64,000 nucleotides of DNA, from IMG/VR virus record IMGVR_UViG_3300003663_000013, one strand, 5' to 3'. This document shows, one piece after another, positions 1-64,000 of the stretch. Both the position numbers and the translations under genes were made by a program. The notes beneath the pieces were generated by a model, which saw nothing but the letters and a program-made list of their open reading frames with translations, was not told where the DNA came from and made no database searches. The stretch is from a virus. The stretch's first letter is position 1. Each line of letters opens with the position of its first letter.

Positions 1-1
1 T

Positions 2-718
2 GATACTGAATTTTCTAAAGTATTAAGAGATCAAAGCAATTATCCAGTTAAAATAAATTTCCCAGGTTCTTTGATTAATACAGGAGATTATCAGGTCATA
101 AGTGTGTTGAGCGATACTTCTGCTATAATTGCTGGGGATTTAACGGGTGAGAATAACTTAGATTATAAAGTTATAGGTAGTTTTACTCCAGGTATTTCAC
201 CTTCTGGTAGTGATAGATTCCCTTATTTCTATGATAGTTGCAGTATTGATTTAGTAGAAGAGACAGTAGTAGATACGCCACCGGCAAAAACAAGTGGAAC
301 AGAGTTTTATATTGCAAGAGTAAGAAACACAGGAGCAGCTTTAGCAGATATTCAAGACAAGAGAACAGAGTTTTTTACAGCAGCAGGAGAAAATGGTGGA
401 TGGATAGAACCTAGTTTGAATGCTAACTTTACACAAGTTGCAGGTCGTGAGATAGAATATAGAAAGAATTATATAGGTGAAGTAGAAATAAGAGGTGCTT
501 TTACGACTACCTTAACTACAGGAACAATATTTACATTACCTGAAGGCTACAGACCTATAAATACAGAAGTGGGTATTTATACAACACATGATTTTGATGG
601 ATTGAAAACACTGATAGTGGATTCAGATGGTAATGTAAGTTCAGGAGCTACTACAGGTAATGATTACGACACTTCTAATGCAAATATTATAGTTAATATA
701 AAATTCAAAACTTCTTAA
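2..718 (+). CDS. structural protein, tail-fibre-like C-terminal part (5' end outside window)
   Basis: The reading frame stays open from the window edge through the listed TTG at 71. Composition is G/T/S/N-rich. It sits at the end of an operon that stops before the promoter-like gap at 1255-1372. Confidence 0.45.
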   Translation, partial: DTEFSKVLRDQSNYPVKINFPGSLINTGDYQVISVLSDTSAIIAGDLTGENNLDYKVIGSFTPGISPSGSDRFPYFYDSCSIDLVEETVVDTPPAKTSGTEFYIARVRNTGAALADIQDKRTEFFTAAGENGGWIEPSLNANFTQVAGREIEYRKNYIGEVEIRGAFTTTLTTGTIFTLPEGYRPINTEVGIYTTHDFDGLKTLIVDSDGNVSSGATTGNDYDTSNANIIVNIKFKTS

Positions 719-720
719 TT

Positions 721-1254
721 ATGTTAAAATTTTATTATACAAATATAAGTGAGAATGGAGGAATTCAAACTCGTTCAGATTTAAGTTTAGGAGGGTATAA
801 GAGTGCAACAGCAGTTCCTAATGATAGTGTGGGTAATTTATTTAGTGATATTTCAGTATATTCAGTAAGAGAAAATAGAGATGAGTATATTGCATTAACT
901 CTAGTAAATGAAACAGGAGCAGAAGTAACAGATGTGACTTTGTATTTTGATTATCCTGAAAATAGGCAAAAAGATATAGAATTAGCATTTGTTAATTTTA
1001 ATGCAAGTGATGAGATTGAGATTATTCCTAATTCATATTCTAAGCCTTTTAATGCTGTTTTTAATGCAGCAGATGGAGTGAATAATGCACTAAATATAGG
1101 TACACTTGCAGCAGGAGCAAAAATAGGTGTTTGGTTTAAAAAAGTGTTAAATATAAACAATATAAAATTACCATATAGCGATTTATCATTAGAAACTAAT
1201 GGTAATCCATTAATAGAAACAGAAGATATCTCTTTGATTGTCAGTTGGACATAG
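721..1254 (+). CDS. hypothetical protein (probably structural)
   Basis: 177-aa ORF whose ATG lies 3 nt after the previous stop. No recognisable motif. Confidence 0.5.
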   Translation: MLKFYYTNISENGGIQTRSDLSLGGYKSATAVPNDSVGNLFSDISVYSVRENRDEYIALTLVNETGAEVTDVTLYFDYPENRQKDIELAFVNFNASDEIEIIPNSYSKPFNAVFNAADGVNNALNIGTLAAGAKIGVWFKKVLNINNIKLPYSDLSLETNGNPLIETEDISLIVSWT

Positions 1255-1317
1255 TTTTTGGGATTTATTTCTTTTTTAGTTTGGAGAAGGGTAAAATGAA
1301 ATATTTTTGACTTTCTT

Positions 1318-1348
1318 TTTGTTTATTAAAATATATTTTATATATTTA
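1318..1348 (+). promoter_or_regulatory. Bacteroidetes-type promoter (TTTG -33, TATATTTA -7)
   Basis: TTTG at 1318-1321 and TATATTTA at 1341-1348 with a 19-nt spacer. Member of a recurrent box family seen at 16095, 36769, 38511, 41644, 51980 and 59307. Confidence 0.5.
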
Positions 1349-1372
1349 TATTGTAAAAATAAGTGGCAATAG

Positions 1373-1903
1373 ATGAAACAACAAATATACAATCTACTTT
1401 GCAAGTACTATGAAAAGATATACCAAAAAGTATTAAAACGTGGAGACTTTGTATTTATCCCTACTAAAAGAGAAAAAGTACAGATAAGTAATTTTGTAGA
1501 CTTTTTAGATGAAGAAATAGGAATAAATTCAATAGGAGAAGATTGGATATTTAATTATACTATTTATATATTTAAACAAAGAAAAGAACAAAAGACAAGA
1601 TATAAGAATCACATTCCAGTAAATTGGATATATGGTAAGAAGTCATATGAATTATATCAAAAAAGACATGAGAAGTGGGTTTATTTCAACGATAAGTTTA
1701 TAAGTGAATATAATATAAGGAAACCAAACTTAGAGGAGCAAATGGAGTTAAACACAGAAGAGTATTATGAGAAATTACGTAAACAATACTATGATCAAGA
1801 ATTTCCTCTAAGTTGGTGTTTTAATACAGTTGTTTATAACAAAAAGAGTAAATATTGTTTGAGGTGTAAAAGTAAAATGGATTGTAAGATATTGAATAAA
1901 TAA
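1373..1903 (+). CDS. hypothetical protein with C-terminal Cys cluster
   Basis: 176-aa ORF downstream of the promoter-like box. C-terminus reads CLRCKSKMDC. Confidence 0.5.
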   Translation: MKQQIYNLLCKYYEKIYQKVLKRGDFVFIPTKREKVQISNFVDFLDEEIGINSIGEDWIFNYTIYIFKQRKEQKTRYKNHIPVNWIYGKKSYELYQKRHEKWVYFNDKFISEYNIRKPNLEEQMELNTEEYYEKLRKQYYDQEFPLSWCFNTVVYNKKSKYCLRCKSKMDCKILNK

Positions 1904-1928
1904 GGAAGGTTGAGGGTGAAACAATTAT

Positions 1929-1975
1929 CTTTAACGATTGCAGATATGCCCAGTTTGGGATTAAATAGTAAAAAC
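1929..1975 (+). repeat. attC-like site, short type (homologous to 3243-3291)
   Basis: Reads CTTTAAC-GATTGC-...CCCAgtttGGG...ATTAAATAGTAAAAAC and aligns with 3243-3291. The small stem covaries between the copies (CCCA/TGGG versus CCGC/GCGG). Confidence 0.4.
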
Positions 1976-1992
1976 TTTAAATTATAGATAAA

Positions 1993-2295
1993 ATGAATAA
2001 AAATGTAGAAACTTCAAATGAAACACAGATACCCAAATTGGGTATATCTGATGTTATGCACTGTGATTATCAGCAAAAACTTTTTCACGAAATTGTTGGT
2101 ATGAAACACAGAATGCAAGGATTGGCTGGATTTGTCCAAAACGATTTTGATAAAATGTTGGAAGATGGTACAACCACTAAAGATGGAATTAAAGAAGCAA
2201 TTGAAGATATGGACAAATCGTTTGATAAAGTGATAAACGAAATGAATATACTTCGTGAAAAATGTAGAGTGATAATGTCTTATCATTGCGCCTAA
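1993..2295 (+). CDS. hypothetical cassette protein
   Basis: 100-aa ORF. Its TAA stop (2293-2295) lies inside GCCTAAC (2290-2296). Confidence 0.5.
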   Translation: MNKNVETSNETQIPKLGISDVMHCDYQQKLFHEIVGMKHRMQGLAGFVQNDFDKMLEDGTTTKDGIKEAIEDMDKSFDKVINEMNILREKCRVIMSYHCA

Positions 2296-2579
2296 CGGAC
2301 GAGTGTATGAATAGTAAAATTACGGATATGGAAAAAGTATATGAATTTTGGTATAACGACTGCATTTACGAAAGTGCGGCTGCTTGTATGAGTTTGCACA
2401 GAACACGCAAGGGTGCAGAAATGGCAATGGAATTTCACAAAGAGCAGAAACGTAAGGAGTTTGAAGAACTCTACAAAGATGAGGATGATATTGACTGGAC
2501 TTTTGATAGTATGAGTGCGTGGGGTGTTTCTGAAAGGGAAGTAGTTGAGTAATTTTATTATTTATACACATTGTTGTGG
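2290..2579 (+). repeat. attC-like site whose 20-bp stem encloses a whole ORF
   Basis: Layout is GCCTAAC (2290-2296), a 6-nt spacer GGACGA, the 5' arm at 2303-2322, the 3' arm at 2550-2569, ATT, then GTTGTGG (2573-2579). The 5' arm pairs with the 3' arm over 20 bp, including 2 G-T wobbles. Confidence 0.55.
2307..2552 (+). CDS. hypothetical protein (start and stop codons both inside the long stem)
   Basis: ATG at 2307 is the likely true start of track ORF 2286..2552. 81 aa with an acidic C-terminus. Confidence 0.5.
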   Translation: MNSKITDMEKVYEFWYNDCIYESAAACMSLHRTRKGAEMAMEFHKEQKRKEFEELYKDEDDIDWTFDSMSAWGVSEREVVE

Positions 2580-2603
2580 TGGCGAAGCGAACGTTTTAAT
2601 GCA

Positions 2604-2726
2604 CCACAACGGTTGGGTGTATGAGCAGTAGCCGAACACAAAACTTGATTAGAAGTAGAAACTTAAATATTAACAACTGCAATAGTTTAAACGCCTAACA
2701 GCTATTGCTTATACACTTTGTTAGGC
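2604..2726 (+). repeat. attC-like site (123 bp), ORF-less cassette
   Basis: Layout is CCACAAC (2604-2610), a 6-nt spacer, a 16-bp stem (2617-2632 with 2701-2716), TTT, then GTTAGGC (2720-2726). Homologous and equal in length to 54217-54339. Confidence 0.6.
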
Positions 2727-2735
2727 AACGTTTTT

Positions 2736-2972
2736 ATGAAAATAGCAATGATACCAGCAGATAATAATGGCAATATACTTTGGCTAAAAGAACTAAGGAC
2801 TGAAAATAGCAGGGCATTTATAAAATACAAAAGCACTTATAACGATATGCCATTTGCCGAAACTGAAATATTTGCAGTTGATGGCGGGAAAAACTTTGTA
2901 ATTACAGGCGACGACGGAACTATACTATACCGATTTTCGGCAAATTGGTTGGTTGGATTAAATGTTGCCTAA
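2736..2972 (+). CDS. hypothetical cassette protein
   Basis: ATG at 2736 is in frame with track ORF 2718..2972. The stop TAA (2970-2972) lies inside GCCTAAC (2967-2973). Confidence 0.5.
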   Translation: MKIAMIPADNNGNILWLKELRTENSRAFIKYKSTYNDMPFAETEIFAVDGGKNFVITGDDGTILYRFSANWLVGLNVA

Positions 2973-2998
2973 CGTTAAAATATAAAAAATCGTTGCGA
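2967..2998 (+). repeat. attC-like site, minimal or degenerate (32 bp)
   Basis: GCCTAAC, 18 nt, then GTTGCGA. The inverse core is the exact complement of the previous core GTTAGGC (2720-2726). Confidence 0.4.
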
Positions 2999-3000
2999 TT

Positions 3001-3249
3001 ATGAATGAGGAACTATTTGGAGAATTACACGAAGAAGAACAATATGGCTTGTTTGGTCAAGAACATCACAAGCAATGTTTTTTATATAGTGTTAGCGACC
3101 GTACTTCACCTAATAATAGGCTAAAAATAGAGCCTGTGTTTGATGGAATAAGTACAGCCGTTTCACAATATAAGGTAACTGACGACTTAGGTAGTATATG
3201 GATGGTAGGAACAAGAGAAGAATGCGATGCGTATTTGTATGGTCGCTAA
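3001..3249 (+). CDS. hypothetical cassette protein
   Basis: 82-aa ORF. AATCGTTGCGATT (2988-3000) upstream pairs with GGTCGCTAACGATT (3241-3254), which contains the stop codon. Confidence 0.5.
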   Translation: MNEELFGELHEEEQYGLFGQEHHKQCFLYSVSDRTSPNNRLKIEPVFDGISTAVSQYKVTDDLGSIWMVGTREECDAYLYGR

Positions 3250-3291
3250 CGATTGAGTGTAACCGCATGTAGCGGATTAAATAGTAATAAC
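3243..3291 (+). repeat. attC-like site, short type, core site not identifiable
   Basis: Layout is TCGC(T)AAC, a 6-nt spacer GATTGA, GTGTAACCGC-atgta-GCGGATTA, ending TAATAAC. Homologous to 1929-1975. Confidence 0.4.
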
Positions 3292-3309
3292 TTATCAAAA
3301 TAAACGAAT

Positions 3310-3564
3310 ATGAACAAAGAGCAGAATACTTCGCAAACCACAGAATCCGCTATTGCGGTTGACACTGTGTTAGCAACTGGGCTTTATTGTATTAAAGTTC
3401 AAGCTAATCATGATTGTTGGATTGCCGATTGGAATGGTGACCCTGGAAGAACATTAGTAAAAGAAAACGCAAAAACATTTAAACGTAAATCGGATGCTGA
3501 AAAGTTATGCAACGAAATGAAGATAAAATATCCAAATCGAAATGTTTGGGCCGATGTCTTTTAG
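3310..3564 (+). CDS. hypothetical cassette protein
   Basis: 84-aa ORF followed 7 nt later by TGCTAAC (3571-3577). Confidence 0.5.
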   Translation: MNKEQNTSQTTESAIAVDTVLATGLYCIKVQANHDCWIADWNGDPGRTLVKENAKTFKRKSDAEKLCNEMKIKYPNRNVWADVF

Positions 3565-3570
3565 CCTTGT

Positions 3571-3640
3571 TGCTAACGTTTTGAATATGTGGCGGCTTGT
3601 GTTGCGCCTGCGGCAAGCTGACATATATTTGTTGTTACCA
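3571..3640 (+). repeat. attC-like site
   Basis: Layout is TGCTAAC, a spacer, the stem ATATGT-GGC-GGCTTG / CAAGCT-G-ACATAT (3585-3626), then GTTACCA (3634-3640). The loop CGCCTGC can also pair with GCAGGCG at 3654-3660. Confidence 0.5.
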
Positions 3641-3711
3641 ACTGGCGGTTTATGCAGGCGTTGATTAAATGAACAGAAGTAATAATTAAATATTTTTTAG
3701 GGAGGGTTTTT

Positions 3712-4182
3712 ATGATTTTAAAACACAAAAGAGACAAGTTGCTTCAAGATATTTCAAGTGATTTGCATTTGGGTAGAATATCCGCAAAAGAAGCAATTGA
3801 AGAAGCTAATCTCTTAAATCAAACAACAATGCAAATAACGAAAGCATACAATGTGCAAATATGGGTAGGATTACAAGAAACCTACGATAAAGAAAAATTG
3901 CATACAATTAATGAAGTTGAAACCATTTGCCAAGATTTTGTAAATGAAGTTAAAGATTGTGTAACTGTAACACCAACAAAGTTTAAATATGTGAATGGGG
4001 GTGAAAACGGAGCTGTTATCGGCTGGATTAGTTATCCAAGATTTCCAAGAAAACGAAAAGAAATAAGAAAACGTGCTTTGGCTCTTGCAGAAAAATTAAT
4101 GAATGAATTAAACCAGTACCGAGTAACGGTAACAACGCCACTTAAAAGCTATATGCTTGAAAATAAAAACGTAGAACGATGA
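3712..4182 (+). CDS. hypothetical protein (first gene of a two-gene cassette)
   Basis: 156-aa ORF preceded by a strong SD-like GGGAGGG 5 nt upstream of the ATG. This is atypical for the rest of the genome. Confidence 0.55.
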   Translation: MILKHKRDKLLQDISSDLHLGRISAKEAIEEANLLNQTTMQITKAYNVQIWVGLQETYDKEKLHTINEVETICQDFVNEVKDCVTVTPTKFKYVNGGENGAVIGWISYPRFPRKRKEIRKRALALAEKLMNELNQYRVTVTTPLKSYMLENKNVER

Positions 4183-4973
4183 GCAAAGAAGACAAAGCAA
4201 TTAAATTTATAAGAACCATAGCAGCCAACACAAACAAGCCTTTATATGCAGGTAATAGTGGCGGTAAAGACAGTGCTGTAGTTGATAAGCTATTGCAGCT
4301 TAGCGGTATTGAATACCAAAGCTACTACACAAACACCACTGTTGACCCCAAAGGTACAATAAAGCATATTAGAGAGCATTACCCGCATACTGAAATACTA
4401 CACCCAAAAGAAAGCTTTTACCAACTTGTAGAGCGCAAGGGATTACCGACACGACTAAGTAGATATTGTTGTGAAGACCTGAAAGAGTATGCTTCTGTAG
4501 GAAAAATGGTGTTTGAAGGTGTGAGGAGTGCAGAAAGCAGAAAGCGACAAGGTAGAGACTACGTGCAATGCGATAATAGAAAATGGCAAAAAGGAGCGCA
4601 ACACATTTACCCGATTTACGATTGGAGTGATGAAGATGTTTATAGCTTTATTGAAAAGCACAATATTAAACTTGCACCACATTACAAATATGCAGATAGG
4701 CTTGGGTGTGTTGGTTGCCCTTTAGTAAGCAGAAAAGGACATAGAGAAAAAGAGTTTGCTATTTACCCGAAATATAGAAATGCTATAAAAAGAGCTATAA
4801 CTAAAGGAATGGCAAACAACCCACAATGGAAACTTAGTTGTGCAACTGATGGAGATGGAGAAAAAGCAATGCTATGGTGGTTGAGTGGTAAGACAATGAA
4901 CGAGTTCTTTAAACCTTACAGTTTTGAAAAAACTGAGGCGGGGTGGCAAAAATATTTAATTACGGACAAGTAA
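4179..4973 (+). CDS. PAPS-reductase-family PP-loop ATP pyrophosphatase
   Basis: N-terminal PP-loop motif NSGGKDSAVV. Length and Cys pattern are typical of phage PAPS-reductase-like proteins. The start overlaps the previous stop (ATGA). Confidence 0.65.
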   Translation: MSKEDKAIKFIRTIAANTNKPLYAGNSGGKDSAVVDKLLQLSGIEYQSYYTNTTVDPKGTIKHIREHYPHTEILHPKESFYQLVERKGLPTRLSRYCCEDLKEYASVGKMVFEGVRSAESRKRQGRDYVQCDNRKWQKGAQHIYPIYDWSDEDVYSFIEKHNIKLAPHYKYADRLGCVGCPLVSRKGHREKEFAIYPKYRNAIKRAITKGMANNPQWKLSCATDGDGEKAMLWWLSGKTMNEFFKPYSFEKTEAGWQKYLITDK

Positions 4974-5014
4974 GTACTGACCTTGATTAAATGCACTGCC
5001 TTTCTTCCGCTTGT

Positions 5015-5109
5015 TGGTAACGGACGAGTGTATGGCAAGTAAGCCACGCACGAACCTTGATATTAACCACAGAATTTGATTGGCTTATTTGCTATACACA
5101 TTGTTATGC
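5015..5109 (+). repeat. attC-like site (95 bp)
   Basis: Layout is TGGTAAC (5015-5021, the complement of GTTACCA at 3634), a 6-nt spacer GGACGA, an 18-bp stem (5028-5045 with 5082-5099), ATT, then GTTATGC (5103-5109). Confidence 0.6.
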
Positions 5110-5251
5110 AAAGTGCCTTAAAATATTGTTATGAATTATGCAGGTTTACTCAGTAATAAGGTCTGTAAGTATCGAAGATAACAGGTTCGCACTGAAAACA
5201 ATTGAAAAAGCAAAGAGAATCTGGGAGCAGACGAAGCCTTTCCTGCATTTT

Positions 5252-5349
5252 GCATAACGGGCCGGTTACATGTTGTCGAAAGCCAACCACAACCGACCGA
5301 TTCAGCGCACCGCCTTTGCATGGCTTTTGCAATATGTAACTTGTTACAA
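5252..5349 (+). repeat. attC-like site (98 bp)
   Basis: GCATAAC (5252-5258) is the complement of GTTATGC at 5103. A 6-nt spacer follows, then an interrupted stem: 5265-5275 with 5330-5340, and 5279-5285 with 5321-5327. It ends TT, then GTTACAA (5343-5349). Confidence 0.6.
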
Positions 5350-5443
5350 ATCTGGTGCGGGAAACACCACAAAAGCTGATTAAATGAGCGAACGTAAAAA
5401 AAGAAAAAAAAGGGAGGGCTTTTGAAATTATTTTATCTTAATA

Positions 5444-5475
5444 TTTGGATATTAAATATATTATCCGTATATTTG
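5444..5475 (+). promoter_or_regulatory. Bacteroidetes-type promoter
   Basis: TTTG at 5444-5447 and a perfect TAnnTTTG (TATATTTG) at 5468-5475 with a 20-nt spacer. It is embedded in a 12-bp direct repeat ATATTTGGATAT (5441-5452 and 5469-5480). Confidence 0.5.
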
Positions 5476-5491
5476 GATATAAATTAGAATA

Positions 5492-5725
5492 ATGAAACAG
5501 ATGAAAGCATATAGATTATACAAAGGATTCAACAAAATAGGAGAATTTGATTCTATTTTAGAGGCTAAAAAGAATGCGCCTAAAGAAGATGGGATTTATA
5601 ATTTGAAAGGCGAAAATTACAGAGATAGTTGGCAAATCATTAATGGAACTTATTATGGCGAACGAAACTTGGGAATACAGATTGCAGAAATCTGTGAGAT
5701 GGGATTCAGAAGATGCAATAGATGA
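5492..5725 (+). CDS. hypothetical protein
   Basis: 77-aa ORF downstream of the promoter-like box. It overlaps the next ORF in another frame. Confidence 0.45.
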   Translation: MKQMKAYRLYKGFNKIGEFDSILEAKKNAPKEDGIYNLKGENYRDSWQIINGTYYGERNLGIQIAEICEMGFRRCNR

Positions 5726-5933
5726 TGTGATTTATTTTATACAAAACGAATTTATAAACGAATGGTGTTTAACATCTGATGAAATGCCAACAATAGGGCA
5801 AAGATGCTGGTGTGTAAATGATAAAAATGATTTGTATTTGTGTATTTACTCTAAATTTTCAGTATTCCGAAAAAAACCAACCTTTAATAATATGCTTGGA
5901 AAGGGATGGGAAGTTCAGAGCGTAGTTAAGTAG
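5643..5933 (+). CDS. hypothetical protein (true start may be the ATG at 5655)
   Basis: 96-aa ORF with balanced composition. It overlaps 5492..5725. Confidence 0.45.
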   Translation: MELIMANETWEYRLQKSVRWDSEDAIDDVIYFIQNEFINEWCLTSDEMPTIGQRCWCVNDKNDLYLCIYSKFSVFRKKPTFNNMLGKGWEVQSVVK

Positions 5934-5956
5934 AAGCCGCTAAAAACACCTGAATT

Positions 5957-6127
5957 ATGATTGAGTGGTTACAAAAAAACAAGGAATTTCTTTCCATACG
6001 TGGAATTGAAAAGCATTTAGGAATGCCGGATTCAACTTTAATAAAAGCTGTAAACGGAGTTCAAAACTTACCTGAGAAATGGAAACAATCTTTGGAAGAT
6101 TTCATAAAGGTTTTGCAAAAACCTTAG
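5957..6127 (+). CDS. small helix-turn-helix-like protein
   Basis: 56-aa ORF not in the track (translated by eye). The segment LSIRGIEKHLGMPDSTLIKAVNG looks like an HTH. Confidence 0.35.
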   Translation: MIEWLQKNKEFLSIRGIEKHLGMPDSTLIKAVNGVQNLPEKWKQSLEDFIKVLQKP

Positions 6128-6239
6128 TGCGCGGGCTTTTTTCTTTTTTGGTCAAGTTGCACCGACCTATCATTTAAAAACTGTCGCAGCACTTGTTTGT
6201 AACTACTATATATCAAATTATCAATTTAATTTATTGATT

Positions 6240-6559
6240 ATGAATAAATTTGCAGAGTCAACTTTAAGAAAATATGAAAAATATCTTAAAGTTAAAAATT
6301 ACTCAGATAGAACTATTGATTTAATGGTCAAAATTCTTTACAATATAGCACTACAAGTTGTAATAAATTAGTCAAAAAATATCTTGGAGAACAATATCAT
6401 TTCCATTTACTTAGACACGCTGCATTTACTCATTTAACAGATCAAGGAGTAGATATTAGAGCAATTCAAAAACTTGCTGGACATAAATCAAGTAGGACTA
6501 CTGAAATCTATACTCAAGTAAGTACACAAGTTTTACATAAATTACCCTTGGCACTATAG
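6240..6559 (+). pseudogene. tyrosine recombinase (integrase) remnant with internal deletion and frame change
   Basis: The N-terminal fragment (6240-6371) encodes a SAM-like domain start, ESTLRKYEKYLKVKNYSDRTI. A second frame (6320-6559) encodes the C-terminal catalytic region HLLRHAAFTHLTDQGVDIRAIQKLAGHKSSRTTEIYTQ. The roughly 200-aa core between them is missing. Confidence 0.75.
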
Positions 6560-6569
6560 TAACTATAAA

Positions 6570-7151
6570 ATGAAGATATTTAAACCACATAAAGGAATTT
6601 GTATTGATTGTGATCAAGAAAAATGGATAGTAAATAGTAAAGGTCAGTGTGAAGAATGTAGATATAAGCAGAATCATGATGGAAAAACTAAATTAGAAGT
6701 ACAAATAGAGAAAGAAAAGAGTAAACCTAAGAAAACCTACCAGTTAAAAAGAACACCGTTAAAAAGGTCTAAAAAGACATTTAAACGAAGTTTTATAAAA
6801 CAAAGTAAAGAATCAAAAGAAAAAAGAGACGAAGTACTAAAAAAAGATAGAGAAACTTACTTGGAAGTATTTAATACAACCCCTAATGAATGTGAAGAAT
6901 GCAGATTAAATGGAATACATACTCCCTTACCAGATCAATTCGAAGATGAAGAAGGGAATATTATTGGTGTGTGGCAGTATTCACATATATTGGCTAAATC
7001 AAGTTTTCCTGAATATAGACATAAAGTAAAAAATTTTAATCGTTTGTGCAGGGAACATCACGATATATATGAATTCGGAGACAGAGAAAGTATGAAAATA
7101 TATAAACCAAATCAAATAATAATACAAAAACTAAAAAATGGAGAATTATGA
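6570..7151 (+). CDS. Zn-ribbon / HNH-like nuclease-fold protein
   Basis: Carries CxxC...CxxC pairs and a C-terminal HIL...N...LCREHH motif. The exact family is uncertain. Confidence 0.4.
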   Translation: MKIFKPHKGICIDCDQEKWIVNSKGQCEECRYKQNHDGKTKLEVQIEKEKSKPKKTYQLKRTPLKRSKKTFKRSFIKQSKESKEKRDEVLKKDRETYLEVFNTTPNECEECRLNGIHTPLPDQFEDEEGNIIGVWQYSHILAKSSFPEYRHKVKNFNRLCREHHDIYEFGDRESMKIYKPNQIIIQKLKNGEL

Positions 7152-7433
7152 AAGCAACATTAGAAAGTAGAATAGAGCAATTAGAAGAAAGAGTATTGGA
7201 ATTAGAAAATAAAAAATCAATTAAACCATTAGTTGTTATTAAGGTTCCTATTAATTTATCAATTAAAGAAGTCTAATACAATACTGATATTTTAAAAAAA
7301 GAAATGACAGATTATCACATACTTGTAGTTCAAGATAATGTTGATTATCCAAAATTTGAAGTATTTTGTGAAGACAACTTGAATAAATTAAATAAAGAAG
7401 AATTCGATAATTTATTAAAAAACAACCTTAAAA

Positions 7434-7970
7434 ATGAAAAATAGAGAAATTAAATTTAAAGCATTCATCCCAGAATTAAATATAATCTTAGACGATGTTA
7501 CTATATATGGTAATGGTCAAATGGGAATAGGAGTAGATGAATTAGAAGAAAGTCTTCCTAAAGGATATCAATTATATGAAGATATTATTTATTTTATTGA
7601 TGAAGAAAAAGATATATTTGATAGAGTAATGAGTATACTTCCAGGAGAAGATTGGGTTTGGTTTGAAGAAAATCAATTCACACCTTTACAATACACAGGA
7701 AAGAAATCAATAAAAGGGAATGAATTATATGAAAACGATATTGTGTTTGAAGAAATTCCTACAGAGTATGGAGATAGAAGAATATTTTTTATTGTAAAAT
7801 GGATTGAAGAATTAGCAGTATTTACATTTCTTCACTATCACGAGTTTATGGAATATGAAGATAATGGAATTAAAGCATTAGATGATTGTGAGTATTATGA
7901 CTTAAGTGGTTCAGAAAAAATGCATTATAAAGGCAATTATTTATTGAATCCAGATATTTTTGAAATTTAA
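7434..7970 (+). CDS. YopX-family protein
   Basis: The N-terminal REIKFKAF motif is typical of YopX. Paralogue of 55582..56025. Confidence 0.5.
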   Translation: MKNREIKFKAFIPELNIILDDVTIYGNGQMGIGVDELEESLPKGYQLYEDIIYFIDEEKDIFDRVMSILPGEDWVWFEENQFTPLQYTGKKSIKGNELYENDIVFEEIPTEYGDRRIFFIVKWIEELAVFTFLHYHEFMEYEDNGIKALDDCEYYDLSGSEKMHYKGNYLLNPDIFEI

Positions 7971-8033
7971 CAGTAATATATTTTTAATATTAATATATAT
8001 TTTATATTTTTAATCAGATACAAATTTAGATAC

Positions 8034-8579
8034 ATGAATAAATACGAAATAATTTATGCAGACCCACCTTGGAGTTATAATGAAAAGACTGATTGTGGTG
8101 GTAAAATAGGAGAATATAATTCTCACGTTTCTGACAATTACAATATAATGTCTTTTAATGATATATATAATTTACCCATTAAAGATATAAGTGATGACAA
8201 TTGTTTGTTGTTTTTATGGGTTACTTCTCCAAATTTAAAAGAAGGGATTAAGACAGGAGAGTCTTGGGGATTTAAATATAAAACAGTTGCATTTGTATGG
8301 CATAAAGTATTGTTATTACCTGGGAATTACACTATGCCTTCTGTAGAACTATGTCTTATTTTTAAAAAAGGTAAAATTCCTACTCCAAGAGGTCTGAGGA
8401 ATGTTAGGCAGTTTTTAGAAGAAAAAAGAACGAGGCACAGTAAAAAGCCTGATGAGATAAGGAATCGAATTAAACAAATGTTCCCACATCAAAATAAAAT
8501 TGAATTATTTGCTCGTGAGAAATATGATGGATGGGATGCATGGGGAAATGAAGTTAAAAGCGATATTAATTTATTTTAA
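8034..8579 (+). CDS. MT-A70-family N6-adenine DNA methyltransferase
   Basis: IIYADPPWSY catalytic DPPW motif near the N-terminus, with a size typical of phage MT-A70 enzymes. Confidence 0.75.
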   Translation: MNKYEIIYADPPWSYNEKTDCGGKIGEYNSHVSDNYNIMSFNDIYNLPIKDISDDNCLLFLWVTSPNLKEGIKTGESWGFKYKTVAFVWHKVLLLPGNYTMPSVELCLIFKKGKIPTPRGLRNVRQFLEEKRTRHSKKPDEIRNRIKQMFPHQNKIELFAREKYDGWDAWGNEVKSDINLF

Positions 8580-8586
8580 TTTATAT

Positions 8587-9093
8587 ATGAATAAATACTT
8601 AAAGAGTGCATTAGAAAGGTATAAATCAAAAGAAGAATTTAAGATTCATCCTATAAGTAAAGTTGATGCAGAAATAGTATGGGAATTAATGATAGCATTA
8701 GGTAAATTAGGTATAAATGATTTAAAAGATATATTAGATAATTACAAATATTGGAAAGATTCAGAAGTAAGAGATTTACTACTACAATGGAATATAGATC
8801 ATCCAGAAGGATTAATAGAAGAAACAACAGGAGGAAGTGAAAAGAAGAAGATAAGAAAATTCATGAAATTTGATGAGAATTTAGCAGACGTATGGATAAT
8901 AAAAACAGTAGATATACAAGACAGATATAATCACGTAAAGAATGAAATGGAGTATAATATAATACTAAACAAAGATTTTGCAGAGGGATTCCCAACAAAG
9001 AAATACACATATAAAACACCAGAGGTAAGAAAAGAGAAGTTAGACATACTTGAGTCTATTCTCAGTGATGACATAGAAATAATCGGTAAGTAA
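8587..9093 (+). CDS. hypothetical protein
   Basis: The in-frame ATG at 8587 just after the previous stop is more plausible than the track start at 8500. Confidence 0.5.
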   Translation: MNKYLKSALERYKSKEEFKIHPISKVDAEIVWELMIALGKLGINDLKDILDNYKYWKDSEVRDLLLQWNIDHPEGLIEETTGGSEKKKIRKFMKFDENLADVWIIKTVDIQDRYNHVKNEMEYNIILNKDFAEGFPTKKYTYKTPEVRKEKLDILESILSDDIEIIGK

Positions 9094-9110
9094 ATTTCAA
9101 AAAAGAAATA

Positions 9111-9332
9111 ATGACAAATACTGTAGTCCAAGATAACTTGACTATGACAGGTATTTTGCAATGGTTAACTGAAAAACATAAGGTTAAAAAATCAGGAGAA
9201 CCATTTTATCTATCAGATATACAAGGATATATAAAGAGAGAACAAATACCTGAATATTTAGGTGGTTATAAAATAATAAAAAAAGAAGAAAAATATAGTA
9301 AACTATATAAATTGGTAGAGAACAATGGCTAA
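9111..9332 (+). CDS. hypothetical protein
   Basis: 73-aa ORF, tightly packed with its neighbours. Confidence 0.45.
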   Translation: MTNTVVQDNLTMTGILQWLTEKHKVKKSGEPFYLSDIQGYIKREQIPEYLGGYKIIKKEEKYSKLYKLVENNG

Positions 9333-9963
9333 ATATAATAACAGATTTATAGCTTTAGATTGTGAAACTGGGGGATTACCTAAAAGTGGTAAAATGGCAA
9401 CAGTTGATATTTCTTTGACGGAAGTAGCTCTTGTTACAATCGAAAATGAAAAATTAGAGATAATATCACAAGACAGTTGGTTAATAGCTCCCTATGATGA
9501 TAATTTAATATATGATAAAGGGGCAGAGAGGGTTTCTGGTATAAGTAAAGAAATGTGTAAAAAAGAAGGATTGCCAATTGAAGAAGTATATCAAAATATA
9601 TTAGGAGTATTAAAAGACAACAAATTAGGAAAGAACAAACCTATCTTAATAATGCAAAATAAGTCTTTTGATACTCCTTTTATTGAAAACTTATTTCAAA
9701 TATTTGGAGATGATTTATGGAAACACATAGAAAGGGTGGAAGATACTTTGCATTGGGCTAGATACCGATGGATAGAAAAACCAAAATTTAACTTAGGTTC
9801 TATAGCAGAATATTGTGAATTAGATTTAGTCCAAGCACACAGGGCATTACAAGATACACTTATAACTGCAAAAATATGGATTAACTTCATGAAAAGCCTT
9901 AGAGGAGAAAATCAATTAACACAAAAAGAAGAAGTAAAATTTAGAGAAAAATTTAAATTTTAA
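9325..9963 (+). CDS. DnaQ-like DEDDh 3'-5' exonuclease
   Basis: ExoI motif ALDCETGGL and ExoIII motif HRALQDTLITAKIW. Confidence 0.75.
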   Translation: MAKYNNRFIALDCETGGLPKSGKMATVDISLTEVALVTIENEKLEIISQDSWLIAPYDDNLIYDKGAERVSGISKEMCKKEGLPIEEVYQNILGVLKDNKLGKNKPILIMQNKSFDTPFIENLFQIFGDDLWKHIERVEDTLHWARYRWIEKPKFNLGSIAEYCELDLVQAHRALQDTLITAKIWINFMKSLRGENQLTQKEEVKFREKFKF

Positions 9964-12900
9964 TGATCGAAAAACTTGACAAAGGTGGTTCACCTCACAC
10001 TATAGAACAATTAAACTGGGTATACGAACAATTTGAGAATGTCATAGATATGTTAGACGATAAAAGCCTAAAAGAAATATCCAGTGGTTCTCAATTTGAT
10101 GTAGATAGCTTAGTTCAAATAATAGAAGAGGAGACACTTAATATATTTACAGGCATACCAGAACCAATAAATGCAAGTAAGTTCTACAATCTAACCAACG
10201 TAACAGCCAATATACATGAAACACTTAAAGTATTAAATTACAATTACTTTAAGTTAACGATGATGCCAGGGTTCTATATCTCACCACTTAGTATTGAGTG
10301 GGGGAATATAATACAGATATATGATAGGACTTGTGTGCTGGCTTCCAGGGGTTTAGGTAAGAGTTTTGAATATTCCCTCGCTTTGCCTATCTGGAAAATG
10401 TATGGTTATAGAAGACCTTCTGAATTCAATCCAGTATCTTTAGATATAGCACGTAGAAGAGAGGGGCTGCTTGTAACAAATAAATATAAATTAGGACAGA
10501 AATTATTAGGTAAGATTGCTACAGAAATTAAAGAGAATGATGCACTTCACGAGAGATTAAAGCCAGAAAGAAAAGACGAAGGAACATTAGGTAGAGAGAG
10601 AATAGAAACAAAAAATGGTTGTGAATTAAACTTACGTTCTGCTGATTCAACAGCAAGGGGATTACACCCAGATTGGATAATAATAGATGATTATGGAGAT
10701 AATAACTGGATTTATAGTCAAGAACAAAGAGATAAAGCAATAGAAACTTTTTATGGTGATATAATGAAAACAATTGAGAGAGGTGGAACTATCAATATAG
10801 TCGGTTGTGTCTCAATGGACTCAACTATTATAACAAGAGATGGATTAAGAAAAATAGGCAATTTGTGTCCTGTAGAAAATTATAAAGAAAAAGGTTTATA
10901 TGAATATGAGATAGAAGTATTAGGTAAGAATGGGTGGAATAAGACGAGTCATTATTGGTGTAATGGATTAACTAAAACTAAAAAAATAACATTAAAGGGT
11001 GGTTATGAATTAGAGTGTAGTTTAATTCATCCTTTATGGAAAATGAATGAAAATGGGTGTCCTGACTGGTGCGAATCTAAAAATTTGAAAGTTGGGGATT
11101 GGATTGCTGTAAAAGATGGATATGATTTTGATGGAGAAAAAATAGATTTAACTGAATTTTATAGTAACTATAATGTAACATATAAGCATAAAAACATAAA
11201 AATACATAATTCTGTAGATAGAGATTTAGCTTATTTATTAGGATTATATGTTGCTGATGGAAGTTTTGAAGATACAGGTAGAATTACTATAGCTAAGTCA
11301 ATAGAAGGCATTAGAAAGTTTTTGTTAGAATATGGTTTTGTGAAAGGACAAGATATCAAATTAAGATATAATAGTAAATATTTGATTGATTTAATGCAAT
11401 ATTTGGGATTTACTAAAGCAACTGCAATAAGTAAACACATACCAGAAAAAATATTTAAAGCAGATAAAGAAACATTGAAATGGTTTTTACAAGGGATGTT
11501 TGATGGTGATGGCGGTTGTTATGTAGACAAAGATAGTTCTATTCAAATAAATTATAGTAGTATAAGTAAACAATTAATATATGATTTACATAACATATTA
11601 ATGGCATTTGGCATATTTTCATCTATTAAAGAAAGACCTCCTGGAATTTCTGAAAGAGTAAGAGGGAAACATAATCTTTATAGAATAAATATTGCAGGAT
11701 ATGATTCTAGATTATTTTTGGAAAAAATAGGATTTAGGTTTAGTGGTAAATCAGATAAGGTTACAGAAGATTTATTGTCTTCTATAAGGAGTAAAAATTC
11801 ATCTTATAGAAGAATCCCACATCAAAAGGATTTAATTAAAAAAGTAAGAAAAGAAAAACCAAGAAGAAAAAGTGGTGAAGTAAGCACACTACCACCATTT
11901 CATTCTCAAGAAGTAGTAAGTCCTAATATCTCTAGAGAGTCATTAAAAATAGTATCAGATTGGTTTGTAGAAAATGGGGCTAAAGGTGAATTTACAGATC
12001 AGTTAGTTAAAAATGGTAATGAAAATTTAGTATATTTACCTATAACAAAAATAGAAGATTCAGAAAATTACACAGTTGATTTTCATATTCCAAATAAACA
12101 TAATTTTATTACAAATGGTATTGTAAGTCATAATACGCCATTCCAAGAATCTGATTTGTACGCATATATACGTGAAAACGATAAGACATTTAAGTACTTT
12201 GAATACCCTGCTGTAATGCCAGATGGAACCATTGTTGCTCCACATAGGTGGAATATGGAAGAATTAGAGAAAGAATACGAAACCAATGGTCCATTAATTT
12301 TTTCACGTGAGATTTTAGTTGTTCCTATAAGCGATGGAAGTACAATTTTCCCTTGGGATATATTAGAGAAGTCTTTTATAGGGATGCAAGATTATAGATT
12401 AGTTACTAATAGAGATAGTTTTCCTATCAAGTTCAAATTCGTCAGTGTAGGTTGCGATTTCGCAATTTCAGGAAATATAGAAAACGCAGATGCTACTGTA
12501 TTTAGCGTTTGGGGCGTGGATGATTATGAAAATTATTGGCTATTACATATTTGGAGAAAGCAAGGAGCAAGTCACAATGAACAAATAGGCAAATTAAAAG
12601 AAATTGAGAGAAATTTTAGACCTGACGAAATAGTTGCAGAATCTAATGGTTTTCAGAAAGTTATGTTGAGTATAGGTAGAGAACATGGTATTAAAAATAT
12701 AACAGATTTTAATACTACTGGTTGGAATAAGAAAGATTTATATGAAGGTTTGCCTAGTTTAGCTATATTATTTCATCAAGGTAGAATGCGTATGCCACGT
12801 GGAGATGTTCAGAGTAAAGAAATGACAGACTGGTTATGTAGTGAATTTAATAGTATCACAATTAAGCCTGATAGTGGTAAGTTGGAGAGTGCTGGACAGC

Positions 12901-12986
12901 ACGATGACGGTCCAATGAGTGCGTGGTTAGGAATAAAATGTATAAGTGCAAGTAAAGATAAAGATGTTAATTTTGTAATGATGTAA
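9963..12986 (+). CDS. terL: terminase large subunit, interrupted by an intein
   Basis: Walker A-like ASRGLGKS, Walker B DWIIIDDYGD and a C-terminal nuclease-type region. The exteins join as INIVG|TPFQESD. Confidence 0.8.
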   Translation: MIEKLDKGGSPHTIEQLNWVYEQFENVIDMLDDKSLKEISSGSQFDVDSLVQIIEEETLNIFTGIPEPINASKFYNLTNVTANIHETLKVLNYNYFKLTMMPGFYISPLSIEWGNIIQIYDRTCVLASRGLGKSFEYSLALPIWKMYGYRRPSEFNPVSLDIARRREGLLVTNKYKLGQKLLGKIATEIKENDALHERLKPERKDEGTLGRERIETKNGCELNLRSADSTARGLHPDWIIIDDYGDNNWIYSQEQRDKAIETFYGDIMKTIERGGTINIVGCVSMDSTIITRDGLRKIGNLCPVENYKEKGLYEYEIEVLGKNGWNKTSHYWCNGLTKTKKITLKGGYELECSLIHPLWKMNENGCPDWCESKNLKVGDWIAVKDGYDFDGEKIDLTEFYSNYNVTYKHKNIKIHNSVDRDLAYLLGLYVADGSFEDTGRITIAKSIEGIRKFLLEYGFVKGQDIKLRYNSKYLIDLMQYLGFTKATAISKHIPEKIFKADKETLKWFLQGMFDGDGGCYVDKDSSIQINYSSISKQLIYDLHNILMAFGIFSSIKERPPGISERVRGKHNLYRINIAGYDSRLFLEKIGFRFSGKSDKVTEDLLSSIRSKNSSYRRIPHQKDLIKKVRKEKPRRKSGEVSTLPPFHSQEVVSPNISRESLKIVSDWFVENGAKGEFTDQLVKNGNENLVYLPITKIEDSENYTVDFHIPNKHNFITNGIVSHNTPFQESDLYAYIRENDKTFKYFEYPAVMPDGTIVAPHRWNMEELEKEYETNGPLIFSREILVVPISDGSTIFPWDILEKSFIGMQDYRLVTNRDSFPIKFKFVSVGCDFAISGNIENADATVFSVWGVDDYENYWLLHIWRKQGASHNEQIGKLKEIERNFRPDEIVAESNGFQKVMLSIGREHGIKNITDFNTTGWNKKDLYEGLPSLAILFHQGRMRMPRGDVQSKEMTDWLCSEFNSITIKPDSGKLESAGQHDDGPMSAWLGIKCISASKDKDVNFVMM
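10806..12134 (+). mobile_element. intein with LAGLIDADG homing-endonuclease domain (443 aa) in TerL
   Basis: Starts with Cys (CVSMDS) and ends VSHN, followed by Thr +1. Contains LAGLIDADG blocks LAYLLGLYVADGSF and LKWFLQGMFDGDGG. Confidence 0.85.
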
Positions 12987-12999
12987 AATCGGTAAATAT

Positions 13000-14382
13000 A
13001 TGAGTAAAATAAGCTTAGAATTTTTACGAGAACTTTTCCTTCTTTGTTTCTACAAAAAAGACGTAGTTGAAGTAGTGAGTCAACATTTAAAATATCAATT
13101 TATACCAGACGAATACAATCAATATAAAAAGATATTAAGGAGTATAGTGACTATATACAAGAATGAAGACAAACTTCCCACCTTTGGAATAGTGAGCCAA
13201 CAGCATCAACAAGACTTAAAAGTTCAAGAAACAGTAACAAAAATAAAAGAAACGAAGTTTCCTGATAAGGAAATAATTTTAAATGAATTAGAATCGTTTT
13301 TAAAAAGAAGTCAATTTCTATCTTTAAACAATAAACTTGCTACTTTATATGAACAAGGAAAAGAAGAAGATGCAATATTACTACAAGCAAAAGAGAGTGA
13401 ACAAATAGTAAACTTCTCTATTAAACAAGCAGGATTATATTATAGTAGAGTATTTCAGGACTTCGATAAGCGTATGGAACAGCGTTTAGTAAAACAAGAA
13501 TCAGGAGAGTATAAAAAAGATAAAGTTCCATTTGGTATAGAACCATTGGATATAATTACACACGGTGGAATAGATGTTACAGACACAGTATTGTGGATAT
13601 TACGTTCAGGCGTAGGTAAGTCAACAGCTTTAAAATGGGTTGGTGTTAATGCAGCACGTAAACATAGAAATGTACTACATATTCAATTAGAGGGTTCTCA
13701 AGAAGAATGTGAAATAAAGTATGATCAAGTATGGACTGCAACCTATTATAATGATATAAGATATGGCAATATAGATGATAAGAAATATGATAAACTACAA
13801 CAGATAGTTAATTATATGAAGTCTCACAATAATGATATATTCATACATGCATTTGAACAATTCAATACAGCAAGTATGGTAGATGTGAGAAATTTATTTG
13901 CTGATATAGAAAAGAAACAAGGACACATAGATTTAGTTATTATTGACTATTTAAAGTATTTAGATCCTGGAGATGGATTAAAGTATGGAGTAGATACTCA
14001 AAGTGTTAAAATGAGGAAAGAAAATACTTCAGATAGAATAAAGAATATGGCTAAAGAATTTGGAACACGTATAATGATAGCAGACCAAGCCAGCGATGTT
14101 CCTATTGATATTTGGAATGATCCTAATAAAGTTTTAACAAGACATAATATTGCAGGAGCTAAAAACTTACTGGATTCATATAGTTACGGATTTACAGGTA
14201 ATCAAACCATAGATGAACAAAAGGCTAATTTAATGCGTATTCACATTGAAAAATTTAGAAACTACAAACTCCCTAACAAACCTATTAAAATAGCAACAAA
14301 CTATGATTTAGGTAGGTTCTATGATCATTCAAGAACTAAGAAATTGTATTATAATAATGAAGAAGGTAAATACATATTTTAA
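13000..14382 (+). CDS. DnaB-like replicative helicase (RecA-fold ATPase)
   Basis: Walker A LRSGVGKST and Walker B LVIIDYL. Sits next to the primase gene. Confidence 0.6.
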   Translation: MSKISLEFLRELFLLCFYKKDVVEVVSQHLKYQFIPDEYNQYKKILRSIVTIYKNEDKLPTFGIVSQQHQQDLKVQETVTKIKETKFPDKEIILNELESFLKRSQFLSLNNKLATLYEQGKEEDAILLQAKESEQIVNFSIKQAGLYYSRVFQDFDKRMEQRLVKQESGEYKKDKVPFGIEPLDIITHGGIDVTDTVLWILRSGVGKSTALKWVGVNAARKHRNVLHIQLEGSQEECEIKYDQVWTATYYNDIRYGNIDDKKYDKLQQIVNYMKSHNNDIFIHAFEQFNTASMVDVRNLFADIEKKQGHIDLVIIDYLKYLDPGDGLKYGVDTQSVKMRKENTSDRIKNMAKEFGTRIMIADQASDVPIDIWNDPNKVLTRHNIAGAKNLLDSYSYGFTGNQTIDEQKANLMRIHIEKFRNYKLPNKPIKIATNYDLGRFYDHSRTKKLYYNNEEGKYIF

Positions 14383-14384
14383 TT

Positions 14385-14549
14385 ATGAAGAGAGCGTATT
14401 ATAGAAGTATTCCTTGTTATTTTAATCCTTTAACAAATGAAATTATGGGCAGAAACTGGTTTTGGGATATATTAATTGATGTAAATCTATGGATAGATGT
14501 AGATTTATTAGGATTAGAAGATTTAACTATTTGGATAGAAGAAGATTAA
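14385..14549 (+). CDS. small hypothetical protein
   Basis: 54-aa ORF (translated by eye) that fills the gap between helicase and primase. Confidence 0.3.
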   Translation: MKRAYYRSIPCYFNPLTNEIMGRNWFWDILIDVNLWIDVDLLGLEDLTIWIEED

Positions 14550-14573
14550 AAAGTTTTACTATATTTATAGTTT

Positions 14574-15596
14574 ATGAGTTTTGATAAGCAAAAAATAATA
14601 GATTATTTCAGTTTAAAACCATTTGGGACTCAAGGATGGTATAGATCAGATAAACTAGTTTGTCCTAATTGTGGACAAAATGATGAGTTTGGCATAAAAT
14701 TCACAGACAATGGTGGAGTAATGCATTGCTTACACTCAAGAACTTGTAATAGATATAAAACATCACTCTATAATTATCTTAGAATACATGATTTAACTCA
14801 TTTAGTAGAATTTGAACAATCTATAAGTTTTAATGCTTTTCCTGAACTAAACATAAAAAAAGAAGAAGAAACAATTGAAGAACTCCCTATTAAGAAATTA
14901 CCTATTGGATTTAAAAGAATAGAGAGAGATGAATATTTAGACAATAGAAGTTTTCTTCCACAACATTATGAATTATTTAAGGTGGGTGTTACTAAATTAG
15001 ATTCAAGATATAGAGATCACCTAATCTTTCAAATATTGAATAATAATAATGAATGTATTGCATGGTTAGCAAGAAGTAGAAAAAGTAAGGAGTGGCATAA
15101 AGAAAATATAGAAAAAGCAAAAGAAGGTAAAACACATTTAGTGTTAAGGTATGACAATAGTCCTAATACTGATTTTAGTAAGATTTTAGGTGGATATAAT
15201 GAAGTAACAGAAGGTACTGATACAATTATATTAGTAGAAGGTTTATTCGATAAAACAGGTGTAGATTGTAAATTAAACCTGTTAGAGGGTGAAGAGATAA
15301 AATGTTTATTTACATTTGGTAAGAAAATAAGTGAAGAACAAATAGAGTTAATTAACAGACTTCCTAATGTAAAAAACATCTATTTATTATATGACAATGG
15401 TTCTAATGAAGAAAGTAAAAGATATGGTATGCAATTAGAATCAAACACAAATAAAAAAGTAAGAGTATGTGAAATAAAAATAAAAGATAAGGATCCAGAC
15501 GATTTATCTTTTGAAGAATTAGAAAATACACTATTAGAATCGGTAGATAGTTTTAGTTTTAATTTAAGTAAATTTAATGGAATCAAACAAGCGTAA
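14574..15596 (+). CDS. DNA primase (Zn-finger + TOPRIM)
   Basis: CPNCG...H..H..C zinc finger. TOPRIM motifs ILVEGLFD, YLLYDNG and DPDD. Confidence 0.7.
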   Translation: MSFDKQKIIDYFSLKPFGTQGWYRSDKLVCPNCGQNDEFGIKFTDNGGVMHCLHSRTCNRYKTSLYNYLRIHDLTHLVEFEQSISFNAFPELNIKKEEETIEELPIKKLPIGFKRIERDEYLDNRSFLPQHYELFKVGVTKLDSRYRDHLIFQILNNNNECIAWLARSRKSKEWHKENIEKAKEGKTHLVLRYDNSPNTDFSKILGGYNEVTEGTDTIILVEGLFDKTGVDCKLNLLEGEEIKCLFTFGKKISEEQIELINRLPNVKNIYLLYDNGSNEESKRYGMQLESNTNKKVRVCEIKIKDKDPDDLSFEELENTLLESVDSFSFNLSKFNGIKQA

Positions 15597-16074
15597 AAGC
15601 AGAGATCAAAAGTTCTTTGAGTTTTTCATAACTCTACAAAAAGAGTACATTGTAGCTGAAATTCGTAAAAAGATTTATCCAGATGCAAGTGGCAAGGAAA
15701 AGAGTGAAGAAATAATGAGAGGTAAGAAAAAGAAGATTTTTGATATTGCAATGAAAAACTCTTTAAAAACCATTTTCCCAGACATGCAATTAGGTGGAAT
15801 GTCTTTGTATGATGAAGATTTAAGAATACAATTATATGGAGAAGTATATTGTGAATTCGGGATGCCGAATTTTATATATCGAGATTCAGTACAAAAACAA
15901 AGATTAGGGTGGAAAGATAAGAAGTGTTATTATTATTTAGATAATGATTTTAAGACTCGTGACGGACATATTGGAGTTTTAAAGAGTGTAGACTTTGATA
16001 AAGAGACTTGTGTATTGAGTATTGATGGAAGCCTTGAAGAATACAGCTTTGACGATGTAAGTCGAATATTATAG
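15577..16074 (+). CDS. hypothetical protein
   Basis: 165-aa ORF that overlaps the primase gene end. Confidence 0.5.
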   Translation: MESNKRKSRDQKFFEFFITLQKEYIVAEIRKKIYPDASGKEKSEEIMRGKKKKIFDIAMKNSLKTIFPDMQLGGMSLYDEDLRIQLYGEVYCEFGMPNFIYRDSVQKQRLGWKDKKCYYYLDNDFKTRDGHIGVLKSVDFDKETCVLSIDGSLEEYSFDDVSRIL

Positions 16075-16094
16075 TAAAAATTTTTTGAATTTTA

Positions 16095-16126
16095 TTTGTA
16101 ATTAAATATATTTTATATATTTTTAT
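16095..16126 (+). promoter_or_regulatory. Bacteroidetes-type promoter, 32 nt identical to 59307-59338
   Basis: The sequence TTTGTAATTAAATATATTTTATATATTTTTAT occurs identically at 59307. Confidence 0.5.
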
Positions 16127-16158
16127 AAATTGAAATTGTAAACTAAAATCGGTATAAT

Positions 16159-17181
16159 ATGACACACGCTATTCTCTCCAAAAGAACACTCCTAATAGGA
16201 GAAACCGTAAAGTGGTATAAACACACTAAATTATGTACAGGAATAGTCAGAGATGACTTAGATTCCTATATAGTAGTATTATGCATAGATATAGGTGGAG
16301 ATAAGTGTTGTAAGAAGAAAAAAATTAAAAAGGACATATTAATAACTAAAGAACAAGAAAAAATGGACGTAAGAAGAGTATTATTACAGAATCGTTTTAA
16401 AAAGATGACTAAGATTCAACTTTTAGAACAAGTAAAGAACGGTGGTTTAAGTGAATTAGAACAAGAGGTAATCACAGAAATTTTAATCACTAAAGGAACA
16501 ACAAATGCTGAATTAGAAGCATACGATTTAGAAGTTCCTGAAGTAGACGAAACACCAGAACAATCAGACGAAGACATAGAAGATATCAATGAGAGTATTC
16601 AAGTGGAAGGAACAGATAAAGAAGATGAAGATGGTATTGTTGATGAAGAATCAGGAGCGATTATTCCAAATGAAGGAGAAACAGTAAAAGACGGTAAGAT
16701 AATTGAACTATCTGTAGAAGAGAAAGAAGAAAAAGTAGTGTATGAAGACCCTTTAACAGAAGAAGAGATTGAGTTACAGAAGAAACAAGAAGAACAGAGA
16801 AAGAAGAATGAAGAGAAAAAGAAACCTGTAAAAATAGAAGTTAGTAAACCAGTTGAAGTAAGGGAAGAAGTTAAGAAAAGGGTCAATAAAAATAAAGGAT
16901 CGAAGAAAGTTCACTTTACAGAAGACGCCGTTCAATTAATTAATGGTGAAGATGTATTGCAAAAAGTTGAAAATAAAAATAAACAGATTTATTCTGATTT
17001 AGAATCCGGAATATCTCTCAAAATACAAACATCAAGAAGGGATATAGATGGTGTGTTAAAATATATTTTTTATGGTAAGCATGAAAAGGATATAGTGTTG
17101 GTTATAGATAGAGGAAGTGAGAAGCAAAAACGGGTAAAGGTCAATAGCATTAAGAATTTAGAAATAATTAAAAACGCGTAA
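16159..17181 (+). CDS. highly charged (E/K/D-rich) hypothetical protein
   Basis: 340-aa ORF with a long acidic central segment. Confidence 0.55.
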   Translation: MTHAILSKRTLLIGETVKWYKHTKLCTGIVRDDLDSYIVVLCIDIGGDKCCKKKKIKKDILITKEQEKMDVRRVLLQNRFKKMTKIQLLEQVKNGGLSELEQEVITEILITKGTTNAELEAYDLEVPEVDETPEQSDEDIEDINESIQVEGTDKEDEDGIVDEESGAIIPNEGETVKDGKIIELSVEEKEEKVVYEDPLTEEEIELQKKQEEQRKKNEEKKKPVKIEVSKPVEVREEVKKRVNKNKGSKKVHFTEDAVQLINGEDVLQKVENKNKQIYSDLESGISLKIQTSRRDIDGVLKYIFYGKHEKDIVLVIDRGSEKQKRVKVNSIKNLEIIKNA

Positions 17182-17251
17182 TATGATAATAAGAAAATTG
17201 TTTAAATTTGAAGGCTCTCATGTTGTGAGAGATTGTACATAAAACAAAGAA

Positions 17252-17701
17252 ATGTATAGAATATTAGAAAAGATACAGGAATTATTAGAAGAGTCTTTGT
17301 TGTTATATAAAAACAGCAATAGACCATACAATTACATACCTGGTTATATAAAAAGAAGACTTAGTGATTATGATGTAGAGAGTGTATTAAAATATTATAA
17401 AACCGCTAACTTTAATGAATGTATATATAGATTTGTTAATAAAATGAAAGATCCGCAGATTTGTGCCAATAAGAATTGTGTTAAATTTACAAAATATTAT
17501 GGAGCTGGTATAGGTTATTCTAAATATTGTAGTAAGAAATGTCGATCTACCTGTGTTGATCTTAAAGAGATGACATCGTCTAGGTTTAAAGGTAGAGAAA
17601 GTCCTTTGAAAGGTAAGACTTATAAAGAGATATATGGAGATAAGATCCCTAAATGTGGTTTTAAAAAGGCAGAGCTAATCCCAATTACAATCCGATATTG
17701 A
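17252..17701 (+). CDS. homing-endonuclease-like protein, N-terminal part (Cys cluster + NUMOD3-like repeat)
   Basis: CANKNC...CSKKC cluster followed by GKTYKEIYG-type repeats. The frame ends 35 nt after a T4A5 run (17659-17667). Confidence 0.45.
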   Translation: MYRILEKIQELLEESLLLYKNSNRPYNYIPGYIKRRLSDYDVESVLKYYKTANFNECIYRFVNKMKDPQICANKNCVKFTKYYGAGIGYSKYCSKKCRSTCVDLKEMTSSRFKGRESPLKGKTYKEIYGDKIPKCGFKKAELIPITIRY

Positions 17702-18246
17702 AGAAGAAAGCTACTGATTCGTTAAGGAAATATTATGCTGAACATCCGGAAGCTAAGGGATATCGTAGACAACTTATTTATGAAAGAGAACGGTTTTTTA
17801 TAAATAGTGGACGATTAAAATTTCCTAATTCTAAAGGCGAAATGTTTAGATCTTCTCTAGAAGCTCTTTTTTCTGAGTATTTGATAAATAGAGGTGTTAA
17901 ATATCAGTATGAAAAAAGATATAAATTGATCGACGGTAGAGTGAAAGTGGTGGATTTTACTTTATATAATCATATTTTAGTAGAGGTTAGTGGTTATGCT
18001 TTTGATAATTGGAGGAAAAGCTTCTCGTCCAAGATGAGGGTTGTGAGACAAACATTAAATAATCCCATTTTAATATTAACTTATCCTGAAAATTTGGAAT
18101 TTATACACGAAGACTTTGTAATAGGTTTTGATGTATATTTTGAGAATATATATGATGAAGAGAGAATATTTAGAATAATAAATTATATAAACGAAGTTAA
18201 ATTTTTAAATGACAAATATTATGAATGGCAAATGGCAAATAGCTAA
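17698..18246 (+). CDS. homing-endonuclease-like protein, C-terminal part (possible PD-(D/E)XK-like nuclease fold)
   Basis: The -1 frame is open from 17665. Read that way it gives KGRANPNYNPILKKKATDSLRKYYAEHPE, a NUMOD3-like continuation of the upstream ORF. Confidence 0.45.
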   Translation: MKKKATDSLRKYYAEHPEAKGYRRQLIYERERFFINSGRLKFPNSKGEMFRSSLEALFSEYLINRGVKYQYEKRYKLIDGRVKVVDFTLYNHILVEVSGYAFDNWRKSFSSKMRVVRQTLNNPILILTYPENLEFIHEDFVIGFDVYFENIYDEERIFRIINYINEVKFLNDKYYEWQMANS

Positions 18247-18775
18247 AGAGTTTGGCTGCGATTATGGACATAGAGTATGGACACAGCAATTAAATGAAGA
18301 GTATTCTTGTGATAGTAAATGCGTATGTAGGCATTTACACGGTCACCGAGCAACTATTATTGTTTATTTGGAGAGTGATAAACTTGATGAACAGGGGATG
18401 GTTACAGATTTTAAACACTTAAATTGGTTTAAAGAATTTATAGATAGAGTTATAGATCATAAATTTATTATTGATATAAATGACCCTTTACTTAAGTCTG
18501 GGATTTTTTTGAACAATGTTCATAGAGTAAAAGAAGATATTGATGGTGAAGCTTATTATGAAGTAGTTGCTCCTCATGAATATGAGGATATTGACAATAG
18601 TGTCTATGAGTTGTATGAAGGAATGGTTTTTGTAGATTTTGTTCCTACATCTGAAAATCTTTCTAAATGGTTTTTTGAGATCATTCAGAGAAAAATGAAT
18701 AAAATTGGAGTTAAAGTACAGAGAGTACAATTTTACGAGACTCCTAAATCACAAAGTAATTTCATTAAAAATTAA
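18209..18775 (+). CDS. queD: 6-carboxy-5,6,7,8-tetrahydropterin synthase (QueD)
   Basis: KEFGCDYGHRV and CRHLHGH motifs of the PTPS/QueD family. The start may be the ATG at 18221. Confidence 0.8.
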   Translation: MTNIMNGKWQIAKEFGCDYGHRVWTQQLNEEYSCDSKCVCRHLHGHRATIIVYLESDKLDEQGMVTDFKHLNWFKEFIDRVIDHKFIIDINDPLLKSGIFLNNVHRVKEDIDGEAYYEVVAPHEYEDIDNSVYELYEGMVFVDFVPTSENLSKWFFEIIQRKMNKIGVKVQRVQFYETPKSQSNFIKN

Positions 18776-18782
18776 ATAAGAT

Positions 18783-19541
18783 ATGGTAAAAACAATTATT
18801 GCAGGGAATCCAGATTTTAAAAAAGAGATTCCTGAAGGAGAATTATATTTAGATGTTGCAGAATTCTTTTGTGACACAATTCAAGGTGAAAATTTTGTAG
18901 GTTGGCCATCCGCATTCTTACGAGTACAGCACTGTACCCAGTCGTGTATTTGGTGCGATAGTAAAGAAGTTTGGAGATTTGGTAATCCTTATACTTTTAA
19001 TGAACTATTTGAACTCATAGAAGAGGCAGATTTGATTCGTAAATTTAAAGAAGGACAACACTTAGTACTAACAGGTGGATCTCCGGTGAGACAGCAAGAT
19101 GGATTAATAGCATTTATTAATGCTTTCATTGATAAATATGGATTTAAACCTTATATTGAGATTGAAAATGAATCAACTTTAATGCCAAAAGAAGATTTAA
19201 TTGATCTTGTAGATCTATGGAATAACTCACCTAAATTAGAGAGTTCATATAATCCTAAGAATTTTAGATATAATCCGAAAGTTTTAAGTAAATTAGCTTC
19301 TCTGGATAATTCTTGGTTTAAGTTTGTCGTGTATGATGAAGCGGGTTGGAAAGAGATTCAAGAAGATTTCTTAGATACAGGTTTAATTCGAAAAGATCAA
19401 ACAGTATTGATGCCATTAGGTGCTACAAGAGATGAACTTAATCAAAATCGTGAAAAAGTGCTTGAAATAGCAACAAGAGAAAATGTGAGATACTCTACAC
19501 GTGAACACGTGGTTGTTTGGGATCGTATGACTGGCGTATAA
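18783..19541 (+). CDS. queE: 7-carboxy-7-deazaguanine synthase (QueE, radical SAM)
   Basis: TIQGEN...FLRVQHCTQSCIWCDS carries the CxxxCxxC cluster, in a QueE-like N-terminal context. Confidence 0.8.
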   Translation: MVKTIIAGNPDFKKEIPEGELYLDVAEFFCDTIQGENFVGWPSAFLRVQHCTQSCIWCDSKEVWRFGNPYTFNELFELIEEADLIRKFKEGQHLVLTGGSPVRQQDGLIAFINAFIDKYGFKPYIEIENESTLMPKEDLIDLVDLWNNSPKLESSYNPKNFRYNPKVLSKLASLDNSWFKFVVYDEAGWKEIQEDFLDTGLIRKDQTVLMPLGATRDELNQNREKVLEIATRENVRYSTREHVVVWDRMTGV

Positions 19542-19560
19542 TTAAAAAACAAAATAATAG

Positions 19561-20208
19561 ATGTGTGAAATTATATCAGGACAGAACAAGATTCATTCTA
19601 ATGATGAATTAGATGAGAAAAGAAAAGATGTCGAAGAAAAGTATGGAGAATTTTTAACATCTCTAGGATATGATTGGAAGAATGATTCCAATATGAAAGA
19701 TACTCCTAGAAGAGTTGCTAAGATGTATTTAGATGAAGTAACTAAAGGAACCTACACTCCTCGACCTAAGATAACTACTTTTAAGAATCAGACGCATTAC
19801 TCCGGAATGGTTTTTGAAGGAGACATTATAGTGAAATCTTTATGTAGCCATCACATGCAACCTTTTGTAGGTAAAGCACACATAGCTTATATTCCTGGAG
19901 AAAGTGGTAATGTTATTGGATTATCAAAATTAAATAGATTAGTTGATTGGTTTTCAAGAAGACCTCAATTACAGGAGCAGCTTACACAACAAATACATGA
20001 TGAGTTATGTAAAATAATGCCAGACAACCAAGGCGTAGCAGTGATGGTTGAAGCACAACATATGTGTGTTTATTTAAGAGGTATTGAACATAATAGTGTC
20101 ATGAAAACTGCTCAAATGTCAAAAGTTTTTTTTGATAATGAAAAAAGATCCAGAGATGAATTTTATCGTATGATTGCTGATTTAAAAACCAATAAGAATA
20201 TAATATGA
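19561..20208 (+). CDS. folE: GTP cyclohydrolase I (FolE)
   Basis: TPRRVAKMY, CSHHMQPF and QLQEQLT motifs. Confidence 0.85.
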   Translation: MCEIISGQNKIHSNDELDEKRKDVEEKYGEFLTSLGYDWKNDSNMKDTPRRVAKMYLDEVTKGTYTPRPKITTFKNQTHYSGMVFEGDIIVKSLCSHHMQPFVGKAHIAYIPGESGNVIGLSKLNRLVDWFSRRPQLQEQLTQQIHDELCKIMPDNQGVAVMVEAQHMCVYLRGIEHNSVMKTAQMSKVFFDNEKRSRDEFYRMIADLKTNKNII

Positions 20209-20651
20209 TAAGGGTAAAATTTATTAAAACACATGAAGATGCTATTTTGCCATCTAAAAACTACCACGGTAATTCTACTGGTGACGCATGCTATGATTTA
20301 TTTGCTGTGGAAACCGTTAAAATAGCCGCTGGTGAAAATAAAGTAGTGCCTGTAGGTATGAAAGTGGCTTTTATAGAGCCAGGCTATTGGTTAAGAATAG
20401 AGGCTAGAAGTGGAAATGGTTTCAATAAAAATTTAGAACCACACCCTGGCATAATTGATAATGGTTATAGGGGAGATTTAGATATTAAAATATTTAATTT
20501 AGGGAAAGAAGACCAGGTTATAGAAAAAGGTAAAGGAGTTGCGCAATTTTCTATAATCAAAATGATTTCAGCTGATATAAGTTGGTCTCAGGAGATATCA
20601 GATTCTGAAAGAGGCGAAAAAGGTTTGGGGAGTTCAGATAAAAATGAATGA
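20205..20651 (+). CDS. dUTPase-fold nucleotide pyrophosphatase embedded in the deazaguanine cluster
   Basis: All five trimeric dUTPase motifs are present: GDACYDL, ARSG, GIIDNGYRGD, GVAQ and RGEKGLGSS. Motif 5 is diverged. Confidence 0.7.
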   Translation: MIRVKFIKTHEDAILPSKNYHGNSTGDACYDLFAVETVKIAAGENKVVPVGMKVAFIEPGYWLRIEARSGNGFNKNLEPHPGIIDNGYRGDLDIKIFNLGKEDQVIEKGKGVAQFSIIKMISADISWSQEISDSERGEKGLGSSDKNE

Positions 20652-20904
20652 AAAAAGTGACATAAGCAAATCGTTTTTCTTTAAAACTAAAGGTGGGTCT
20701 CAAGGTTATATAGATATTGAAGTCCACCCTCATAAAAATAATCTTCCTATTCATAAAGAAAGGGCAAATAAAAAGCAAGAAGTAAAAGGTAAAAAGGCAA
20801 GAATTGTAGAGCTTTTAGAAAAAAGGTGTAGTTCAAGTGAAATTAAAAAAATCACAGGTTTTAGTTCAGCATATATTAATAAAGTTAAAAATAATAAAGT
20901 ATGA
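20644..20904 (+). CDS. small HTH DNA-binding protein
   Basis: The C-terminal segment RCSSSEIKKITGFSSAYINKVKNN looks like an HTH. Confidence 0.4.
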   Translation: MNEKSDISKSFFFKTKGGSQGYIDIEVHPHKNNLPIHKERANKKQEVKGKKARIVELLEKRCSSSEIKKITGFSSAYINKVKNNKV

Positions 20905-21680
20905 AAAGAAGTCACGAAGTACCAATTTGTTTATTAGAGGAAAGTCGTAAATTTAATGATTTTGATTATGCATTAGTTCATCTATTCTCTGATAATTTTG
21001 AATATTATAATTTCTTTGTAGAATCCTTGAAAATGGGGAGAACGGTTATTTTGGATAATAGTGTCTTTGAATTAGGAGAAGCCTATGAAGAGCAGGAATA
21101 CGCAAGGTGGATAGAGAAATTAGAACCCACTTATTATATAATACCAGATCGTTTTGAGGATAAAAAATTTACAGTGAGTTCTGTAAATAAATGGACAGAG
21201 AGAACTTTCTGCGCTAAACCAATAGGCGTAGTACAGGGAGAAACAATAGATGAATTGTTGGAATGTTATGATGATATAGCAGATAAAGTGGATATTATTG
21301 CAATTAGTTTTGCACAGCCAGCTTTTGAGAAATTATTTCCTTCAATACATAAAGATTGGGCAAGGTCATTAGGTAGAGTATTTTTTGTCAATTCTTTAAT
21401 AAACAAAGGTTTATTGAGAGATTGGAAAAAACATCACTTATTAGGATGCTCTCTTCCACAAGAATTAATATGGTATAAAAACCCTATTTATAATTTTTTA
21501 ACCTCAATTGACACTAGTTCTCCAGTTTTACATACTATATTTGATAAGAAATATGAAAGTTGGGGTTTAAAAGAAAAAATTAAAACAAAGCTTGCTGATT
21601 ATATAAATATTGACAGTTCTTTGATTAATAGTAATTTATTATATTATAATCTTGAGATTTTTAAAAATTTAATGCCATGA
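20901..21680 (+). CDS. dpdA: DpdA-like (TGT-fold) 7-deazaguanine DNA transglycosylase candidate
   Basis: Motif order resembles TGT: ILDNSVFE (DSGGFQ-like), IIPDRF, GVVQGE (GIVQGG-like), HHLLGCS (LMGVG-like) and SIDTSSP. It sits between folE and queC. Confidence 0.6.
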   Translation: MKRSHEVPICLLEESRKFNDFDYALVHLFSDNFEYYNFFVESLKMGRTVILDNSVFELGEAYEEQEYARWIEKLEPTYYIIPDRFEDKKFTVSSVNKWTERTFCAKPIGVVQGETIDELLECYDDIADKVDIIAISFAQPAFEKLFPSIHKDWARSLGRVFFVNSLINKGLLRDWKKHHLLGCSLPQELIWYKNPIYNFLTSIDTSSPVLHTIFDKKYESWGLKEKIKTKLADYINIDSSLINSNLLYYNLEIFKNLMP

Positions 21681-22228
21681 AGATAGCTATTTCAGGGGCA
21701 CAAAATTCTGGTAAAACAACTTTAATCAAGTTAATTAAGGAAAAAGGTAAGACAAAAGGTTACATTTTTTTTGATGAGGTTGTCAGAACTTTAAAGAAGG
21801 AAAAAAATATATCTATAAATAAAGTGGCAGATTTTGATTCTCAAGTCTTGATTTTAGAAAGGCATTTAGAGAATTTAAAAGAAGAAAATTTTATAACAGA
21901 CAGGTGTTTATTAGACGCGTTTGTTTATTCTCATTATTTATACGATAAAGCGTTATACAGTAAGGAGCAAATGGATGTTTTTGAAAAGTTATTCTTGAAA
22001 GGTATTGATAAATATGATTTAATTTTTTTGCAAGATATCGAAGGTATTTCTATTGAAGATGATGGTTTTAGGAGCTTGGATATTAAATTTAGAGAAGACA
22101 TTCATTCCTTATTTTTAAATATATTAAGTATATTTAAAATAAATTATGTAATTTTAGAAGGAACCATAAACCAAAGATATAAAATATTTAATCGGTCTAT
22201 CAATGAGAAAATCAGAAAATATAAGTAA
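21677..22228 (+). CDS. P-loop NTPase / nucleoside(-tide) kinase-like protein
   Basis: N-terminal Walker A ISGAQNSGKTT in a small kinase-like protein. Confidence 0.5.
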   Translation: MKIAISGAQNSGKTTLIKLIKEKGKTKGYIFFDEVVRTLKKEKNISINKVADFDSQVLILERHLENLKEENFITDRCLLDAFVYSHYLYDKALYSKEQMDVFEKLFLKGIDKYDLIFLQDIEGISIEDDGFRSLDIKFREDIHSLFLNILSIFKINYVILEGTINQRYKIFNRSINEKIRKYK

Positions 22229-22730
22229 GTATACAATTGAATGGCAAGTTTTAAGGGTTTCTTTAAAAAATAAGTATAATGATGATTTAGTGTATAAATT
22301 ATCAATAGTAAAAAATTATTTTAATAAAACGAAATCTTATGACAGGTGGGAGAGAGTTTATAATTGGTTGGAAGGTTTAGAAAGAGGGTTTAAGACTCAC
22401 AGTAAATTTCATGAAATATCAATAATTAAGAGTGAGCTAAATTATTATAATGAACACAAGCCAGATAAAAATTATATTTCAAATGAAGATAATTCTTTTA
22501 AAGATTATGATTTGGTTATTTTACAAAAACTATGGAAAGATTTATTTAAGACAAACAAAAATTGGTTAGACAATGGTTATTTTCATAAAGAGTGTAATGA
22601 TTTTATAGATAAGCTATATGAATATTTAAAAAATAAGGTTATATTTGATGATAAGTATTCTTATCAGTGCTTACAAGCATTGAGGAGTAAATCTCTCTTC
22701 ATTCACAATAAACATAAATTCTTTTTTTAA
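22203..22730 (+). CDS. hypothetical protein inside the deazaguanine cluster
   Basis: 175-aa ORF with no recognisable motif. Confidence 0.5.
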   Translation: MRKSENISKYTIEWQVLRVSLKNKYNDDLVYKLSIVKNYFNKTKSYDRWERVYNWLEGLERGFKTHSKFHEISIIKSELNYYNEHKPDKNYISNEDNSFKDYDLVILQKLWKDLFKTNKNWLDNGYFHKECNDFIDKLYEYLKNKVIFDDKYSYQCLQALRSKSLFIHNKHKFFF

Positions 22731-22744
22731 TTAAAATTTATAGT

Positions 22745-24370
22745 ATGAAAAAAGCAGTAGTAGTATTTTCAGGAGGTCAGGACTCTACAACCTGTCTAGG
22801 ATGGGCTTTAAAAAATTTTGATGAAGTTGAAGCGATAACATTTAATTATGGACAAAAGCATTCAATAGAATTAGAGCAAGCTAAATCTATTTGTGAGAAA
22901 CATGGTGTAAATCAGACTTTAATAGATATTTCGTTTTTAAATACATTGGTTGATTCTGCTTTAACAAGCAACGGAGATGTTAATAAGACACATCCGAGAT
23001 TAAAATATCTCCCTGCAAGTTTTGTTCCTAATAGGAATGCATTGTTTTTAACTTTAGCTCATGCTTATGCACAAAAAATTGGAGCAGAGACTTTAGTGAC
23101 GGGCGTGTGTGAAACTGATTATTGTGTGACGGGAGATACGTTGATAGATTGTCCAAGAGATTTATCTATTTATCCTCAAGGTATCCCTATAAAGGAATTG
23201 GTAGGGAAAGAGTTTTTAACATGGTCATGGGATGTACAGAAGCAAAAAACAGTTTTAAAAAGAGCGTTTAATGTAAGAAAAACTTATGATGAAACAGATA
23301 TATATGAAGTTAAATATACTTGGGGAGTGGGTAAGAGTAAGAGGTTTGGCTCAGTAAAAGCTACATCGGATCATAGATTTCTACTTACATCTGGTAAATA
23401 TGTTAAATTGAAAGATTTAAAGAACGGAGATTCATTACAAACCTTTCATTCGACCTATGATAAAAAATATAGATTAATAACATCTGAACCCACCAAAGTG
23501 CAATATGAACATAAGTTAATCGTTTCTTTATTAAACAATATAAATATAGCATCAGATTGGGTTTCTCATCACAAAGATCATAATCCATATAATAATAATG
23601 TTGATAATTTACAGAAAATGGATTTTTCTATACATATGTCTCATCACACTAAACAAAGCTGGGAAAGTGGATTGCTTAAAGTAAACAATACTTTTATCAA
23701 TAACAATCCCATGAATTATAAAAAATATAGAGATAAAGTCTCTCAAAAAAAGAAAGAGTGGTGGGATAATTTATTACAAGAAGATAGACAGAGAATGTCT
23801 AATAAATCAAGTGTTAGTATGAAAAAAAGAATGGAATCAAATGATTATATAAATCCATCTAACCTACCAGGTGTTAAATTTAAGCAGAGATATGCTAGAT
23901 ACAAGTATTATAATAATAGAGATGGAATGGAAATGGTTAAGAAAGAAGCTGAAATAGCTGGATTTAGTGTAAATCATAAAGTAGTTTCTATTGAATATAT
24001 TGGTCGAGATTCAGCATACGATATGGAGGTAGAAGATACACATAATTTCGTAGCTAACGATATTTTTATTCATAACAGCGGATACCCTGATTGTAGAAAT
24101 ATATTTATTGAGTCATTACAAGAATCTTTACATTTAGCTTCAGATGTTTTAATAAAAATTGAAACACCTTTAATGTACTTAGATAAGGCAGATACATTTA
24201 AGATGGCTGATGATATAGGTATTTTAAATGACGTTATTAATTTATCTCACACTTGTTATAATGGAGATCACAAGACTAAGAATGAATGGGGATATGGATG
24301 TGGTGAGTGTCCTGCTTGTCAAGTTAGAAAAAGGGGCTATGAAGAGTATTTAAATAGATATAAAAAATAA
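22745..24370 (+). CDS. queC: 7-cyano-7-deazaguanine synthase (QueC), interrupted by an intein
   Basis: PP-loop VVFSGGQDST. The exteins join as GVCETDY|SGYPDCR, the canonical QueC motif. C-terminal Zn motif CGECPAC. Confidence 0.85.
   Translation: MKKAVVVFSGGQDSTTCLGWALKNFDEVEAITFNYGQKHSIELEQAKSICEKHGVNQTLIDISFLNTLVDSALTSNGDVNKTHPRLKYLPASFVPNRNALFLTLAHAYAQKIGAETLVTGVCETDYCVTGDTLIDCPRDLSIYPQGIPIKELVGKEFLTWSWDVQKQKTVLKRAFNVRKTYDETDIYEVKYTWGVGKSKRFGSVKATSDHRFLLTSGKYVKLKDLKNGDSLQTFHSTYDKKYRLITSEPTKVQYEHKLIVSLLNNINIASDWVSHHKDHNPYNNNVDNLQKMDFSIHMSHHTKQSWESGLLKVNNTFINNNPMNYKKYRDKVSQKKKEWWDNLLQEDRQRMSNKSSVSMKKRMESNDYINPSNLPGVKFKQRYARYKYYNNRDGMEMVKKEAEIAGFSVNHKVVSIEYIGRDSAYDMEVEDTHNFVANDIFIHNSGYPDCRNIFIESLQESLHLASDVLIKIETPLMYLDKADTFKMADDIGILNDVINLSHTCYNGDHKTKNEWGYGCGECPACQVRKRGYEEYLNRYKK
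23123..24076 (+). mobile_element. intein (318 aa) with HNH-type endonuclease insert in QueC
   Basis: Starts with Cys (CVTGDTLID) and ends FIHN, followed by Ser +1. The internal segment SHHKDHNPYNNNVDNLQKMDFSIHMSHH looks HNH-like. No LAGLIDADG blocks were seen. Confidence 0.8.
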
Positions 24371-24374
24371 TAAA

Positions 24375-24671
24375 ATGGAACAAAAATATAAAAAATTACC
24401 AACCATTTTTAAGAAGAATGGTTATTATTATAGAGTCTTAGATAGAACTGAAACTACTGCAATTGTAGAGCAATGTGTTGCAGAACGAGCCGATCCTTTC
24501 TGTTATGAGGTTTTTTATATTAAAAAGCAAGATGAGATGGATGTAAATATTGGTGGCGTTGATGTGCATTATGAAGCTAAAGAAAATCCCCCATCTAACG
24601 AAGATTTTGGGAAAACTGCTTGGAGTATTAGAGATAGAGATAAGGCCTTAAAACTATTTAAGCAATTATGA
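24375..24671 (+). CDS. hypothetical protein
   Basis: 98-aa ORF between queC and dnaE. Confidence 0.5.
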   Translation: MEQKYKKLPTIFKKNGYYYRVLDRTETTAIVEQCVAERADPFCYEVFYIKKQDEMDVNIGGVDVHYEAKENPPSNEDFGKTAWSIRDRDKALKLFKQL

Positions 24672-27600
24672 TAAAAAATTGGATTGAAGATAATTTACTA
24701 GATGTTCAGTGGATTGACGACAATGTCTTTGAAATAATTAATATTGGCAGATTTTTAGTTGTTTCAGAAAAAGACATTGTCTTTGATCAAGAAATGGATC
24801 TAATATTAGATCATGGAGAAGAGTCTATTGATATAGATTTTTATTGTTTTAAATTTGGAGAACAATATTATTACACGGATAGTATCAAGATCAAAAAATT
24901 AAAGCCATTAAAGTATTTAGGTAAATATAGAGATGAATTACAAATATCGAATCCTCCTTTTTTAGGAATACATGGAGGATACGAACTCTTAAATGGAAGT
25001 CGAATTTACATAGATTGGATTCAAAAAGCTAAATTTCTTGACATAAATACATTAGGGATTGTTGAAAAGAATACATTGGCAGGCGTATTAAAATTTCAAC
25101 TTGCTTGTCAAGACAACAACATCACTCCTATTATTGGAGAACAAGTAGTAGTTAAAGACGGTGACGACTTATTGCAATTTAAATGTTATGTGAAAAACGA
25201 GATTGGTTGGAAGAATCTTTTAACTATAAACAAGATTATAAACATCGTTAACCATGGATTTATATTAAGAGGTGATTTTTTGAATCTTGTTGAAGGGATA
25301 AGTGTAGTTGTTGATTGTAAATACACCCCTTATAATAAAATAAGAACATATCACTCTACCATTAGTGACTTATATTATCAAATAGATAGTGTTGAATTTA
25401 AAAACAATGAAAAAGATCAAGAATATTTATTGAATTTACAGAAGTTTGTTAAACAGAAAGATATAAAACCTGTTTTAATATCAGATGCTTATTATTTGGA
25501 TAAAAGCGATATTGATGCTAAAAGTATTTTAAATAATATAAGTAACGTAAGAGATTTCAAGAGCGAGGATCAGTATTTTAAAACTATAGAAGATAATTAC
25601 TCATCTCTTTCATCACTATTCTCTGATGAAAATGAATTTATTGAAGTATTTGGTGATGCTTTAAACAATGTTATTGAATTATCTAAAGAATGTGTTTTCC
25701 AGATTCAAACTGATATTAAATATCTACCAGAATATTTAATGACTGATGAAGAAGTAGAAAAGTATGGTGATAAAGAAACTATGTTTTGGGCATTAGTAGA
25801 GGAGGGTTTAAAAAACAAAATAAAAGACGATGATTTAGACAAATACTTAGATAGAATTAATGAGGAGTATGATACAATATCTTTAGTGCAATCCGAATTT
25901 GGGAATGGAGTTGATTATTTTCTCATTTCACAAGACATTGTAAAATATTGTAATGAAAATAATATTTTAGTTGGATTAGGTAGAGGTTCTGCAGCAGGTA
26001 GCTTTTTAGCTTATTTATTAGACATCACTAAAATTAATCCCTTTGATTATGACCTACTCTTTTCTAGGTTTTTAAATAAAGGACGTGTGGAGAAAGGGAG
26101 TCTTCCTGATGTAGATTTAGATTTTGAAGGATTGAAGAGAAGTAAAGTTAAGCATTATCTTGAAGAAAAATACGGACAAGATAATGTGTGTTCTGTAGGA
26201 ACATATACGACTTTACAATTAAGAGCAGCTTTTAAGGATATAGCAAGACAGAGAGGAATAGATCATAAGACAGCTAATTTTATAAGTGAAGGTATTGATA
26301 CAGATAGAGGAGATTGGGTAGATGTTTTTAAATTAGCTCAAGAAAAGCAGCCTTTAAAGAATTTTATTCTAAGACATCCTGATATTATAGAAGATATTCA
26401 ATTAATATTAAAGCAACCTAGATCAGCATCTGTACATGCCTGTGCAATGATTATAACGCCTCAAAATAAAACTATATATGAGTATATTCCTGTTAGAATA
26501 GGAGAAAAAGATGGTGAAGAAATAATTGTTAGCGAATGGGAAGGTGGTGAATTAGAAAAAGCAGGATTTTTAAAAGAAGACATTTTAGGGATAAGACAAT
26601 TAGATAAATACTCTTTTATATTGGATTTGATTAAGAAGCAAACGGGAGAGAATGTTAGCATTTATGATACACCACTGGATGTCGACGGAGTTTATGAATT
26701 ATTTCAACAAGGTAACAATGGAGATGTTTTTCACTTTGGAAGTCACGGTTTGACTCAATATTGTAAAGAATTAAAACCAGAAACTATACATGATCTAATT
26801 GCAGGTATTGCTTTATATAGACCTGGTTCGATGGAGATTAATTCCCACAATGAATACATCTTTAGGAAAGAAGGATCTTCTCCGATATCATATAGATGGG
26901 GAACGGAAGAGATCCTTAAAGATACTTATGGCTTAATTGTTTACCAGGAACAAGTAATGAAGATAGTTAGTCAATTAGCTGATTTTAGTTTAATAGATGC
27001 TGATGAGATTAGGAGAGCTATGGGTAAGAAAATTAAAGATGTTATTGATAAATATGAAGATCAATTTATTAGTAAGGTTATAGAGAAAGGTTGTCCTGAA
27101 GATGAAGCTAAGACGATTTGGCATGAGTTAGAAGTACAGTCTAAATATACTTTTAATAGAAGTCACGCAGCATCTTATGCGATTACTGGTTATATTGGCC
27201 AGTGGCTAAAATACCATTATCCTTTACAATATTGGACTGCTGCTTTTCAATTTGATGATCCAAACCCAAAGAAAAGTAACTTAGGTAGATATATAAGTGA
27301 AATAAGAAGAACAGATAATTTCATTAAAATAATGCCTCCTGAAATAAATGAATCTGGAGAAACCTTCACTTCTAATTATGAAAAGATGGAATTATACTGG
27401 TCTATTACAAGAGTAAAACAATTAGGTGAAAAGGCTCTTCAAAGCATAATGGAAGAAAGAAACAAGAACGGTGAGTTCTTTAGTTTAGAAGATTTTTTAA
27501 ATAGAACAGAGAAAAGAGTTGTAAATAAAGCAGTAGTAATTAATCTTATCCTAAGTGGTTCTTTTGATGCAATAGAAAACATAAAAATAGAAAGAGACCG

Positions 27601-28072
27601 TAAGATTTTAATCAATAAATATTATGAATTCTCAGGAACTAAGAGAGATAAAGAAGATGAATTCTTATTAGACCATCCTAATTACTGGTGGCAGATAAAA
27701 CAAAAAGAAATATGTGGATTTGGCGATATAGATTACAAGACGGTAATAACTGAAAACACAAAATTATTAGGAGATTACTGTGAAGGTTATCAAATAAAGG
27801 ATTTATCAGAGAATAAGAAGATCATAGTAGCAGGAATGATTAAAGATTTCACTATTAAAACAACTAAGAAAGACGATGAATACTGTAAATTAATATTAGA
27901 TTGTAACAATGAAGATGTTGATGTTATGGTATGGAATGAATCTTATAGAAACATACCAGAAGAAGAATTTCAAACAGGGAGAATATTTATAATGTTTGGT
28001 TCTATTGCTGAGTATAGAGGGAATAAATCAGTACATAGTTATGAAGAAAGTGAGATTTATTTTTTAAATTAA
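24668..28072 (+). CDS. dnaE: DNA polymerase III alpha-type (DnaE) replicative polymerase
   Basis: N-terminal PHP-like region, GLGRGSAAGSFLAYLLDITKINP, PDVDLDF, FNRSHAASYA and a C-terminal OB-like region. Confidence 0.85.
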   Translation: MIKNWIEDNLLDVQWIDDNVFEIINIGRFLVVSEKDIVFDQEMDLILDHGEESIDIDFYCFKFGEQYYYTDSIKIKKLKPLKYLGKYRDELQISNPPFLGIHGGYELLNGSRIYIDWIQKAKFLDINTLGIVEKNTLAGVLKFQLACQDNNITPIIGEQVVVKDGDDLLQFKCYVKNEIGWKNLLTINKIINIVNHGFILRGDFLNLVEGISVVVDCKYTPYNKIRTYHSTISDLYYQIDSVEFKNNEKDQEYLLNLQKFVKQKDIKPVLISDAYYLDKSDIDAKSILNNISNVRDFKSEDQYFKTIEDNYSSLSSLFSDENEFIEVFGDALNNVIELSKECVFQIQTDIKYLPEYLMTDEEVEKYGDKETMFWALVEEGLKNKIKDDDLDKYLDRINEEYDTISLVQSEFGNGVDYFLISQDIVKYCNENNILVGLGRGSAAGSFLAYLLDITKINPFDYDLLFSRFLNKGRVEKGSLPDVDLDFEGLKRSKVKHYLEEKYGQDNVCSVGTYTTLQLRAAFKDIARQRGIDHKTANFISEGIDTDRGDWVDVFKLAQEKQPLKNFILRHPDIIEDIQLILKQPRSASVHACAMIITPQNKTIYEYIPVRIGEKDGEEIIVSEWEGGELEKAGFLKEDILGIRQLDKYSFILDLIKKQTGENVSIYDTPLDVDGVYELFQQGNNGDVFHFGSHGLTQYCKELKPETIHDLIAGIALYRPGSMEINSHNEYIFRKEGSSPISYRWGTEEILKDTYGLIVYQEQVMKIVSQLADFSLIDADEIRRAMGKKIKDVIDKYEDQFISKVIEKGCPEDEAKTIWHELEVQSKYTFNRSHAASYAITGYIGQWLKYHYPLQYWTAAFQFDDPNPKKSNLGRYISEIRRTDNFIKIMPPEINESGETFTSNYEKMELYWSITRVKQLGEKALQSIMEERNKNGEFFSLEDFLNRTEKRVVNKAVVINLILSGSFDAIENIKIERDRKILINKYYEFSGTKRDKEDEFLLDHPNYWWQIKQKEICGFGDIDYKTVITENTKLLGDYCEGYQIKDLSENKKIIVAGMIKDFTIKTTKKDDEYCKLILDCNNEDVDVMVWNESYRNIPEEEFQTGRIFIMFGSIAEYRGNKSVHSYEESEIYFLN

Positions 28073-28111
28073 AATATATTTTCTATATTTAATTAAATAC
28101 AAACTTAAACA

Positions 28112-28633
28112 ATGGAAGAGAAAACAACTTATGTTCATCTTGCACGTAAAATTGCTGCAATAAAACCTACAGATTGGGACTATAGCTTTGATCCAGACGA
28201 AATATTCAAAATAGATCCTTACAATATTTTTGGAGAAATCATCACTATTCCTGTATTAATAAACAGATTAGGTGTATTAGCAGCAGAGATGAAATCTTAT
28301 GTGAAAGAAGAGGAATTTAGATTAAATGAAAAAGAAGCTAAAGTAAGACAATTATTTAGACAAGGGTTCGATAAAAAACCAACTGTACAAGAAACAGAAG
28401 ACCATCTAACTTTAGATCCTATTATTAAAGGAATGAGATTGAAACTAATTAAACTAAAGAAAGAATTAGAGACAATAGAAAACATGCACGAATCAGCAAA
28501 AGAAAAGTCTTTTAAATTGAATTATTTAGGTAAGAACTTAACACCAGAAGAATTTGAAAAAGATATAATTGAAGGAACAATAAATGGAATAACAATTAAA
28601 TTAACAGATAAAAGAAGTAGATTAAACAATTAA
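28112..28633 (+). CDS. hypothetical protein (coiled-coil)
   Basis: 173-aa ORF downstream of an AT-rich promoter-like gap. Confidence 0.5.
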   Translation: MEEKTTYVHLARKIAAIKPTDWDYSFDPDEIFKIDPYNIFGEIITIPVLINRLGVLAAEMKSYVKEEEFRLNEKEAKVRQLFRQGFDKKPTVQETEDHLTLDPIIKGMRLKLIKLKKELETIENMHESAKEKSFKLNYLGKNLTPEEFEKDIIEGTINGITIKLTDKRSRLNN

Positions 28634-28644
28634 ATTAAAGAAAG

Positions 28645-29970
28645 ATGAGCAGTACATTAGACAAAATCAGAGAAATGCGCCAAAGTGCGAAACAAGAAGA
28701 AGTAAAATACTTCAGTTCAAAAAGTTCAGGTAAAAACCTAAGACCAAGTGACCTTGATGAAGGAAAGAATTATTTTAGAATTGCACCAAGTCATGATCCT
28801 GAAAAGAATCCAAGTCCTTTCTATCCTTTTAGAAGTACATACTTAGAGGTAGAATTAGGAATTGATGATTTAAGTTCATGGAACATTGACAAATTAATTG
28901 GTGAGAAATCACTAATGAAACAACTTGGTATTGAAAAGCTTAGTGAATTGTCTGAAATGGACGATGACAAGGTAAAAGCTAAGTTAAAATCAATTTTAGG
29001 AGACGATTTTAAGTATAAAGTAACTAAGAGATTATTTATTTCAACTCTACATGGTAAAGAAGGAGATCAAGACTTAGTAGAGGAATACATTAAGTTCGTA
29101 GTGAAGAAAATAAATGATGAGGTTGGAGACAGAGATGAAGCAAGAAAACAACTTTCTCCTATTTTTGGATGGAGAGATAAGAGTGGTAAGTGGAATCCAG
29201 GAATAACACCAAGTACTTCTTATGTATTTTATGCTTGGGATTGGAAATCTTCAGACAAAAACTTTTTTAAAATCGAAATCTATGATAAAATGATGGATAA
29301 GATTGAAGAATTGTATGTTAAATTTGATGATCCAGACCAACCTCTTACAGTAGATCCATTTAGCCACCCGACTGAAGGCATAGGAATTATTATTGATAAA
29401 AATAAGAACGAAAAAGGTAAGTGGGATTTTGTTATTTCAGATGTTCCTATGACACGTAGTTTTAAGAATTATGCTGAATTTGCAAAGTATTTTGAATTAG
29501 GTGAAGCACAATTAAAACAACTTGAAGAAGCCAAACCACTTGCAGAACAATTTGGAAGAGGTGTTTTCAAACGTTCAGATTTTGAATTACAATTGAATGG
29601 ATTAGTTCTATTTGATGAAAAATATGGGTTTAATGCTTTTGAAAATGATGATTTCTTAGAAACAGTTGAACAGATTTCTAATCAATTTGAAGAAGAACAA
29701 ACACCACACAATCCACTTACAGGTGAAGGTAAAGCTCCAGAGAAGAAAAAAGAGAAAGTTGAAGAAACTGAAACAGCAGAAGAAGACGAAGAAAGCAGTG
29801 GAGATAAATCTTTTGACGAATTAATGGATAGTAAACCAGGAAAATTAAGAAGTGAAGAGAAGCCAAAGACAGAAGTTCCTGACGGTTCTATTAAAGAAAA
29901 TAAATCAACTAAATCACCTGATTTAGAAGATAAATTAGCTAAGTTGCGTAAGAATTTATCTAAGAAATAA
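28645..29970 (+). CDS. hypothetical protein, possible ssDNA-binding protein (acidic C-terminal tail)
   Basis: 441 aa with a long E/D/K-rich C-terminus, located in the replication module. The functional call is weak. Confidence 0.5.
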   Translation: MSSTLDKIREMRQSAKQEEVKYFSSKSSGKNLRPSDLDEGKNYFRIAPSHDPEKNPSPFYPFRSTYLEVELGIDDLSSWNIDKLIGEKSLMKQLGIEKLSELSEMDDDKVKAKLKSILGDDFKYKVTKRLFISTLHGKEGDQDLVEEYIKFVVKKINDEVGDRDEARKQLSPIFGWRDKSGKWNPGITPSTSYVFYAWDWKSSDKNFFKIEIYDKMMDKIEELYVKFDDPDQPLTVDPFSHPTEGIGIIIDKNKNEKGKWDFVISDVPMTRSFKNYAEFAKYFELGEAQLKQLEEAKPLAEQFGRGVFKRSDFELQLNGLVLFDEKYGFNAFENDDFLETVEQISNQFEEEQTPHNPLTGEGKAPEKKKEKVEETETAEEDEESSGDKSFDELMDSKPGKLRSEEKPKTEVPDGSIKENKSTKSPDLEDKLAKLRKNLSKK

Positions 29971-29980
29971 TTAACTTACT

Positions 29981-30019
29981 GAGAGTGGTTAATCTACCAC
30001 TCTCTTTAATCTTTTTTTT
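29981..30019 (+). terminator. rho-independent terminator
   Basis: Perfect 8-bp stem GAGAGTGG / CCACTCTC with an 8-nt loop, followed by a T-rich tract. Confidence 0.7.
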
Positions 30020-30022
30020 AAA

Positions 30023-30160
30023 ATGTTAAGTATAGGAGAATTTTTAGAATTATATCCTGAATTAGATCAGTATGATCGTAGGATAAAAGAATTAGCATAT
30101 GAATGTTATATCGAAGACATGGATTTTGATATAGATGAATTTATAAAAAGTATAAGTTAG
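30023..30160 (+). CDS. small acidic hypothetical protein
   Basis: 45-aa ORF (translated by eye) that ends immediately before the ATG at 30161. Confidence 0.35.
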   Translation: MLSIGEFLELYPELDQYDRRIKELAYECYIEDMDFDIDEFIKSIS

Positions 30161-31219
30161 ATGAAAAAACCATTAGTATTATTTTCTACTGATTGGCATA
30201 TAAAGCCCAATAATACAGAACAAATAATAGACTTAGTAAAGCAAAAAATAAAAGTAGCTTTAGATAACTCTATTAAAACATTAATTGTATTAGGAGATAT
30301 ATTTCAATCACGTCAAGCACAACCACTTATTGTTTTAAAGTGTTTTGAAAAGATATTAGATTTAGTTCATGAAGCAGAATTAGAACTATGGTGCATATCT
30401 GGAAATCATGACAAGACTGATTATACAAGTCAAGATTCATTCTTAGATCAATTTCAGTGGCATCCTGCTTTAAAACTTATTAGAGTATTTGAAGTAGAGC
30501 AAATAGGAGACTGGTTATTTTATTTTCTTCCTTATTTTGAAACAGAAATATGGAAAGAAATGATTGTTTCTTTTGAAAAATTAGGGATTAAATCAGATAA
30601 GAAAATATTGTGTTCTCATCAAGCCATTAATGGTTCTGTAAATAATGATGGAAGTAAAGTAAACAATGGAATAGAACCAAACGCATTAGATGAGTTTTAT
30701 AAAGTGTTTTTAGGGCATTATCACAATCAACAGAAGATAAGTGGTCATATTTATCATTTACCTTCTATTCAATCAAATAACTTTGGAGAAGATAATGAAA
30801 AGGGTTTCACTATTTTATATGACGATGGAAGTCACGAATTAATACAAAGTGAATTTAAACAATATTACACTATTGATATTGATTTAGATAAATTAAACAA
30901 AGACGAATTAAACGGTATTAAGAAGGATGCTAATGAATTAATAAAAGAAGCGGGAGCGAATATAAGATTTAAATTTAAAGGCTCAGAAGACAAGATAAAA
31001 GCCATTAAACAAGAAGAATTTACAGCATTAGGAATAGATGTTAAAAAAGAACATAAATCAGTAACAGATTCTATTGAAAAAGCAGTAACAGGAGAAGTAA
31101 TGGTTTATAACAATGATATTATTATAAAGAAATTTGAAGAGTTTTGTATAGAAGAAGAATATGATAATGTTGAATACGGTAAGAGTTGTTTAATTAAAAA
31201 GTTAAAAGAAAATGAATAA
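30161..31219 (+). CDS. SbcD/Mre11-type nuclease (metallophosphoesterase)
   Basis: Motifs STDWH, LGDIFQSR, SGNHD and GHYH. Lies two genes upstream of the SbcC-like ATPase, with recA between them. Confidence 0.75.
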   Translation: MKKPLVLFSTDWHIKPNNTEQIIDLVKQKIKVALDNSIKTLIVLGDIFQSRQAQPLIVLKCFEKILDLVHEAELELWCISGNHDKTDYTSQDSFLDQFQWHPALKLIRVFEVEQIGDWLFYFLPYFETEIWKEMIVSFEKLGIKSDKKILCSHQAINGSVNNDGSKVNNGIEPNALDEFYKVFLGHYHNQQKISGHIYHLPSIQSNNFGEDNEKGFTILYDDGSHELIQSEFKQYYTIDIDLDKLNKDELNGIKKDANELIKEAGANIRFKFKGSEDKIKAIKQEEFTALGIDVKKEHKSVTDSIEKAVTGEVMVYNNDIIIKKFEEFCIEEEYDNVEYGKSCLIKKLKENE

Positions 31220-32192
31220 AGAAGGAATACAAAGTGTTTTAGATAATATAGATAAAAAATTTGGTGAAGGAACTATTTCACGTAAACTAATAGATGTCCC
31301 AAGAGTAAGTAGTGGGTGTTTAAGTTTAGACTTAGCATTGGGCGGTGGTTATCCTAATGGTAGAATAATAGAAATAATGGGTTGGGAATCAAGTGGCAAG
31401 TCGACCTTAGCACTACATCTTGCAGCAGAAGTTCAGAAATTAGGTAAAAGAGTTGGTTATATAGATACAGAACATTCTTTAGATTTATTCTATGCTTCTC
31501 AATTAGGAGTAAATGTAGATATTGAATCAACAGACCCTAAATTTGTTATGTCACAACCTGATAATGGTGAACAAGCAATGGAAGTGGCTCGTGCTTTTAT
31601 TAATAGTGGAGAATTCGGATTAGTGGTAATAGATAGTGTTTCTGGATTGGTTCCTAAAGCATTATTACAGGGTGATGTTGGAGATGTAAAGATGGCAACA
31701 ATAGCACGTTTGATGTCTCAATGGGTTCCTGCTTTGACTTCTCCTGCTAATAAAACAAATTGTATAGTGTTGTTTATTTCTCAATATAGAGAAAAAATTG
31801 GAGTTATGTTTGGCTCCCCCATTACTACAACAGGTGGTAATGCTTTGAAGTTTTATGCTTCTCAAAGATTGGAAATTTCAAGAATAGGTCAAAACAAAAA
31901 TGGTGATGAAATATTGAGCAATAAATCACGTGTAAAAGTTATTAAAAATAAAGTATCTCCACCATTTCGTAAAGCGGAATTTGATATTGAATTTGGTACA
32001 GGTATTAACACTATTGGAGATGTATTAGACTTAGCTGTTGAATTAGATATTGTTAAAAAAGCTGGTAGTTGGTATAGTTATGAAGAAACTAAATTAGGAC
32101 AAGGAAGACAATCAGTTATAGAATTATTAAAAGACAATCCTGAAATTGTTCAGGAAGTAGAAGAAAAAGTTAGAAAAGAATTAAATTTATAG
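31212..32192 (+). CDS. recA: RecA recombinase
   Basis: Near-collinear with bacterial RecA: KKFGEGTISR, SSGCLSLDLALGGGYPNGRIIEIMGWESSGKSTLALH, and L1/L2-like regions. Confidence 0.85.
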   Translation: MNKEGIQSVLDNIDKKFGEGTISRKLIDVPRVSSGCLSLDLALGGGYPNGRIIEIMGWESSGKSTLALHLAAEVQKLGKRVGYIDTEHSLDLFYASQLGVNVDIESTDPKFVMSQPDNGEQAMEVARAFINSGEFGLVVIDSVSGLVPKALLQGDVGDVKMATIARLMSQWVPALTSPANKTNCIVLFISQYREKIGVMFGSPITTTGGNALKFYASQRLEISRIGQNKNGDEILSNKSRVKVIKNKVSPPFRKAEFDIEFGTGINTIGDVLDLAVELDIVKKAGSWYSYEETKLGQGRQSVIELLKDNPEIVQEVEEKVRKELNL

Positions 32193-32195
32193 TCT

Positions 32196-34196
32196 ATGTG
32201 GCAGCCTAGAGAACTTATTTTAGAGAATTTTCGGTCGTTTAAAGAACAAACCTTTGAGTTTAAGAAAGGTGCTTTTTTAATTCAAGGTATTAATAATACA
32301 GATGACGGTTCTGAATCGAACGGTTCAGGTAAATCTTCTTTACGTGAGGCACTTTGCTTTGTATTGGGATTACCAACTTTTAGTGACACTAATACGGATC
32401 TTATTAATAATAATGCTGATAAATGTAAGGTAGAATTTCACTTATTTAATTCTTTAACAAAAGATGATTTATTGATTATAAGAGAATTACCACTTAAAGG
32501 TAGTTCTATGGTTACTATAATATTAAATGGAATAGATCAAAAAGATCAATTTGCAACAGTAAGAGATGGTGATAAATTAATTATTGACTTAATTGGTATT
32601 AGTAAAGAAGATTTATTAAATCATTATATTGTAAGTAAAGAAAAGTTTACCTCTTTCTTTTCTTCTTCTGATACTAAAATTAAAGAACTTATTAGTAGAT
32701 TTAGTAATTTTAATAAGTTTGATGGTGTTGAAGATATTGTTCAAATAGATATTGATTTTTTAAATGAAGAACTAAAAATATTAAATGATGGATTACAAAA
32801 ATATGAAGGTAAAATTGAATATTTAAAAGAAGAGTTAATAAAAGAGAAGGAAAAGGATGTAGAAGAGGAAATAAGTAGTCAAATATCGAAGATTAATGGC
32901 GAGATAAGTAATTATATTAAATCAATTGAAGATGCGAGAGAAACTATTCAAAACAAGAAAAATAAGATATTTGAATTAAAAGGTAGAATTCCTATTCATG
33001 AAGCTAAAAAAGAAACCTTAGAGAAAGAACTTAAATCATTACAAGAAATTAAGTTTGACGATGAGATTAAGCAAATAGAAAAAAAGAAGGAAAAAGCAGT
33101 AGAACAGAAAGATATTATCAATCAAGAGATTTATAGTATAGAAACTCAATTAAAAGAGTTTAATAAATTTAAGATTGAGATTGAAACAGCAATTGAAGGT
33201 TCTATTCAGTGCCCTAAATGTTTTCATGAGTTTATTCCCAATAATGAAATTTCTATTGAAGAAGCTAAAAAGACTTTGCCCACTGTTTTAAAAGAAATCG
33301 AAGAATTTAACACTAATATTAAAAATAATTCAAGTAAAATTAGTAAAATTCAAGAGATTTTATCTAAATTGAATGAGAATTTAAGTAGTTATGAACAGAA
33401 AATCAGTGATTTTAACAAACACAAGAATAATTTATTAAATAAAATAGATGATTGTGATACTGAAATTTATAATATAAGTCGATCTATAAGCAATATTACT
33501 GGTGAAATCTCTTCTATTGAAGATAGGATTGTTCATTATAACAAAATGATTGAACAAAAGAAACAATCTATTGAAGAAATAAAGAAGCAAGAAGTTAAGA
33601 CCAAAGAAGAAGAAATCAATAAATCAATAGACAGTCTCATTGAAGAAAAATCTAAACATGAATTAAAGATTGAAGAAAAGAAAGATCAAATATTTGAAAA
33701 AGAACAGTGGGTCTTTAGATTTAAGAAATTTCGCAGTAAATTAGCGAATGAATCTTTAGATATTATACAAGGGTATGCTAATATGTATTTAGAGAACATG
33801 AAAACCAACTTAAATGTTAAAATAGAAGGATTTAGACAAAATAGAGATGGTTCTATACGTGAAAAGATTAATCCTATTGTTTTAAGAAATGGTATTCAGG
33901 AGGGTTCTGGTAACTTTAAAAAATACAGTGGAGGAGAGAGAGGAAAGATTGATATTGCAACCAGTGTATTAGCTGTTCAAACTCTTATTAATAATTCTTG
34001 TCATACAGGAGGATTGAATCTTACTTTTATAGATGAAGTATTAGAATCAGTAGACTCTCAAGGATTAGAAAGTATTGTAGAGAGTGTTGATAACCCTAAT
34101 ACTCATTTTATGGTTATTTCTCACGTAAGACATGATAAAGTTCATAATAATGTAATAACGGTTGAAAAAACTAATAATGTAAGTAAAATAATATAA
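32196..34196 (+). CDS. SbcC/Rad50-type ATPase
   Basis: Walker A NGSGKSS, a long coiled coil with a CPKC hook, signature YSGGERG and Walker B LTFIDEV. Confidence 0.75.
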   Translation: MWQPRELILENFRSFKEQTFEFKKGAFLIQGINNTDDGSESNGSGKSSLREALCFVLGLPTFSDTNTDLINNNADKCKVEFHLFNSLTKDDLLIIRELPLKGSSMVTIILNGIDQKDQFATVRDGDKLIIDLIGISKEDLLNHYIVSKEKFTSFFSSSDTKIKELISRFSNFNKFDGVEDIVQIDIDFLNEELKILNDGLQKYEGKIEYLKEELIKEKEKDVEEEISSQISKINGEISNYIKSIEDARETIQNKKNKIFELKGRIPIHEAKKETLEKELKSLQEIKFDDEIKQIEKKKEKAVEQKDIINQEIYSIETQLKEFNKFKIEIETAIEGSIQCPKCFHEFIPNNEISIEEAKKTLPTVLKEIEEFNTNIKNNSSKISKIQEILSKLNENLSSYEQKISDFNKHKNNLLNKIDDCDTEIYNISRSISNITGEISSIEDRIVHYNKMIEQKKQSIEEIKKQEVKTKEEEINKSIDSLIEEKSKHELKIEEKKDQIFEKEQWVFRFKKFRSKLANESLDIIQGYANMYLENMKTNLNVKIEGFRQNRDGSIREKINPIVLRNGIQEGSGNFKKYSGGERGKIDIATSVLAVQTLINNSCHTGGLNLTFIDEVLESVDSQGLESIVESVDNPNTHFMVISHVRHDKVHNNVITVEKTNNVSKII

Positions 34197-34198
34197 TT

Positions 34199-34528
34199 AT
34201 GAAATTTAAATGTGATAATAAAGATTGTATGCTTTATAATAAAACAGAATTCAACTATCCTGTTGTTAAGATAAAGTATAAGGAACAAGGTAAAATTTAT
34301 ACCTTTGAAAATGGTAATGAGATTATTTGTCCTAATTGCGGTAAACCTTTATCTTATATTGAAGAATTTAAAGGGTATGGTAAGTGGTTAGGTTCTTTTG
34401 ATTCAAGAACTCCTCAAGAAAAGAAGGAGATTCTTAAAAAAAGAGCAAGACAACATGACAAAACAGATAAAAAACTTAAAGAATATAAACAATACCTCGA
34501 TAACGGAGGAACTAATACAAAATATTAA
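34199..34528 (+). CDS. Zn-ribbon protein
   Basis: CDNKDC...CPNC pairs. Confidence 0.45.
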   Translation: MKFKCDNKDCMLYNKTEFNYPVVKIKYKEQGKIYTFENGNEIICPNCGKPLSYIEEFKGYGKWLGSFDSRTPQEKKEILKKRARQHDKTDKKLKEYKQYLDNGGTNTKY

Positions 34529-34530
34529 TT

Positions 34531-34842
34531 ATGTTAAAAAAAGAACAATTGGAACTCATAGCAGTTCTTAATAAAAGCTACTCTAATATTATTCTTGTTA
34601 TAGACCCTACTGAAAATGTAGAATCAAGAATTTATATAGCTGGAGACTTTAGGGAAAATACAGAGAGTATTAAATATTTTTCTATTACTCACTATAAAGA
34701 CATCACTCAAATCATAGATCAAAGCTCTATGTCTTTTAATACAAGAGGTAGATTAGAAGAGATTGTAACTTCTATTGAAAACACAGAACAAGTTATCAAA
34801 GAACGTAAGTTTTGTGATAAATTTATGTGGGTTAAATTTTAA
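34531..34842 (+). CDS. hypothetical protein
   Basis: 103-aa ORF. Confidence 0.45.
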   Translation: MLKKEQLELIAVLNKSYSNIILVIDPTENVESRIYIAGDFRENTESIKYFSITHYKDITQIIDQSSMSFNTRGRLEEIVTSIENTEQVIKERKFCDKFMWVKF

Positions 34843-34869
34843 TTATATTAACTATAAAAACTAAAAATT

Positions 34870-35097
34870 ATGTGTACAAATTGTAATTACAACGTACCTT
34901 ATACGGTACAAGATTTAAAAATTGACTTCTTAAATGAAGTAGGATACAGAGCAGAAAATGAAATAGGAATGTATATTAATTGGTTAGAAGAAAGACTTGT
35001 TAATCAACGTAACTATGAACATCATGCTGAACAAGCCAATATTGAAACTACAACTGATTTAATGAATCGTAAAAAAGCAGCAGGAGAAGTATGTTAG
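34870..35097 (+). CDS. hypothetical protein
   Basis: 75-aa ORF preceded by the TTATATTAACTATAAAAA box, which also occurs before 55314. Confidence 0.45.
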   Translation: MCTNCNYNVPYTVQDLKIDFLNEVGYRAENEIGMYINWLEERLVNQRNYEHHAEQANIETTTDLMNRKKAAGEVC

Positions 35098-35648
35098 AAA
35101 CAGATAAGATATATATGGGAATAGATCCTGGTTCAGATGGATTTTGTACTTTTAATATTGGTGATGAACTTCATTTTAAACACCTGGCTGATTTTAAAGT
35201 AGGTAAAGAATGGTCTCCTTTATTGATGTTAAGTTTTTTTAAAGAATTTAAAGACTTAAATATCCATGTAGTATTAGAGGATGTTCATGCAGATGGAAGT
35301 TGGACAGGACTTACAAACTGGTCTTTAAGTCGTTGTAAGGCAATTATTGAAACATCTTTAGCTGCTTTTTCTATTCCTTATACTAATGTAAGTCCTCAAA
35401 CATGGCAAAAAGAAATGTTTCAAGGAATACGTGAAGTTCGCAAACCTTCTACTACTGTTAAAAAGAAAGACGGTACTATGTATGAAAAAAAAGGAAGACT
35501 GGATACTAAACCAATGTCAATACTTGCTTCTCAAAGACTTTTCCCTAATGTTAATTTAGCTCATGGCAAAACAGCAAGAGCTACTAAGCCACACGATGGT
35601 AAAAGTGATAGTTTATTAATGTATGAATATTGTAAAAGACATTTTTAA
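35091..35648 (+). CDS. RuvC-like Holliday junction resolvase
   Basis: N-terminal YMGIDPGSDG, a central acidic LEDV and a C-terminal DSLLM, in an RNase H-fold pattern. Confidence 0.6.
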   Translation: MLETDKIYMGIDPGSDGFCTFNIGDELHFKHLADFKVGKEWSPLLMLSFFKEFKDLNIHVVLEDVHADGSWTGLTNWSLSRCKAIIETSLAAFSIPYTNVSPQTWQKEMFQGIREVRKPSTTVKKKDGTMYEKKGRLDTKPMSILASQRLFPNVNLAHGKTARATKPHDGKSDSLLMYEYCKRHF

Positions 35649-35649
35649 T

Positions 35650-35766
35650 ATGACTAAAAAAGACGATTATTCACTCGAACAACAATTAAAAAGAGAAAGA
35701 AAAAGAGCTATTATAACTTTAATAGCTTGCGGTTTATTTATACTTTTAACTTATTTATTAACATGA
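35650..35766 (+). CDS. small single-pass membrane protein (holin/spanin-type candidate)
   Basis: 38-aa ORF (translated by eye) with a charged N-terminus and a hydrophobic C-terminus. It lies just upstream of the amidase. Confidence 0.35.
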   Translation: MTKKDDYSLEQQLKRERKRAIITLIACGLFILLTYLLT

Positions 35767-36068
35767 AAATAAAACTTGATACTATTAATAAAACCATTGA
35801 TTTGGAAGAAAGTGTTAACTTAAATGATTTATTTAATCATCTTAATATTTTTCTTCCTAATAATCTTTGGAAGGAATACACTTTAAATATGAATGCTACT
35901 ATATATTGGACTAATCCTATTGTTATTGAGACTCCAGTATATCCTCATTCTCCCACTACTATTCCTTATCCTTGGATTACTTATCAAAGTGGTACAGGAG
36001 ATAATGAATTTATTAAAGAACCTACTATTACAAGTGGTGTTTATTGTATTGAAACTAAAATTCAATAA
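35763..36068 (+). CDS. hypothetical protein
   Basis: ATG at 35763 overlaps the previous stop (ATGA). Preferred over the track start at 35727. Confidence 0.45.
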   Translation: MKIKLDTINKTIDLEESVNLNDLFNHLNIFLPNNLWKEYTLNMNATIYWTNPIVIETPVYPHSPTTIPYPWITYQSGTGDNEFIKEPTITSGVYCIETKIQ

Positions 36069-36070
36069 TT

Positions 36071-36688
36071 ATGAGTACAATTAAAATTAAAAGTAAATTT
36101 CATTGGTTACTTGATAATGGTCATGGAGGAATAATTAATGGTGAATATCAGACAGCAGGTAAACGTTCTCCTATCTATGATGGTAAACAAATATTTGAAG
36201 GCGTTTATAATCGTGAAATTGTTCAAATGGTATATAAATACCTTAAAGGGAATAATATTGATTCTACTATTTTAGTTCCTGAACAAGAAGATGTTTCTTT
36301 AAAAGAAAGAGTTGTAAGAACTAATAAAATATATAAAGAAAAAAGCAATACTATTTTAGTTTCCTTCCATCTTAATGCAGGAGGTGGTACTGGATTTGAA
36401 GTTTATACTTCTAAAGGAGAAACCTTTAGTGATAAAATTGCCACTATGTTTATTAATTATTGGGAACAAAATACTAATTTTAAAATACGCAAAGATTATT
36501 CTGATGATGATCCTGATAAAGAAGCCGACTTTTATATTTTAAAATACACCTATTGTCCTGCTATTTTGGTTGAAAGTTTATTTATGGATAATAAAAATGA
36601 CTTTGATTATTTAATTTCTGAAGAAGGAAAACGTAAAATTGCAGAAAACCATATAAATTCTATTATAAATTGTGAAAAATATTTGTAA
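36071..36688 (+). CDS. N-acetylmuramoyl-L-alanine amidase (Amidase_3-type endolysin)
   Basis: Motifs LLDNGHGG, SFHLNAGGGTGFEVY and ILVESLFMDN. Confidence 0.75.
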   Translation: MSTIKIKSKFHWLLDNGHGGIINGEYQTAGKRSPIYDGKQIFEGVYNREIVQMVYKYLKGNNIDSTILVPEQEDVSLKERVVRTNKIYKEKSNTILVSFHLNAGGGTGFEVYTSKGETFSDKIATMFINYWEQNTNFKIRKDYSDDDPDKEADFYILKYTYCPAILVESLFMDNKNDFDYLISEEGKRKIAENHINSIINCEKYL

Positions 36689-36725
36689 AAATATGTAATT
36701 TTTTCTTATTCATTATCAACACTTT

Positions 36726-36757
36726 AAAGGAACATTGTAAAATTTGTTCCTTTTTTT
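36726..36757 (+). terminator. rho-independent terminator
   Basis: 9-bp stem AAAGGAACA / TGTTCCTTT followed by a T-run. Duplicated at 38468-38499. Confidence 0.7.
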
Positions 36758-36768
36758 ATGTAAAAAGT

Positions 36769-36799
36769 TTTGTATTTAAAAATATAGTTTATATATTTA
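36769..36799 (+). promoter_or_regulatory. Bacteroidetes-type promoter
   Basis: TTTG at 36769-36772 and TATATTTA at 36792-36799 with a 19-nt spacer. Confidence 0.5.
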
Positions 36800-36849
36800 T
36801 ATCGTTAAACAAAACAAAAAACACATTATTAACTAAAAAACTAAAAGTC

Positions 36850-37233
36850 ATGAAAATCACTAAAATTAACACAAAACAAGCTAATGAACTTAAACAACCA
36901 TTTTTGACATCTGCAGATAAAAAAAGATTAGGCGTAACAGGTTACAAAAATATATCAGTGTTCGGATGGTATTTTCAAAAAGAAACGGAAAAGGCTATTC
37001 TTTTCACAGGAATACAAGACATTGGTGATTATTATAACAGAAGTAAAGAAGAAGTTAAATTGTGGTTACCAAAGAGTCAGTTGTTGGTTTTTGAATATAT
37101 AGACGATGAATTAATTTTTGATGGATATACAACTGAAGAGGCAAAAACTAAAATATTTTTTGTGAAAACCTGGCTTTACAATAAAAAAAGAAATGATATA
37201 GAACTTACTCATTTTAAAAATTCTGCATTATAA
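36850..37233 (+). CDS. hypothetical protein (small-gene array member)
   Basis: 127-aa ORF preceded by the conserved leader ATTATTAACTAAAAAACTAAAAGTC. Confidence 0.5.
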   Translation: MKITKINTKQANELKQPFLTSADKKRLGVTGYKNISVFGWYFQKETEKAILFTGIQDIGDYYNRSKEEVKLWLPKSQLLVFEYIDDELIFDGYTTEEAKTKIFFVKTWLYNKKRNDIELTHFKNSAL

Positions 37234-37269
37234 AAATTAAATAAATTATTAACTAAAAAACTAAAAGTC

Positions 37270-37593
37270 GTGAAAACAATAGAAATTAATTTAAACGATT
37301 TTTTCAAAAACTTAGAAAAAAATTATTTCGAATACACAGGAATGTTTATCCCTCACCATTTTATTGCAATTGATTTTGATGAAGAAAACGAAAAAACAAG
37401 AATTTATGACGCAGTTGTAGCATCTGCAAACTCTTATATAAATTATGAAGGAATTAAAATCTGGACAAATAATAATCGAAACAAATTAAGCAAAAAAAAG
37501 GTTTTCGATGAATGTGAATTTGCTCTAATAACTAATATTATCGATGTATTAAATTATAGATATCCAGATTACAATTTTAAATTAAAAAATTAA
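37270..37593 (+). CDS. hypothetical protein (GTG start, same conserved leader)
   Basis: The same 25-nt leader occurs at 37245-37269, with GTG at the position of the ATG. Confidence 0.45.
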   Translation: MKTIEINLNDFFKNLEKNYFEYTGMFIPHHFIAIDFDEENEKTRIYDAVVASANSYINYEGIKIWTNNNRNKLSKKKVFDECEFALITNIIDVLNYRYPDYNFKLKN

Positions 37594-37605
37594 AAAATTA
37601 AAGTC

Positions 37606-37785
37606 ATGGAAACACGAATTATAAAAATCGATAACATCATGTATCTTAACGCTGAAATTGATATGTTTCATAACGCTGGTTATCAGGTTTGCAAAAGAAA
37701 TGAAAAGCCTTGTTTGAAAATTATTTTTAAGGAAAGTGCGTCGTATAACAGGCGCCAAAAAACAGTTTATTTCAAAAGAAATTAA
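37606..37785 (+). CDS. small hypothetical protein
   Basis: 59-aa ORF (translated by eye) after the partial leader AAAAATTAAAGTC. Confidence 0.35.
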   Translation: METRIIKIDNIMYLNAEIDMFHNAGYQVCKRNEKPCLKIIFKESASYNRRQKTVYFKRN

Positions 37786-37817
37786 AAAACAAATTATTAA
37801 CTAAAAAACAAAAAGTT

Positions 37818-38195
37818 ATAAAAACAAAAAATTACAAAATTGAAATTGAAGAAATAACAAGAGAATGGTCGGAAGATGCTTATTCTTATAATGTTTTAGG
37901 AACTAATATTAAAGGTGAGTGTGAGGGTGAAAATGAAGCCTTCATATATGCTAAAAAAGAAATTGATAAAATTAAACAAGAAAAAAAAGAAACAATTAGC
38001 ATTACTGGGGAATATGAAGGTAAAAAAACAATTATTGAATTTGAATATTCAGACCTTGAAAATTTTTATAAAATTTCAACAGATTTAAAAGATTTTTTAT
38101 CTAAAATTTCAGAAGCATGTTCAGGTGAAGGAGAGTCTGATATTTTAATTCAAAGAGATGTTAATAAATTAACTGATTGGTATATGTATTATTAA
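37818..38195 (+). CDS. hypothetical protein with ATA at the expected start position (non-canonical start or pseudogene)
   Basis: 125-codon open frame with no ATG/GTG/TTG until its last few codons. The conserved leader at 37793-37817 places ATA where its paralogous neighbours have ATG or GTG. Confidence 0.35.
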   Translation: MKTKNYKIEIEEITREWSEDAYSYNVLGTNIKGECEGENEAFIYAKKEIDKIKQEKKETISITGEYEGKKTIIEFEYSDLENFYKISTDLKDFLSKISEACSGEGESDILIQRDVNKLTDWYMYY

Positions 38196-38216
38196 AACAA
38201 TATTAGCTTCCTAATC

Positions 38217-38417
38217 ATGAAAACTTTAATCAATACAATAACAGAACAAACTCAAGAATTAAAGATTAAATTTTTAGAACAAACTGAAGAATGGACTAAA
38301 AAGGAAATTGAAAGATTAATTAATGTCTCAGAAAAATATAAAACTTCAAAACATTATAGTGAAGAGAATGGTTATATTAGTGAAAGAAAAGCATATAAAT
38401 TCTATTATGAATTGTGA
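38217..38417 (+). CDS. hypothetical protein
   Basis: 66-aa ORF. Its 3' end enters the duplicated 133-bp block. Confidence 0.45.
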   Translation: MKTLINTITEQTQELKIKFLEQTEEWTKKEIERLINVSEKYKTSKHYSEENGYISERKAYKFYYEL

Positions 38418-38467
38418 AAAATATCTATAAAAATATGTAATTTTTTCTCATTCATTATCAACACTTT

Positions 38468-38499
38468 AAAGGAACATTTTAAAATTTGTTCCTTTTTTT
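38468..38499 (+). terminator. rho-independent terminator (duplicate of 36726-36757)
   Basis: Same AAAGGAACA / TGTTCCTTT stem plus a T-run. Confidence 0.7.
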
Positions 38500-38510
38500 A
38501 TGTAAAAAGT

Positions 38511-38541
38511 TTTGTATTTAAAAATATAGTTTATATATTTA
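38511..38541 (+). promoter_or_regulatory. Bacteroidetes-type promoter (duplicate of 36769-36799)
   Basis: TTTG at 38511-38514 and TATATTTA at 38534-38541 with a 19-nt spacer. Confidence 0.5.
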
Positions 38542-38574
38542 TGCCATCAAACAAACACAAAAAAACATACTATT

Positions 38575-38964
38575 ATGTATATAGAAAAGAAAAGACAAAT
38601 GGAATTGAGAAAATTTATAGCAACAACTATTAGAGAATATCTTAATGAGAATGTGAATAATATTACATATAGTAACATATTGAGTAATATTGACATTGTT
38701 AAAGATATTAACTTAACCAAAAAATTAATGTCATTATCTTACAAAGAATTATCAGGAGGAATAAAAGCTGTTTGGAATTACCCCAATGAAAATCCAAGTA
38801 ATGTCGTAATTGCTTTTGAGAATAGTGAGCCAATTGGTGTTATTACGAATACAAATGGTCATCAAAATATATTTATTAAACCAGAATATAGAAAATTAGG
38901 AATAGGTTCAAAATTAAAGGATATTATGTATAATAGGAAAACATCAATCGAAGCACTTCCGTAG
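38575..38964 (+). CDS. small GNAT-like acetyltransferase candidate
   Basis: IFIKPEYRKLGIGSKL resembles GNAT motif A. Confidence 0.4.
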   Translation: MYIEKKRQMELRKFIATTIREYLNENVNNITYSNILSNIDIVKDINLTKKLMSLSYKELSGGIKAVWNYPNENPSNVVIAFENSEPIGVITNTNGHQNIFIKPEYRKLGIGSKLKDIMYNRKTSIEALP

Positions 38965-39202
38965 TATTGGTGCTAACAATAGAATTAAACAATATTGATA
39001 TTGATGAATTGCCTAAAAATGTAAAAATTCCAAATGAAACCACATTTGTAATGAGTTTAGAAGATGCAAAACATTTAAAGGCATTTTTAGATGTTGCTCT
39101 AAATAATGTTTAATTAATACTAAACTATATTACACCACCTCCTACTGAAACAAATAGGAGGATTTGGTGGTAGAAACATATTATTAATTAAAACTTAGCA
39201 TT

Positions 39203-39682
39203 ATGATACTTAGTAACAATTTTTTACAAGAAATTAAGGAGCACAATTTTGATATAATGTTTTGCAATTATGATACTATGAATGAATGTAGTATTGAAGA
39301 GGCAAACGCTATAAATATAAGTTGTTTGTCTGATCCCGCTTTGATTCCATTAGGCACATTTATAAAGTGTCCTAAAAAGAAGCCATTAACATTAGACTGG
39401 ATAATGAACAAAATAAATAAAGAAAGTCAATTTATTAATCTAAGTAAGTATATGAGTAAATTATTAAACATTGGTGGTTTAACGGTTTATCCTACTTCTT
39501 ACGGTGTGGGCATGTTTCGATTATTCGGTATTGATAAAAAAGAACTAAATCGAATACATGAGTTTTTTAAATCAAATAATATTGAGTATACTAATGAATA
39601 TTCAAATGCACGTTATGTTTATAGGTTTAAAATATCAAAAAAACAAGACAATATTAAAAAAATTGAAAATTTAGTAAAATAA
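39203..39682 (+). CDS. hypothetical protein
   Basis: 159-aa ORF. Confidence 0.5.
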   Translation: MILSNNFLQEIKEHNFDIMFCNYDTMNECSIEEANAINISCLSDPALIPLGTFIKCPKKKPLTLDWIMNKINKESQFINLSKYMSKLLNIGGLTVYPTSYGVGMFRLFGIDKKELNRIHEFFKSNNIEYTNEYSNARYVYRFKISKKQDNIKKIENLVK

Positions 39683-39700
39683 CAATTAAAAACAACAGAT

Positions 39701-39871
39701 ATGCAAGGATTGATAGATTATAAAACAGCTAAAAAAATTATTAATAAATACCCGAATGCGGATGAGTATATAATTGACAGGGTAATGGATTTGAAAATTA
39801 AAGAATCGCTTTATTTTCAACCAAACAGAGACGATCACACAAGTAAGGGAATAATAACAAGAACATTTTAA
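39701..39871 (+). CDS. small hypothetical protein
   Basis: 56-aa ORF (translated by eye) that ends just before the terminator hairpins. Confidence 0.3.
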   Translation: MQGLIDYKTAKKIINKYPNADEYIIDRVMDLKIKESLYFQPNRDDHTSKGIITRTF

Positions 39872-39903
39872 CCCTGCCAGTTCCGCTAAGTCTGGCGGAG
39901 TTC

Positions 39904-39935
39904 AGCCCGTTAAACTTTCGAGTTGCGGGCTTTTA
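39904..39935 (+). terminator. rho-independent terminator candidate
   Basis: Stem AGCCCG / CGGGCT followed by TTTTAT, preceded by a second GC-rich hairpin (39876-39896). Confidence 0.5.
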
Positions 39936-39997
39936 TAGGTGTAAAAAGTAAATTTTAGTAAATCGTAAATTATTAATCGGTAAACAAAACACACAAA

Positions 39998-41011
39998 ATG
40001 AAATCTTTAAAAATTCAATCATTCATTGCAAGTTTTTTTAGTGTAGTATTTTCTTTAAGTATTGCTAAACAACTTGTTGGGATAGTATCTAGTTGGGTAC
40101 TTGTCCTATTGTACATCTTCACCATTCTCTTTTTACTTTATAATGAAAATCGTAAAGTAAAAGAATTAAGACGTAAAGCAATTGGTAGAAACTTTTCATG
40201 GTATACTATTGTTTTTACCCTGTTTATTTCAATTTCTATGTCTTCCCTTGGTATTTACCTTTGGACTAATAAAACGTTTGAAAAATCACTTGTAAATGAT
40301 GAAAATAAGGTAAATGACATTACTCAAGTAGAATCAGAATATAATAAGCGTATAGATGAACTTCGTTCTTCTTCTATTAGTTCTGAAGAATATCTTCAAT
40401 TGAAAAAAGATATTGAATGGTGGAAACGTAGAAGACCTGCTGATTTAGAAGAAAGAGCAGAGAGGAATAATCAAATTGCTATTTTACAAGAACGCCTTAA
40501 TGATGTATTGAGTCAGTATTCTACTCAAAAACAAAATCAACTAGACTTACTTCTATTAGAAAAAGAACAAAAGTTAAATGAAGTAAAAACTTCTTATAGT
40601 GGTAAGGCTCGTAAATTAACATTTGACAACTATATTTCTTTTATTTTTATTATCCTTGTTTTTATCACCGAGTTTATTATTATTAATATTCAATCTGAAA
40701 TTGGTAGATATTATAAAGAAACTGATTCTAAGGAATTAAAGATAATAAAAGACTTATTGAATCAGGGTTTAAAGGAGATTACAATTGACGATATTACTTA
40801 TTCTCAATTTGCAGAAGATTTTACTTACAAACAAAGTAAAAAACTCTTTAATCTTCTATTAACCCTTGAAATTTTAACAGATCGTAAAAATAAGGAAGTT
40901 GGTAAGGGTGAGAGTAGAAAGTCTGTTATTTACGCTAATTTTATTGAAAAAAAGGATGCTTTACGTAAACTTAGAGATTATTATTTTAGATTAAATAACC
41001 TTAAAAAATAA
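39998..41011 (+). CDS. membrane protein with coiled-coil domain
   Basis: Several N-terminal hydrophobic segments, a central charged coiled coil and another hydrophobic segment. Confidence 0.55.
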   Translation: MKSLKIQSFIASFFSVVFSLSIAKQLVGIVSSWVLVLLYIFTILFLLYNENRKVKELRRKAIGRNFSWYTIVFTLFISISMSSLGIYLWTNKTFEKSLVNDENKVNDITQVESEYNKRIDELRSSSISSEEYLQLKKDIEWWKRRRPADLEERAERNNQIAILQERLNDVLSQYSTQKQNQLDLLLLEKEQKLNEVKTSYSGKARKLTFDNYISFIFIILVFITEFIIINIQSEIGRYYKETDSKELKIIKDLLNQGLKEITIDDITYSQFAEDFTYKQSKKLFNLLLTLEILTDRKNKEVGKGESRKSVIYANFIEKKDALRKLRDYYFRLNNLKK

Positions 41012-41016
41012 AACAC

Positions 41017-41262
41017 ATGGGAACAACATTAATACAAATAAGAAAAGGCGATACAGTAATATATGAGCCTAAAAACAGAGCAATGGAAATGAAAGTTGTA
41101 GACTATCAACTAACTCCTAATGGAATGAATAATCCTAAATTAGTTTGTGTAATAACAGCTATGAGAGAAGATGGTTTTGAAGTTAATGCTACTTCTGATA
41201 AATTTATTTCTTTAAGTGAAGGAAATTATATTGATAAATATCAAAAATTTAATACTAAGTAA
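41017..41262 (+). CDS. hypothetical protein
   Basis: 81-aa ORF. Confidence 0.45.
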   Translation: MGTTLIQIRKGDTVIYEPKNRAMEMKVVDYQLTPNGMNNPKLVCVITAMREDGFEVNATSDKFISLSEGNYIDKYQKFNTK

Positions 41263-41264
41263 TC

Positions 41265-41390
41265 ATGAAAACAATACTTTTAACACTATTAATAGTAGGA
41301 ATATTAAGTTTTATCTTAATATGTTCTGTTATTGTAGCAACAACAGCTTATAAGAGAAGAAATAATCTTTTTATGGAGGACGAATCATGA
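41265..41390 (+). CDS. small single-pass membrane protein
   Basis: 41-aa hydrophobic ORF (translated by eye) that overlaps the next start (ATGA). Confidence 0.3.
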   Translation: MKTILLTLLIVGILSFILICSVIVATTAYKRRNNLFMEDES

Positions 41391-41638
41391 AACTAAAATA
41401 CAGAATAAAAGAATGGAAACACCCATTTGCTAAAGATTTCTACACAGCACAATATAGAATTTTAGGCATTTGGATGAATATAAATAGTATGGGTGTTGGT
41501 AGATTATTCCAACCTTCCTCTACTATGTGTGAAACTTTTCAAGAAGCCAAACAACGTGTTAAACAACATCAGTTAAATATGGAAAGAGCAGGTGATATTG
41601 TGAGAAGATTTGGTGTTACTGTTTGGGAAAGTAAATAA
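41387..41638 (+). CDS. hypothetical protein
   Basis: 83-aa ORF. Confidence 0.45.
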   Translation: MKLKYRIKEWKHPFAKDFYTAQYRILGIWMNINSMGVGRLFQPSSTMCETFQEAKQRVKQHQLNMERAGDIVRRFGVTVWESK

Positions 41639-41643
41639 AAAAT

Positions 41644-41674
41644 TTTGATTTTAAAAATATATAAACTATATTTA
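41644..41674 (+). promoter_or_regulatory. Bacteroidetes-type promoter
   Basis: TTTG at 41644-41647 and TATATTTA at 41667-41674 with a 19-nt spacer. The ATG at 41679 is only 4 nt downstream, so the mRNA may be leaderless. Confidence 0.45.
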
Positions 41675-41678
41675 TCGT

Positions 41679-41999
41679 ATGATTTCAAAGATAAAAATAA
41701 AAGGTTCAACAAGTTTATACGAGAACACATCTATTCAATTCACTCCAATAGGAATGTATGTTAGAGTAAGTGTAAATATCTCTCCTGAACTTATTCCTTT
41801 TCTTTCACCTAATAATGTAGAAAAAGGAGAAACACACTGGGTATATTGTTTAAAACATCACATTAAAAATAAAAATATATGTGATATAAGTTTTAAACAC
41901 GTACAAGAAACGCTCTTAAATCGTTGTATGATAAGTGTTCGTAAAGCAAAGCAACAACTATTACAAAAAGAAATAAATGTATTATCACTAAAAAATTAA
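41679..41999 (+). CDS. hypothetical protein
   Basis: 106-aa ORF. Confidence 0.45.
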   Translation: MISKIKIKGSTSLYENTSIQFTPIGMYVRVSVNISPELIPFLSPNNVEKGETHWVYCLKHHIKNKNICDISFKHVQETLLNRCMISVRKAKQQLLQKEINVLSLKN

Positions 42000-42003
42000 T
42001 AAA

Positions 42004-42444
42004 ATGAGTTTAGATGTAAGTTTAAATAGAAGATTAGATAATTATAATGAATTATCAATTGAACAAAAATCATATTTCCATAGAGAATATGCTGATTATA
42101 TAACATGGGAAGGAGATGAATTATCTTTTGATGAGTGGTTTAAAGAAAATGGAACAGAAGAAATATTCAGTGCCAATATCACTCACAATTTAAATACAAT
42201 GGCAGATAAAGCAAGAATTTATGAAGCTTTATGGAGACCAGAAGAAATAAAGGCTAAACAAGCTAAAGACATTATTCCTATTTTAGAAAAAGGATTAAAA
42301 AAATTAAAAGAAAAACCAGAGTATTTTAAACAATTTGATGCAGAGAATGGATGGGGGACTTATAAAGATTTTATTCCTTGGGTTGAAAATTATTTAGAAG
42401 CCTGTAAAGAGTATCCAGAAGCAGAAATATATGTAAATCGTTAA
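42004..42444 (+). CDS. hypothetical protein
   Basis: 146-aa ORF. Confidence 0.5.
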   Translation: MSLDVSLNRRLDNYNELSIEQKSYFHREYADYITWEGDELSFDEWFKENGTEEIFSANITHNLNTMADKARIYEALWRPEEIKAKQAKDIIPILEKGLKKLKEKPEYFKQFDAENGWGTYKDFIPWVENYLEACKEYPEAEIYVNR

Positions 42445-42461
42445 CATAAAAAAATAAAATC

Positions 42462-42674
42462 ATGAAAAGAAATTACAGAAAAATATCAATAATGGATTTT
42501 TCTTTTAGAAAAACAGGAAGTGGACACTACTATGTAACTTATACAAGTCCTAACACAGGAAACAGTTGGAGTAAGACAATAACAGATATGACCATTATAG
42601 ATGCAACCAAAAACGAAGACTTTCCTAAAAAGAAAGATTTAGAACATTTAAAGAAATTAATAAAACGTAAATAA
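42462..42674 (+). CDS. hypothetical protein
   Basis: 70-aa ORF. Confidence 0.45.
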   Translation: MKRNYRKISIMDFSFRKTGSGHYYVTYTSPNTGNSWSKTITDMTIIDATKNEDFPKKKDLEHLKKLIKRK

Positions 42675-42781
42675 ACACATCTTAGAGCTTCATATATCAA
42701 TTTTAAGTTAAATCTAATAGATTATATTAAAAAGAAAAGATAATTGAAATATGACCGTTATAATTAACAAATAAAACAAAT

Positions 42782-42994
42782 ATGAAAGTATTTATGATAA
42801 CAAAAATGAATAATGGTAAAAAATCATATCATTGTTCAAATTGTGGAGCAAATAGAAAGTATAGAGAAACAATTTGCCATGAATGTGGTGGACAATATGA
42901 AGATTGTACTTGTACTACATGTTGGCAAAGAGAAGAGTGTGAATTTGCCTTTGATTCTTACAATATGTGGGGAGATTGTTTAAAAAATAAATAA
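42782..42994 (+). CDS. Cys-rich small protein
   Basis: 70 aa with CSNC...CHEC...CTCTTC...C. Confidence 0.45.
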   Translation: MKVFMITKMNNGKKSYHCSNCGANRKYRETICHECGGQYEDCTCTTCWQREECEFAFDSYNMWGDCLKNK

Positions 42995-43139
42995 GTATCA
43001 ATGAATTATAAATAATTTTTATTATCTTTACCGTTACTTCAAGATGGGACAGGGAGTGGCTTCCTTTCTAAGAATACCTTACCTATTCTGGATTACCATC
43101 AGAAGTTTTAATTGGTAAGGAATTTTAAAACTTAATTGC

Positions 43140-43862
43140 ATGAAAAAACAGGATTATCTTAATGAAATTTTTAAAATAATAGATTCTATTCCTAAAGATT
43201 TTAGTGATTGGACTTTTCTAAAAAACAGTATAATTACTAAGATAACTGAAACAAAGAAAAATAATAGGAGTTGTATTTGTTGTAATGGTATTGATGAAAA
43301 TTCTTTAAAAAACACAAATTTAAAACCACATTCAATAAGAATATTACGTGATCAAGCAATAGATTGTAATAAAAAATTAAAGTATAAATTAAAAACTTAT
43401 AGTAATTTTTTGTGTAATGATTGTTTAATTAAATATAATATTAAAAAAAGACTTAAAGATCAAGACGTACAAAGAGAACAAGAACTTAAAGAAATACAGG
43501 CTGACCGTTCAAAAAGAAAACAACAATCAATAAGATTAAATGTAATTACAAAAGGGATTAAAGGATGGGCTTCTCCATATCAAAGGTTGGATTTTGCAGG
43601 AGATTATATGAAGAATAATCCAGAAAAAGCTAAAGAAATAATAAATTTACCATACAAAGATTACTTAAACCATTGGTATTGGTGGGCAGTTTCTCAATAT
43701 GTAAAACACAGGAATCCTACTTGTTCTTTCTGTAATAACACAGAAAATTTGAATGTCCACCATAAAACTTATAAAAACAAGGGGAAAGAATATCTTACGT
43801 GGAGAGAAGATTTGGTGGTTTTATGTAAAGATCACCATAGAATGGTTCATAACATAAAATAA
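43140..43862 (+). CDS. HNH endonuclease
   Basis: C-terminal motif CSFCNNTENLNVHHKTY...LCKDHHRMVH. Confidence 0.7.
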   Translation: MKKQDYLNEIFKIIDSIPKDFSDWTFLKNSIITKITETKKNNRSCICCNGIDENSLKNTNLKPHSIRILRDQAIDCNKKLKYKLKTYSNFLCNDCLIKYNIKKRLKDQDVQREQELKEIQADRSKRKQQSIRLNVITKGIKGWASPYQRLDFAGDYMKNNPEKAKEIINLPYKDYLNHWYWWAVSQYVKHRNPTCSFCNNTENLNVHHKTYKNKGKEYLTWREDLVVLCKDHHRMVHNIK

Positions 43863-43868
43863 AAGATA

Positions 43869-44306
43869 ATGAAAAAAGATAATAGAGGTAAAAAACCAAA
43901 AACATCTATTCAAGATAAAATAAAAAAGTTTCACAAGGACGATAGTGAATATCGTTATTTATATCATATACCTGCTATAAATCAAAAAGCAGTGATTGAT
44001 AATGAATGGGATTTAGATATTGTAGACTTAACAGTTTTCTATGCTATCAAAAGTTTTATTTTGAGTAAAAAATGCATAAAAACAACAGAGAACAATGTGG
44101 ATTGGTATTATATAAAAGAAGAAAAAATACTTAGCGATGTACCACTACTTCCATTGGCAAGTGCAAGTGCTGTTTCTAAAAGAATAAATAACTTATGTAA
44201 GTTTAAATTATTAGAGAGAAAGTCTGATAATAAAGAGACTGGAAGAAAGTTACTTAGATTAGGAGACAATTATGAACTAATGATATATACAAAAAATGAA
44301 GCTTAA
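43869..44306 (+). CDS. hypothetical protein, possible winged-helix DNA-binding protein
   Basis: 145-aa ORF that ends exactly where the 3 x 22-bp repeats begin. Confidence 0.45.
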   Translation: MKKDNRGKKPKTSIQDKIKKFHKDDSEYRYLYHIPAINQKAVIDNEWDLDIVDLTVFYAIKSFILSKKCIKTTENNVDWYYIKEEKILSDVPLLPLASASAVSKRINNLCKFKLLERKSDNKETGRKLLRLGDNYELMIYTKNEA

Positions 44307-44361
44307 TATTATAATATCAAAGTCTTCATATTATAATATCGACATCTTCATATTATAATAT
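44306..44361. repeat. three iteron-like 22-bp direct repeats, each centred on the palindrome ATATTATAATAT
   Basis: The palindrome occurs at 44306-44317, 44328-44339 and 44350-44361, at exactly 22-bp phasing. Confidence 0.8.
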
Positions 44362-44443
44362 TAATAATAAAGAGTATTACTTATTATGAGCATTAATTAT
44401 ATATACCATATTCTATTTATTACATAAATAAAATATGTAAAAG

Positions 44444-44472
44444 GCAAATCAAAGATTTGCTTCTAAATTTTT
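44444..44472 (+). terminator. hairpin / terminator candidate
   Basis: 7-bp stem GCAAATC-aaa-GATTTGC followed by a T-rich tract. Confidence 0.4.
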
Positions 44473-44554
44473 AAAAAATTAAAACAATAGAGAAGAAAAT
44501 AAAATTATAGTAACTATAGATTTCACTCTATTAATAAAAAGAAAAAGATAACAA

Positions 44555-44821
44555 ATGAACAGAAAACACTACCCTACTACAATAAAAGAAAAAATAGGTT
44601 CTTTAACTTATAAAGGAAAGAAACTGGATGTATACGAAGTATGGAGATTATATCACACTAGAATAAGAAAACCAACAGAGGAAGAAAGAGAAATAAACAA
44701 TCTCCCTAATTCTTATTGGGAGTGTGAATGTGGATTTAACTCACTAACAGGAATGAGTAATATAAAAATAATAGAGGGAAGAACATATAGTTGTTGTTTC
44801 TTAGAATTAAAAGAAGTATAA
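44555..44821 (+). CDS. hypothetical protein
   Basis: 88-aa ORF. Its stop overlaps the RNase H start (TAATG). Confidence 0.45.
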   Translation: MNRKHYPTTIKEKIGSLTYKGKKLDVYEVWRLYHTRIRKPTEEEREINNLPNSYWECECGFNSLTGMSNIKIIEGRTYSCCFLELKEV

Positions 44822-45330
44822 TGGCAATAGAAATCTATACTGATGGTAGTGCAGTAGCAAAAAGAAACAGTCCTAATCATGGAAAAGGAGGAATAGGAGT
44901 TGTATTCATTATAAACAGTGAACCTGTTCAAATGATAAGTAAAGGATATCGTCCTACTAAAATCGGAAGAATGGAACTTACAGCCATTTTAACAGCTTTA
45001 AGAGCATTAGATAAGAATCAGAAAGCAATCATATATTCAGACAGTAAATATGCTGTAAACTGCTTTAATGAAGGATGGTTGAAGAAGTGGGAAAGAAATT
45101 CATGGAGCGATAATATAAAGAATAAAGATATTTTACAGCCACTATTATCAGAATATAGAAAATTTCCACCAGGAAGTATTACTTTTAAGCACGTAAAAGG
45201 ACATAATGGAGATAAGTGGAATTCTGTATCCGACGAACTGGCTTCATATAAAAACTTTGAAGAATTTGAAAAAGACTTAGATGAAAGTGAATTTAAATCT
45301 GATATAGTGATATATAAACACGAAATTTAA
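44821..45330 (+). CDS. ribonuclease HI
   Basis: IYTDGS, ELTAILTAL, IYSDSKY and KGHNGDKWNSVSDELA motifs carry the DEDD pattern. ATG at 44821 is preferred to the track start at 44791. Confidence 0.8.
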   Translation: MAIEIYTDGSAVAKRNSPNHGKGGIGVVFIINSEPVQMISKGYRPTKIGRMELTAILTALRALDKNQKAIIYSDSKYAVNCFNEGWLKKWERNSWSDNIKNKDILQPLLSEYRKFPPGSITFKHVKGHNGDKWNSVSDELASYKNFEEFEKDLDESEFKSDIVIYKHEI

Positions 45331-45340
45331 ACAAAGAATT

Positions 45341-46093
45341 ATGGATAATTTAATGGAATTATTTTGTATGGACAATTTAGAATTGATGGCAGAAATACCA
45401 GATGACACCATTGATTTAATTTACTGTGATATACTTTACGGAACAGGTAGAAAGTTTAAAGACTACCAAGATTTGAAACCGATTAGAAGTGAAATTGAAA
45501 GCCATTACATACCACGAATAAAAGAAATGTACCGAATATTGAAAGATACTGGAAGTATTTATTTACAAATGGATACAAGGATAAATCATTGGATACGGTG
45601 TATTATGGATGATATTTTTGGGTATTCTAATTTTAAAAATGAAATTATCTGGGCATACAGAAGTGGTGGTAAAACAAAAAAAAAATTTAGTAATAAATAT
45701 GATACTATTTATTGGTATTCAAAAACAGAAAAATATACTTTTAATATTGAAGAGCTATACATTCCCAATAAAAACAAGGGTTCTTATAAAAAAATAAAAA
45801 ACGGAGTTGAATACAATTATGATAAATCTTTGCCTGTTGATTGGTGGGATGATTTACCTCCTATGTTGAGTAGTTTACACAAAGACTATGTTCATTATGC
45901 AACCCAAAAACCCAAAGCACTAATTGAACGAATAATAAAAGCAAGTAGTAATGAAGGCGATTTAGTAGCAGACTTTTACGCTGGGAGTTTTACAACAGCA
46001 GAAGTTTGTAAAGATTTAAACCGTAATTTTATTGGTTGCGACATTAACCCTAAAGGTGTTGAGATAGGTGAAAAAAGAATTAAAAACCCTTGA
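45341..46093 (+). CDS. beta-class N4/N6 DNA methyltransferase-like protein with degenerate catalytic motifs
   Basis: The C-terminal ATQKPKALIERII...DLVADFYAGSFTT matches the family. Motif IV reads CDILYG instead of (D/S)PPY, and motif I reads AGSFTT instead of GSGTT. Confidence 0.6.
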   Translation: MDNLMELFCMDNLELMAEIPDDTIDLIYCDILYGTGRKFKDYQDLKPIRSEIESHYIPRIKEMYRILKDTGSIYLQMDTRINHWIRCIMDDIFGYSNFKNEIIWAYRSGGKTKKKFSNKYDTIYWYSKTEKYTFNIEELYIPNKNKGSYKKIKNGVEYNYDKSLPVDWWDDLPPMLSSLHKDYVHYATQKPKALIERIIKASSNEGDLVADFYAGSFTTAEVCKDLNRNFIGCDINPKGVEIGEKRIKNP

Positions 46094-46148
46094 TTTTCTT
46101 TTATTATACCAAAAATTTTTATTAATTTTATTAAAATCAATTCTTTAT

Positions 46149-46475
46149 ATGGCTAAAAAATTTAAACTATTAATCCCCTTAACTACTACAGGAAGAAAAG
46201 GGATTACATTGGTAAAAGCAGAAAAAATTCCAACATTACAAGAATATTTACCAAAAGAAGATGAACTTTTGTTGAATTTAAAGGTTCAAAAAGGAAGAAT
46301 AGAGAGAGAATTAGAATACAATCCTATTGTAAGAAAACTACCAGTTGATAAATTTAATCAGGTAGAAAAAGAAATTCGTAAATTAAAATCAAATCATCAT
46401 TTTATTAAAAAATCTTTTGATATAGTAAATGACAGTGATTTGAATACACCATTGGTACAAATCGTTCAAGTTTAA
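46149..46475 (+). CDS. hypothetical protein
   Basis: The in-frame ATG at 46149 (MAKKFKL) is preferred to the track start at 46068, which overlaps the methyltransferase. Confidence 0.45.
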   Translation: MAKKFKLLIPLTTTGRKGITLVKAEKIPTLQEYLPKEDELLLNLKVQKGRIERELEYNPIVRKLPVDKFNQVEKEIRKLKSNHHFIKKSFDIVNDSDLNTPLVQIVQV

Positions 46476-46485
46476 AAAACATTAT

Positions 46486-48987
46486 ATGTATAGTAAAGAA
46501 GAAGTGTTTGAAAGTACATTAGAGTATTTTCAAGGCGATACTCTGGCAACTCAAGTTTGGATAAATAAATATTGTTTAAAAGACCAAGTAGGTAACTTAT
46601 TAGAATTAAATCCAAACGATATGCACATAAGACTTGCAAGTGAATTTGCAAGAATAGAATCAAAATATTCAAATCCTTTAAAAGAACGTGAGATATATAA
46701 TCTTTTAAAGGATTTTAAGTATATAATACCACAGGGTTCACCTATGGAAGGAATAGGTAACTACAACAAATTCAGCACGTTGAGTAATTGTTACGTTATT
46801 GATTCTCCAAGGGATTCCTATTCTGGGATTCTTACTACTGAAAGAGAGATGATTGAGTTATATAAAAGAAGAGGTGGGGTAGGTTTATCATTGGACACAT
46901 TAAGACCAAAAGATATGCCTACTTCTTCTGTTTCAGAAAAAAGTTCGGGTTTGGTATTATTTGGAGAACGTTATAGTAATACAACACGTGAAGTTGCACA
47001 AGATGGTCGTAGAGGAGCATTAATGGAAACTTGTAGAGTGGATCATCCAGATATTGAATATTTCATAGATGCTAAGATGGAACAAGGAAAAATATCTGGT
47101 GCAAATATGTCTGTGTTAATATCAGACGATTTTATGAATGCTGTTGAAAATAAAGAAGAATATAATTGTTATTGGAAAGGATTTGCAGGAGAAATAAACG
47201 AAAAGAAAGATGCTGAGAAAGTTTGGAATAAAATAATTCATAATGCTTGGCAATCAGCAGAACCAGGAGTAATATTTTGGGATACAGTATTGAGAGAGAG
47301 TATTCCGAGTTGTTATGGTGAAGAATGGAAAGAAAGGTCCACAAATCCCTGCTCAGAATTGCCTCTGTGTCAATATGATAGCTGTCGCTTGTTAGTTTTA
47401 AACTTATATAGTTATGTAGACAATCCATTTACTTCTGGTGCTAAATTTAATTTTAAATTATTTAGGCAGCACGTTGATTATGCACAAAGATTATTAGATG
47501 ATTTAATTGATCTTGAAATAGAAAAAATAGATAGAATTATTGAAAAAATAGAGAATGACGACGATAAAGACGACGATAAGACTATTGAACTTAACTTATG
47601 GAACAAGATCAAAAAGAAAGCAATAGAAGGTCGCAGGACAGGGTTAGGGATAACAGCAGAAGGTGATATGTTGGCAGCATTAGGATTAATTTATGGAACC
47701 GATGCAGCTACTAATTTTTCAGAAAACTTACATAAAATATTAGCTATTGAAAGCTATAAATCCTCCATTCAAATGGCTAAAGAACGTGGTTCTTTTCCTA
47801 TTTGGAATTACGATAAAGAAAAAAATAATCCATTTATAAAAAGAATAATAAAAGGAATGTCTTTAAGAGAAGACGAGCCAACTTATGAAATAGATGATTT
47901 ATTGGTAATAAGTGATTATAAACAATATGGTCGTAGGAATATAGCTAATTTAACCATTGCACCCACTGGAAGTGTTTCTATTCTTACTCAAACAACTTCA
48001 GGAATAGAACCAGTATTTAAAGTTTCCTATAAAAGAAGAAGAAAAGTAACAGAGAAAGATAAAGCCACATTTATAGATGAAGTGGGAGATATGTGGGAAG
48101 AATACAATGTATTTCATCATAAATTTATTGATTGGTACTATAAATCTAATTTAAATAGAGATTTAAGTAATTCTTATTTAAAAGAAAGATTTGAATGTGA
48201 GAAGTTTTTAAATCAATTATCTGATGAGGCATTGAATGAAATAATTAAAATATCTCCTTACTACAAAGCAACTTCAGAAGATGTAGATTATTTAGGTAAA
48301 GTAGAAATGCAAGGAAGAATACAGAAATGGATAGACCACTCTATTTCTGTAACAGTAAATATGCCTAAAGACGTAACGGAACAAATGGTTTCAGATGTAT
48401 ATATGAAAGCATATAAGACGGGTTGTAAGGGATTGACGGTATATAGAGATGGTTCACGTTCAGGGGTATTGGTTTCTAATGATAAGAAAGAAGAAGTGTT
48501 TCCAGAAGAAAGACCGAGAGAAGTAATGTGTGAAATAAATCATTTAACAATACAGGGAGTAAAATGGATTGTGTTGGTGGGTATTTTAAATAGTAAACCT
48601 TATGAAGTGTTTTGTTTAAGAGATCAAGAGATATTAAAAAAATACAAAACAGGTAGATTAATAAAAGTAAGAAGTAGAGTATATGATTTACAAGTTGATG
48701 ACGATGGAACCATTCATAATATAGTAGGAGAGTTTACTAATCCATTAGAAGGTGCTTTAACACGTCAAATAAGCTTAAATTTAAAACATACGCCATTAGA
48801 GGATATATACCTTCAATTACAAAAAGAAGGTAATATATCAGATTTTAATAAGGCTATTTCAAGGGTATTTAAAAAGTATTTGAAGGATAAGGATTTAAAA
48901 GCAAAATGTCCTGAATGTAAAAGTAATTTATCTATGGAAGGTGGTTGTATAATTTGTAAAAACTGTGGTTATAGTGAGTGCAATTAA
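46486..48987 (+). CDS. nrdJ: ribonucleotide reductase, class II (B12-dependent) type
   Basis: Active-site STNPCSELPL, and the length and domain order of NrdJ-type enzymes, with a C-terminal Cys-rich tail CPECKS...CIICKNCG. Confidence 0.7.
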   Translation: MYSKEEVFESTLEYFQGDTLATQVWINKYCLKDQVGNLLELNPNDMHIRLASEFARIESKYSNPLKEREIYNLLKDFKYIIPQGSPMEGIGNYNKFSTLSNCYVIDSPRDSYSGILTTEREMIELYKRRGGVGLSLDTLRPKDMPTSSVSEKSSGLVLFGERYSNTTREVAQDGRRGALMETCRVDHPDIEYFIDAKMEQGKISGANMSVLISDDFMNAVENKEEYNCYWKGFAGEINEKKDAEKVWNKIIHNAWQSAEPGVIFWDTVLRESIPSCYGEEWKERSTNPCSELPLCQYDSCRLLVLNLYSYVDNPFTSGAKFNFKLFRQHVDYAQRLLDDLIDLEIEKIDRIIEKIENDDDKDDDKTIELNLWNKIKKKAIEGRRTGLGITAEGDMLAALGLIYGTDAATNFSENLHKILAIESYKSSIQMAKERGSFPIWNYDKEKNNPFIKRIIKGMSLREDEPTYEIDDLLVISDYKQYGRRNIANLTIAPTGSVSILTQTTSGIEPVFKVSYKRRRKVTEKDKATFIDEVGDMWEEYNVFHHKFIDWYYKSNLNRDLSNSYLKERFECEKFLNQLSDEALNEIIKISPYYKATSEDVDYLGKVEMQGRIQKWIDHSISVTVNMPKDVTEQMVSDVYMKAYKTGCKGLTVYRDGSRSGVLVSNDKKEEVFPEERPREVMCEINHLTIQGVKWIVLVGILNSKPYEVFCLRDQEILKKYKTGRLIKVRSRVYDLQVDDDGTIHNIVGEFTNPLEGALTRQISLNLKHTPLEDIYLQLQKEGNISDFNKAISRVFKKYLKDKDLKAKCPECKSNLSMEGGCIICKNCGYSECN

Positions 48988-49029
48988 ATAATTTTTATTA
49001 TATTTATTTGAAAATAAAAAGTTAAGAGT

Positions 49030-49485
49030 ATGAAACAAATAAAATGTCCAGATTGCGGTTCAACTAAAATTTGTAAAGATGGTTTTTCAGAAAAAGGTGA
49101 ACAATATTATAGGTGCAATAATCCTGACTGTTCCAGAAAAAACTTTAAAGAGGGAAGTAAACCAATATTCGGTAATCTTAATAGTAAAAAAGAAGAGAAT
49201 AAGAATATGAGGCCTGTAAATAGTATTGGAATGTCATTACAAGAATTTAGAGAAAAAAATGATACAAAAGTAATAATTGAAAAAGGTTTATCTAAATTAG
49301 AAAAAGATAAATTATACAAAACAGAGGATTTTAAAATATTACTAGGGATTCCTAATAATTTCGGTACGAAAAAATTGTTAGAACTTGGAATGTTAGATAA
49401 TTACCATGGTAAGTGTCGTGGTGAATTATATTGGTCACATCCAGAGACTATTAAACAATTGAAATTTGAAGCACTATTAGTATAA
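49030..49485 (+). CDS. Zn-ribbon DNA-binding-like protein
   Basis: N-terminal CPDCGS...CNNPDC zinc ribbon. Confidence 0.45.
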   Translation: MKQIKCPDCGSTKICKDGFSEKGEQYYRCNNPDCSRKNFKEGSKPIFGNLNSKKEENKNMRPVNSIGMSLQEFREKNDTKVIIEKGLSKLEKDKLYKTEDFKILLGIPNNFGTKKLLELGMLDNYHGKCRGELYWSHPETIKQLKFEALLV

Positions 49486-49487
49486 TT

Positions 49488-50579
49488 ATGAGTGAAGGAA
49501 TAGATATTAATCAATTTAGGGCTGAACAAAACGAACAAGTACAAGAACTTGAACGTCAGCTCAAAGAAAAAGATCAGATACTTGAACAGTATAAAGCATC
49601 TAAAGGAAAATTAGATGTATTTTTTAAACAAGTATTAAATTCAATCTCTCCAATAGAACCATTCCCAAGTTTATTTGAAAAATTTTACAAAGAACATAAA
49701 TCAAAAAGTGAAGTAGTTGCAGTAAAACAAACTTCAGACGTTCATATGGGAGCCACTCAAGATGCTTATGAAGTGGAAGGGTTTAATAGTTTTAATCCAG
49801 AAATATGTAGAAATAGATCATTAGGATTTAGTCAATCCCACATTAATTATGTAAATGCAATGCGTAATGCATATAACATAAAACAGTTGCATTGGTTATT
49901 TACAGGAGATAATATTTCAGGAGACATTCACGATGAATTAAAGATCACTAATGCATTCCCATCTCCAGTACAAGTATATGAAGTAGCCAAGTTATTTGCA
50001 AAACAAATAGCCTTAACTGCTCCTAATTATGAAACAGTGGTAATAGATTTTATTACTGAAGACAATCATGCTAGATTAACGAAGAAACCACAAGCAAGTG
50101 AAGCAGGTATGAATAGTATGAATTATTTAGTGGGTGTTTTAACAAAAGAAATGGTTAGAAATATTCCTAATGTAACATTTAATATTCACGCTTTACATGA
50201 AAAGGTAATTCAAATATCTAATATTAAATACTTAGTAAAACACGGACATGGAACTAAAAGTTGGATGGGTATTCCTTGGTATGGAATAGAAAGAGCAGTA
50301 GGAAGAGAATCTACTTCAAGAATGCAACTAATACTAAGAGATTTAGAGAGATCAAAAGAAATAGGATTTAATAAGATCATTCACGGTCACTATCACGTTA
50401 ATTTTGATACTCCTATGTATGCTTGTTCTCCTTCAGTACAAGGAACAACAGCTTATGATCATCAAGCAGGTCGTTATGCAGAACCAGGACAAGTAGGTTG
50501 GTTGGTTCACCCTAAACACGGAGAATTTGCAAGAACAGTATTTAATTTGAATATATTTGACAACGAAAAGTTTGATTAA
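49488..50579 (+). CDS. calcineurin-like metallophosphoesterase
   Basis: Motifs DVHMG, GDNISGD, EDNHA, KHGHG and HGHYH. Confidence 0.6.
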   Translation: MSEGIDINQFRAEQNEQVQELERQLKEKDQILEQYKASKGKLDVFFKQVLNSISPIEPFPSLFEKFYKEHKSKSEVVAVKQTSDVHMGATQDAYEVEGFNSFNPEICRNRSLGFSQSHINYVNAMRNAYNIKQLHWLFTGDNISGDIHDELKITNAFPSPVQVYEVAKLFAKQIALTAPNYETVVIDFITEDNHARLTKKPQASEAGMNSMNYLVGVLTKEMVRNIPNVTFNIHALHEKVIQISNIKYLVKHGHGTKSWMGIPWYGIERAVGRESTSRMQLILRDLERSKEIGFNKIIHGHYHVNFDTPMYACSPSVQGTTAYDHQAGRYAEPGQVGWLVHPKHGEFARTVFNLNIFDNEKFD

Positions 50580-50722
50580 CTATAAATAAGACAATAAAAA
50601 TATAAACATTATAATAATAAAGTGGTTTAAAAAGAAAAAATAGAGATTGTTGTTTGTGTTTTCAAGGTTGTAGATTTTTTAAATCGCTATAGTCTGGGAA
50701 CATTCTAAATTTGAGATTTAAT

Positions 50723-51463
50723 ATGTTATATTGTGAAGATAATCTTTATACTATGAGTAATAGAATAAAAGATAATTCTATTAATTTGACAGTTACATCA
50801 CCCCCGTATAATGTTGATTTGGGTAATAATAAATATAATAAAAAAGGATATGATGTTTATGAAGATAATAAAGATTATAAAGATTATTTATTCTATTTAT
50901 ATAAGAGATTTAATTTATTATATCAAAAAACAGTTGATGGTGGTAGATGTTGTATAAATGTAGGTAATCAGAAAAATGGTAGAATTCCACTTGTAAACGA
51001 TATTATGAATATGATGTTGTTTATTGGATGGAAAGTGTATACTCAAATTGTATGGAATAAGAATCAATGTTCTCCAAGAACAGCATGGGGAAGTTTCAAT
51101 AGCCCATCTAGTCCATCCTTTCCAACTCCTTTTGAGTTTATACTTGTCTTTTCAAAAGGAGGATATAAATTGAAACATAAAGGGGTTTCTGATCTTAATA
51201 AAGAAGAGTTTATAAAATTTAGTCTTGCTCGTTGGGATATGTCGACAGCTAAAAAATCAATAACTAAACACCCAGCATCTTTTCCAGAAGAATTACCATA
51301 TAGATGTATTAAAATGTTTAGTTATATAGGTGATGTTATTTATGATCCTTTTGCTGGAATTGGGACAACTTTAACTGTTGGCAATATGTTAAATAGAAAA
51401 ACAATAGGTAGTGAAATAAGTGAAGTTTATTGTGATATTTATAATGAGAAATTAAAACAATAG
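50723..51463 (+). CDS. N4-cytosine/N6-adenine DNA methyltransferase (SPPY type)
   Basis: Motif IV TSPPYN and HPASFPEELPYRCI...DPFAGIGTT. ATG at 50723 is preferred to the TTG at 50711. Confidence 0.75.
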   Translation: MLYCEDNLYTMSNRIKDNSINLTVTSPPYNVDLGNNKYNKKGYDVYEDNKDYKDYLFYLYKRFNLLYQKTVDGGRCCINVGNQKNGRIPLVNDIMNMMLFIGWKVYTQIVWNKNQCSPRTAWGSFNSPSSPSFPTPFEFILVFSKGGYKLKHKGVSDLNKEEFIKFSLARWDMSTAKKSITKHPASFPEELPYRCIKMFSYIGDVIYDPFAGIGTTLTVGNMLNRKTIGSEISEVYCDIYNEKLKQ

Positions 51464-51468
51464 AGTGT

Positions 51469-51936
51469 ATGTTAAGAATAAACATAAAAAAAGAACATGA
51501 GAATTATATAGAACCTAAAAAGGCACACGAGACAGATGCTTGTTTTGATGTATATATTGCAGAAATAGAAAGAATAGCTAAAGGTTTGGTTGTTGTTAAT
51601 TTAGGATTTAGTACAGAAATACCAGAAGGATGGAAAGGGATAGTAGTTCCCAGAAGTAGTTTAACAAAAACAAATTGGGTAATTCAAAACTCTCCTGCTC
51701 AAATAGATAGTGATTATAGAGGAGTTTGGATGTTAAAAATGAGATGTATTCCTAGTTATATTAACAGTCAAATGAAACCTCCCACTTTATATTATGAAAG
51801 TTTCCCTTATCAAGTAGGGGAAAGAATTGGACAAATATATTTTGAAAAAGTAAATGATGTAGTATTATTGTCAGTAGAAGAAACTACTGAAACAGTGCGT
51901 GGAACAGGTGGCTTTGGAAGTACAGGAAATAAATAG
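51469..51936 (+). CDS. dut: dUTPase
   Basis: Canonical motifs TDACFDV, PRSS, IDSDYRG, RIGQ and RGTGGFGSTG. Confidence 0.8.
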   Translation: MLRINIKKEHENYIEPKKAHETDACFDVYIAEIERIAKGLVVVNLGFSTEIPEGWKGIVVPRSSLTKTNWVIQNSPAQIDSDYRGVWMLKMRCIPSYINSQMKPPTLYYESFPYQVGERIGQIYFEKVNDVVLLSVEETTETVRGTGGFGSTGNK

Positions 51937-51951
51937 TTGATTTTAATAAAA

Positions 51952-51982
51952 CCTATTTGAAAAATAATAGGCTTTATTTTTT
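51952..51982 (+). terminator. terminator candidate
   Basis: 6-bp stem CCTATT / AATAGG followed by CTTTATTTTTT. Confidence 0.4.
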
Positions 51983-52010
51983 GTTTTTAAAAATATAGTT
52001 TATATATTTA
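51980..52010 (+). promoter_or_regulatory. Bacteroidetes-type promoter
   Basis: TTTG at 51980-51983 and TATATTTA at 52003-52010 with a 19-nt spacer. Confidence 0.5.
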
Positions 52011-52050
52011 TATTGTTAAAAGAAATTGTAAAATATAAAAACAAAACATT

Positions 52051-52311
52051 ATGTCAGTAAGAGAATTAGAAAGCTTATTAAAGCAATCAGTAAGTATGTT
52101 AAGTGATATGAATTATATAATCACTATTGTAAACAACGAACCCATTATCCAAACTTATTTTGATTTAAGTGAAGGTCAACATTTCATAGATTATGATGAA
52201 AGTAATGATTTATATGTTGTTAATAGAAGAGTTGGAGATGGTGTTGGAGATAAGATAAGATTTGAGACAATAAAAGAAGCATTGAAGAGATTAGAGAAAT
52301 TAAACAAGTAA
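52051..52311 (+). CDS. hypothetical protein
   Basis: 86-aa ORF followed 5 nt later by GGCTAAC (52316-52322). Confidence 0.5.
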   Translation: MSVRELESLLKQSVSMLSDMNYIITIVNNEPIIQTYFDLSEGQHFIDYDESNDLYVVNRRVGDGVGDKIRFETIKEALKRLEKLNK

Positions 52312-52392
52312 ATGTGGCTAACGTTAAGGCATATAAACGCCATGCAACCGAATTATAATTAAAAAAGAATAATAATTAAATATTTTTGAGCG

Positions 52393-52623
52393 ATGGCAAA
52401 TACAAATGATTACGGAGGACAAGGATTAAATAGAGGTAGTTCTTTTCATATAAAAAAGCCACTTGGTGAAGGTGTGGTTTGGGGTGCGAAGGCTAAAAAA
52501 TGGCTTGTACGAATAAAAAAGAATGGAATAATATGCACAATGGGAGGATACACAGATAAGCAAATAGCAGAAAGACAATATGCCATTTGTGTGGTGGGTA
52601 AATGCACTACAACGGTACGGTAA
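52393..52623 (+). CDS. AP2-domain DNA-binding protein
   Basis: GVVWGAKAKKWLVRIKKNGIICTMGGYTDKQIAERQY fits the AP2/integrase DNA-binding domain pattern. Confidence 0.55.
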   Translation: MANTNDYGGQGLNRGSSFHIKKPLGEGVVWGAKAKKWLVRIKKNGIICTMGGYTDKQIAERQYAICVVGKCTTTVR

Positions 52624-52660
52624 TATGATTAGTTGCCATACTACGAACTTTGAAATTTAG

Positions 52661-52700
52661 TAATAACTTGACAGGCAATTAATTATATTGCTTGTTGTAA
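52661..52700 (+). repeat. attC-like site, short type
   Basis: Layout is TAATAAC, a 6-nt spacer, the stem GGCAAT / ATTGCT, then GTTGTAA (52694-52700). Confidence 0.4.
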
Positions 52701-52734
52701 AATCGTTAAATTATTATGGCAAAAAAAAGAAAAA

Positions 52735-52956
52735 ATGTTTATAGGAGATGATTGCCCAAATTGTGGATGTGGTTTAATTGTAACCACTACATGTGGGGAG
52801 GAAAATGATACAGAATTTGAACAATACTATTATGATGGTGATGAAGTTAGATGCGAAAACAATTGTGGATTTTTATCTACAGTGAGTATAAATGAAGATG
52901 GTGCATGTGCTTATATAGCAGATGGCAACTTAGATGAATTGGAGGAGTGCGAATAA
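52735..52956 (+). CDS. Cys-rich acidic small protein (cassette ORF)
   Basis: 73-aa ORF with CPNCGC...C...C...C. Confidence 0.5.
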   Translation: MFIGDDCPNCGCGLIVTTTCGEENDTEFEQYYYDGDEVRCENNCGFLSTVSINEDGACAYIADGNLDELEECE

Positions 52957-52965
52957 TTTTATGTT

Positions 52966-53098
52966 TTACAACGTATGGTGGTATGGTGTTGTAGCGGATT
53001 AGAAAGCACGAACATATCGAACTGTACGGAAGTAAATAGAAAGTAATGAACTTTGAATTAAACACAAAACCCGCTATGCATTATACCACGTGTTATCG
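52966..53098 (+). repeat. attC-like site (133 bp)
   Basis: TTACAAC (52966-52972) is the complement of GTTGTAA at 52694. A 5-nt spacer follows, then a 19-bp stem (52978-52997 with 53071-53089, one bulge), then GTTATCG (53092-53098). Confidence 0.55.
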
Positions 53099-53248
53099 GC
53101 TGATGTGGTTTAATTGCCTGAATTTCAATACGAACCACAAAACAGTTTTTATTTTTTTAGGGTAGGAAGAAAAATAATTGAAAAATGTTTTGGTTGTTTG
53201 AAACAAAAGTATTGCCTTTGACGTATAAATTAATAAAACGAATGAATT

Positions 53249-53692
53249 ATGAAAACATTTAAACTTCCATTTAGCGAAACCGAAATTGATGTAAATAACG
53301 AAGGTGTTATTACAAGAGTAAACGGATTTGACTTTATTTGTAACATTCTTGAAATGAAATTGTCTGAATATAGGTTGATGGACTTAGACAATAAAGGTTC
53401 ACATATGTTCCCATATTGGTTAGATATGTTCATTCAAGAAATAGGAACATCACTACCTGAAAATAATGATGATTTTGAAAAAATTGTTAGAACAAATTGG
53501 GAACAATGGAATACCGATGATGTTTTAATTGGTACTCAATTAGACCATTATCAATTTGGTGATGAACACATGGCACATGATATGAAAGATTATTATGGTG
53601 AATTACGTGCTAATGGTGATTTATTTCAAAGGAGATGGGATTTTGCTATTGCAGATATTGAAGTAAGAATTAAAAGTGAGCAATATGTCTAA
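53249..53692 (+). CDS. hypothetical protein
   Basis: 147-aa ORF with balanced composition. Confidence 0.55.
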   Translation: MKTFKLPFSETEIDVNNEGVITRVNGFDFICNILEMKLSEYRLMDLDNKGSHMFPYWLDMFIQEIGTSLPENNDDFEKIVRTNWEQWNTDDVLIGTQLDHYQFGDEHMAHDMKDYYGELRANGDLFQRRWDFAIADIEVRIKSEQYV

Positions 53693-53840
53693 GCGAATAT
53701 CACTAAAACTGACTGACGAGAATGATTGGTTGGTTGATAAACTAAACGAAGAAAAAGAAAAACAAAATAGACCAAGTTTTAATAATATGGCAGAGACTAT
53801 TTTGGTTGAGTATTTTGAAGAGCGTGGGCAAAAACAATGA
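53685..53840 (+). CDS. ribbon-helix-helix (CopG/Arc-like) DNA-binding protein
   Basis: 51-aa ORF (translated by eye). MSKRISLKLTDENDWLVDKL...NMAETILVEYF fits a beta-strand plus two helices. Confidence 0.45.
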   Translation: MSKRISLKLTDENDWLVDKLNEEKEKQNRPSFNNMAETILVEYFEERGQKQ

Positions 53841-54145
53841 TTATGATACTTAGTTTTGAAATTACAATGCCTAATGTCGGTAGCTGGAATGGCAAATGGA
53901 CTGGTGCTGAAAACCTTCACTTTGCTTTTAGAAATATGTCTAAAAAAGAAGTTGAAACTTTTATGGAAGGTAAGGAGCATAAGAATTTTTACTACAACTT
54001 TGGCGATGGTTGGGGAGCAAACGTTAAAGTAAAACCAATAGATGCCAAAACAAAAAATAAGATTCAGCGTAAAAATTCTGGATTTATGGGCTATGATTGG
54101 ATGATTGATAGCATATTTGAACACGGAAAGATTATTGTTGAGTGA
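53837..54145 (+). CDS. hypothetical protein flanked by 15-bp direct repeats
   Basis: 102-aa ORF. GAGCGTGGGCAAAAA occurs at 53820-53834 and again at 54144-54158. Confidence 0.55.
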   Translation: MIMILSFEITMPNVGSWNGKWTGAENLHFAFRNMSKKEVETFMEGKEHKNFYYNFGDGWGANVKVKPIDAKTKNKIQRKNSGFMGYDWMIDSIFEHGKIIVE

Positions 54146-54168
54146 GCGTGGGCAAAAAGTTCATACGA

Positions 54169-54202
54169 GCTACAGCGCATTATTTATATAATGAGTTGTA
54201 GC
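54169..54202 (+). repeat. attC-like site, minimal hairpin
   Basis: GCTACAGC, 18 nt, then GTTGTAGC, giving an 8-bp stem with one G-T pair. Confidence 0.4.
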
Positions 54203-54216
54203 ATCGTTTAAATGTG

Positions 54217-54339
54217 CTACAACGTTAAGTATATGGCAAGTAGCCGAACACGAATGATGAACAAAGATATAAATATTAATAACCAGCAGATAGTTTCTAA
54301 AACGCCTAACACGGCTATTTGCTATATACATTGTTAGGC
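54217..54339 (+). repeat. attC-like site (123 bp), ORF-less cassette, homologue of 2604-2726
   Basis: CTACAAC (54217-54223) is the complement of GTTGTAG at 54195. A 5-nt spacer follows, then an 18-bp stem (54229-54246 with 54312-54329), ATT, then GTTAGGC (54333-54339). Confidence 0.6.
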
Positions 54340-54349
54340 ACAGTTAATT

Positions 54350-54556
54350 ATGGCTTATACAAAAAATTACACAGAAAAATTTAAAGTTGGTGACAAAGTT
54401 AAGTTAACCAAGAAAGTTGATTCAATGGCTGGATATTTCCCAAAAGGGGATATAGTTGAAATATGTGATATTGACGACACGAGAGGATACGGTTTTAAAG
54501 ACGAACATGGTAACAGAGTGATAGAATGTGGATGGGATTGCTGCACTTCTATTTAA
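54350..54556 (+). CDS. hypothetical cassette protein
   Basis: 68-aa ORF bracketed by GTTAGGCACA (54333-54342) and TGTGCCTAAC (54558-54567). Confidence 0.5.
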   Translation: MAYTKNYTEKFKVGDKVKLTKKVDSMAGYFPKGDIVEICDIDDTRGYGFKDEHGNRVIECGWDCCTSI

Positions 54557-54560
54557 TTGT

Positions 54561-54577
54561 GCCTAACTACTATATAT
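54561..54577 (+). repeat. terminal inverse-core plus junction GCCTAAC-TACTATATAT
   Basis: Same junction as TTGTAAC-TACTATATAT at 6197-6213. Followed by a roughly 45-nt relic of the recombinase gene start (ATG at 54600, TCAACTTTAAGAA at 54622-54634). Confidence 0.5.
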
Positions 54578-54655
54578 AAGTAAGTAAGTATAAATTCTTA
54601 TGTATTAATGCTTTACAAGTATCAACTTTAAGAATTTGGAATAAAAATAATAAAA

Positions 54656-54928
54656 ATGGCACAAGAAATAGATTTATTCAAACTCTCTCTACTAAGTGAT
54701 ATGATAAATATGGAATTACATAATATTCCTATTAAAAGAATATTGGATCCAGAATTGAAATGTAAGTTAAAAAATTTAAAAAAGAGTACAGATGTATTAG
54801 TTCCAAAATGGGATGAGATGTTTAAAGGTAAAAAAGAAGATACTGAAGAATTTGGTAAGATATCAGACAATATCAATACTTCTATTGATAATTATTTAAA
54901 AGAATTAAGAGAAGATGATACTAATTAA
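54656..54928 (+). CDS. hypothetical protein
   Basis: 90-aa ORF. Confidence 0.45.
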   Translation: MAQEIDLFKLSLLSDMINMELHNIPIKRILDPELKCKLKNLKKSTDVLVPKWDEMFKGKKEDTEEFGKISDNINTSIDNYLKELREDDTN

Positions 54929-55172
54929 CATAGCAATATTACTTGGATTTATAGTAGGTATAATGATAGGATTATTTATAGTTACTATAATAAGAAAAGA
55001 CAGACCACCACTAACTAAAGAAGAAAAATCTCTATTAGAAGACTCTTTGGTGTGTTTAATAGATAAAAAGAACAAGTATATGTATAAACACGTAAACGAT
55101 AGTCAATTAGTAGATATGGTACAGGACGATATAAATAAATTAAGTGCCTTGTTTAATAAAATAAAAATATAA
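54915..55172 (+). CDS. small membrane protein
   Basis: Has an N-terminal transmembrane segment. Confidence 0.45.
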   Translation: MILINIAILLGFIVGIMIGLFIVTIIRKDRPPLTKEEKSLLEDSLVCLIDKKNKYMYKHVNDSQLVDMVQDDINKLSALFNKIKI

Positions 55173-55313
55173 AGAAAGTAAAAGAAACATGGAATAAAGA
55201 AGTAAACAAACACAAAGAACCCGAACCATTGAGACCAGACATAAGATTAAGAGGTGTAAGATTAGATGGTAGAGGTTGGATGTAAATTTATATTAACTAT
55301 AAAAAAATAAATT

Positions 55314-55589
55314 ATGAAATTATTTAAAAGAAAACCTAACGAATTAGAGAAATTAATAATTGATTTCTTTAAAAATGGGTATAGGGAATTAGGAAAAATT
55401 CAAGGTAGTGAAATGCAAAAACATTACTGGAAACATAAGGCTAAAGAAGATAAACAAAGGGTGATAGATAGATATAAGTATTTAAAATATCGAAAAGAAT
55501 CAGATTTAGAGTTTACAGAAGAAAATAAGAAAGAATTTGAGTACGTAGAATTTTTATACAAATATAAATACAAGATGAAAGATGAATAG
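55314..55589 (+). CDS. hypothetical protein
   Basis: 91-aa ORF preceded by the TTATATTAACTATAAAAA box. Confidence 0.45.
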   Translation: MKLFKRKPNELEKLIIDFFKNGYRELGKIQGSEMQKHYWKHKAKEDKQRVIDRYKYLKYRKESDLEFTEENKKEFEYVEFLYKYKYKMKDE

Positions 55590-56025
55590 AGAAATAAAAT
55601 TTAGAGGTAAAAGTAAAGAACCAGGATGTGAAGGAAAGTGGGTAACAGGATATTTCTTTAAAGACAAGAAAGATGGTTACATGATATTAGGAGGTGAACC
55701 TCAATATGGATGGTTTAACCATAGAATAGAAGAAGAAACACTAGGAGAGTATATAGGATTAAAAGATAAGAATAATAAAGAAATATGGGAGGATGATTTA
55801 AGGATAGATGAAAAAGGGGTTGTATTCAGAATATACAGTACAATAGGTGGGTTTGTATTTAAAGCACATTATTGGAAAGAAGATTGTAGAGGATTAGTAT
55901 TTTCAGATGAACTAATATTATTATCATTAACAGATCCACAGAATATAAGATGGTTAGTGGAAAGTACAAAACATATAGGAAACATACACGACAATCCAGA
56001 ACTATTAAAACAAAGAGAGGGATGA
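55582..56025 (+). CDS. YopX-family protein
   Basis: N-terminal REIKFRG and C-terminal IGNIHDNPELL, both hallmark YopX motifs. Confidence 0.65.
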   Translation: MNREIKFRGKSKEPGCEGKWVTGYFFKDKKDGYMILGGEPQYGWFNHRIEEETLGEYIGLKDKNNKEIWEDDLRIDEKGVVFRIYSTIGGFVFKAHYWKEDCRGLVFSDELILLSLTDPQNIRWLVESTKHIGNIHDNPELLKQREG

Positions 56026-56216
56026 AATATACTATAGTAATAGAAAAAGACAAAGAAGGTAAAGTAAGTATGAACAGAACAAATGAGGGGTTTAATCCAT
56101 TTGAATTAGTGGGATGGGTAGAATTCATTAAAGATGATTTATTATCTCAAATTGCTGAAGGTATGAAACCTGATATTGTTCGTAAGAAATATCTTGAAGA
56201 TAATTATAAAAAATAA
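56022..56216 (+). CDS. hypothetical protein
   Basis: ATG at 56022 overlaps the previous stop (ATGA). Preferred to the track start at 55950. Confidence 0.45.
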   Translation: MKYTIVIEKDKEGKVSMNRTNEGFNPFELVGWVEFIKDDLLSQIAEGMKPDIVRKKYLEDNYKK

Positions 56217-56321
56217 ACTATAAGAAAAACTAATAATCATTAAAACATTATAAAATTTTCTTATTTGTTATGAATACTTTAATTTTATACCTTTATGAGA
56301 CAGAAATAACCAGTTATATAT

Positions 56322-57491
56322 ATGACTAAGAAAAAACAAAAATTAGAGAAAAAGGGAACAAGAATAAATAGTGAGTATGCTTATGACAAGAGAGCAGCCG
56401 AAAAATATAATAGAATTGTTTCAATATCAGATAGTTACAGGATGCACGAATGTAGCGATGGAACTATATTGGATTTTATGGGTACGGTTTATCATGGAAG
56501 GAAGAAAACGGGACACTTATCGAAAGAGGAGAGAGCGTGGATAGAAGCGAGATACAACAAGTTTTCACAACTAAAGATGCATTTGGGGAGATTAAAGAAA
56601 CAAGCATTCGGGTCAAGCCAGAGTAACAAAGGATCCCTACTGGAAGCAAGGAAAGCAGAGTTATTGGAGATGTTCGGGAGATACTACAGCACACCAGAAG
56701 TACACAAGAAACTTGCTGAAGACGGTATGAACCTTAACATTGACCTATTGAGGAGGTTTAGGATAAAATATAAATTAGAAATAGAGAAACTCCAGTCAGA
56801 CTATGACAAAGAGTACGATACAGTAGGAGTAGCAAGAAAAAGAAGTAGATTAGAACAATTGGATTACATTATAAGGAGATACAGACAGGAGTTTGATGAG
56901 GCACAAGGAAAGAATATGTTGCCCTATGGAAGAGAAATAATAAAGGTATTAGAACAAGCAAGGAAAGAGGTAGAGGGAGAACAAGTACACTTACACGCAG
57001 ATGGTACAATCAATATCGCAGCTACTATAGAAAGTAGTAAATCAGTGGAACAACTATATAGTGAAATAAACTTCATGAATTTATTAATAGCAAGGGTTGC
57101 AGCAAGAATGCAAATAGATCCACTATTAATACAACATCAATTAACAAATAGTTGGTATGCTAAGTTCACAGGATTGAAGCGTAACGATAATTTAATGAAT
57201 GAGACACCAGATTATCCAAGTAAGATAATATTGAATTGGGGAGATGTAAAGGACAAGGCAAAAAAGAAGGAACAAGAGTATAACCAATTGAAAGAGAAGT
57301 TCAAACGAGAGAACACAACAGAAGTACAGCCAGAGGAACAAGAAGAAATAAATAAAATACGTGAGAATGTAGTTAAAAAGTTGAAACTCAAGCAGAAATA
57401 CATAGACGACATCAAAGATAGAATGGCTGGTAGGTCTGCCACAAAGAGAGATATTAAGGAACTAATCAAAGAGATAAAATCTAACAAGTAA
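56322..57491 (+). CDS. hypothetical protein (charged, helical)
   Basis: 389-aa ORF with no firm motif. Confidence 0.55.
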   Translation: MTKKKQKLEKKGTRINSEYAYDKRAAEKYNRIVSISDSYRMHECSDGTILDFMGTVYHGRKKTGHLSKEERAWIEARYNKFSQLKMHLGRLKKQAFGSSQSNKGSLLEARKAELLEMFGRYYSTPEVHKKLAEDGMNLNIDLLRRFRIKYKLEIEKLQSDYDKEYDTVGVARKRSRLEQLDYIIRRYRQEFDEAQGKNMLPYGREIIKVLEQARKEVEGEQVHLHADGTINIAATIESSKSVEQLYSEINFMNLLIARVAARMQIDPLLIQHQLTNSWYAKFTGLKRNDNLMNETPDYPSKIILNWGDVKDKAKKKEQEYNQLKEKFKRENTTEVQPEEQEEINKIRENVVKKLKLKQKYIDDIKDRMAGRSATKRDIKELIKEIKSNK

Positions 57492-57597
57492 AAGTTGTGT
57501 TGCCCTAGTGGAGAAAGTGAGACTTATTAACTGATAATGAAATAGTTAAAAAATAAGTGTAAAAATATATAAAATATATTTTGTAATGTAAATTTTT

Positions 57598-57789
57598 ATG
57601 TATATTTTTATAGTAACTATAAAAACAAAACATCATGAAAAAAGAAAAAAAGAACTAAAAGAGAAATTCCATTACGAACCAAAGACAGTAAGACCTTATC
57701 ACATAAATAAATTGAAGTGGTGGGTAATAATTATAGTAACTATAATCCTGGTAGCAATATCATTAATTTATGGATTCCCTAAAATATAA
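57598..57789 (+). CDS. small membrane protein (start uncertain)
   Basis: C-terminal transmembrane segment WWVIIIVTIILVAISLIYGF. The listed ATG lies inside a promoter-like box. Confidence 0.4.
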   Translation: MYIFIVTIKTKHHEKRKKELKEKFHYEPKTVRPYHINKLKWWVIIIVTIILVAISLIYGFPKI

Positions 57790-57794
57790 GAGAT

Positions 57795-58133
57795 GTGAAA
57801 CAAGATCAAGAGAATCGTAAAAAAGCATTAAAATGGTGGAGAGAATTGGACTCTATGAATATTGAATTTGTAACAACAGCTTGTGGAATGGAACATAGAA
57901 AACAAACACCATTTACAGGAAGAGAAATAGAAGAGATGTATAATAAGATGTATGAACCTATTATATTAAATAGAGATACAGTTAATAAAAATACTATAAC
58001 TTTGAGTGAACAAGATATAGATGATCTTAAACGCATAAGAGATTATTTGGGTAAGAATGATAAAACAATATTTAGTCATTTTGCATTTAAAGTAATAGAC
58101 GATATACTTAAAAAATTACAAAAAGATGAGTAA
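57795..58133 (+). CDS. hypothetical protein (GTG start)
   Basis: 112-aa ORF. Confidence 0.45.
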   Translation: MKQDQENRKKALKWWRELDSMNIEFVTTACGMEHRKQTPFTGREIEEMYNKMYEPIILNRDTVNKNTITLSEQDIDDLKRIRDYLGKNDKTIFSHFAFKVIDDILKKLQKDE

Positions 58134-58282
58134 AACTATAATAATATAAAACACTCTATTTTATTTATCGCAACTCCCAATAGAAGATCAAAAGAAATAT
58201 CTAACGGAAAGAGGATTAGAGCAGAGTAATATGTTACAGAAACAAACAAAGTCAGGTGTTCAATATACAAAGGAGAAATAAT

Positions 58283-58429
58283 ATGAATAGAACATTCCAT
58301 GATACAGATACAAGTAATTATATTCCTATTAACAGAGACAATGATAATGGAGAAATATTTTGGGGTTGTTTAGGATTTATAGTAGGTGTATTATTTGCTA
58401 TAGTAACTATAATTCTATTAAATTTATGA
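58283..58429 (+). CDS. small membrane protein
   Basis: 48-aa ORF (translated by eye) with a C-terminal transmembrane segment. Confidence 0.3.
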   Translation: MNRTFHDTDTSNYIPINRDNDNGEIFWGCLGFIVGVLFAIVTIILLNL

Positions 58430-58587
58430 GAACAATATTTAAAACAATATTTTTGTTGATTATTTTTATAGTTGCTATAATCACACTGGTTCCTATTATA
58501 GTAGCAACTTATGTATTCCCAATGTTTATAATATTTATAGTACTTATAATAGCAATTATTGTAAATATTTTTAAGAGATTCTTTTGA
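58426..58587 (+). CDS. small two-pass membrane protein
   Basis: ATG at 58426 (MRTIFKTIF...) overlaps the previous stop. It is the inner start of track ORF 58360..58587. Confidence 0.35.
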   Translation: MRTIFKTIFLLIIFIVAIITLVPIIVATYVFPMFIIFIVLIIAIIVNIFKRFF

Positions 58588-58627
58588 AATTAAAATATAT
58601 TAGCTATATTTATTGAAAGTAAAAGTT

Positions 58628-58831
58628 ATGATAGCAGTATTTGCAGAAAAAAGTATGTTGAGAGGATTTAATGTTCAACCTAAACATCAATTCATATTTG
58701 TTAAATCAAAAGAAGATATAAGAGAAAAAGAATTTACAGGAGTAATAGTGAGATTTGATATATGGCAAGACAAACAAATGTCTCAAGCATATGTAGAATT
58801 AAAAAGAAGACAACCAAAGTTATTTAAATAA
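58628..58831 (+). CDS. hypothetical protein
   Basis: The in-frame ATG at 58628 is preferred to the TTG at 58613. Confidence 0.45.
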   Translation: MIAVFAEKSMLRGFNVQPKHQFIFVKSKEDIREKEFTGVIVRFDIWQDKQMSQAYVELKRRQPKLFK

Positions 58832-58839
58832 AAAGTAAG

Positions 58840-59124
58840 ATGGATAAAATTGACATAGTAGATAGAATAAACTTTAGCCAAGAACAATTTGGATTAGAGA
58901 TAAAAGTAAGTATGAAAGGTTATACTTCTACTATAAAGTATAGTTATGAAGATAGGTGTTATTATGGCAAAATAGAGAATATAGATGACTTGTTTCTATT
59001 TGAAGGAGAAGATGTAGGAGAAGCTTGTTATTCATTTGTAGAAGCAGTACACAATTATCAAGAAATGAAAGGTATAATTAAAAGAGATAAAAATCGTGAA
59101 AGAAGAAATGAAACTAATGAGTAA
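58840..59124 (+). CDS. hypothetical protein
   Basis: 94-aa ORF. Confidence 0.45.
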   Translation: MDKIDIVDRINFSQEQFGLEIKVSMKGYTSTIKYSYEDRCYYGKIENIDDLFLFEGEDVGEACYSFVEAVHNYQEMKGIIKRDKNRERRNETNE

Positions 59125-59306
59125 TTCTCAGAAATTAAAAAATAAGAGAAGATATATTGAATAATCAATAATTATTATTATATTTATATTGTTCAAAGAA
59201 CATAACAATTACTTCTTAATAATCCTACCCCATAACTTCAAAGAACCCATTCGTAATAGGTGGGTTCTTTATTTTAAAAATAAATTAAAAATAATAGTGA
59301 AAAAGT

Positions 59307-59338
59307 TTTGTAATTAAATATATTTTATATATTTTTAT
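59307..59338 (+). promoter_or_regulatory. Bacteroidetes-type promoter with no ORF downstream
   Basis: 32 nt identical to 16095-16126. The next credible CDS starts about 420 nt away, behind a terminator. Confidence 0.45.
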
Positions 59339-59341
59339 CAT

Positions 59342-59676
59342 GTTAGTTAGTAGATAAATAACTGGGGGTTCACTTATATAAATGGCATTGCGGAGAAGCA
59401 TTGAAGATATTATCTCCTTAGTTGTTTTTAAAATACCACCACTGTGAAACCGATGAGAGAGGTGGTCGATTCGGTTAAAGATAGAGGATAGCCTATAGAA
59501 AAACAAAGGTACACAGATGCAAAAAGTGCATGTACTCTATCTTATTTAAAAAGAAAATAGAAACAAAACAAAATACATTATGGAAGCATCAAAGATTCAA
59601 GAACTAATAAAAGAAGTTAAAAGAAGCGGTTTGTAGTGAAAAACTCCGTTAAACCTTAATTGGTTGCGGAGTTTTT
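59342..59676 (+). ncRNA. candidate phage ncRNA (orphan promoter-to-terminator unit)
   Basis: No + strand ORF longer than about 21 codons. Several hairpins are present, including interleaved CCACC/GGTGG (59436/59461) and AACCGA/TCGGTT (59448/59471) pairings. It ends in a strong terminator. Confidence 0.3.
59640..59676 (+). terminator. rho-independent terminator
   Basis: AAAACTCCG...AACC-ttaatt-GGTT...CGGAGTTTT, ending in a T5 run. Confidence 0.65.
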
Positions 59677-59757
59677 AAGGTAGAAAGTTGTATGTAATAA
59701 AATTTTTATATCTTTACGACTTTAAAAATTAATTCGGTGTTTAATAAAATAAATATT

Positions 59758-60366
59758 ATGAAGAGAGTATGTATATCAATTTTATTAATTTTAACGTGTT
59801 TTAACGAACTTTTTGCTCCTAATGAAGGATATTATCAAAGAGACATGAAACAACAAGAAATGGTTAGTATAATGCATTTAAATGATGTATTAGAGAACAA
59901 ATTAAAAGATTACTTACAATTCATAGAGTACAAACCATATTACAAACCATCCTTAGAAAAAGCAATACATAGGATACTTGTAATAAAAGCGGTAGCATTA
60001 ACAGAAACAGGATTAAGTTTAAGTGATTATATACAATTAACAGATAGAGAAAAATGGAAAGTTGCTTATAATAAAAAAGAACAAGCAGCAGGGTTACTTC
60101 AAATAAGGCCTATAATGCATAAGCATTTAACAAAAAGATTAAAGTTGTGTGATTATGGAATAAACGATAGGTGGGAAGGAGATAAATCAATAAGAATGTT
60201 TATAGCCTTTCAAAACTATTACAACCCTAATTGGAATATGGAAGTAGCTAGTAGAGATTGGAATGGAGGAGGAGGATTAGGAATGAAGAAAACAGCAACA
60301 TTGAAATATTATAAGAAGTTTTATAGTAACTATAAAAAGTTACAAGAAGAGTATTCTCTTAATTGA
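59758..60366 (+). CDS. secreted lysozyme-like / lytic transglycosylase candidate
   Basis: Signal-peptide-like MKRVCISILLILTCF. ALTETGLS and EQAAGLLQIRP resemble SLT-domain motifs. Confidence 0.45.
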   Translation: MKRVCISILLILTCFNELFAPNEGYYQRDMKQQEMVSIMHLNDVLENKLKDYLQFIEYKPYYKPSLEKAIHRILVIKAVALTETGLSLSDYIQLTDREKWKVAYNKKEQAAGLLQIRPIMHKHLTKRLKLCDYGINDRWEGDKSIRMFIAFQNYYNPNWNMEVASRDWNGGGGLGMKKTATLKYYKKFYSNYKKLQEEYSLN

Positions 60367-60523
60367 GAAGAGTAGTGTGTTTTGTTTTGGAAGTGTCATT
60401 AATTTAATTATTAGTGGCACTTTTTTATTTTAACACAATTATTTTTTATATTGAATAAAATTTTTTATTTTTATAACGATAAGAAATTTGAATTCGGTAT
60501 TTCTAAAAGAAATAATTAGAAAA

Positions 60524-61219
60524 ATGAAGTATAGAACAGAGATCATAAATAAAAATGAGATCACTAAAAGTGAGTATGATCAATTAAAAGAATTGAGAAA
60601 ATTTGATGAGTTTACACCAGAACAAGTATTGTCTGCTAAATTAAGTATACATTCTTTAATTAAAAAGGGTGAAACTCAGGAATTGACACAAGACGAACTA
60701 GACATTATAAAGTCAGGAACAGAGGAACTAAACAACCTTACAAGATACACTATTAATGAAATGATTAATGGTCGTATATGCAAGTCAGATATCTATGTTC
60801 AACCTATGCAAGTAATGTGGGAAGACACTCTCGAAAAGTCATTAGATGGAGAAACTATTAAGAAAGGCATTTACCTTGATACAGAACTAAATAGAAAATT
60901 AGACCGTGTTGGTGATGTAATTATCAAAGGTAAAACCATGAAGAAGAAAGAAGAGATGGAAGAAGAAGATGACATGGATGAAGATGAAAAAATGGAGATA
61001 GAAAAGAGCGAGATGTATAAAGCTTGTATGTCTAAAATAGTAAAAGGAGAGGGTGTTGATAAAGAATCTATGATAGAAGAAATGGAAAAGGTATATCCAG
61101 ACATGGATAAAGACAAGATGAAAAAATACATTAAAAAAGCATATAAAAATGTGAGTAAGGTTTATATGAAGAAATCACAAGATTATTCTAAAATGGCTGC
61201 TGATGAAGATGAAGAATAA
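60524..61219 (+). CDS. acidic protein immediately upstream of portal (function unknown)
   Basis: ATG at 60524 lies within track ORF 60488..61219. The C-terminal half is very E/D/K/M-rich. Confidence 0.5.
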   Translation: MKYRTEIINKNEITKSEYDQLKELRKFDEFTPEQVLSAKLSIHSLIKKGETQELTQDELDIIKSGTEELNNLTRYTINEMINGRICKSDIYVQPMQVMWEDTLEKSLDGETIKKGIYLDTELNRKLDRVGDVIIKGKTMKKKEEMEEEDDMDEDEKMEIEKSEMYKACMSKIVKGEGVDKESMIEEMEKVYPDMDKDKMKKYIKKAYKNVSKVYMKKSQDYSKMAADEDEE

Positions 61220-61266
61220 TTGAGAACTTGAAAAATCGGTATTATTAAAGAAAAGAAGAGTTCACA

Positions 61267-64000
61267 ATGGCAAAAAAGAAAGAAGACAGCCATAATTATC
61301 CACAAAGCTTGTCAGAACTCTCTAAGATGAAATCAGAATTAGAAATGTTAGAGCTATTTCACATAGAAAAGGCTCTAACTTCTAATGATCCTAGAGCATA
61401 TATAGAAGCTAAGACACATATAAAAAACATAGAAGAAAAGAAAAAGACAGATTTACGTTCTTTTTCTTTCTCTCCTGATGGTGATTATTACACAGGACAA
61501 GGTTATAGATACAAACCAATGGGTTTAAGTAATGACCTGTTGAGAAATATGTCTAATACACCACAGATAAAAGCCATTATAAACACCCGAATAGAACAAG
61601 CAAGTAACTTCAACAAGTTTTCTTTAGACATGCAAAAACCAGGATGGACTATTAAAAGAAAATCTGGGTTATTTGATGAAAAAGAAAAAGAACTAAGTGA
61701 CCAAGATAAAAGAACCATAGAAGCAGTTTACCAATTCATGGAAAATGGAGGCAAATTAGGACAATGGGATTTTGATGGTTGGGAAACATTTACAAGGAAA
61801 TTATATGAGGATAGTTGGGGATTAGATCAAGGAGTATTTGAAGTAGCAGTAGATAGAATTGGACGCCCCAGTTCTTTTGATGTATATGACGGTGGAACTT
61901 TCTACCTGGCAGAACATAGATACAAAACGGAAGCAGAAAGAAAACAACTGGAAGCATTTATGATAAATGGATACTTACCTCGTTACGTTCAAGTAATAAA
62001 GAACAAAGTACAAAGAGAGTATTATCCATGGGAATTGTGTTTCGGAGTAAGAAATGCAAATTCAAGTATAAAATTAAATGGATATGGATTGAGTGAAAAC
62101 GAAGTATTGATTCAGATTATAACATGGATGTTGAATGCAAACTCCTATAATGGCAATTTTTTCTGTATTTCTGAAGATAGTAGAATTGTTACAGATTTAG
62201 GTATTAGAGATATTAAGAGTTTAGTGGATTACGATAGTTTTAAAGTATATGATGGAGTTGAGTGGATTAATGCTAAGGCTTATAAAACAAGAGTAGATGA
62301 TTTATATGAGACAAGGCTTTATAATGGATTGAAATTAAAAACATCTAAAGAACATAGATTTTTAATATTTAGAGAAGGTAGTACAGAACCGATATGGATA
62401 GAACAAAAAGACCTTGAAGTAGGTGATCTTTGTATGGTTGAGATAAATTCTCACAATATGTTTAATCCTGATGATTATTTTATAGGAAAAGAGTATTACA
62501 GAGAGTTTACTAATCCTACGAAAGAAGCTATATTAAGAAAGCCAAACACATTCACCCCTACTATAGAGATGGTTGAGGACGAAGAATTTTGGGAGATGAT
62601 TGGTTTTGCTATGGGAGATGGTAATTGGCAAAAACACATTTTACAAATATTCCTTCATTGGGAGAAAGATAAAGAATTATTTAAAAAATTCTCTGATGTG
62701 TGTAAAAGGTATAATATTAGATATCAAAAGAGAGTTATAAATAAGAAAGTTACAAGAGGAGATAGGATTAAAGGCTATCCAGCAATATTTATTTATCATG
62801 CAACTTTTATGGACTGGTTGATAGATATAGGGCTTGGATATAGTAGAGATAAGAAAATTCCTTTGAGTGTATTTAATTTACCAGATAATTTAAAAGGAGC
62901 ATTTTTAAGAGGTTGGTTTTCTGCTGATGGACATTCTGAGAAAAATGTCTCGGGATACAAAACTCCTACTTTATGTTGTGTAAATGACGATCTTAGACAA
63001 GATGCTATACAATTATTATTGAGTTTAGGTATTGCTGCGAAAGAAGCAGGACGTGGTTATAAAAACTATAAAGGCAGAAGTATTATAATTTTTGTTCAAG
63101 ATGTTGTTAGCTTTGTAGATAAAGTTGGATATATACAAGATTATAAGAACGAAGGAGTTTTTAGAAACAAACGAACTCAACACAAATGGGATCTATTGCC
63201 GAATTCTTTGGCTTTAGATATTTTGAATAAATATTATGTAGGGAGAGCTGATATAACTAAAGTTAAAAATCAAGTTAAGGGTGGTGGTAGAATAAGTAGA
63301 GGTAGGTTAATAAGGTTATTAAATGAAGCAAATATCGAGATACCATCTATTTTAAACTATCATTTTATTAAGATAGAGAATGTGGGTAGAGAAAGTATTG
63401 GGGTAGAACAATTATATGATATTGAAGTGTTTAGTGACAAACACATTTTCTTATCTAATTTTGTTGCAGTTCACAATAGCCAGGGAAGTAACCCGAAAGG
63501 TATATTAAACTTCAAGGACAATGTTAACCCTACTAAATTAGAAGAATTTAAACAAGCATGGTCGAATACATTAAGTGGTTACAAAAATTCCCACAAATTA
63601 GCCGCAATATCAGGAGGAAATCTTGAGTGGTTAAACATGCAATTGTCGAATCGTGATATGGAATTCCACAAATGGAGTGAGTTCCTAACTGTATTAGCCT
63701 GTACTGTATTTAGAATAGATCCTGATGAAGTAGGATTCCACTTAGAAGGAAGTAAAGGAATGTTTGGTCAAGATGGTCAAAAAGAAAGATTAAAACATTC
63801 TAAAGAAAAAGGGTTGGAACCATTCATGAAATTTTGGCAAAAGAAATTCACAAAATACTTAGTTGGACCATTAACAGACGGTAAATTCGAATTCCAATTT
63901 ACAGGATTGGAACCAGACGATGAAGAAGCACAATTAAAAAGAGATATAGAGATACTTACTAATGCAGGTATGTCAGTACAAGACTTCTTTATGAAGTATT
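61267..64000 (+). CDS. portal protein, interrupted by an intein (3' end outside window)
   Basis: Frame translated by eye from the ATG at 61267 and still open at the window end, so it is absent from the track. The exteins join as SYNGNFF|SQGSNPKGIL, a portal-like motif. Confidence 0.65.
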   Translation, partial: MAKKKEDSHNYPQSLSELSKMKSELEMLELFHIEKALTSNDPRAYIEAKTHIKNIEEKKKTDLRSFSFSPDGDYYTGQGYRYKPMGLSNDLLRNMSNTPQIKAIINTRIEQASNFNKFSLDMQKPGWTIKRKSGLFDEKEKELSDQDKRTIEAVYQFMENGGKLGQWDFDGWETFTRKLYEDSWGLDQGVFEVAVDRIGRPSSFDVYDGGTFYLAEHRYKTEAERKQLEAFMINGYLPRYVQVIKNKVQREYYPWELCFGVRNANSSIKLNGYGLSENEVLIQIITWMLNANSYNGNFFCISEDSRIVTDLGIRDIKSLVDYDSFKVYDGVEWINAKAYKTRVDDLYETRLYNGLKLKTSKEHRFLIFREGSTEPIWIEQKDLEVGDLCMVEINSHNMFNPDDYFIGKEYYREFTNPTKEAILRKPNTFTPTIEMVEDEEFWEMIGFAMGDGNWQKHILQIFLHWEKDKELFKKFSDVCKRYNIRYQKRVINKKVTRGDRIKGYPAIFIYHATFMDWLIDIGLGYSRDKKIPLSVFNLPDNLKGAFLRGWFSADGHSEKNVSGYKTPTLCCVNDDLRQDAIQLLLSLGIAAKEAGRGYKNYKGRSIIIFVQDVVSFVDKVGYIQDYKNEGVFRNKRTQHKWDLLPNSLALDILNKYYVGRADITKVKNQVKGGGRISRGRLIRLLNEANIEIPSILNYHFIKIENVGRESIGVEQLYDIEVFSDKHIFLSNFVAVHNSQGSNPKGILNFKDNVNPTKLEEFKQAWSNTLSGYKNSHKLAAISGGNLEWLNMQLSNRDMEFHKWSEFLTVLACTVFRIDPDEVGFHLEGSKGMFGQDGQKERLKHSKEKGLEPFMKFWQKKFTKYLVGPLTDGKFEFQFTGLEPDDEEAQLKRDIEILTNAGMSVQDFFMKY
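62164..63477 (+). mobile_element. intein with LAGLIDADG homing-endonuclease domain (438 aa) in portal
   Basis: Starts with Cys (CISEDSRIV) and ends VAVHN, followed by Ser +1. Contains LAGLIDADG blocks FWEMIGFAMGDGNW and LKGAFLRGWFSADGH. Confidence 0.8.

What the first reader, a model, noticed from the sequence alone, without database searches (positions are those of the whole stretch)
17183..24370. 7-deazaguanine DNA-modification cluster with several unassigned members
folE, queD, queE and queC (the complete preQ0 pathway from GTP) are clustered with a TGT-fold DpdA-like protein. This is the known signature of phages that replace G by 7-deazaguanine derivatives. No QueF, Gat-QueC/ArcS-like or other tailoring enzyme is visible in the window, so dPreQ0 is the simplest prediction.

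Interleaved genes have no assigned role in the published pathway:
- a dUTPase-fold enzyme (20205..20651)
- a small HTH protein (20644..20904)
- a P-loop kinase-like protein (21677..22228)
- a 175-aa unknown (22203..22730)

These are candidates for nucleotide-pool control or additional tailoring.
Basis: partly seen in the sequence, partly recalled or inferred. Interest (0 to 1): 0.65.

Follow-up and report, generated by a model that had tools for sequence, protein, structure and literature searches.

The report
Phage DpdA3 7-deazaguanine DNA cluster
An uncultured phage carries the full pathway for the guanine analogue preQ0, a minimal "DpdA3" base-swapping enzyme, a small kinase and a dUTPase-like enzyme; comparison with about 95 related loci suggests, without proving it, that these phages build the modified nucleotide before DNA replication.

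Summary
Window 18209-24370 encodes QueD, QueE, FolE, a dUTPase-fold enzyme, an 86-aa ORFan, a TGT-fold protein, an AAA_28 P-loop kinase, a 175-aa unknown and QueC, packed on one strand.

- The TGT-fold protein belongs to the DpdA3 subfamily (about 42% identical to those of Campylobacter phage CP220 and Flavobacterium phage immuto_2-6A). Published DpdA3 phages replace all G.
- QueC carries a 318-aa intein (23123-24076). An intein-less allele exists in another metagenome.
- The kinase lies within about 2 kb of DpdA3 in 25 of 28 DpdA3 lineages.
- A nucleotide pyrophosphohydrolase of varying fold (dUTPase, MazG, PRA-PH, HD, DCD) is often adjacent. One genome fuses the dUTPase to DpdA3.
- The 175-aa protein is a conserved, basic, all-alpha family with no fold match. 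It occurs only in DpdA3 clusters that have QueC and lack QueF.
- The "HTH" ORF is an orphan.
- No QueF or other tailoring gene is in the window.

Best reading: a new QueF-less subtype of DpdA3 system, predicted to give fully dPreQ0-substituted DNA. I think it most likely works at the nucleotide level, which is inferred and contradicts the published post-replicative model.

The parts
18209..18775 (+). QueD (6-carboxytetrahydropterin synthase)
   Evidence: Pfam PTPS 6.1e-28. PHROG QueD-like 1.6e-35. The CxxxHGH motif is present, so this is QueD and not the DpdL decarboxylase paralogue described in PMC10516641.
18783..19541 (+). QueE (7-carboxy-7-deazaguanine synthase, radical SAM)
   Evidence: PHROG QueE-like 2e-39. 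Pfam Fer4_12 and Radical_SAM hits are weak. NCBIfam QueE models hit but below their cut-offs. The CX3CX2C motif is visible in the translation.
19561..20208 (+). FolE (GTP cyclohydrolase I)
   Evidence: Pfam 8.9e-53. NCBIfam NF006826 176.6 bits against a cut-off of 162.
20205..20651 (+). dUTPase-fold dNTP pyrophosphatase, 'type A' (the DpdA3-linked subtype)
   Evidence: Pfam dUTPase 2.2e-18. PDB dUTPases match at 1e-16. Motifs I-III and V are present, but the motif IV Arg is replaced by Gly. An orthologue is fused to DpdA3 in P0045/L084. Substrate specificity was not determined.
20644..20904 (+).
   Evidence: No Pfam, PHROG or NCBIfam hit. No homologue in any ORF of the related loci.
20901..21680 (+). 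DpdA3-subfamily 7-deazaguanine transglycosylase (minimal TGT barrel)
   Evidence: About 42% identical to the DpdA3 of CP220 and immuto_2-6A, and 25% to that of phiST. AF2 pLDDT 96.7. The three best Foldseek matches are 1iq8, 7ui4 and 6rkq. D52, D83 and D204 are invariant. D204 aligns with the DpdA nucleophile motif. There is no Zn motif.
21677..22228 (+). AAA_28 small P-loop kinase, conserved partner of DpdA3
   Evidence: Pfam AAA_28 6e-19. PHROG 'thymidylate kinase' 1e-26. The nearest NCBIfam model is the NadR ribosylnicotinamide-kinase domain. It is 31-32% identical to the genes beside DpdA3 in immuto_2-6A and CP220. It is present in 25 of 28 DpdA3 lineages. Invariant residues are the Walker A motif plus R37, R76, D80, D129 and R132.
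22203..22730 (+). 175-aa basic all-alpha protein of unknown fold family ('unk175'), marker of QueF-less DpdA3 clusters
   Evidence: 28 close homologues and 200 representatives at 50% identity, none with a Pfam domain. AF2 pLDDT 93.5, seven helices. No PDB or BFVD match. Always found with DpdA3; QueC is also present in 8 of 9 loci; never with QueF or DpdN. Median family pI 9.0.
22745..24370 (+). QueC (7-cyano-7-deazaguanine synthase) interrupted by an intein
   Evidence: Pfam QueC 2.6e-70 in two stretches, plus Intein_splicing 8e-16. The spliced 223-aa product scores 259.7 bits on NCBIfam TIGR00364 against a cut-off of 150.3.
23123..24076 (+). Class-1 intein (318 aa) with an HNH-like segment, inserted in the QueC motif CETDY|SGYPDCR
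   Evidence: Boundaries are Cys1 ... His-Asn followed by Ser+1. After removal the exteins are colinear with an uninterrupted QueC (70% identity, no gap at the junction). In run X3, a contig about 99% identical to the flanks skips 23121-24079 with 5 nt in between, a net 954 nt.
17252..18246 (+).
   Evidence: 17698-18246 hits PHROG endonuclease and Holliday-junction-resolvase families at 2e-5 to 4e-5 and Pfam Phage_endo_I weakly. There are no homologues in related loci. Run X3 has little or no contig depth over 17261-18304 (three of four depth bins are 0), while the flanks are covered.
24668..28072 (+). DNA polymerase III alpha (DnaE-type) directly downstream; context, the enzyme that would have to use a modified dNTP
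   Evidence: Pfam DNA_pol3_alpha 6e-63, finger domain 3.5e-46. The same QueC-polymerase neighbourhood occurs in L084 and L086.
51469..51936 (+). Second, canonical-looking dUTPase ('type B') elsewhere in the genome
   Evidence: Pfam dUTPase 3.7e-12. PDB dUTPases match at 2e-16. It keeps the PRSS, ERIGQ and RGTGGFGSTG motifs.

Best explanation
Shown:
- The locus is a DpdA3-type 7-deazaguanine DNA-modification module of an uncultured tailed phage, probably infecting Bacteroidota.
- FolE, QueD, QueE and QueC (QueC after protein splicing of its intein) make the base preQ0 from GTP.
- A minimal TGT-fold enzyme of the DpdA3 subfamily is the base-exchange catalyst.
- The AAA_28 kinase is a conserved partner of DpdA3.
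- The dUTPase-fold pyrophosphatase and the 175-aa all-alpha protein are recurrent partners.

Inferred, how it most likely works:
1. The modification is made before replication, at the level of free deoxynucleotides. This follows the logic of T4 (dCTPase, dCMP hydroxymethylase, dNMP kinase) and S-2L (MazZ, DatZ, PurZ).
2. The dUTPase-fold enzyme hydrolyses a dNTP to dNMP. That lowers the competing pool and/or supplies the deoxyribose-5-phosphate donor.
3. DpdA3 swaps the base of that dNMP (or deoxynucleoside) for preQ0.
4. The AAA_28 kinase phosphorylates the product towards dPreQ0-TP.
5. The adjacent phage DnaE-type polymerase incorporates it, giving DNA in which essentially all G is dPreQ0.

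The role of the 175-aa protein is unknown. It is specific to the QueF-less subtype.

Confidence by part: identity of the module about 0.9. Complete replacement about 0.6. Nucleotide-level mechanism about 0.5, which is the figure given below.
For: Identity:
- Pfam, PHROG and NCBIfam assignments.
- DpdA3 homology to CP220, immuto_2-6A and phiST.
- TGT fold.

Complete replacement:
- All three DpdA3 phages analysed by LC-MS lack detectable dG (PMC10516641, Table 1 and Discussion).

Nucleotide-level route:
1. An AAA_28 kinase lies 0.6-2.1 kb from DpdA3 in 25 of 28 DpdA3 lineages at 90% identity, and in 18 of 21 at 70%. phiST has an AAA_18 P-loop protein next to its DpdA3. Three of four sampled kinase relatives sit in DpdA3 clusters.
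2. The kinase family keeps Walker A plus four conserved Arg residues (three invariant, one nearly so) and a DR motif. Its nearest curated model is the NadR nucleoside-kinase domain. This is the pattern of a small-molecule kinase.
3. A nucleotide pyrophosphohydrolase sits beside DpdA3 in four independent lineages, each time with a different fold: trimeric dUTPase here, PRA-PH in immuto, HD fused to a second kinase in CP220, MazG in phiST, and DCD in L086/L088. It is found within 7 kb in 12 of 28 lineages.
4. P0045 is a single 408-aa dUTPase::DpdA3 polypeptide.
5. The genome already has a second, more canonical dUTPase.
6. DpdA3 is a bare 259-aa barrel. None of 47 family members has the CxCxxC Zn motif, and the median pI is 5.5. 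[quoted passage not shown]
7. Some clusters add a phosphoribosyltransferase.
8. Cui et al. could not get DpdA3 to modify DNA in E. coli, and they cite detection of free ADG nucleoside in CP220-infected cells.
9. From established knowledge: every well-studied complete base replacement in phage DNA is made through the dNTP pool, and 7-deaza-dGTP analogues are good polymerase substrates.
Against: - No TGT-superfamily enzyme is known to act on a mononucleotide. All characterised members act on tRNA or DNA.
- The only paper that defines DpdA3 proposes post-replicative insertion (PMC10516641).
- Substrate specificities of the dUTPase-fold enzyme and of the kinase are not determined. By sequence the former looks like an ordinary dUTPase apart from the missing motif IV Arg.
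- NTP pyrophosphohydrolase adjacency was detected in only 12 of 28 lineages. The closest IMG/VR relative of the type A dUTPase has no DpdA3 within 5 kb.
- A distant kinase relative sits in a bacterial chromosome without DpdA3.
- Bacterial DpdA needs an ATPase partner (DpdB) to modify DNA (PMC10164549), so a P-loop partner is also compatible with a DNA-level mechanism.
- The phage is uncultured and no chemistry exists for it.
- Only 64 kb of a genome of about 100 kb was inspected.
Confidence: 0.5

Rival explanations
1. Post-replicative model, as published. DpdA3 is a highly processive DNA transglycosylase that replaces G by preQ0 in newly replicated phage DNA. The AAA_28 protein is an ATP-dependent helper (a functional analogue of DpdB) or a salvage kinase. 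The dUTPase-fold, MazG and HD enzymes are ordinary house-cleaning or pool-control enzymes of the replication module.
For: - DpdA3 has the TGT fold and the conserved Asp residues of DNA- and tRNA-acting transglycosylases.
- Cui et al. 2023 propose this model for all DpdA subfamilies.
- Bacterial DpdA needs the ATPase DpdB to insert preQ0 into DNA.
- The cluster sits in the replication module beside the helicase, primase-like and polymerase genes, where nucleotide-metabolism genes commonly gather.
- The type A dUTPase looks nearly canonical.
Against: - No known post-replicative system reaches 100% replacement without sequence specificity. Other DpdA subfamilies reach 0.1-30%.
[quoted passage not shown] The DpdA3 family is also acidic.
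- The partner looks like a small-molecule kinase and not like the ParB-like DpdB.
- The dUTPase::DpdA3 fusion and the replacement of the pyrophosphatase by unrelated folds are hard to explain as coincidence.
- Heterologous DpdA3 expression gave no DNA modification.
Confidence: 0.35
2. The final base is not preQ0. The 175-aa family, or a gene outside the window, converts preQ0 or dPreQ0 into another derivative, for example the amide ADG or an undescribed one. The first reader's dPreQ0 prediction would then be wrong, whichever insertion mechanism applies.
For: - The 175-aa family is strongly conserved, with 21 invariant columns that include E50, R51, N54, E57 and D113; H128, E130 and H171 are nearly invariant.
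- In most loci it lies directly upstream of QueC.
- It occurs only where QueF and DpdN are absent, that is, it occupies the tailoring slot of the cluster.
- Each of the three DpdA3 phages analysed so far turned out to carry an unexpected base.
Against: - No catalytic fold could be recognised. There is no PDB or BFVD match and no family hit.
- The protein is basic and all-alpha, which fits a binding or accessory role equally well.
- The spliced QueC passes the curated QueC equivalog threshold, so preQ0 is the expected pathway product.
Confidence: 0.25
3. The interleaved genes are unrelated passengers. The dUTPase, kinase and 175-aa genes sit between the que genes by chance of phage genome mosaicism and play no part in the modification.
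For: - Phage replication modules are mosaics.
- The 86-aa ORF and the two ORFs at 17252-18246 are indeed non-conserved insertions.
- dUTPases and small kinases are common in phages.
Against: - The kinase is next to DpdA3 in 25 of 28 lineages, despite extensive rearrangement of the surrounding que genes.
- The 175-aa family co-occurs with DpdA3 in all nine loci where it was seen.
- The dUTPase is physically fused to DpdA3 in one genome.
Confidence: 0.08
4. The cluster serves tRNA and not DNA. The phage boosts queuosine precursor supply for host tRNA modification.
For: Some phages carry que genes without a recognisable DpdA, and this role was discussed for them in PMC6884629.
Against: - A DpdA3 is present. 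It is 42% identical to those of phages whose DNA was shown chemically to be fully modified.
- No tRNA genes are in the window.
Confidence: 0.02

Closest known systems
[quoted passage not shown] 2023, PMC10516641)
   Same: - DpdA3 about 41% identical.
- AAA_28 kinase 31% identical, close to DpdA3.
- FolE, QueD and QueE upstream; QueC lies outside the stretch fetched.
- An NTP pyrophosphohydrolase lies just upstream of DpdA3, and a replicative polymerase just downstream.
   Different: - immuto has QueF and the formyltransferase DpdN, a PRA-PH-type pyrophosphohydrolase in place of a dUTPase, a phosphoribosyltransferase and a family A polymerase.
- It has no member of the 175-aa family.
- The window has none of QueF, DpdN or PRTase and uses a DnaE-type polymerase.
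Campylobacter phage CP220 (Firehammervirus; dADG, 100% of G)
   Same: DpdA3 is 42% identical. It is immediately followed by an AAA_28 kinase (32% identical) and preceded by a nucleotide hydrolase.
   Different: - The hydrolase is an HD domain fused to a second (AAA_33) kinase.
- The que genes are dispersed.
- According to PMC10516641 the pathway stops at CDG, and the base is the amide ADG.
- There is no 175-aa family member.
Cellulophaga phage phiST (dDG, 100% of G)
   Same: - Same overall order: QueD, QueE, FolE, pyrophosphohydrolase, then P-loop protein and DpdA3, followed by a DnaE-type polymerase that is 39% identical to the window's.
- The only DNA-level similarity in the phage database is a 70-nt stretch of folE.
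   Different: - Its DpdA3 is only 25% identical.
- It has no QueC.
- It has the QueD paralogue DpdL (proposed CDG decarboxylase), a MazG in place of a dUTPase, and an AAA_18 P-loop protein in place of AAA_28.
Bacterial Dpd system (DpdA/DpdB/DpdC; Gedara et al. 2023, PMC10164549) and phage DpdA1/DpdA2
   Same: TGT TIM-barrel fold with a conserved Asp nucleophile motif (HLLG...SxD). preQ0 is the inserted base.
   Different: - DpdA is 413 aa, with the 128-residue insertion Ins8 and a CxCx2Cx22H zinc site, and it binds DNA. DpdA3 is 259 aa, has neither feature and is acidic.
- DpdA works with the ATPase DpdB.
- DpdA modifies under 0.1% of G at a specific motif; DpdA1 and DpdA2 reach 0.1-30%.
Pre-replicative base-replacement modules: T4 gp56 dCTPase / gp42 dCMP hydroxymethylase / gp1 dNMP kinase; cyanophage S-2L MazZ / DatZ / PurZ (own knowledge of established systems)
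   Same: Same three-part gene logic: a dNTP pyrophosphohydrolase, an enzyme that makes the modified dNMP, and a dedicated kinase, all placed in the replication module, with complete replacement of one base.
   Different: - The central enzyme here has a TGT fold (base exchange) and is not a thymidylate-synthase or adenylosuccinate-synthetase homologue.
- None of its activities has been measured.
- This is a resemblance in how it may work. It is not a membership claim.

Membership tests
DpdA3 subfamily of DpdA/TGT transglycosylases | Sequence homology to the proteins that define DpdA3 (phiST CGPG_00065, CP220 gp056, immuto_2-6A gp206) | tested here: met
   - tblastn: about 42% identity over 90% of the query to CP220 and immuto, E 1e-44 to 4e-45.
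- Local tblastn: 1.4e-56 and 4.5e-54; phiST 25%, 9e-8.
- PHROG 19058: 4.5e-55.
DpdA3 subfamily of DpdA/TGT transglycosylases | TGT-type (beta/alpha)8 barrel | tested here: met
   AF2 model pLDDT 96.7, pTM 0.92. The three best Foldseek PDB matches are 1iq8 (6.6e-7), 7ui4 DpdA (6.1e-6) and 6rkq TGT (3.5e-5).
DpdA3 subfamily of DpdA/TGT transglycosylases | Three active-site aspartates (general acid/base, base recognition, nucleophile) | tested here: inconclusive
   - D52, D83 and D204 are invariant in 47-50 family members and lie at the C-terminal ends of barrel strands.
- Only D204 is directly aligned to the DpdA nucleophile motif, and that alignment is marginal (HMMER E 0.48).
- The other two are matched by position only.
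DpdA3 subfamily of DpdA/TGT transglycosylases | Complete replacement of G in virion DNA | not testable with these tools
   The phage is uncultured and known only from metagenomes. Testing this needs LC-MS/MS.
Canonical DpdA / TGT (DNA- or tRNA-acting) | Structural Zn site CxCx2Cx22H and the large Ins8 insertion after the nucleophile Asp (conserved in the DpdA family, PMC10164549) | tested here: not met
   - Only 55 residues follow D204, and none is Cys.
- None of 47 DpdA3 family members has CxCxxC.
- So it is not filed as a canonical DpdA.
preQ0 biosynthesis pathway (FolE, QueD, QueE, QueC) | All four enzymes present with their signature motifs | tested here: met
   - FolE is above the curated cut-off.
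- QueD has PTPS plus CxxxHGH.
- QueE has the PHROG hit and the radical-SAM Cys motif, but is below the NCBIfam cut-offs.
- Spliced QueC scores 259.7 bits against the 150.3 cut-off of the TIGR00364 equivalog.
Class 1 intein (in QueC) | Hint splicing domain, N-terminal Cys, C-terminal His-Asn followed by a Ser/Thr/Cys +1 residue, in-frame insertion in a conserved host motif, and existence of an empty allele | tested here: met
   - Pfam Intein_splicing 8e-16.
- C127...HN444|S445, 954 nt.
- The exteins rejoin to CETDY-SGYPDCR, colinear with an uninterrupted QueC.
- An intein-less contig exists in run X3.
- Splicing activity itself was not tested.
Trimeric dUTPase (EC 3.6.1.23) | Five conserved motifs and dUTP specificity | tested here: inconclusive
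   - Motifs I, II (ARSG in place of PRSG), III and V are present.
- The motif IV Arg/Lys is replaced by Gly or Ala in all DpdA3-linked type A members.
- NCBIfam dut scores 96.1 bits, below the cut-off of 102.55.
- Specificity cannot be read from the sequence.
Nucleoside/nucleotide kinase (AAA_28, NadR-RNK-like) | P-loop, DR motif, Arg-containing LID, and a small-molecule phosphoacceptor | tested here: inconclusive
   - Pfam AAA_28 69.3 bits against a cut-off of 27.
- Walker A, R37, R76 (DR motif), D129-G-x-R132 and R167 are conserved.
- The nearest curated model is the NadR kinase domain, far below its cut-off.
- The substrate is not testable here.
Pre-replicative base-replacement module (T4 / S-2L type) | The modifying enzyme acts on a free nucleotide, and the modified dNTP is used by the polymerase | not testable with these tools
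   Only the gene-content signature is met: pyrophosphohydrolase, modifying enzyme and kinase together, plus the fusion protein. The biochemistry is required.

The most novel reading that the evidence does not exclude
DpdA3 is not a DNA transglycosylase. It would be the first TGT-fold enzyme to exchange the base of a free deoxynucleotide or deoxynucleoside. Together with a dedicated AAA_28 kinase and a dNTP pyrophosphohydrolase, it would form a previously unrecognised pre-replicative pathway to 7-deaza-dGTP analogues. That would explain how these phages replace 100% of their guanine. In the QueF-less subtype found here, an orphan-fold 175-aa protein would add a further, still unknown step.
Probability: 0.45. 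Interest if true: 0.85.

Novelty: new variant of a known kind. Interest (0 to 1): 0.66.

Why it matters
Phage 7-deazaguanine DNA is a known anti-restriction strategy. How DpdA3 phages reach complete replacement of G is still open. The only paper defining DpdA3 proposes post-replicative insertion but could not reconstitute it.

This window, compared with about 95 related loci, shows three things:
- DpdA3 is a stripped-down TGT barrel that almost always travels with a small-molecule-type kinase.
- It often sits beside a nucleotide pyrophosphohydrolase, which is replaced by unrelated folds in different lineages.
- In one genome the dUTPase and DpdA3 are a single polypeptide.

That is the classical signature of dNTP-pool-level base replacement. 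It turns the open question into three simple enzyme assays.

If the model is confirmed, it would add a new reaction type to the TGT superfamily. It would also give an enzymatic route to 7-substituted 7-deaza-dNTPs, which are useful reagents.

The analysis also defines a new QueF-less cluster subtype with an orphan-fold protein family. It shows that genes of this pathway attract inteins and homing endonucleases.

Tried and rejected
- **Megablast of the region against 50,697 phage records.** Only a 70-nt folE match to phiST-like phages was found, so there is no close cultured relative.
- **DpdA3 profile against PDB sequences.** Only a marginal hit to DpdA 7ui4 (E 0.48). Structure prediction was needed to settle the fold.
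- **The 175-aa protein.**
  - No Pfam, PHROG or PADLOC-type clue.
  - A TIGR02328 hit (4.9e-5) appears in only 1 of 28 family members.
  - The idea that it is a distant T4 endonuclease V / Pyr_excise relative came from a Pyr_excise gene in the same position in L095. hhalign rejects it (probability 0.1%).
  - Foldseek against PDB and BFVD gave nothing below E 0.5.
  - tblastn against cultured phages found no match.
  - A profile search of 1.8 billion representatives found only standalone proteins and no informative fusions.
- **Reading dUTPase base specificity from motifs.** I first thought a uracil-contacting Asn was lost. Alignment with the human and FIV enzymes shows that position is not conserved, so that claim was dropped. 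Only the motif IV Arg loss remains, and its meaning is unknown.
- **Reciprocal locus searches from the kinase and the dUTPase.** Single proteins reached almost nothing, and the kinase alignment was too divergent for pattern scanning. I replaced these with a protein search plus four context look-ups.
- **Walking beyond the window to check the rest of the genome for QueF.** One look-up found no record. The other returned only short contigs with tail-fibre-like genes. The remaining roughly 36 kb of the ~100-kb genome was not inspected.
- **Promoter and terminator scan.** Counts equal chance, so it is uninformative.
- **Small ORFs between the pyrophosphatase and DpdA3 in three lineages.** They are not homologous to each other.

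Full report
**1. What is there**

Between 17183 and 24370 every ORF of substance is on the + strand.

| Coordinates | Assignment | Evidence |
|---|---|---|
| 18209-18775 | QueD | PTPS 6e-28; the CxxxHGH motif distinguishes QueD from the DpdL paralogue |
| 18783-19541 | QueE | PHROG QueE-like 2e-39 |
| 19561-20208 | FolE | Pfam 9e-53 |
| 20205-20651 | dUTPase-fold protein | Pfam 2e-18 |
| 21677-22228 | AAA_28 P-loop protein | Pfam 6e-19; PHROG 'thymidylate kinase' |
| 22745-24370 | QueC | Pfam 3e-70 |

From QueD to the DnaE-type DNA polymerase gene (24668-28072), neighbouring genes overlap by 4-38 nt or are separated by at most 19 nt. This looks like one translationally coupled unit. A consensus promoter and terminator scan added nothing.

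**2. The transglycosylase is a DpdA3**

The 259-aa product of 20901-21680 has no Pfam or NCBIfam hit. It matches PHROG 19058, a family of unknown function (4.5e-55).

- tblastn against cultured phages returns only 18 records. They are the Campylobacter Firehammervirus group (CP220 and relatives) and the Flavobacterium immuto phages, at about 42% identity over 90% of the protein.
- In immuto_2-6A the gene is annotated 'DNA guanine transglycosylase'. A weaker match (25%, 9e-8) is to phiST CGPG_00065.
- These three proteins define the DpdA3 subfamily of Cui et al. 2023 (PMC10516641).
- An AlphaFold2 model built on 47 homologues is very confident (pLDDT 96.7). Its three best PDB matches are archaeosine TGT, the DNA preQ0 insertase DpdA and bacterial TGT.
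- D52, D83 and D204 are invariant. D204 aligns with the nucleophile motif of DpdA.

The protein is only the bare barrel.

- In Salmonella DpdA, a 128-residue insertion (Ins8) pinned by a CxCx2Cx22H zinc site follows the nucleophile, is conserved across the DpdA family and forms part of the DNA-binding surface (PMC10164549).
- DpdA3 has 55 residues after D204 and no cysteine among them.
- None of 47 family members has a CxCxxC motif, and the family is acidic, with a median pI of 5.5.

**3. QueC carries an intein**

QueC is 541 aa because a 318-aa intein (aa 127-444, nt 23123-24076) interrupts the motif CETDY|SGYPDCR. The intein starts with Cys, ends with His-Asn and is followed by Ser.

- With the intein removed, the 223-aa QueC is 70% identical to, and colinear with, an uninterrupted QueC from a related contig. 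It also passes the curated QueC equivalog threshold.
- In an aquaculture metagenome (run X3), a 3314-bp contig about 99% identical to the flanks jumps from 23120 to 24080 with 5 nt in between. That is a net loss of exactly 954 nt. An intein-free allele therefore exists in nature, and the boundaries are right.

The terminase (9963-12986) and the portal gene (61267 onwards) also contain LAGLIDADG inteins. In related loci QueE (L086), DpdA3 (L087) and the dUTPase (L022) are interrupted too.

**4. No tailoring enzyme in the window**

Pfam scans of all + strand ORFs of 60 aa or more found no QueF, formyltransferase (DpdN), DpdL, MazG, PRA-PH or phosphoribosyltransferase. HMMs built from related loci and searched in all six frames found none either. 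Only 64 kb of a contig of about 100 kb was available, and attempts to reach the rest failed.

**5. The interleaved genes, judged by comparison**

A pattern scan of IMG/VR found 498 viral contigs encoding a DpdA3 relative, and 80 were fetched. Together with three cultured phages and eleven further contigs, this gives about 95 loci.

(a) Kinase
- Iterative HMM searches find a homologue of 21677-22228 in 67 of 84 loci. After collapsing DpdA3 at 90% identity this is 25 of 28 lineages, and 18 of 21 at 70%. The gene always lies 0.6-2.1 kb from the DpdA3 start, although the que genes around it are shuffled.
- In CP220 and immuto_2-6A the homologues (32% and 31% identity) are annotated 'thymidylate kinase'. 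phiST has an AAA_18 P-loop protein directly beside its DpdA3.
- The family keeps Walker A, R37, a DR motif (R76), D80, D129-G-x-R132 and R167. Its nearest curated model is the nucleoside-kinase domain of NadR.
- In the reverse direction, three of four sampled relatives lie in DpdA3 clusters. One more distant relative lies in a bacterial chromosome.

(b) Pyrophosphohydrolase
- An NTP pyrophosphohydrolase sits beside DpdA3 in the four best-known lineages, with a different fold each time: trimeric dUTPase here, PRA-PH in immuto, HD fused to an AAA_33 kinase in CP220, and MazG in phiST. A DCD-type fold occupies the position in L086 and L088.
- With my limited HMM set, such an enzyme is detected within 7 kb in 12 of 28 lineages.
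- One metagenomic protein, P0045 (408 aa), is a direct fusion of a type A dUTPase to DpdA3. Its contig has the same QueC-then-DnaE layout as the window.
- The window also encodes a second, more canonical dUTPase at 51469-51936.
- The DpdA3-linked type A proteins keep motifs I-III and V but have lost the motif IV Arg. What this means for specificity cannot be decided from sequence.

(c) The 175-aa protein
- It belongs to a family of 28 close members and about 200 more distant ones. All are standalone and none has a known domain.
- The family is basic, with a median pI of 9.0.
- It is predicted with high confidence as seven helices and matches nothing in the PDB or BFVD.
- It was seen in nine loci: the window, L008, L022, L066, and L085 to L088. 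All nine have DpdA3. Eight also have QueC, usually immediately downstream, and none has QueF or DpdN.
- It therefore marks a distinct QueF-less subtype.

(d) The 86-aa 'HTH' ORF has no homologue anywhere in the set.

(e) 17252-18246 holds two non-conserved ORFs, one of them endonuclease-like. In run X3, three of the four depth bins over 17261-18304 are 0 while the flanks are covered. This is probably a mobile cassette.

**6. How it most likely works**

Shown: the phage can make preQ0 and has a DpdA3. Published chemistry on three DpdA3 phages found no residual dG. Complete replacement by a preQ0-derived base is therefore the expectation here, and dPreQ0 is the simplest case.

Inferred: the module looks like a pre-replicative pathway. 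A pyrophosphohydrolase, a base-modifying enzyme and a dedicated small-molecule kinase in the replication module are the signature of T4 hydroxymethyl-C synthesis and S-2L aminoadenine synthesis (established knowledge). Several observations fit this more easily than an exceptionally efficient DNA-level enzyme:
- the dUTPase::DpdA3 fusion;
- the loss of the DNA-binding insertion and zinc site;
- the acidic character of DpdA3;
- the occasional phosphoribosyltransferase;
- the failure to reconstitute DpdA3 on DNA in E. coli;
- the reported free ADG nucleoside in CP220-infected cells.

A modified-dGTP route was already suggested for Campylobacter phages before DpdA3 was recognised (PMC6884629). In the library available to me, no paper links DpdA3 to a kinase. 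The main text of Cui et al. does not contain the word 'kinase'.

Against this reading:
- No TGT-fold enzyme is known to use a mononucleotide.
- Bacterial DpdA needs an ATPase partner on DNA, so a P-loop partner is not decisive.
- The pyrophosphohydrolase link is not universal.
- No specificity has been measured.

I put the nucleotide-level model at about 0.5 and the published post-replicative model at about 0.35.

**7. Comparison with known systems, and novelty**

The locus belongs to a known kind, phage 7-deazaguanine DNA modification. Within that kind it belongs to the DpdA3 group by homology and fold. It fails the Zn/Ins8 criterion of canonical DpdA.

It differs from each of the three characterised DpdA3 systems:
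- It has QueC, unlike phiST and, according to Cui et al., CP220.
- It lacks QueF and DpdN, unlike immuto.
- It uses a trimeric dUTPase.
- It contains the orphan 175-aa family.

It is therefore a new variant of a known kind. Its main value is comparative: it exposes the conserved DpdA3-kinase pair, often joined by a pyrophosphohydrolase, and a fusion protein, which together make the mechanism of complete G replacement directly testable.

**8. Origin**

- The polymerase is closest to those of Chryseobacterium, Cellulophaga, Tenacibaculum and Bacteroides phages, at 33-39% identity.
- G+C content is about 29%.
- Near-identical sequence occurs in oil-field, crude-oil, aquaculture, sludge and marine metagenomes.
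- A Bacteroidota host is likely but not shown.

Noticed in passing
window 9963-12986: The terminase large subunit (1007 aa) is interrupted by an intein that carries a LAGLIDADG homing endonuclease (Pfam Intein_splicing 1.8e-12, LAGLIDADG_3 4e-16, Terminase_6C).
   Followed up: no
window 61267-64000 (runs off the end): The portal protein gene also contains a LAGLIDADG intein. That makes three inteins in 64 kb: terminase, QueC and portal.
   Followed up: no
window 51469-51936: A second dUTPase gene has fully canonical motifs, sits next to a DNA methylase and lies far from the deazaguanine cluster. The cluster-linked copy belongs to a different subtype that lacks the motif IV arginine.
   Followed up: partly
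window 8034-8579, 45341-46093, 50711-51463: Three DNA methyltransferase genes are present: one MT-A70 and two N6_N4_Mtase. The phage probably combines base methylation with 7-deazaguanine.
   Followed up: no
window 4179-4973: A PAPS-reductase-domain (PP-loop) protein of 264 aa (Pfam 1.7e-13). It is in the same ATP-pyrophosphatase superfamily as QueC. Its role is unknown.
   Followed up: no
L084 1150-2376 (protein P0045): A single 408-aa polypeptide fuses a type A dUTPase to DpdA3. It is followed by QueF, an unknown 309-aa protein, DpdN, an AAA_28 kinase, QueC and a DnaE polymerase.
   Followed up: yes
L092 6001-6942; L095 5580-6516; proteins P0298, P0305-P0318: About fifteen ~310-aa proteins, most carrying a GNAT acetyltransferase domain fused to the AAA_28 kinase, and a separate GNAT gene between QueF and the kinase, occur in DpdA3 clusters where DpdN normally sits. 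An N-acetyl-preQ1 DNA modification may exist.
   Followed up: partly
L022 5221-6975; L086 3036-4754; L087 10919-12241: In related phages the dUTPase (L022), QueE (L086, with a LAGLIDADG domain) and DpdA3 itself (L087, 440 aa with a NUMOD4 domain) appear interrupted by inteins or homing endonucleases. Genes of this pathway seem to be hot spots for selfish elements.
   Followed up: no
window 17261-18304 versus run X3: A closely related population (aquaculture metagenome) covers the flanks at about 40x, but three of the four depth bins over the two ORFs at 17252-18246 are 0. It also lacks the QueC intein. Both look like recent mobile insertions in the window's lineage.
   Followed up: partly
L093 6001-6525: A more distant AAA_28 relative (E 4e-33 to the kinase profile) lies in an 802-kb bacterial contig, next to an AP-endonuclease-2 family gene and a metallophosphatase, with no que genes nearby. 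It is a possible cellular ancestor of the phage kinase.
   Followed up: no
L001 6840-7235; L086 5370-5861; L092 2046-2459: A small phosphoribosyltransferase gene is embedded in several DpdA3 clusters between QueE and FolE. It could salvage the released guanine or ribosylate the deazapurine base.
   Followed up: no

What the first reader, a model, noticed from the sequence alone, without database searches (positions are those of the whole stretch)
23123..24076. Intein with an HNH-type nuclease inserted in QueC at the catalytic GVCETDY|SGYPDCR motif
The QueC reading frame is split exactly inside its most conserved motif by a 318-aa element. The element has intein termini: Cys1, a C-terminal HN, and Ser +1. 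Its central insert carries an HNH-like signature (HHKDHNPYNNNVDNL...HMSHH) rather than LAGLIDADG blocks. QueC is not a classical intein host. Here the DNA-hypermodification pathway depends on protein splicing, and the element marks an active-site-targeted homing site.
Basis: partly seen in the sequence, partly recalled or inferred. Interest (0 to 1): 0.65.

Follow-up and report, generated by a model that had tools for sequence, protein, structure and literature searches.

The report
Mobile HNH intein in phage QueC
A phage gene for QueC, an enzyme that makes a modified DNA base, is interrupted by a selfish protein-splicing element with its own DNA-cutting domain; near-identical phages lacking the element at exactly this spot show it is mobile, but it is an ordinary kind of element in a new host gene.

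Summary
ORF 22745..24370 encodes QueC, interrupted in frame by a 318-aa insert (23123..24076) that has every sequence and fold hallmark of a class 1 intein. Its central domain is an I-HmuI/HNH_3-type HNH nuclease followed by a helical region.

- **Precise excision:** removing the insert gives a 223-aa QueC that aligns end to end with solved QueC structures.
- **Empty site found:** two aquaculture metagenomes carry an almost identical phage (99% in the upstream flank). Its queC lacks exactly these 954 bases and encodes the predicted spliced product with one change (Y126F).
- **Lateral transfer:** intein alleles in other phage lineages are 61% identical, while their QueC exteins are only 42-45% identical.
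- **Pathway context:** the gene lies in a FolE-QueD-QueE-DpdA3 cluster for 7-deazaguanine DNA modification.
- **Rarity:** none of 254 GenBank phage QueC genes and none of 185,579 species genomes carries an intein at this site. I found no paper describing one.
- **Family:** the intein belongs to a very large HNH-intein family. Its members also occupy QueF and FolE at catalytic cysteines.

Splicing and nuclease activity are inferred, not shown. Verdict: a real, probably active mobile intein, and a new member of a known kind.

The parts
22745..23122 (+). QueC N-extein (126 aa). Carries the PP-loop SGGQDS and ends ...GVCETDY (residue -1 is Tyr).
   Evidence: Pfam PF06508, first stretch residues 3-127. 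Aligns to 3BL5 residues 4-127.
23123..24076 (+). Class 1 intein, 318 aa. Cys1, block B T81-x-x-H84, block F around D300/H307, and block G H317-N318.
   Evidence: PF14890, 66.1 bits. PDB phmmer hits to DnaB/DnaX/DnaE mini-inteins at both ends. AlphaFold model matched NpuDnaB intein in Foldseek, TM 0.85. Absent as a precise unit in L009.
23123..23443 (+). Hint N-terminal lobe (intein residues 1-107, blocks A and B).
   Evidence: pLDDT 84-96. Aligned to Npu/Ssp DnaB inteins.
23444..23683 (+). HNH beta-beta-alpha-metal nuclease core (intein residues 108-187). Motif residues 149-175 lie at 23567..23647: H149 H150 N154 N158 N162 H171 H175.
   Evidence: phrog_7545 HNH endonuclease, E 5.6e-7, residues 128-179. 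HNH_3 in 5/5 alleles. Invariant columns. Domain model pLDDT 89.7 with strand-strand-helix at the motif. BFVD best hits are HNH nucleases, E 8.6e-5. I-HmuI is the best PDB hit but is not significant.
23684..23971 (+). Helical region after the HNH core (intein residues 188-283). Presumed DNA-binding extension.
   Evidence: All-helical in the domain model, pLDDT 75-96. Related inteins carry NUMOD3 or HTH modules at this position. No family match in this allele, so the function is inferred.
23972..24076 (+). Hint C-terminal lobe (intein residues 284-318, blocks F and G), ending HN.
   Evidence: Aligned to NpuDnaB 110-142. pLDDT 92-97.
24077..24370 (+). QueC C-extein (97 aa plus stop). Starts SGYPDCR (+1 Ser, invariant in 120/120 homologues) and carries the C-terminal Cys cluster.
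20901..21680 (+). DpdA3-type DNA guanine transglycosylase, which inserts the 7-deazaguanine base into DNA.
   Evidence: 42% identity to the annotated DpdA of Flavobacterium phage immuto and to its Campylobacter phage CP220 homologue. phmmer E 1.2e-57. Family defined in PMC10516641.
18209..20208 (+). QueD (18209..18775), QueE (18783..19541) and FolE (19561..20208). These are the upstream steps of the preQ0 pathway that QueC completes.
   Evidence: Pfam PTPS 6.1e-28, Radical_SAM/Fer4_12, GTP_cyclohydroI 8.9e-53.

Best explanation
The insert is a canonical class 1 intein carrying an in-frame HNH (I-HmuI/HNH_3-like) homing endonuclease. It sits in the queC gene of an uncultivated phage that modifies its DNA with a 7-deazaguanine base through a DpdA3 transglycosylase.

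**Inferred mechanism**
1. The 541-aa precursor is translated.
2. Cys1 makes the N-S acyl shift, assisted by block B T81/H84.
3. The +1 Ser attacks.
4. Asn318 cyclises, assisted by His317.
5. The exteins are ligated into a 223-aa QueC with the motif ...GVCETDY-SGYPDCR... restored. QueC then makes preQ0 (or a related base) for insertion into DNA.

**Inferred spread**
During co-infection the freed intein, or the precursor, binds the uninterrupted queC allele around GAT TTT|AGT GGA TAT CCT. The HNH domain nicks or cuts it. Repair copied from the intein-bearing allele installs the element.

**Shown here**
- The anatomy.
- The Hint fold and the HNH fold and motifs.
- The exact empty allele in nature.
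- Purifying selection on every sub-domain.
- Intein-extein incongruence between lineages.

**Inferred only:** actual splicing, nuclease activity and the cleavage site.
For: **Anatomy and fold**
- establish the Hint domain at both ends.
- The splice residues C1, H84, H317 and N318 are invariant in five alleles that are 34-61% identical to the window's intein (MAFFT; 36-38% by global alignment for the two distant ones). The +1 residue is Ser in every QueC allele and Cys in the FolE and QueF alleles.

**HNH domain**
- Searches support the assignment.

**Precise excision restores QueC**
- Colinear alignment to 3BL5, E 1.6e-70.
- All 254 GenBank phage hits cover only the exteins, as two pieces contiguous in the subject.

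**Empty site**
- The X8 contig (depth 41) and an X17 contig join 23120 to 24080 with TTAGT between them.
- The 3,314-nt contig L009 is 99.1% identical over 20286..23120.
- It encodes P0155, which equals the predicted spliced product apart from Y126F.
- Twelve other runs carry the intein.

**Homing signature**
- 3 of the 13 extein differences lie within 9 nt of the insertion point (P about 8e-4).
- Synonymous changes also cluster 9-21 nt upstream in other intein-bearing alleles.

**Lateral transfer**
- Intein identity is 61% against extein identity of 42-45%.
- pN is 0.26 in the intein against 0.39 in the exteins, with saturated pS.
- The closest intein-less QueC proteins (74-77%; phage phiSM 64%) are nearer to this extein than the intein-bearing ones are.

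**Selection**
- pN is 0.18-0.30 against pS of about 0.75 in each of Hint-N, HNH, helical region and Hint-C.

**Context**
-.
Against: - No experiment or proteomic data shows splicing.
- The window's own allele scores below Pfam's HNH_3 cut-off.
- The Foldseek PDB match to I-HmuI is not significant (E 1.6).
- Recent polymorphisms inside the intein are 3 nonsynonymous to 2 synonymous, against 1 to 12 in the exteins. The element is therefore under weaker constraint than its host gene.
- Each sample appears fixed for one allele at contig level, so ongoing homing was not caught in the act.
- The presence/absence pattern alone cannot distinguish gain from precise loss.
Confidence: 0.85

Rival explanations
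1. The intein still splices, but its HNH domain is no longer an active homing nuclease. The element would then be a vertically inherited passenger late in the homing cycle, and the empty allele would reflect old history or precise loss.
For: - HNH_3 score is below the curated cut-off in this allele.
- Recent polymorphisms in the intein are mostly nonsynonymous, 3 of 5.
- Each metagenome appears fixed for one state.
Against: - H149, H150, N154, N158, N162, H171 and H175 are invariant across five alleles; H149, H150, N158, N162 and H171 stay invariant and H175 nearly so across 21 family members.
- pN is far below pS in the HNH core and in the helical region.
- Intein identity exceeds extein identity between lineages.
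- The three recent amino-acid changes (T107P, S226P, M271I) avoid the motif.
- The empty and filled alleles sit in backgrounds 99% identical, which implies a recent gain or loss.
Confidence: 0.12
2. The insertion inactivates queC: the precursor does not splice and the gene is a pseudogene. The phage would rely on host preQ0 or on another copy outside the window.
For: - Splicing is untested.
- Bacterial hosts often make preQ0 themselves.
- Only 64 kb of the genome is visible.
Against: - The ORF is intact at 541 codons.
- All splice-critical residues are present and conserved.
- Extein differences to the intein-less allele are 12 synonymous to 1 conservative, so the interrupted gene remains under strong purifying selection.
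- The same intein-bearing allele occurs at 99% identity or more in 12 runs from oil, subsurface, sludge, landfill and marine samples.
Confidence: 0.03

Closest known systems
In-frame HNH-endonuclease inteins of phages (first described by Dalgaard et al. 1997; surveyed in actinobacteriophages in bioRxiv 10.1101/2025.01.02.630785)
   Same: - Class 1 Hint splicing domain with an HNH nuclease inserted between blocks B and F.
- Found in phage genes at conserved motifs.
- Intein more similar than its exteins between lineages, which that preprint reads as recent invasion.
   Different: - The host gene is QueC. It is not among the 19 host genes listed in that survey, and the words QueC and queuosine do not occur in the preprint.
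- Here a natural empty allele in a 99%-identical background is available.
I-HmuI (PDB 1U3E), the HNH homing endonuclease of Bacillus phage SPO1
   Same: - Best PDB match of the central domain by both profile and fold.
- Same HH-x-D-x-N...N-x-x-x-N-L motif.
- Same layout of a monomeric beta-beta-alpha-metal core followed by helical DNA-binding extensions (PMC3384342).
   Different: - I-HmuI is encoded in a group I intron, not in an intein.
- The matches are weak (E 0.31 and 1.6).
- The last metal ligand here is His (H171), where I-HmuI has Asn.
Ssp/Npu DnaB mini-inteins (PDB 1MI8, 4O1R, 6FRG)
   Same: Closest solved splicing domains: TM 0.85 to 4O1R, with blocks A, B, F and G aligned.
   Different: The solved chains lack an endonuclease domain. 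The host is a helicase, not QueC.
Related HNH inteins in QueF and FolE found here (P0005, P0006, P0027, P0031, P0041, P0060, P0077, P0079, P0085, P0088)
   Same: - Same intein family.
- Same pathway (7-deazaguanine synthesis).
- Insertion at an active-site motif: before the CPxTGQPD cysteine of QueF and before the CEHH cysteine of FolE.
   Different: - Only 36-38% identical to the QueC intein.
- Its nearest non-QueC relatives sit instead in SNF2-type helicase, DnaB and SbcC-like hosts, so these are separate colonisations, not one lineage hopping along the pathway.
- The +1 residue is Cys, not Ser.

Membership tests
Class 1 intein (Hint-domain protein-splicing element) | In-frame insertion whose removal restores a colinear host protein | tested here: met
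   The spliced sequence aligns without a gap to QueC 3BL5, E 1.6e-70. A natural intein-less allele differs by one residue.
Class 1 intein (Hint-domain protein-splicing element) | Hint fold with blocks A, B, F and G | tested here: met
   PF14890 scores 66.1 bits against a cut-off of 35.8. phmmer hits to DnaB/DnaX/DnaE inteins. Foldseek TM 0.85 to 4O1R.
Class 1 intein (Hint-domain protein-splicing element) | Cys/Ser at position 1, TxxH in block B, penultimate His with terminal Asn, and Ser/Thr/Cys at +1 | tested here: met
   C1, T81/H84, H317-N318 and S+1 are read directly from the sequence. C1, H84, H317 and N318 are invariant in five alleles; the +1 residue is Ser in QueC alleles and Cys in the FolE and QueF alleles.
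Class 1 intein (Hint-domain protein-splicing element) | Protein splicing actually occurs | not testable with these tools
   Needs expression followed by western blot or mass spectrometry.
HNH (beta-beta-alpha-metal) homing endonuclease, HNH_3 / I-HmuI type | HNH motif residues | tested here: met
   H149, H150, N154, N158, N162, H171 and H175 are invariant in 5 alleles. H149, H150, N158, N162 and H171 stay invariant, and H175 nearly so, in 21 family members.
HNH (beta-beta-alpha-metal) homing endonuclease, HNH_3 / I-HmuI type | Significant profile match to an HNH family | tested here: inconclusive
   Pfam HNH_3 scores 15.8 bits against a cut-off of 24.8 in this allele. Against that, phrog_7545 'HNH endonuclease' gives E 5.6e-7, 5/5 alleles hit HNH_3 with best E 1.1e-7, and family members exceed the cut-off.
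HNH (beta-beta-alpha-metal) homing endonuclease, HNH_3 / I-HmuI type | Beta-beta-alpha-metal fold | tested here: met
   The domain model has pLDDT 89.7 with strand-strand-helix at the motif. Best BFVD matches are phage HNH nucleases, E 8.6e-5 to 1e-3, rmsd 2-2.5 A. The best PDB hit, I-HmuI, is not significant on its own.
HNH (beta-beta-alpha-metal) homing endonuclease, HNH_3 / I-HmuI type | Site-specific cleavage of the intein-less allele | not testable with these tools
   Needs an in vitro nuclease assay on the L009 empty-site DNA.
Mobile (homing) genetic element | Presence/absence polymorphism at one exact site in otherwise near-identical genomes | tested here: met
   The X8 and X17 contigs skip the element, and L009 is 99.1% identical upstream. 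Twelve runs carry the intein.
Mobile (homing) genetic element | Element history incongruent with host-gene history | tested here: met
   Intein identity 61% against extein 42-45%. pN 0.26 against 0.39.
QueC (7-cyano-7-deazaguanine synthase) | Full-length PP-loop ATPase with SGGxDS and the C-terminal Cys cluster, homologous to characterised QueC | tested here: met
   PF06508 scores 236.6 bits. 3BL5 and 2PG3 align end to end.
Phage DpdA3-type 7-deazaguanine DNA modification cluster | FolE, QueD, QueE and QueC together with a DpdA3 transglycosylase | tested here: met
   The family is described in PMC10516641. The chemical nature and extent of the modification are not testable here. No QueF is present in the window.

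The most novel reading that the evidence does not exclude
The homing endonuclease of this intein may operate on, or have adapted to, DNA in which guanine is largely or wholly replaced by a 7-deazaguanine base. DpdA3 phages are reported to be fully substituted.

Under this reading, the three substitutions clustered at the insertion point of the empty allele would mark a nuclease-resistant target variant. The recurrent occupation of QueC, QueF and FolE active-site codons by HNH inteins would reflect a particular fit between this nuclease family and hypermodified phage genomes.

A weaker variant is that splicing acts as a conditional switch timing preQ0 synthesis.
Probability: 0.15. Interest if true: 0.7.

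Novelty: new member of a known kind. Interest (0 to 1): 0.42.

Why it matters
- **New host gene.** It adds QueC, and by extension QueF and FolE, to the proteins known to host inteins. It ties protein splicing to phage DNA hypermodification, an anti-restriction pathway.
- **Ready-made test material.** Filled and empty natural alleles are both in hand in a 99%-identical background. That gives the substrate pair needed to test an HNH intein nuclease, a type with few characterised examples. It also allows a test of whether such a nuclease copes with 7-deazaguanine DNA.
- **Annotation.** Pipelines that expect a QueC of about 220 aa will mis-size or split this gene.
- **Limits.** It does not change how inteins are understood to work.

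Tried and rejected
- **Megablast of the gene against 50,697 phage records:** no match, so this is not a deposited phage.
- **PDB sequence search with the putative DpdA:** nothing significant. The identity was settled instead by tblastn to annotated phage DpdA3.
- **Peptide-pattern scan of IMG/VR with the intein:** only two distant loci. A degenerate junction pattern worked better.
- **Foldseek of the whole intein:** it reported only Hint matches, so the central domain was modelled alone. Its PDB match to I-HmuI was not significant, but the viral library gave clear HNH matches.
- **One lineage spreading through QueC, QueF and FolE:** considered and rejected. The QueC intein's nearest non-QueC relatives are in helicase, DnaB and SbcC-like hosts. 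The apparent closeness came from the word pre-filter.
- **Enrichment of pathway enzymes among hosts:** not claimed, because the search profile was built from those very proteins.
- **An X3 contig starting at 24076:** it looked like a second empty allele. However, another X3 contig runs through the N junction without a branch, and depth there is 3-5, so it is treated as a coverage break.
- **The odd C-terminus of P0001:** this is an inverted assembly join through the repeat ATTTTTATT, not a variant.
- **dS:** saturated against the other lineage, so no dN/dS ratio is quoted.
- **Two read-laying runs** failed for technical reasons.
Full report
**1.

ORF 22745..24370 (+) encodes 541 aa. Bases 23123..24076 are 954 nt, or 318 codons. 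They read CVTGDTLIDC...ANDIFIHN, preceded by ...LVTGVCETDY and followed by SGYPDCRNIF....

- Pfam finds QueC (PF06508, 236.6 bits) in two stretches on either side of the insert.
- Pfam finds Intein_splicing (PF14890, 66.1 bits, cut-off 35.8) across the insert.
- The insert has the same G+C content as the window (29.7% against 29.3%), so it is not a recent arrival from a compositionally different genome.

**2. It is an intein by sequence and by fold**

- phmmer against the PDB aligns residues 1-98 and 286-318 to the N- and C-terminal halves of the Npu/Ssp DnaB, Spl DnaX and DnaE mini-inteins (best E 3.1e-7).
- An AlphaFold2 model built on five alleles has pLDDT 84-97 across both Hint lobes.
- Its best PDB fold matches are DnaB mini-inteins: 4O1R at TM 0.85 and rmsd 3.6 A, E down to 5.5e-8.
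- The residues needed for class 1 splicing are all present: Cys1, T81-x-x-H84 (block B), D300 and H307 (block F), His317-Asn318 (block G) and Ser+1.
- C1, H84, H317 and N318 are invariant in an alignment of five alleles that are 34-61% identical to the window's intein.

**3. The central domain is an HNH nuclease of the I-HmuI/HNH_3 type**

- The window's allele matches Pfam HNH_3 only weakly (15.8 bits, cut-off 24.8).
- It matches the PHROG 'HNH endonuclease' family phrog_7545 at E 5.6e-7 over residues 128-179.
- All five aligned alleles hit HNH_3, best E 1.1e-7.
- A profile of the domain has I-HmuI (1U3E) as its best PDB hit, aligned at the motif. The E-value of 0.31 is not significant alone.
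- H149, H150, N154, N158, N162, H171 and H175 are invariant in the five alleles. H149, H150, N158, N162 and H171 stay invariant, and H175 nearly so, in 21 more distant family members.
- A model of residues 108-282 alone reaches pLDDT 89.7. It shows two strands and a helix at the motif, followed by an all-helical region.
- Against the PDB its best hit is again I-HmuI but without significance (E 1.6).
- Against predicted viral structures the best hits are phage HNH nucleases and homing endonucleases (E 8.6e-5 to 1e-3, rmsd 2-2.5 A over about 75 residues).
- The helical region has no family match in this allele. Related inteins carry NUMOD3 or helix-turn-helix modules in the same place, so DNA binding is inferred.

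**4. Removing the insert restores QueC exactly**

- The joined exteins (223 aa) align end to end and without a gap at the junction to B. subtilis QueC 3BL5 (E 1.6e-70) and to 2PG3.
- In 120 close homologues the +1 Ser is invariant. Residue -1 is Tyr in 67 and Phe in 52. D125, G128, Y129, D131, C132 and R133 are at least 98% conserved.
- By a 14-residue sliding mean the PP-loop block is a little more conserved. 'Most conserved motif' is therefore slightly overstated.
- The catalytic role of the motif was not tested here.

**5. A natural empty site exists**

Sequencing runs from crude-oil, oil-field, subsurface, landfill, sludge, marine and aquaculture metagenomes hold near-identical sequence.

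- Contigs in 12 runs lie within the intein or span its junctions.
- In two aquaculture runs from different studies (X8 at depth 41, and X17), a contig joins 23120 to 24080 with the five letters TTAGT between them.
- The 3,314-nt X8 contig was recovered as L009.
- L009 is 99.1% identical to the window over 20286..23120 and 96.0% over 24077..24553.
- Its queC encodes 223 aa, identical to the predicted spliced product except Y126F at position -1.
- The empty site reads ...GAA ACT GAT TTT | AGT GGA TAT CCT GAT TGT...
- Of the 13 nucleotide differences in the exteins, 12 are synonymous, so the interrupted gene is under strong purifying selection.
- Three of the 13 (23121, 24079, 24085) fall within 9 nt of the insertion point. 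About 0.17 would be expected by chance (Poisson P about 8e-4).
- Other intein-bearing alleles show four synonymous changes 9-21 nt upstream of the site.
- Variation clustered at the target is what co-conversion during homing, or selection for nuclease-resistant targets, would produce. The data do not say which.

**6. The intein has moved between lineages**

- The protein database holds intein-bearing QueC alleles with the element at the same site, TD[YF]|SGYPDCR: P0002, P0003, P0007, the more divergent P0050, and fragments.
- P0002 lies in a different phage type, with a family A polymerase and a different gene order.
- Between the window and P0002/P0003 the inteins are 61% identical but the exteins only 42-45%.
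- Nonsynonymous difference is 0.26 in the intein against 0.39 in the exteins, with synonymous sites saturated everywhere.
- Intein-less QueC proteins at 74-77% identity, and phage phiSM at 64%, are closer to this extein than the intein-bearing ones are.
- An intein more conserved than its essential host protein is the pattern taken in the literature to indicate recent invasion (bioRxiv 10.1101/2025.01.02.630785).
- Each sub-domain (Hint-N, HNH, helical, Hint-C) shows pN of 0.18-0.30 against pS of about 0.75. All parts, including the nuclease, have therefore been under purifying selection.

**7. Context: a DpdA3-type 7-deazaguanine DNA modification cluster**

Gene order upstream, through queC, and downstream:

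| Coordinates | Assignment |
|---|---|
| 18209 | QueD |
| 18783 | QueE |
| 19561 | FolE |
| 20205 | dUTPase |
| 20901..21680 | DpdA3 |
| 21677 | kinase-like AAA_28 protein |
| 22203 | unknown ORF |
| 22745 | queC with intein |
| 24668 | Pol III alpha |
| 31212 | RecA |
| 32196 | SbcC-like protein |

- ORF 20901..21680 has no Pfam match. It is 42% identical to the annotated DpdA of Flavobacterium phage immuto and to its homologue in Campylobacter phage CP220 (phmmer E 1.2e-57).
- These belong to the DpdA3 subfamily, reported to replace guanine completely (PMC10516641).
- No QueF and no second QueC are in the window.
- The modification is most likely preQ0 or a close derivative. This is inference.
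- That the pathway depends on splicing is plausible but unproven. A host could supply preQ0, and only 64 kb of the genome is seen.

**8. How unusual is it?**

- None of 254 QueC-bearing GenBank phage records covers the intein.
- A degenerate DNA pattern spanning the N junction finds 0 matches in one genome each of 185,579 bacterial and archaeal species. It finds 1 contig in IMG/VR and 1 of the same 28,245-nt length in the JGI metagenome collection, most likely the same P0002-type phage.
- Full-text searches pairing intein with QueC, queuosine, 7-deazaguanine, DpdA, QueF or preQ0 found no description. The two main papers on phage 7-deazaguanines do not contain the word intein.
- The intein type itself is not rare in sequence space. 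A profile of the five alleles finds 11,626 proteins at E of 0.001 or better, and 573 at 1e-30 or better, among 1.84 billion representatives.
- Hosts include RNR, RecA, DnaB, SNF2-type helicases, SbcC-like proteins and deoxyhypusine synthase.
- In-frame HNH inteins have been known since 1997 and are regarded as non-canonical but established.

**9. Related inteins in the same pathway**

- Eight 50%-identity clusters of QueF carry a family member immediately before the cysteine of CPxTGQPD.
- Two clusters of FolE carry one before the cysteine of CEHH.
- From established enzymology, not tested here, these are the thioimide-forming Cys of QueF and a zinc ligand of GTP cyclohydrolase I.
- These inteins are only 36-38% identical to the QueC intein.
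- The QueC intein's nearest non-QueC relatives are in other hosts.
- These are therefore independent colonisations by a promiscuous family.

**10. Verdict**

This is a real and almost certainly functional mobile intein of a known architecture in a host gene not previously reported. Unusually good natural material, in the form of filled and empty alleles, is available for testing it. Splicing and nuclease activity remain inferred.

Noticed in passing
window 9963..12986 (intein about 10806..12134): The large terminase subunit (1007 aa) carries a second intein. It is 443 aa and of LAGLIDADG type (NIVG|CVSMD...IVSHN|TPFQ, +1 Thr). Pfam gives Intein_splicing 1.8e-12 and LAGLIDADG_3 4.1e-16.
   Followed up: partly
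window 61267..63999 (intein about 62164..63477); the ORF runs off the window end: The portal protein carries a third intein. It is 438 aa and of LAGLIDADG type (NGNFF|CISED...VAVHN|SQGS). Pfam gives Phage_portal, LAGLIDADG_3 and Intein_splicing at 35.0 bits, just under the 35.8 cut-off. That makes three inteins in 64 kb.
   Followed up: partly
L005 216..1625; L006 777..2351; proteins P0005, P0085, P0006, P0027, P0031, P0041, P0060, P0077, P0079, P0088: HNH inteins of the same broad family interrupt FolE before CEHH and QueF before CPxTGQPD in metagenomic contigs. In L006 an intein-less QueC lies directly upstream of the interrupted QueF.
   Followed up: partly
window 22741/22742 and about 24356..24395: In several runs (X1, X2, X5, X7 upstream; X1, X3, X5, X6, X8 downstream) contigs match queC at about 99% but diverge completely just outside the gene. 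queC with its intein therefore sits between mosaic breakpoints.
   Followed up: no
window 20901..21680: A DpdA3-type transglycosylase without any Pfam match. Its nearest deposited relatives are in Campylobacter CP220-like and Flavobacterium immuto phages. Together with 29% G+C and sources in oil, sludge and aquaculture, this hints at a low-GC host, possibly Campylobacterota, and at fully substituted DNA.
   Followed up: partly
protein P0001 (JGI contig of 1,957 nt), corresponding to window about 24062..24155: A database copy of this gene ends in KTSEAKCKDSCNDSINIFLQSGYPLL. That is the reverse-complement translation of the C-extein, joined through the inverted repeat ATTTTTATT/AATAAAAAT, so it is an assembly artefact.
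   Followed up: yes
L001 7611..8327 (P0002-type phage): The other intein-bearing phage lineage has a CN_hydrolase (nitrilase-family) gene directly after FolE in its deazaguanine cluster. It uses a family A polymerase fused to UDG. The role of the nitrilase-like gene was not examined.
   Followed up: no
window 23093..23140: The N-extein codons for VTG (GTGACGGGC) and the intein's own VTG (GTGACGGGA) form a 9-of-10 direct repeat 30 nt apart, straddling the N junction. This is probably coincidental.
   Followed up: no
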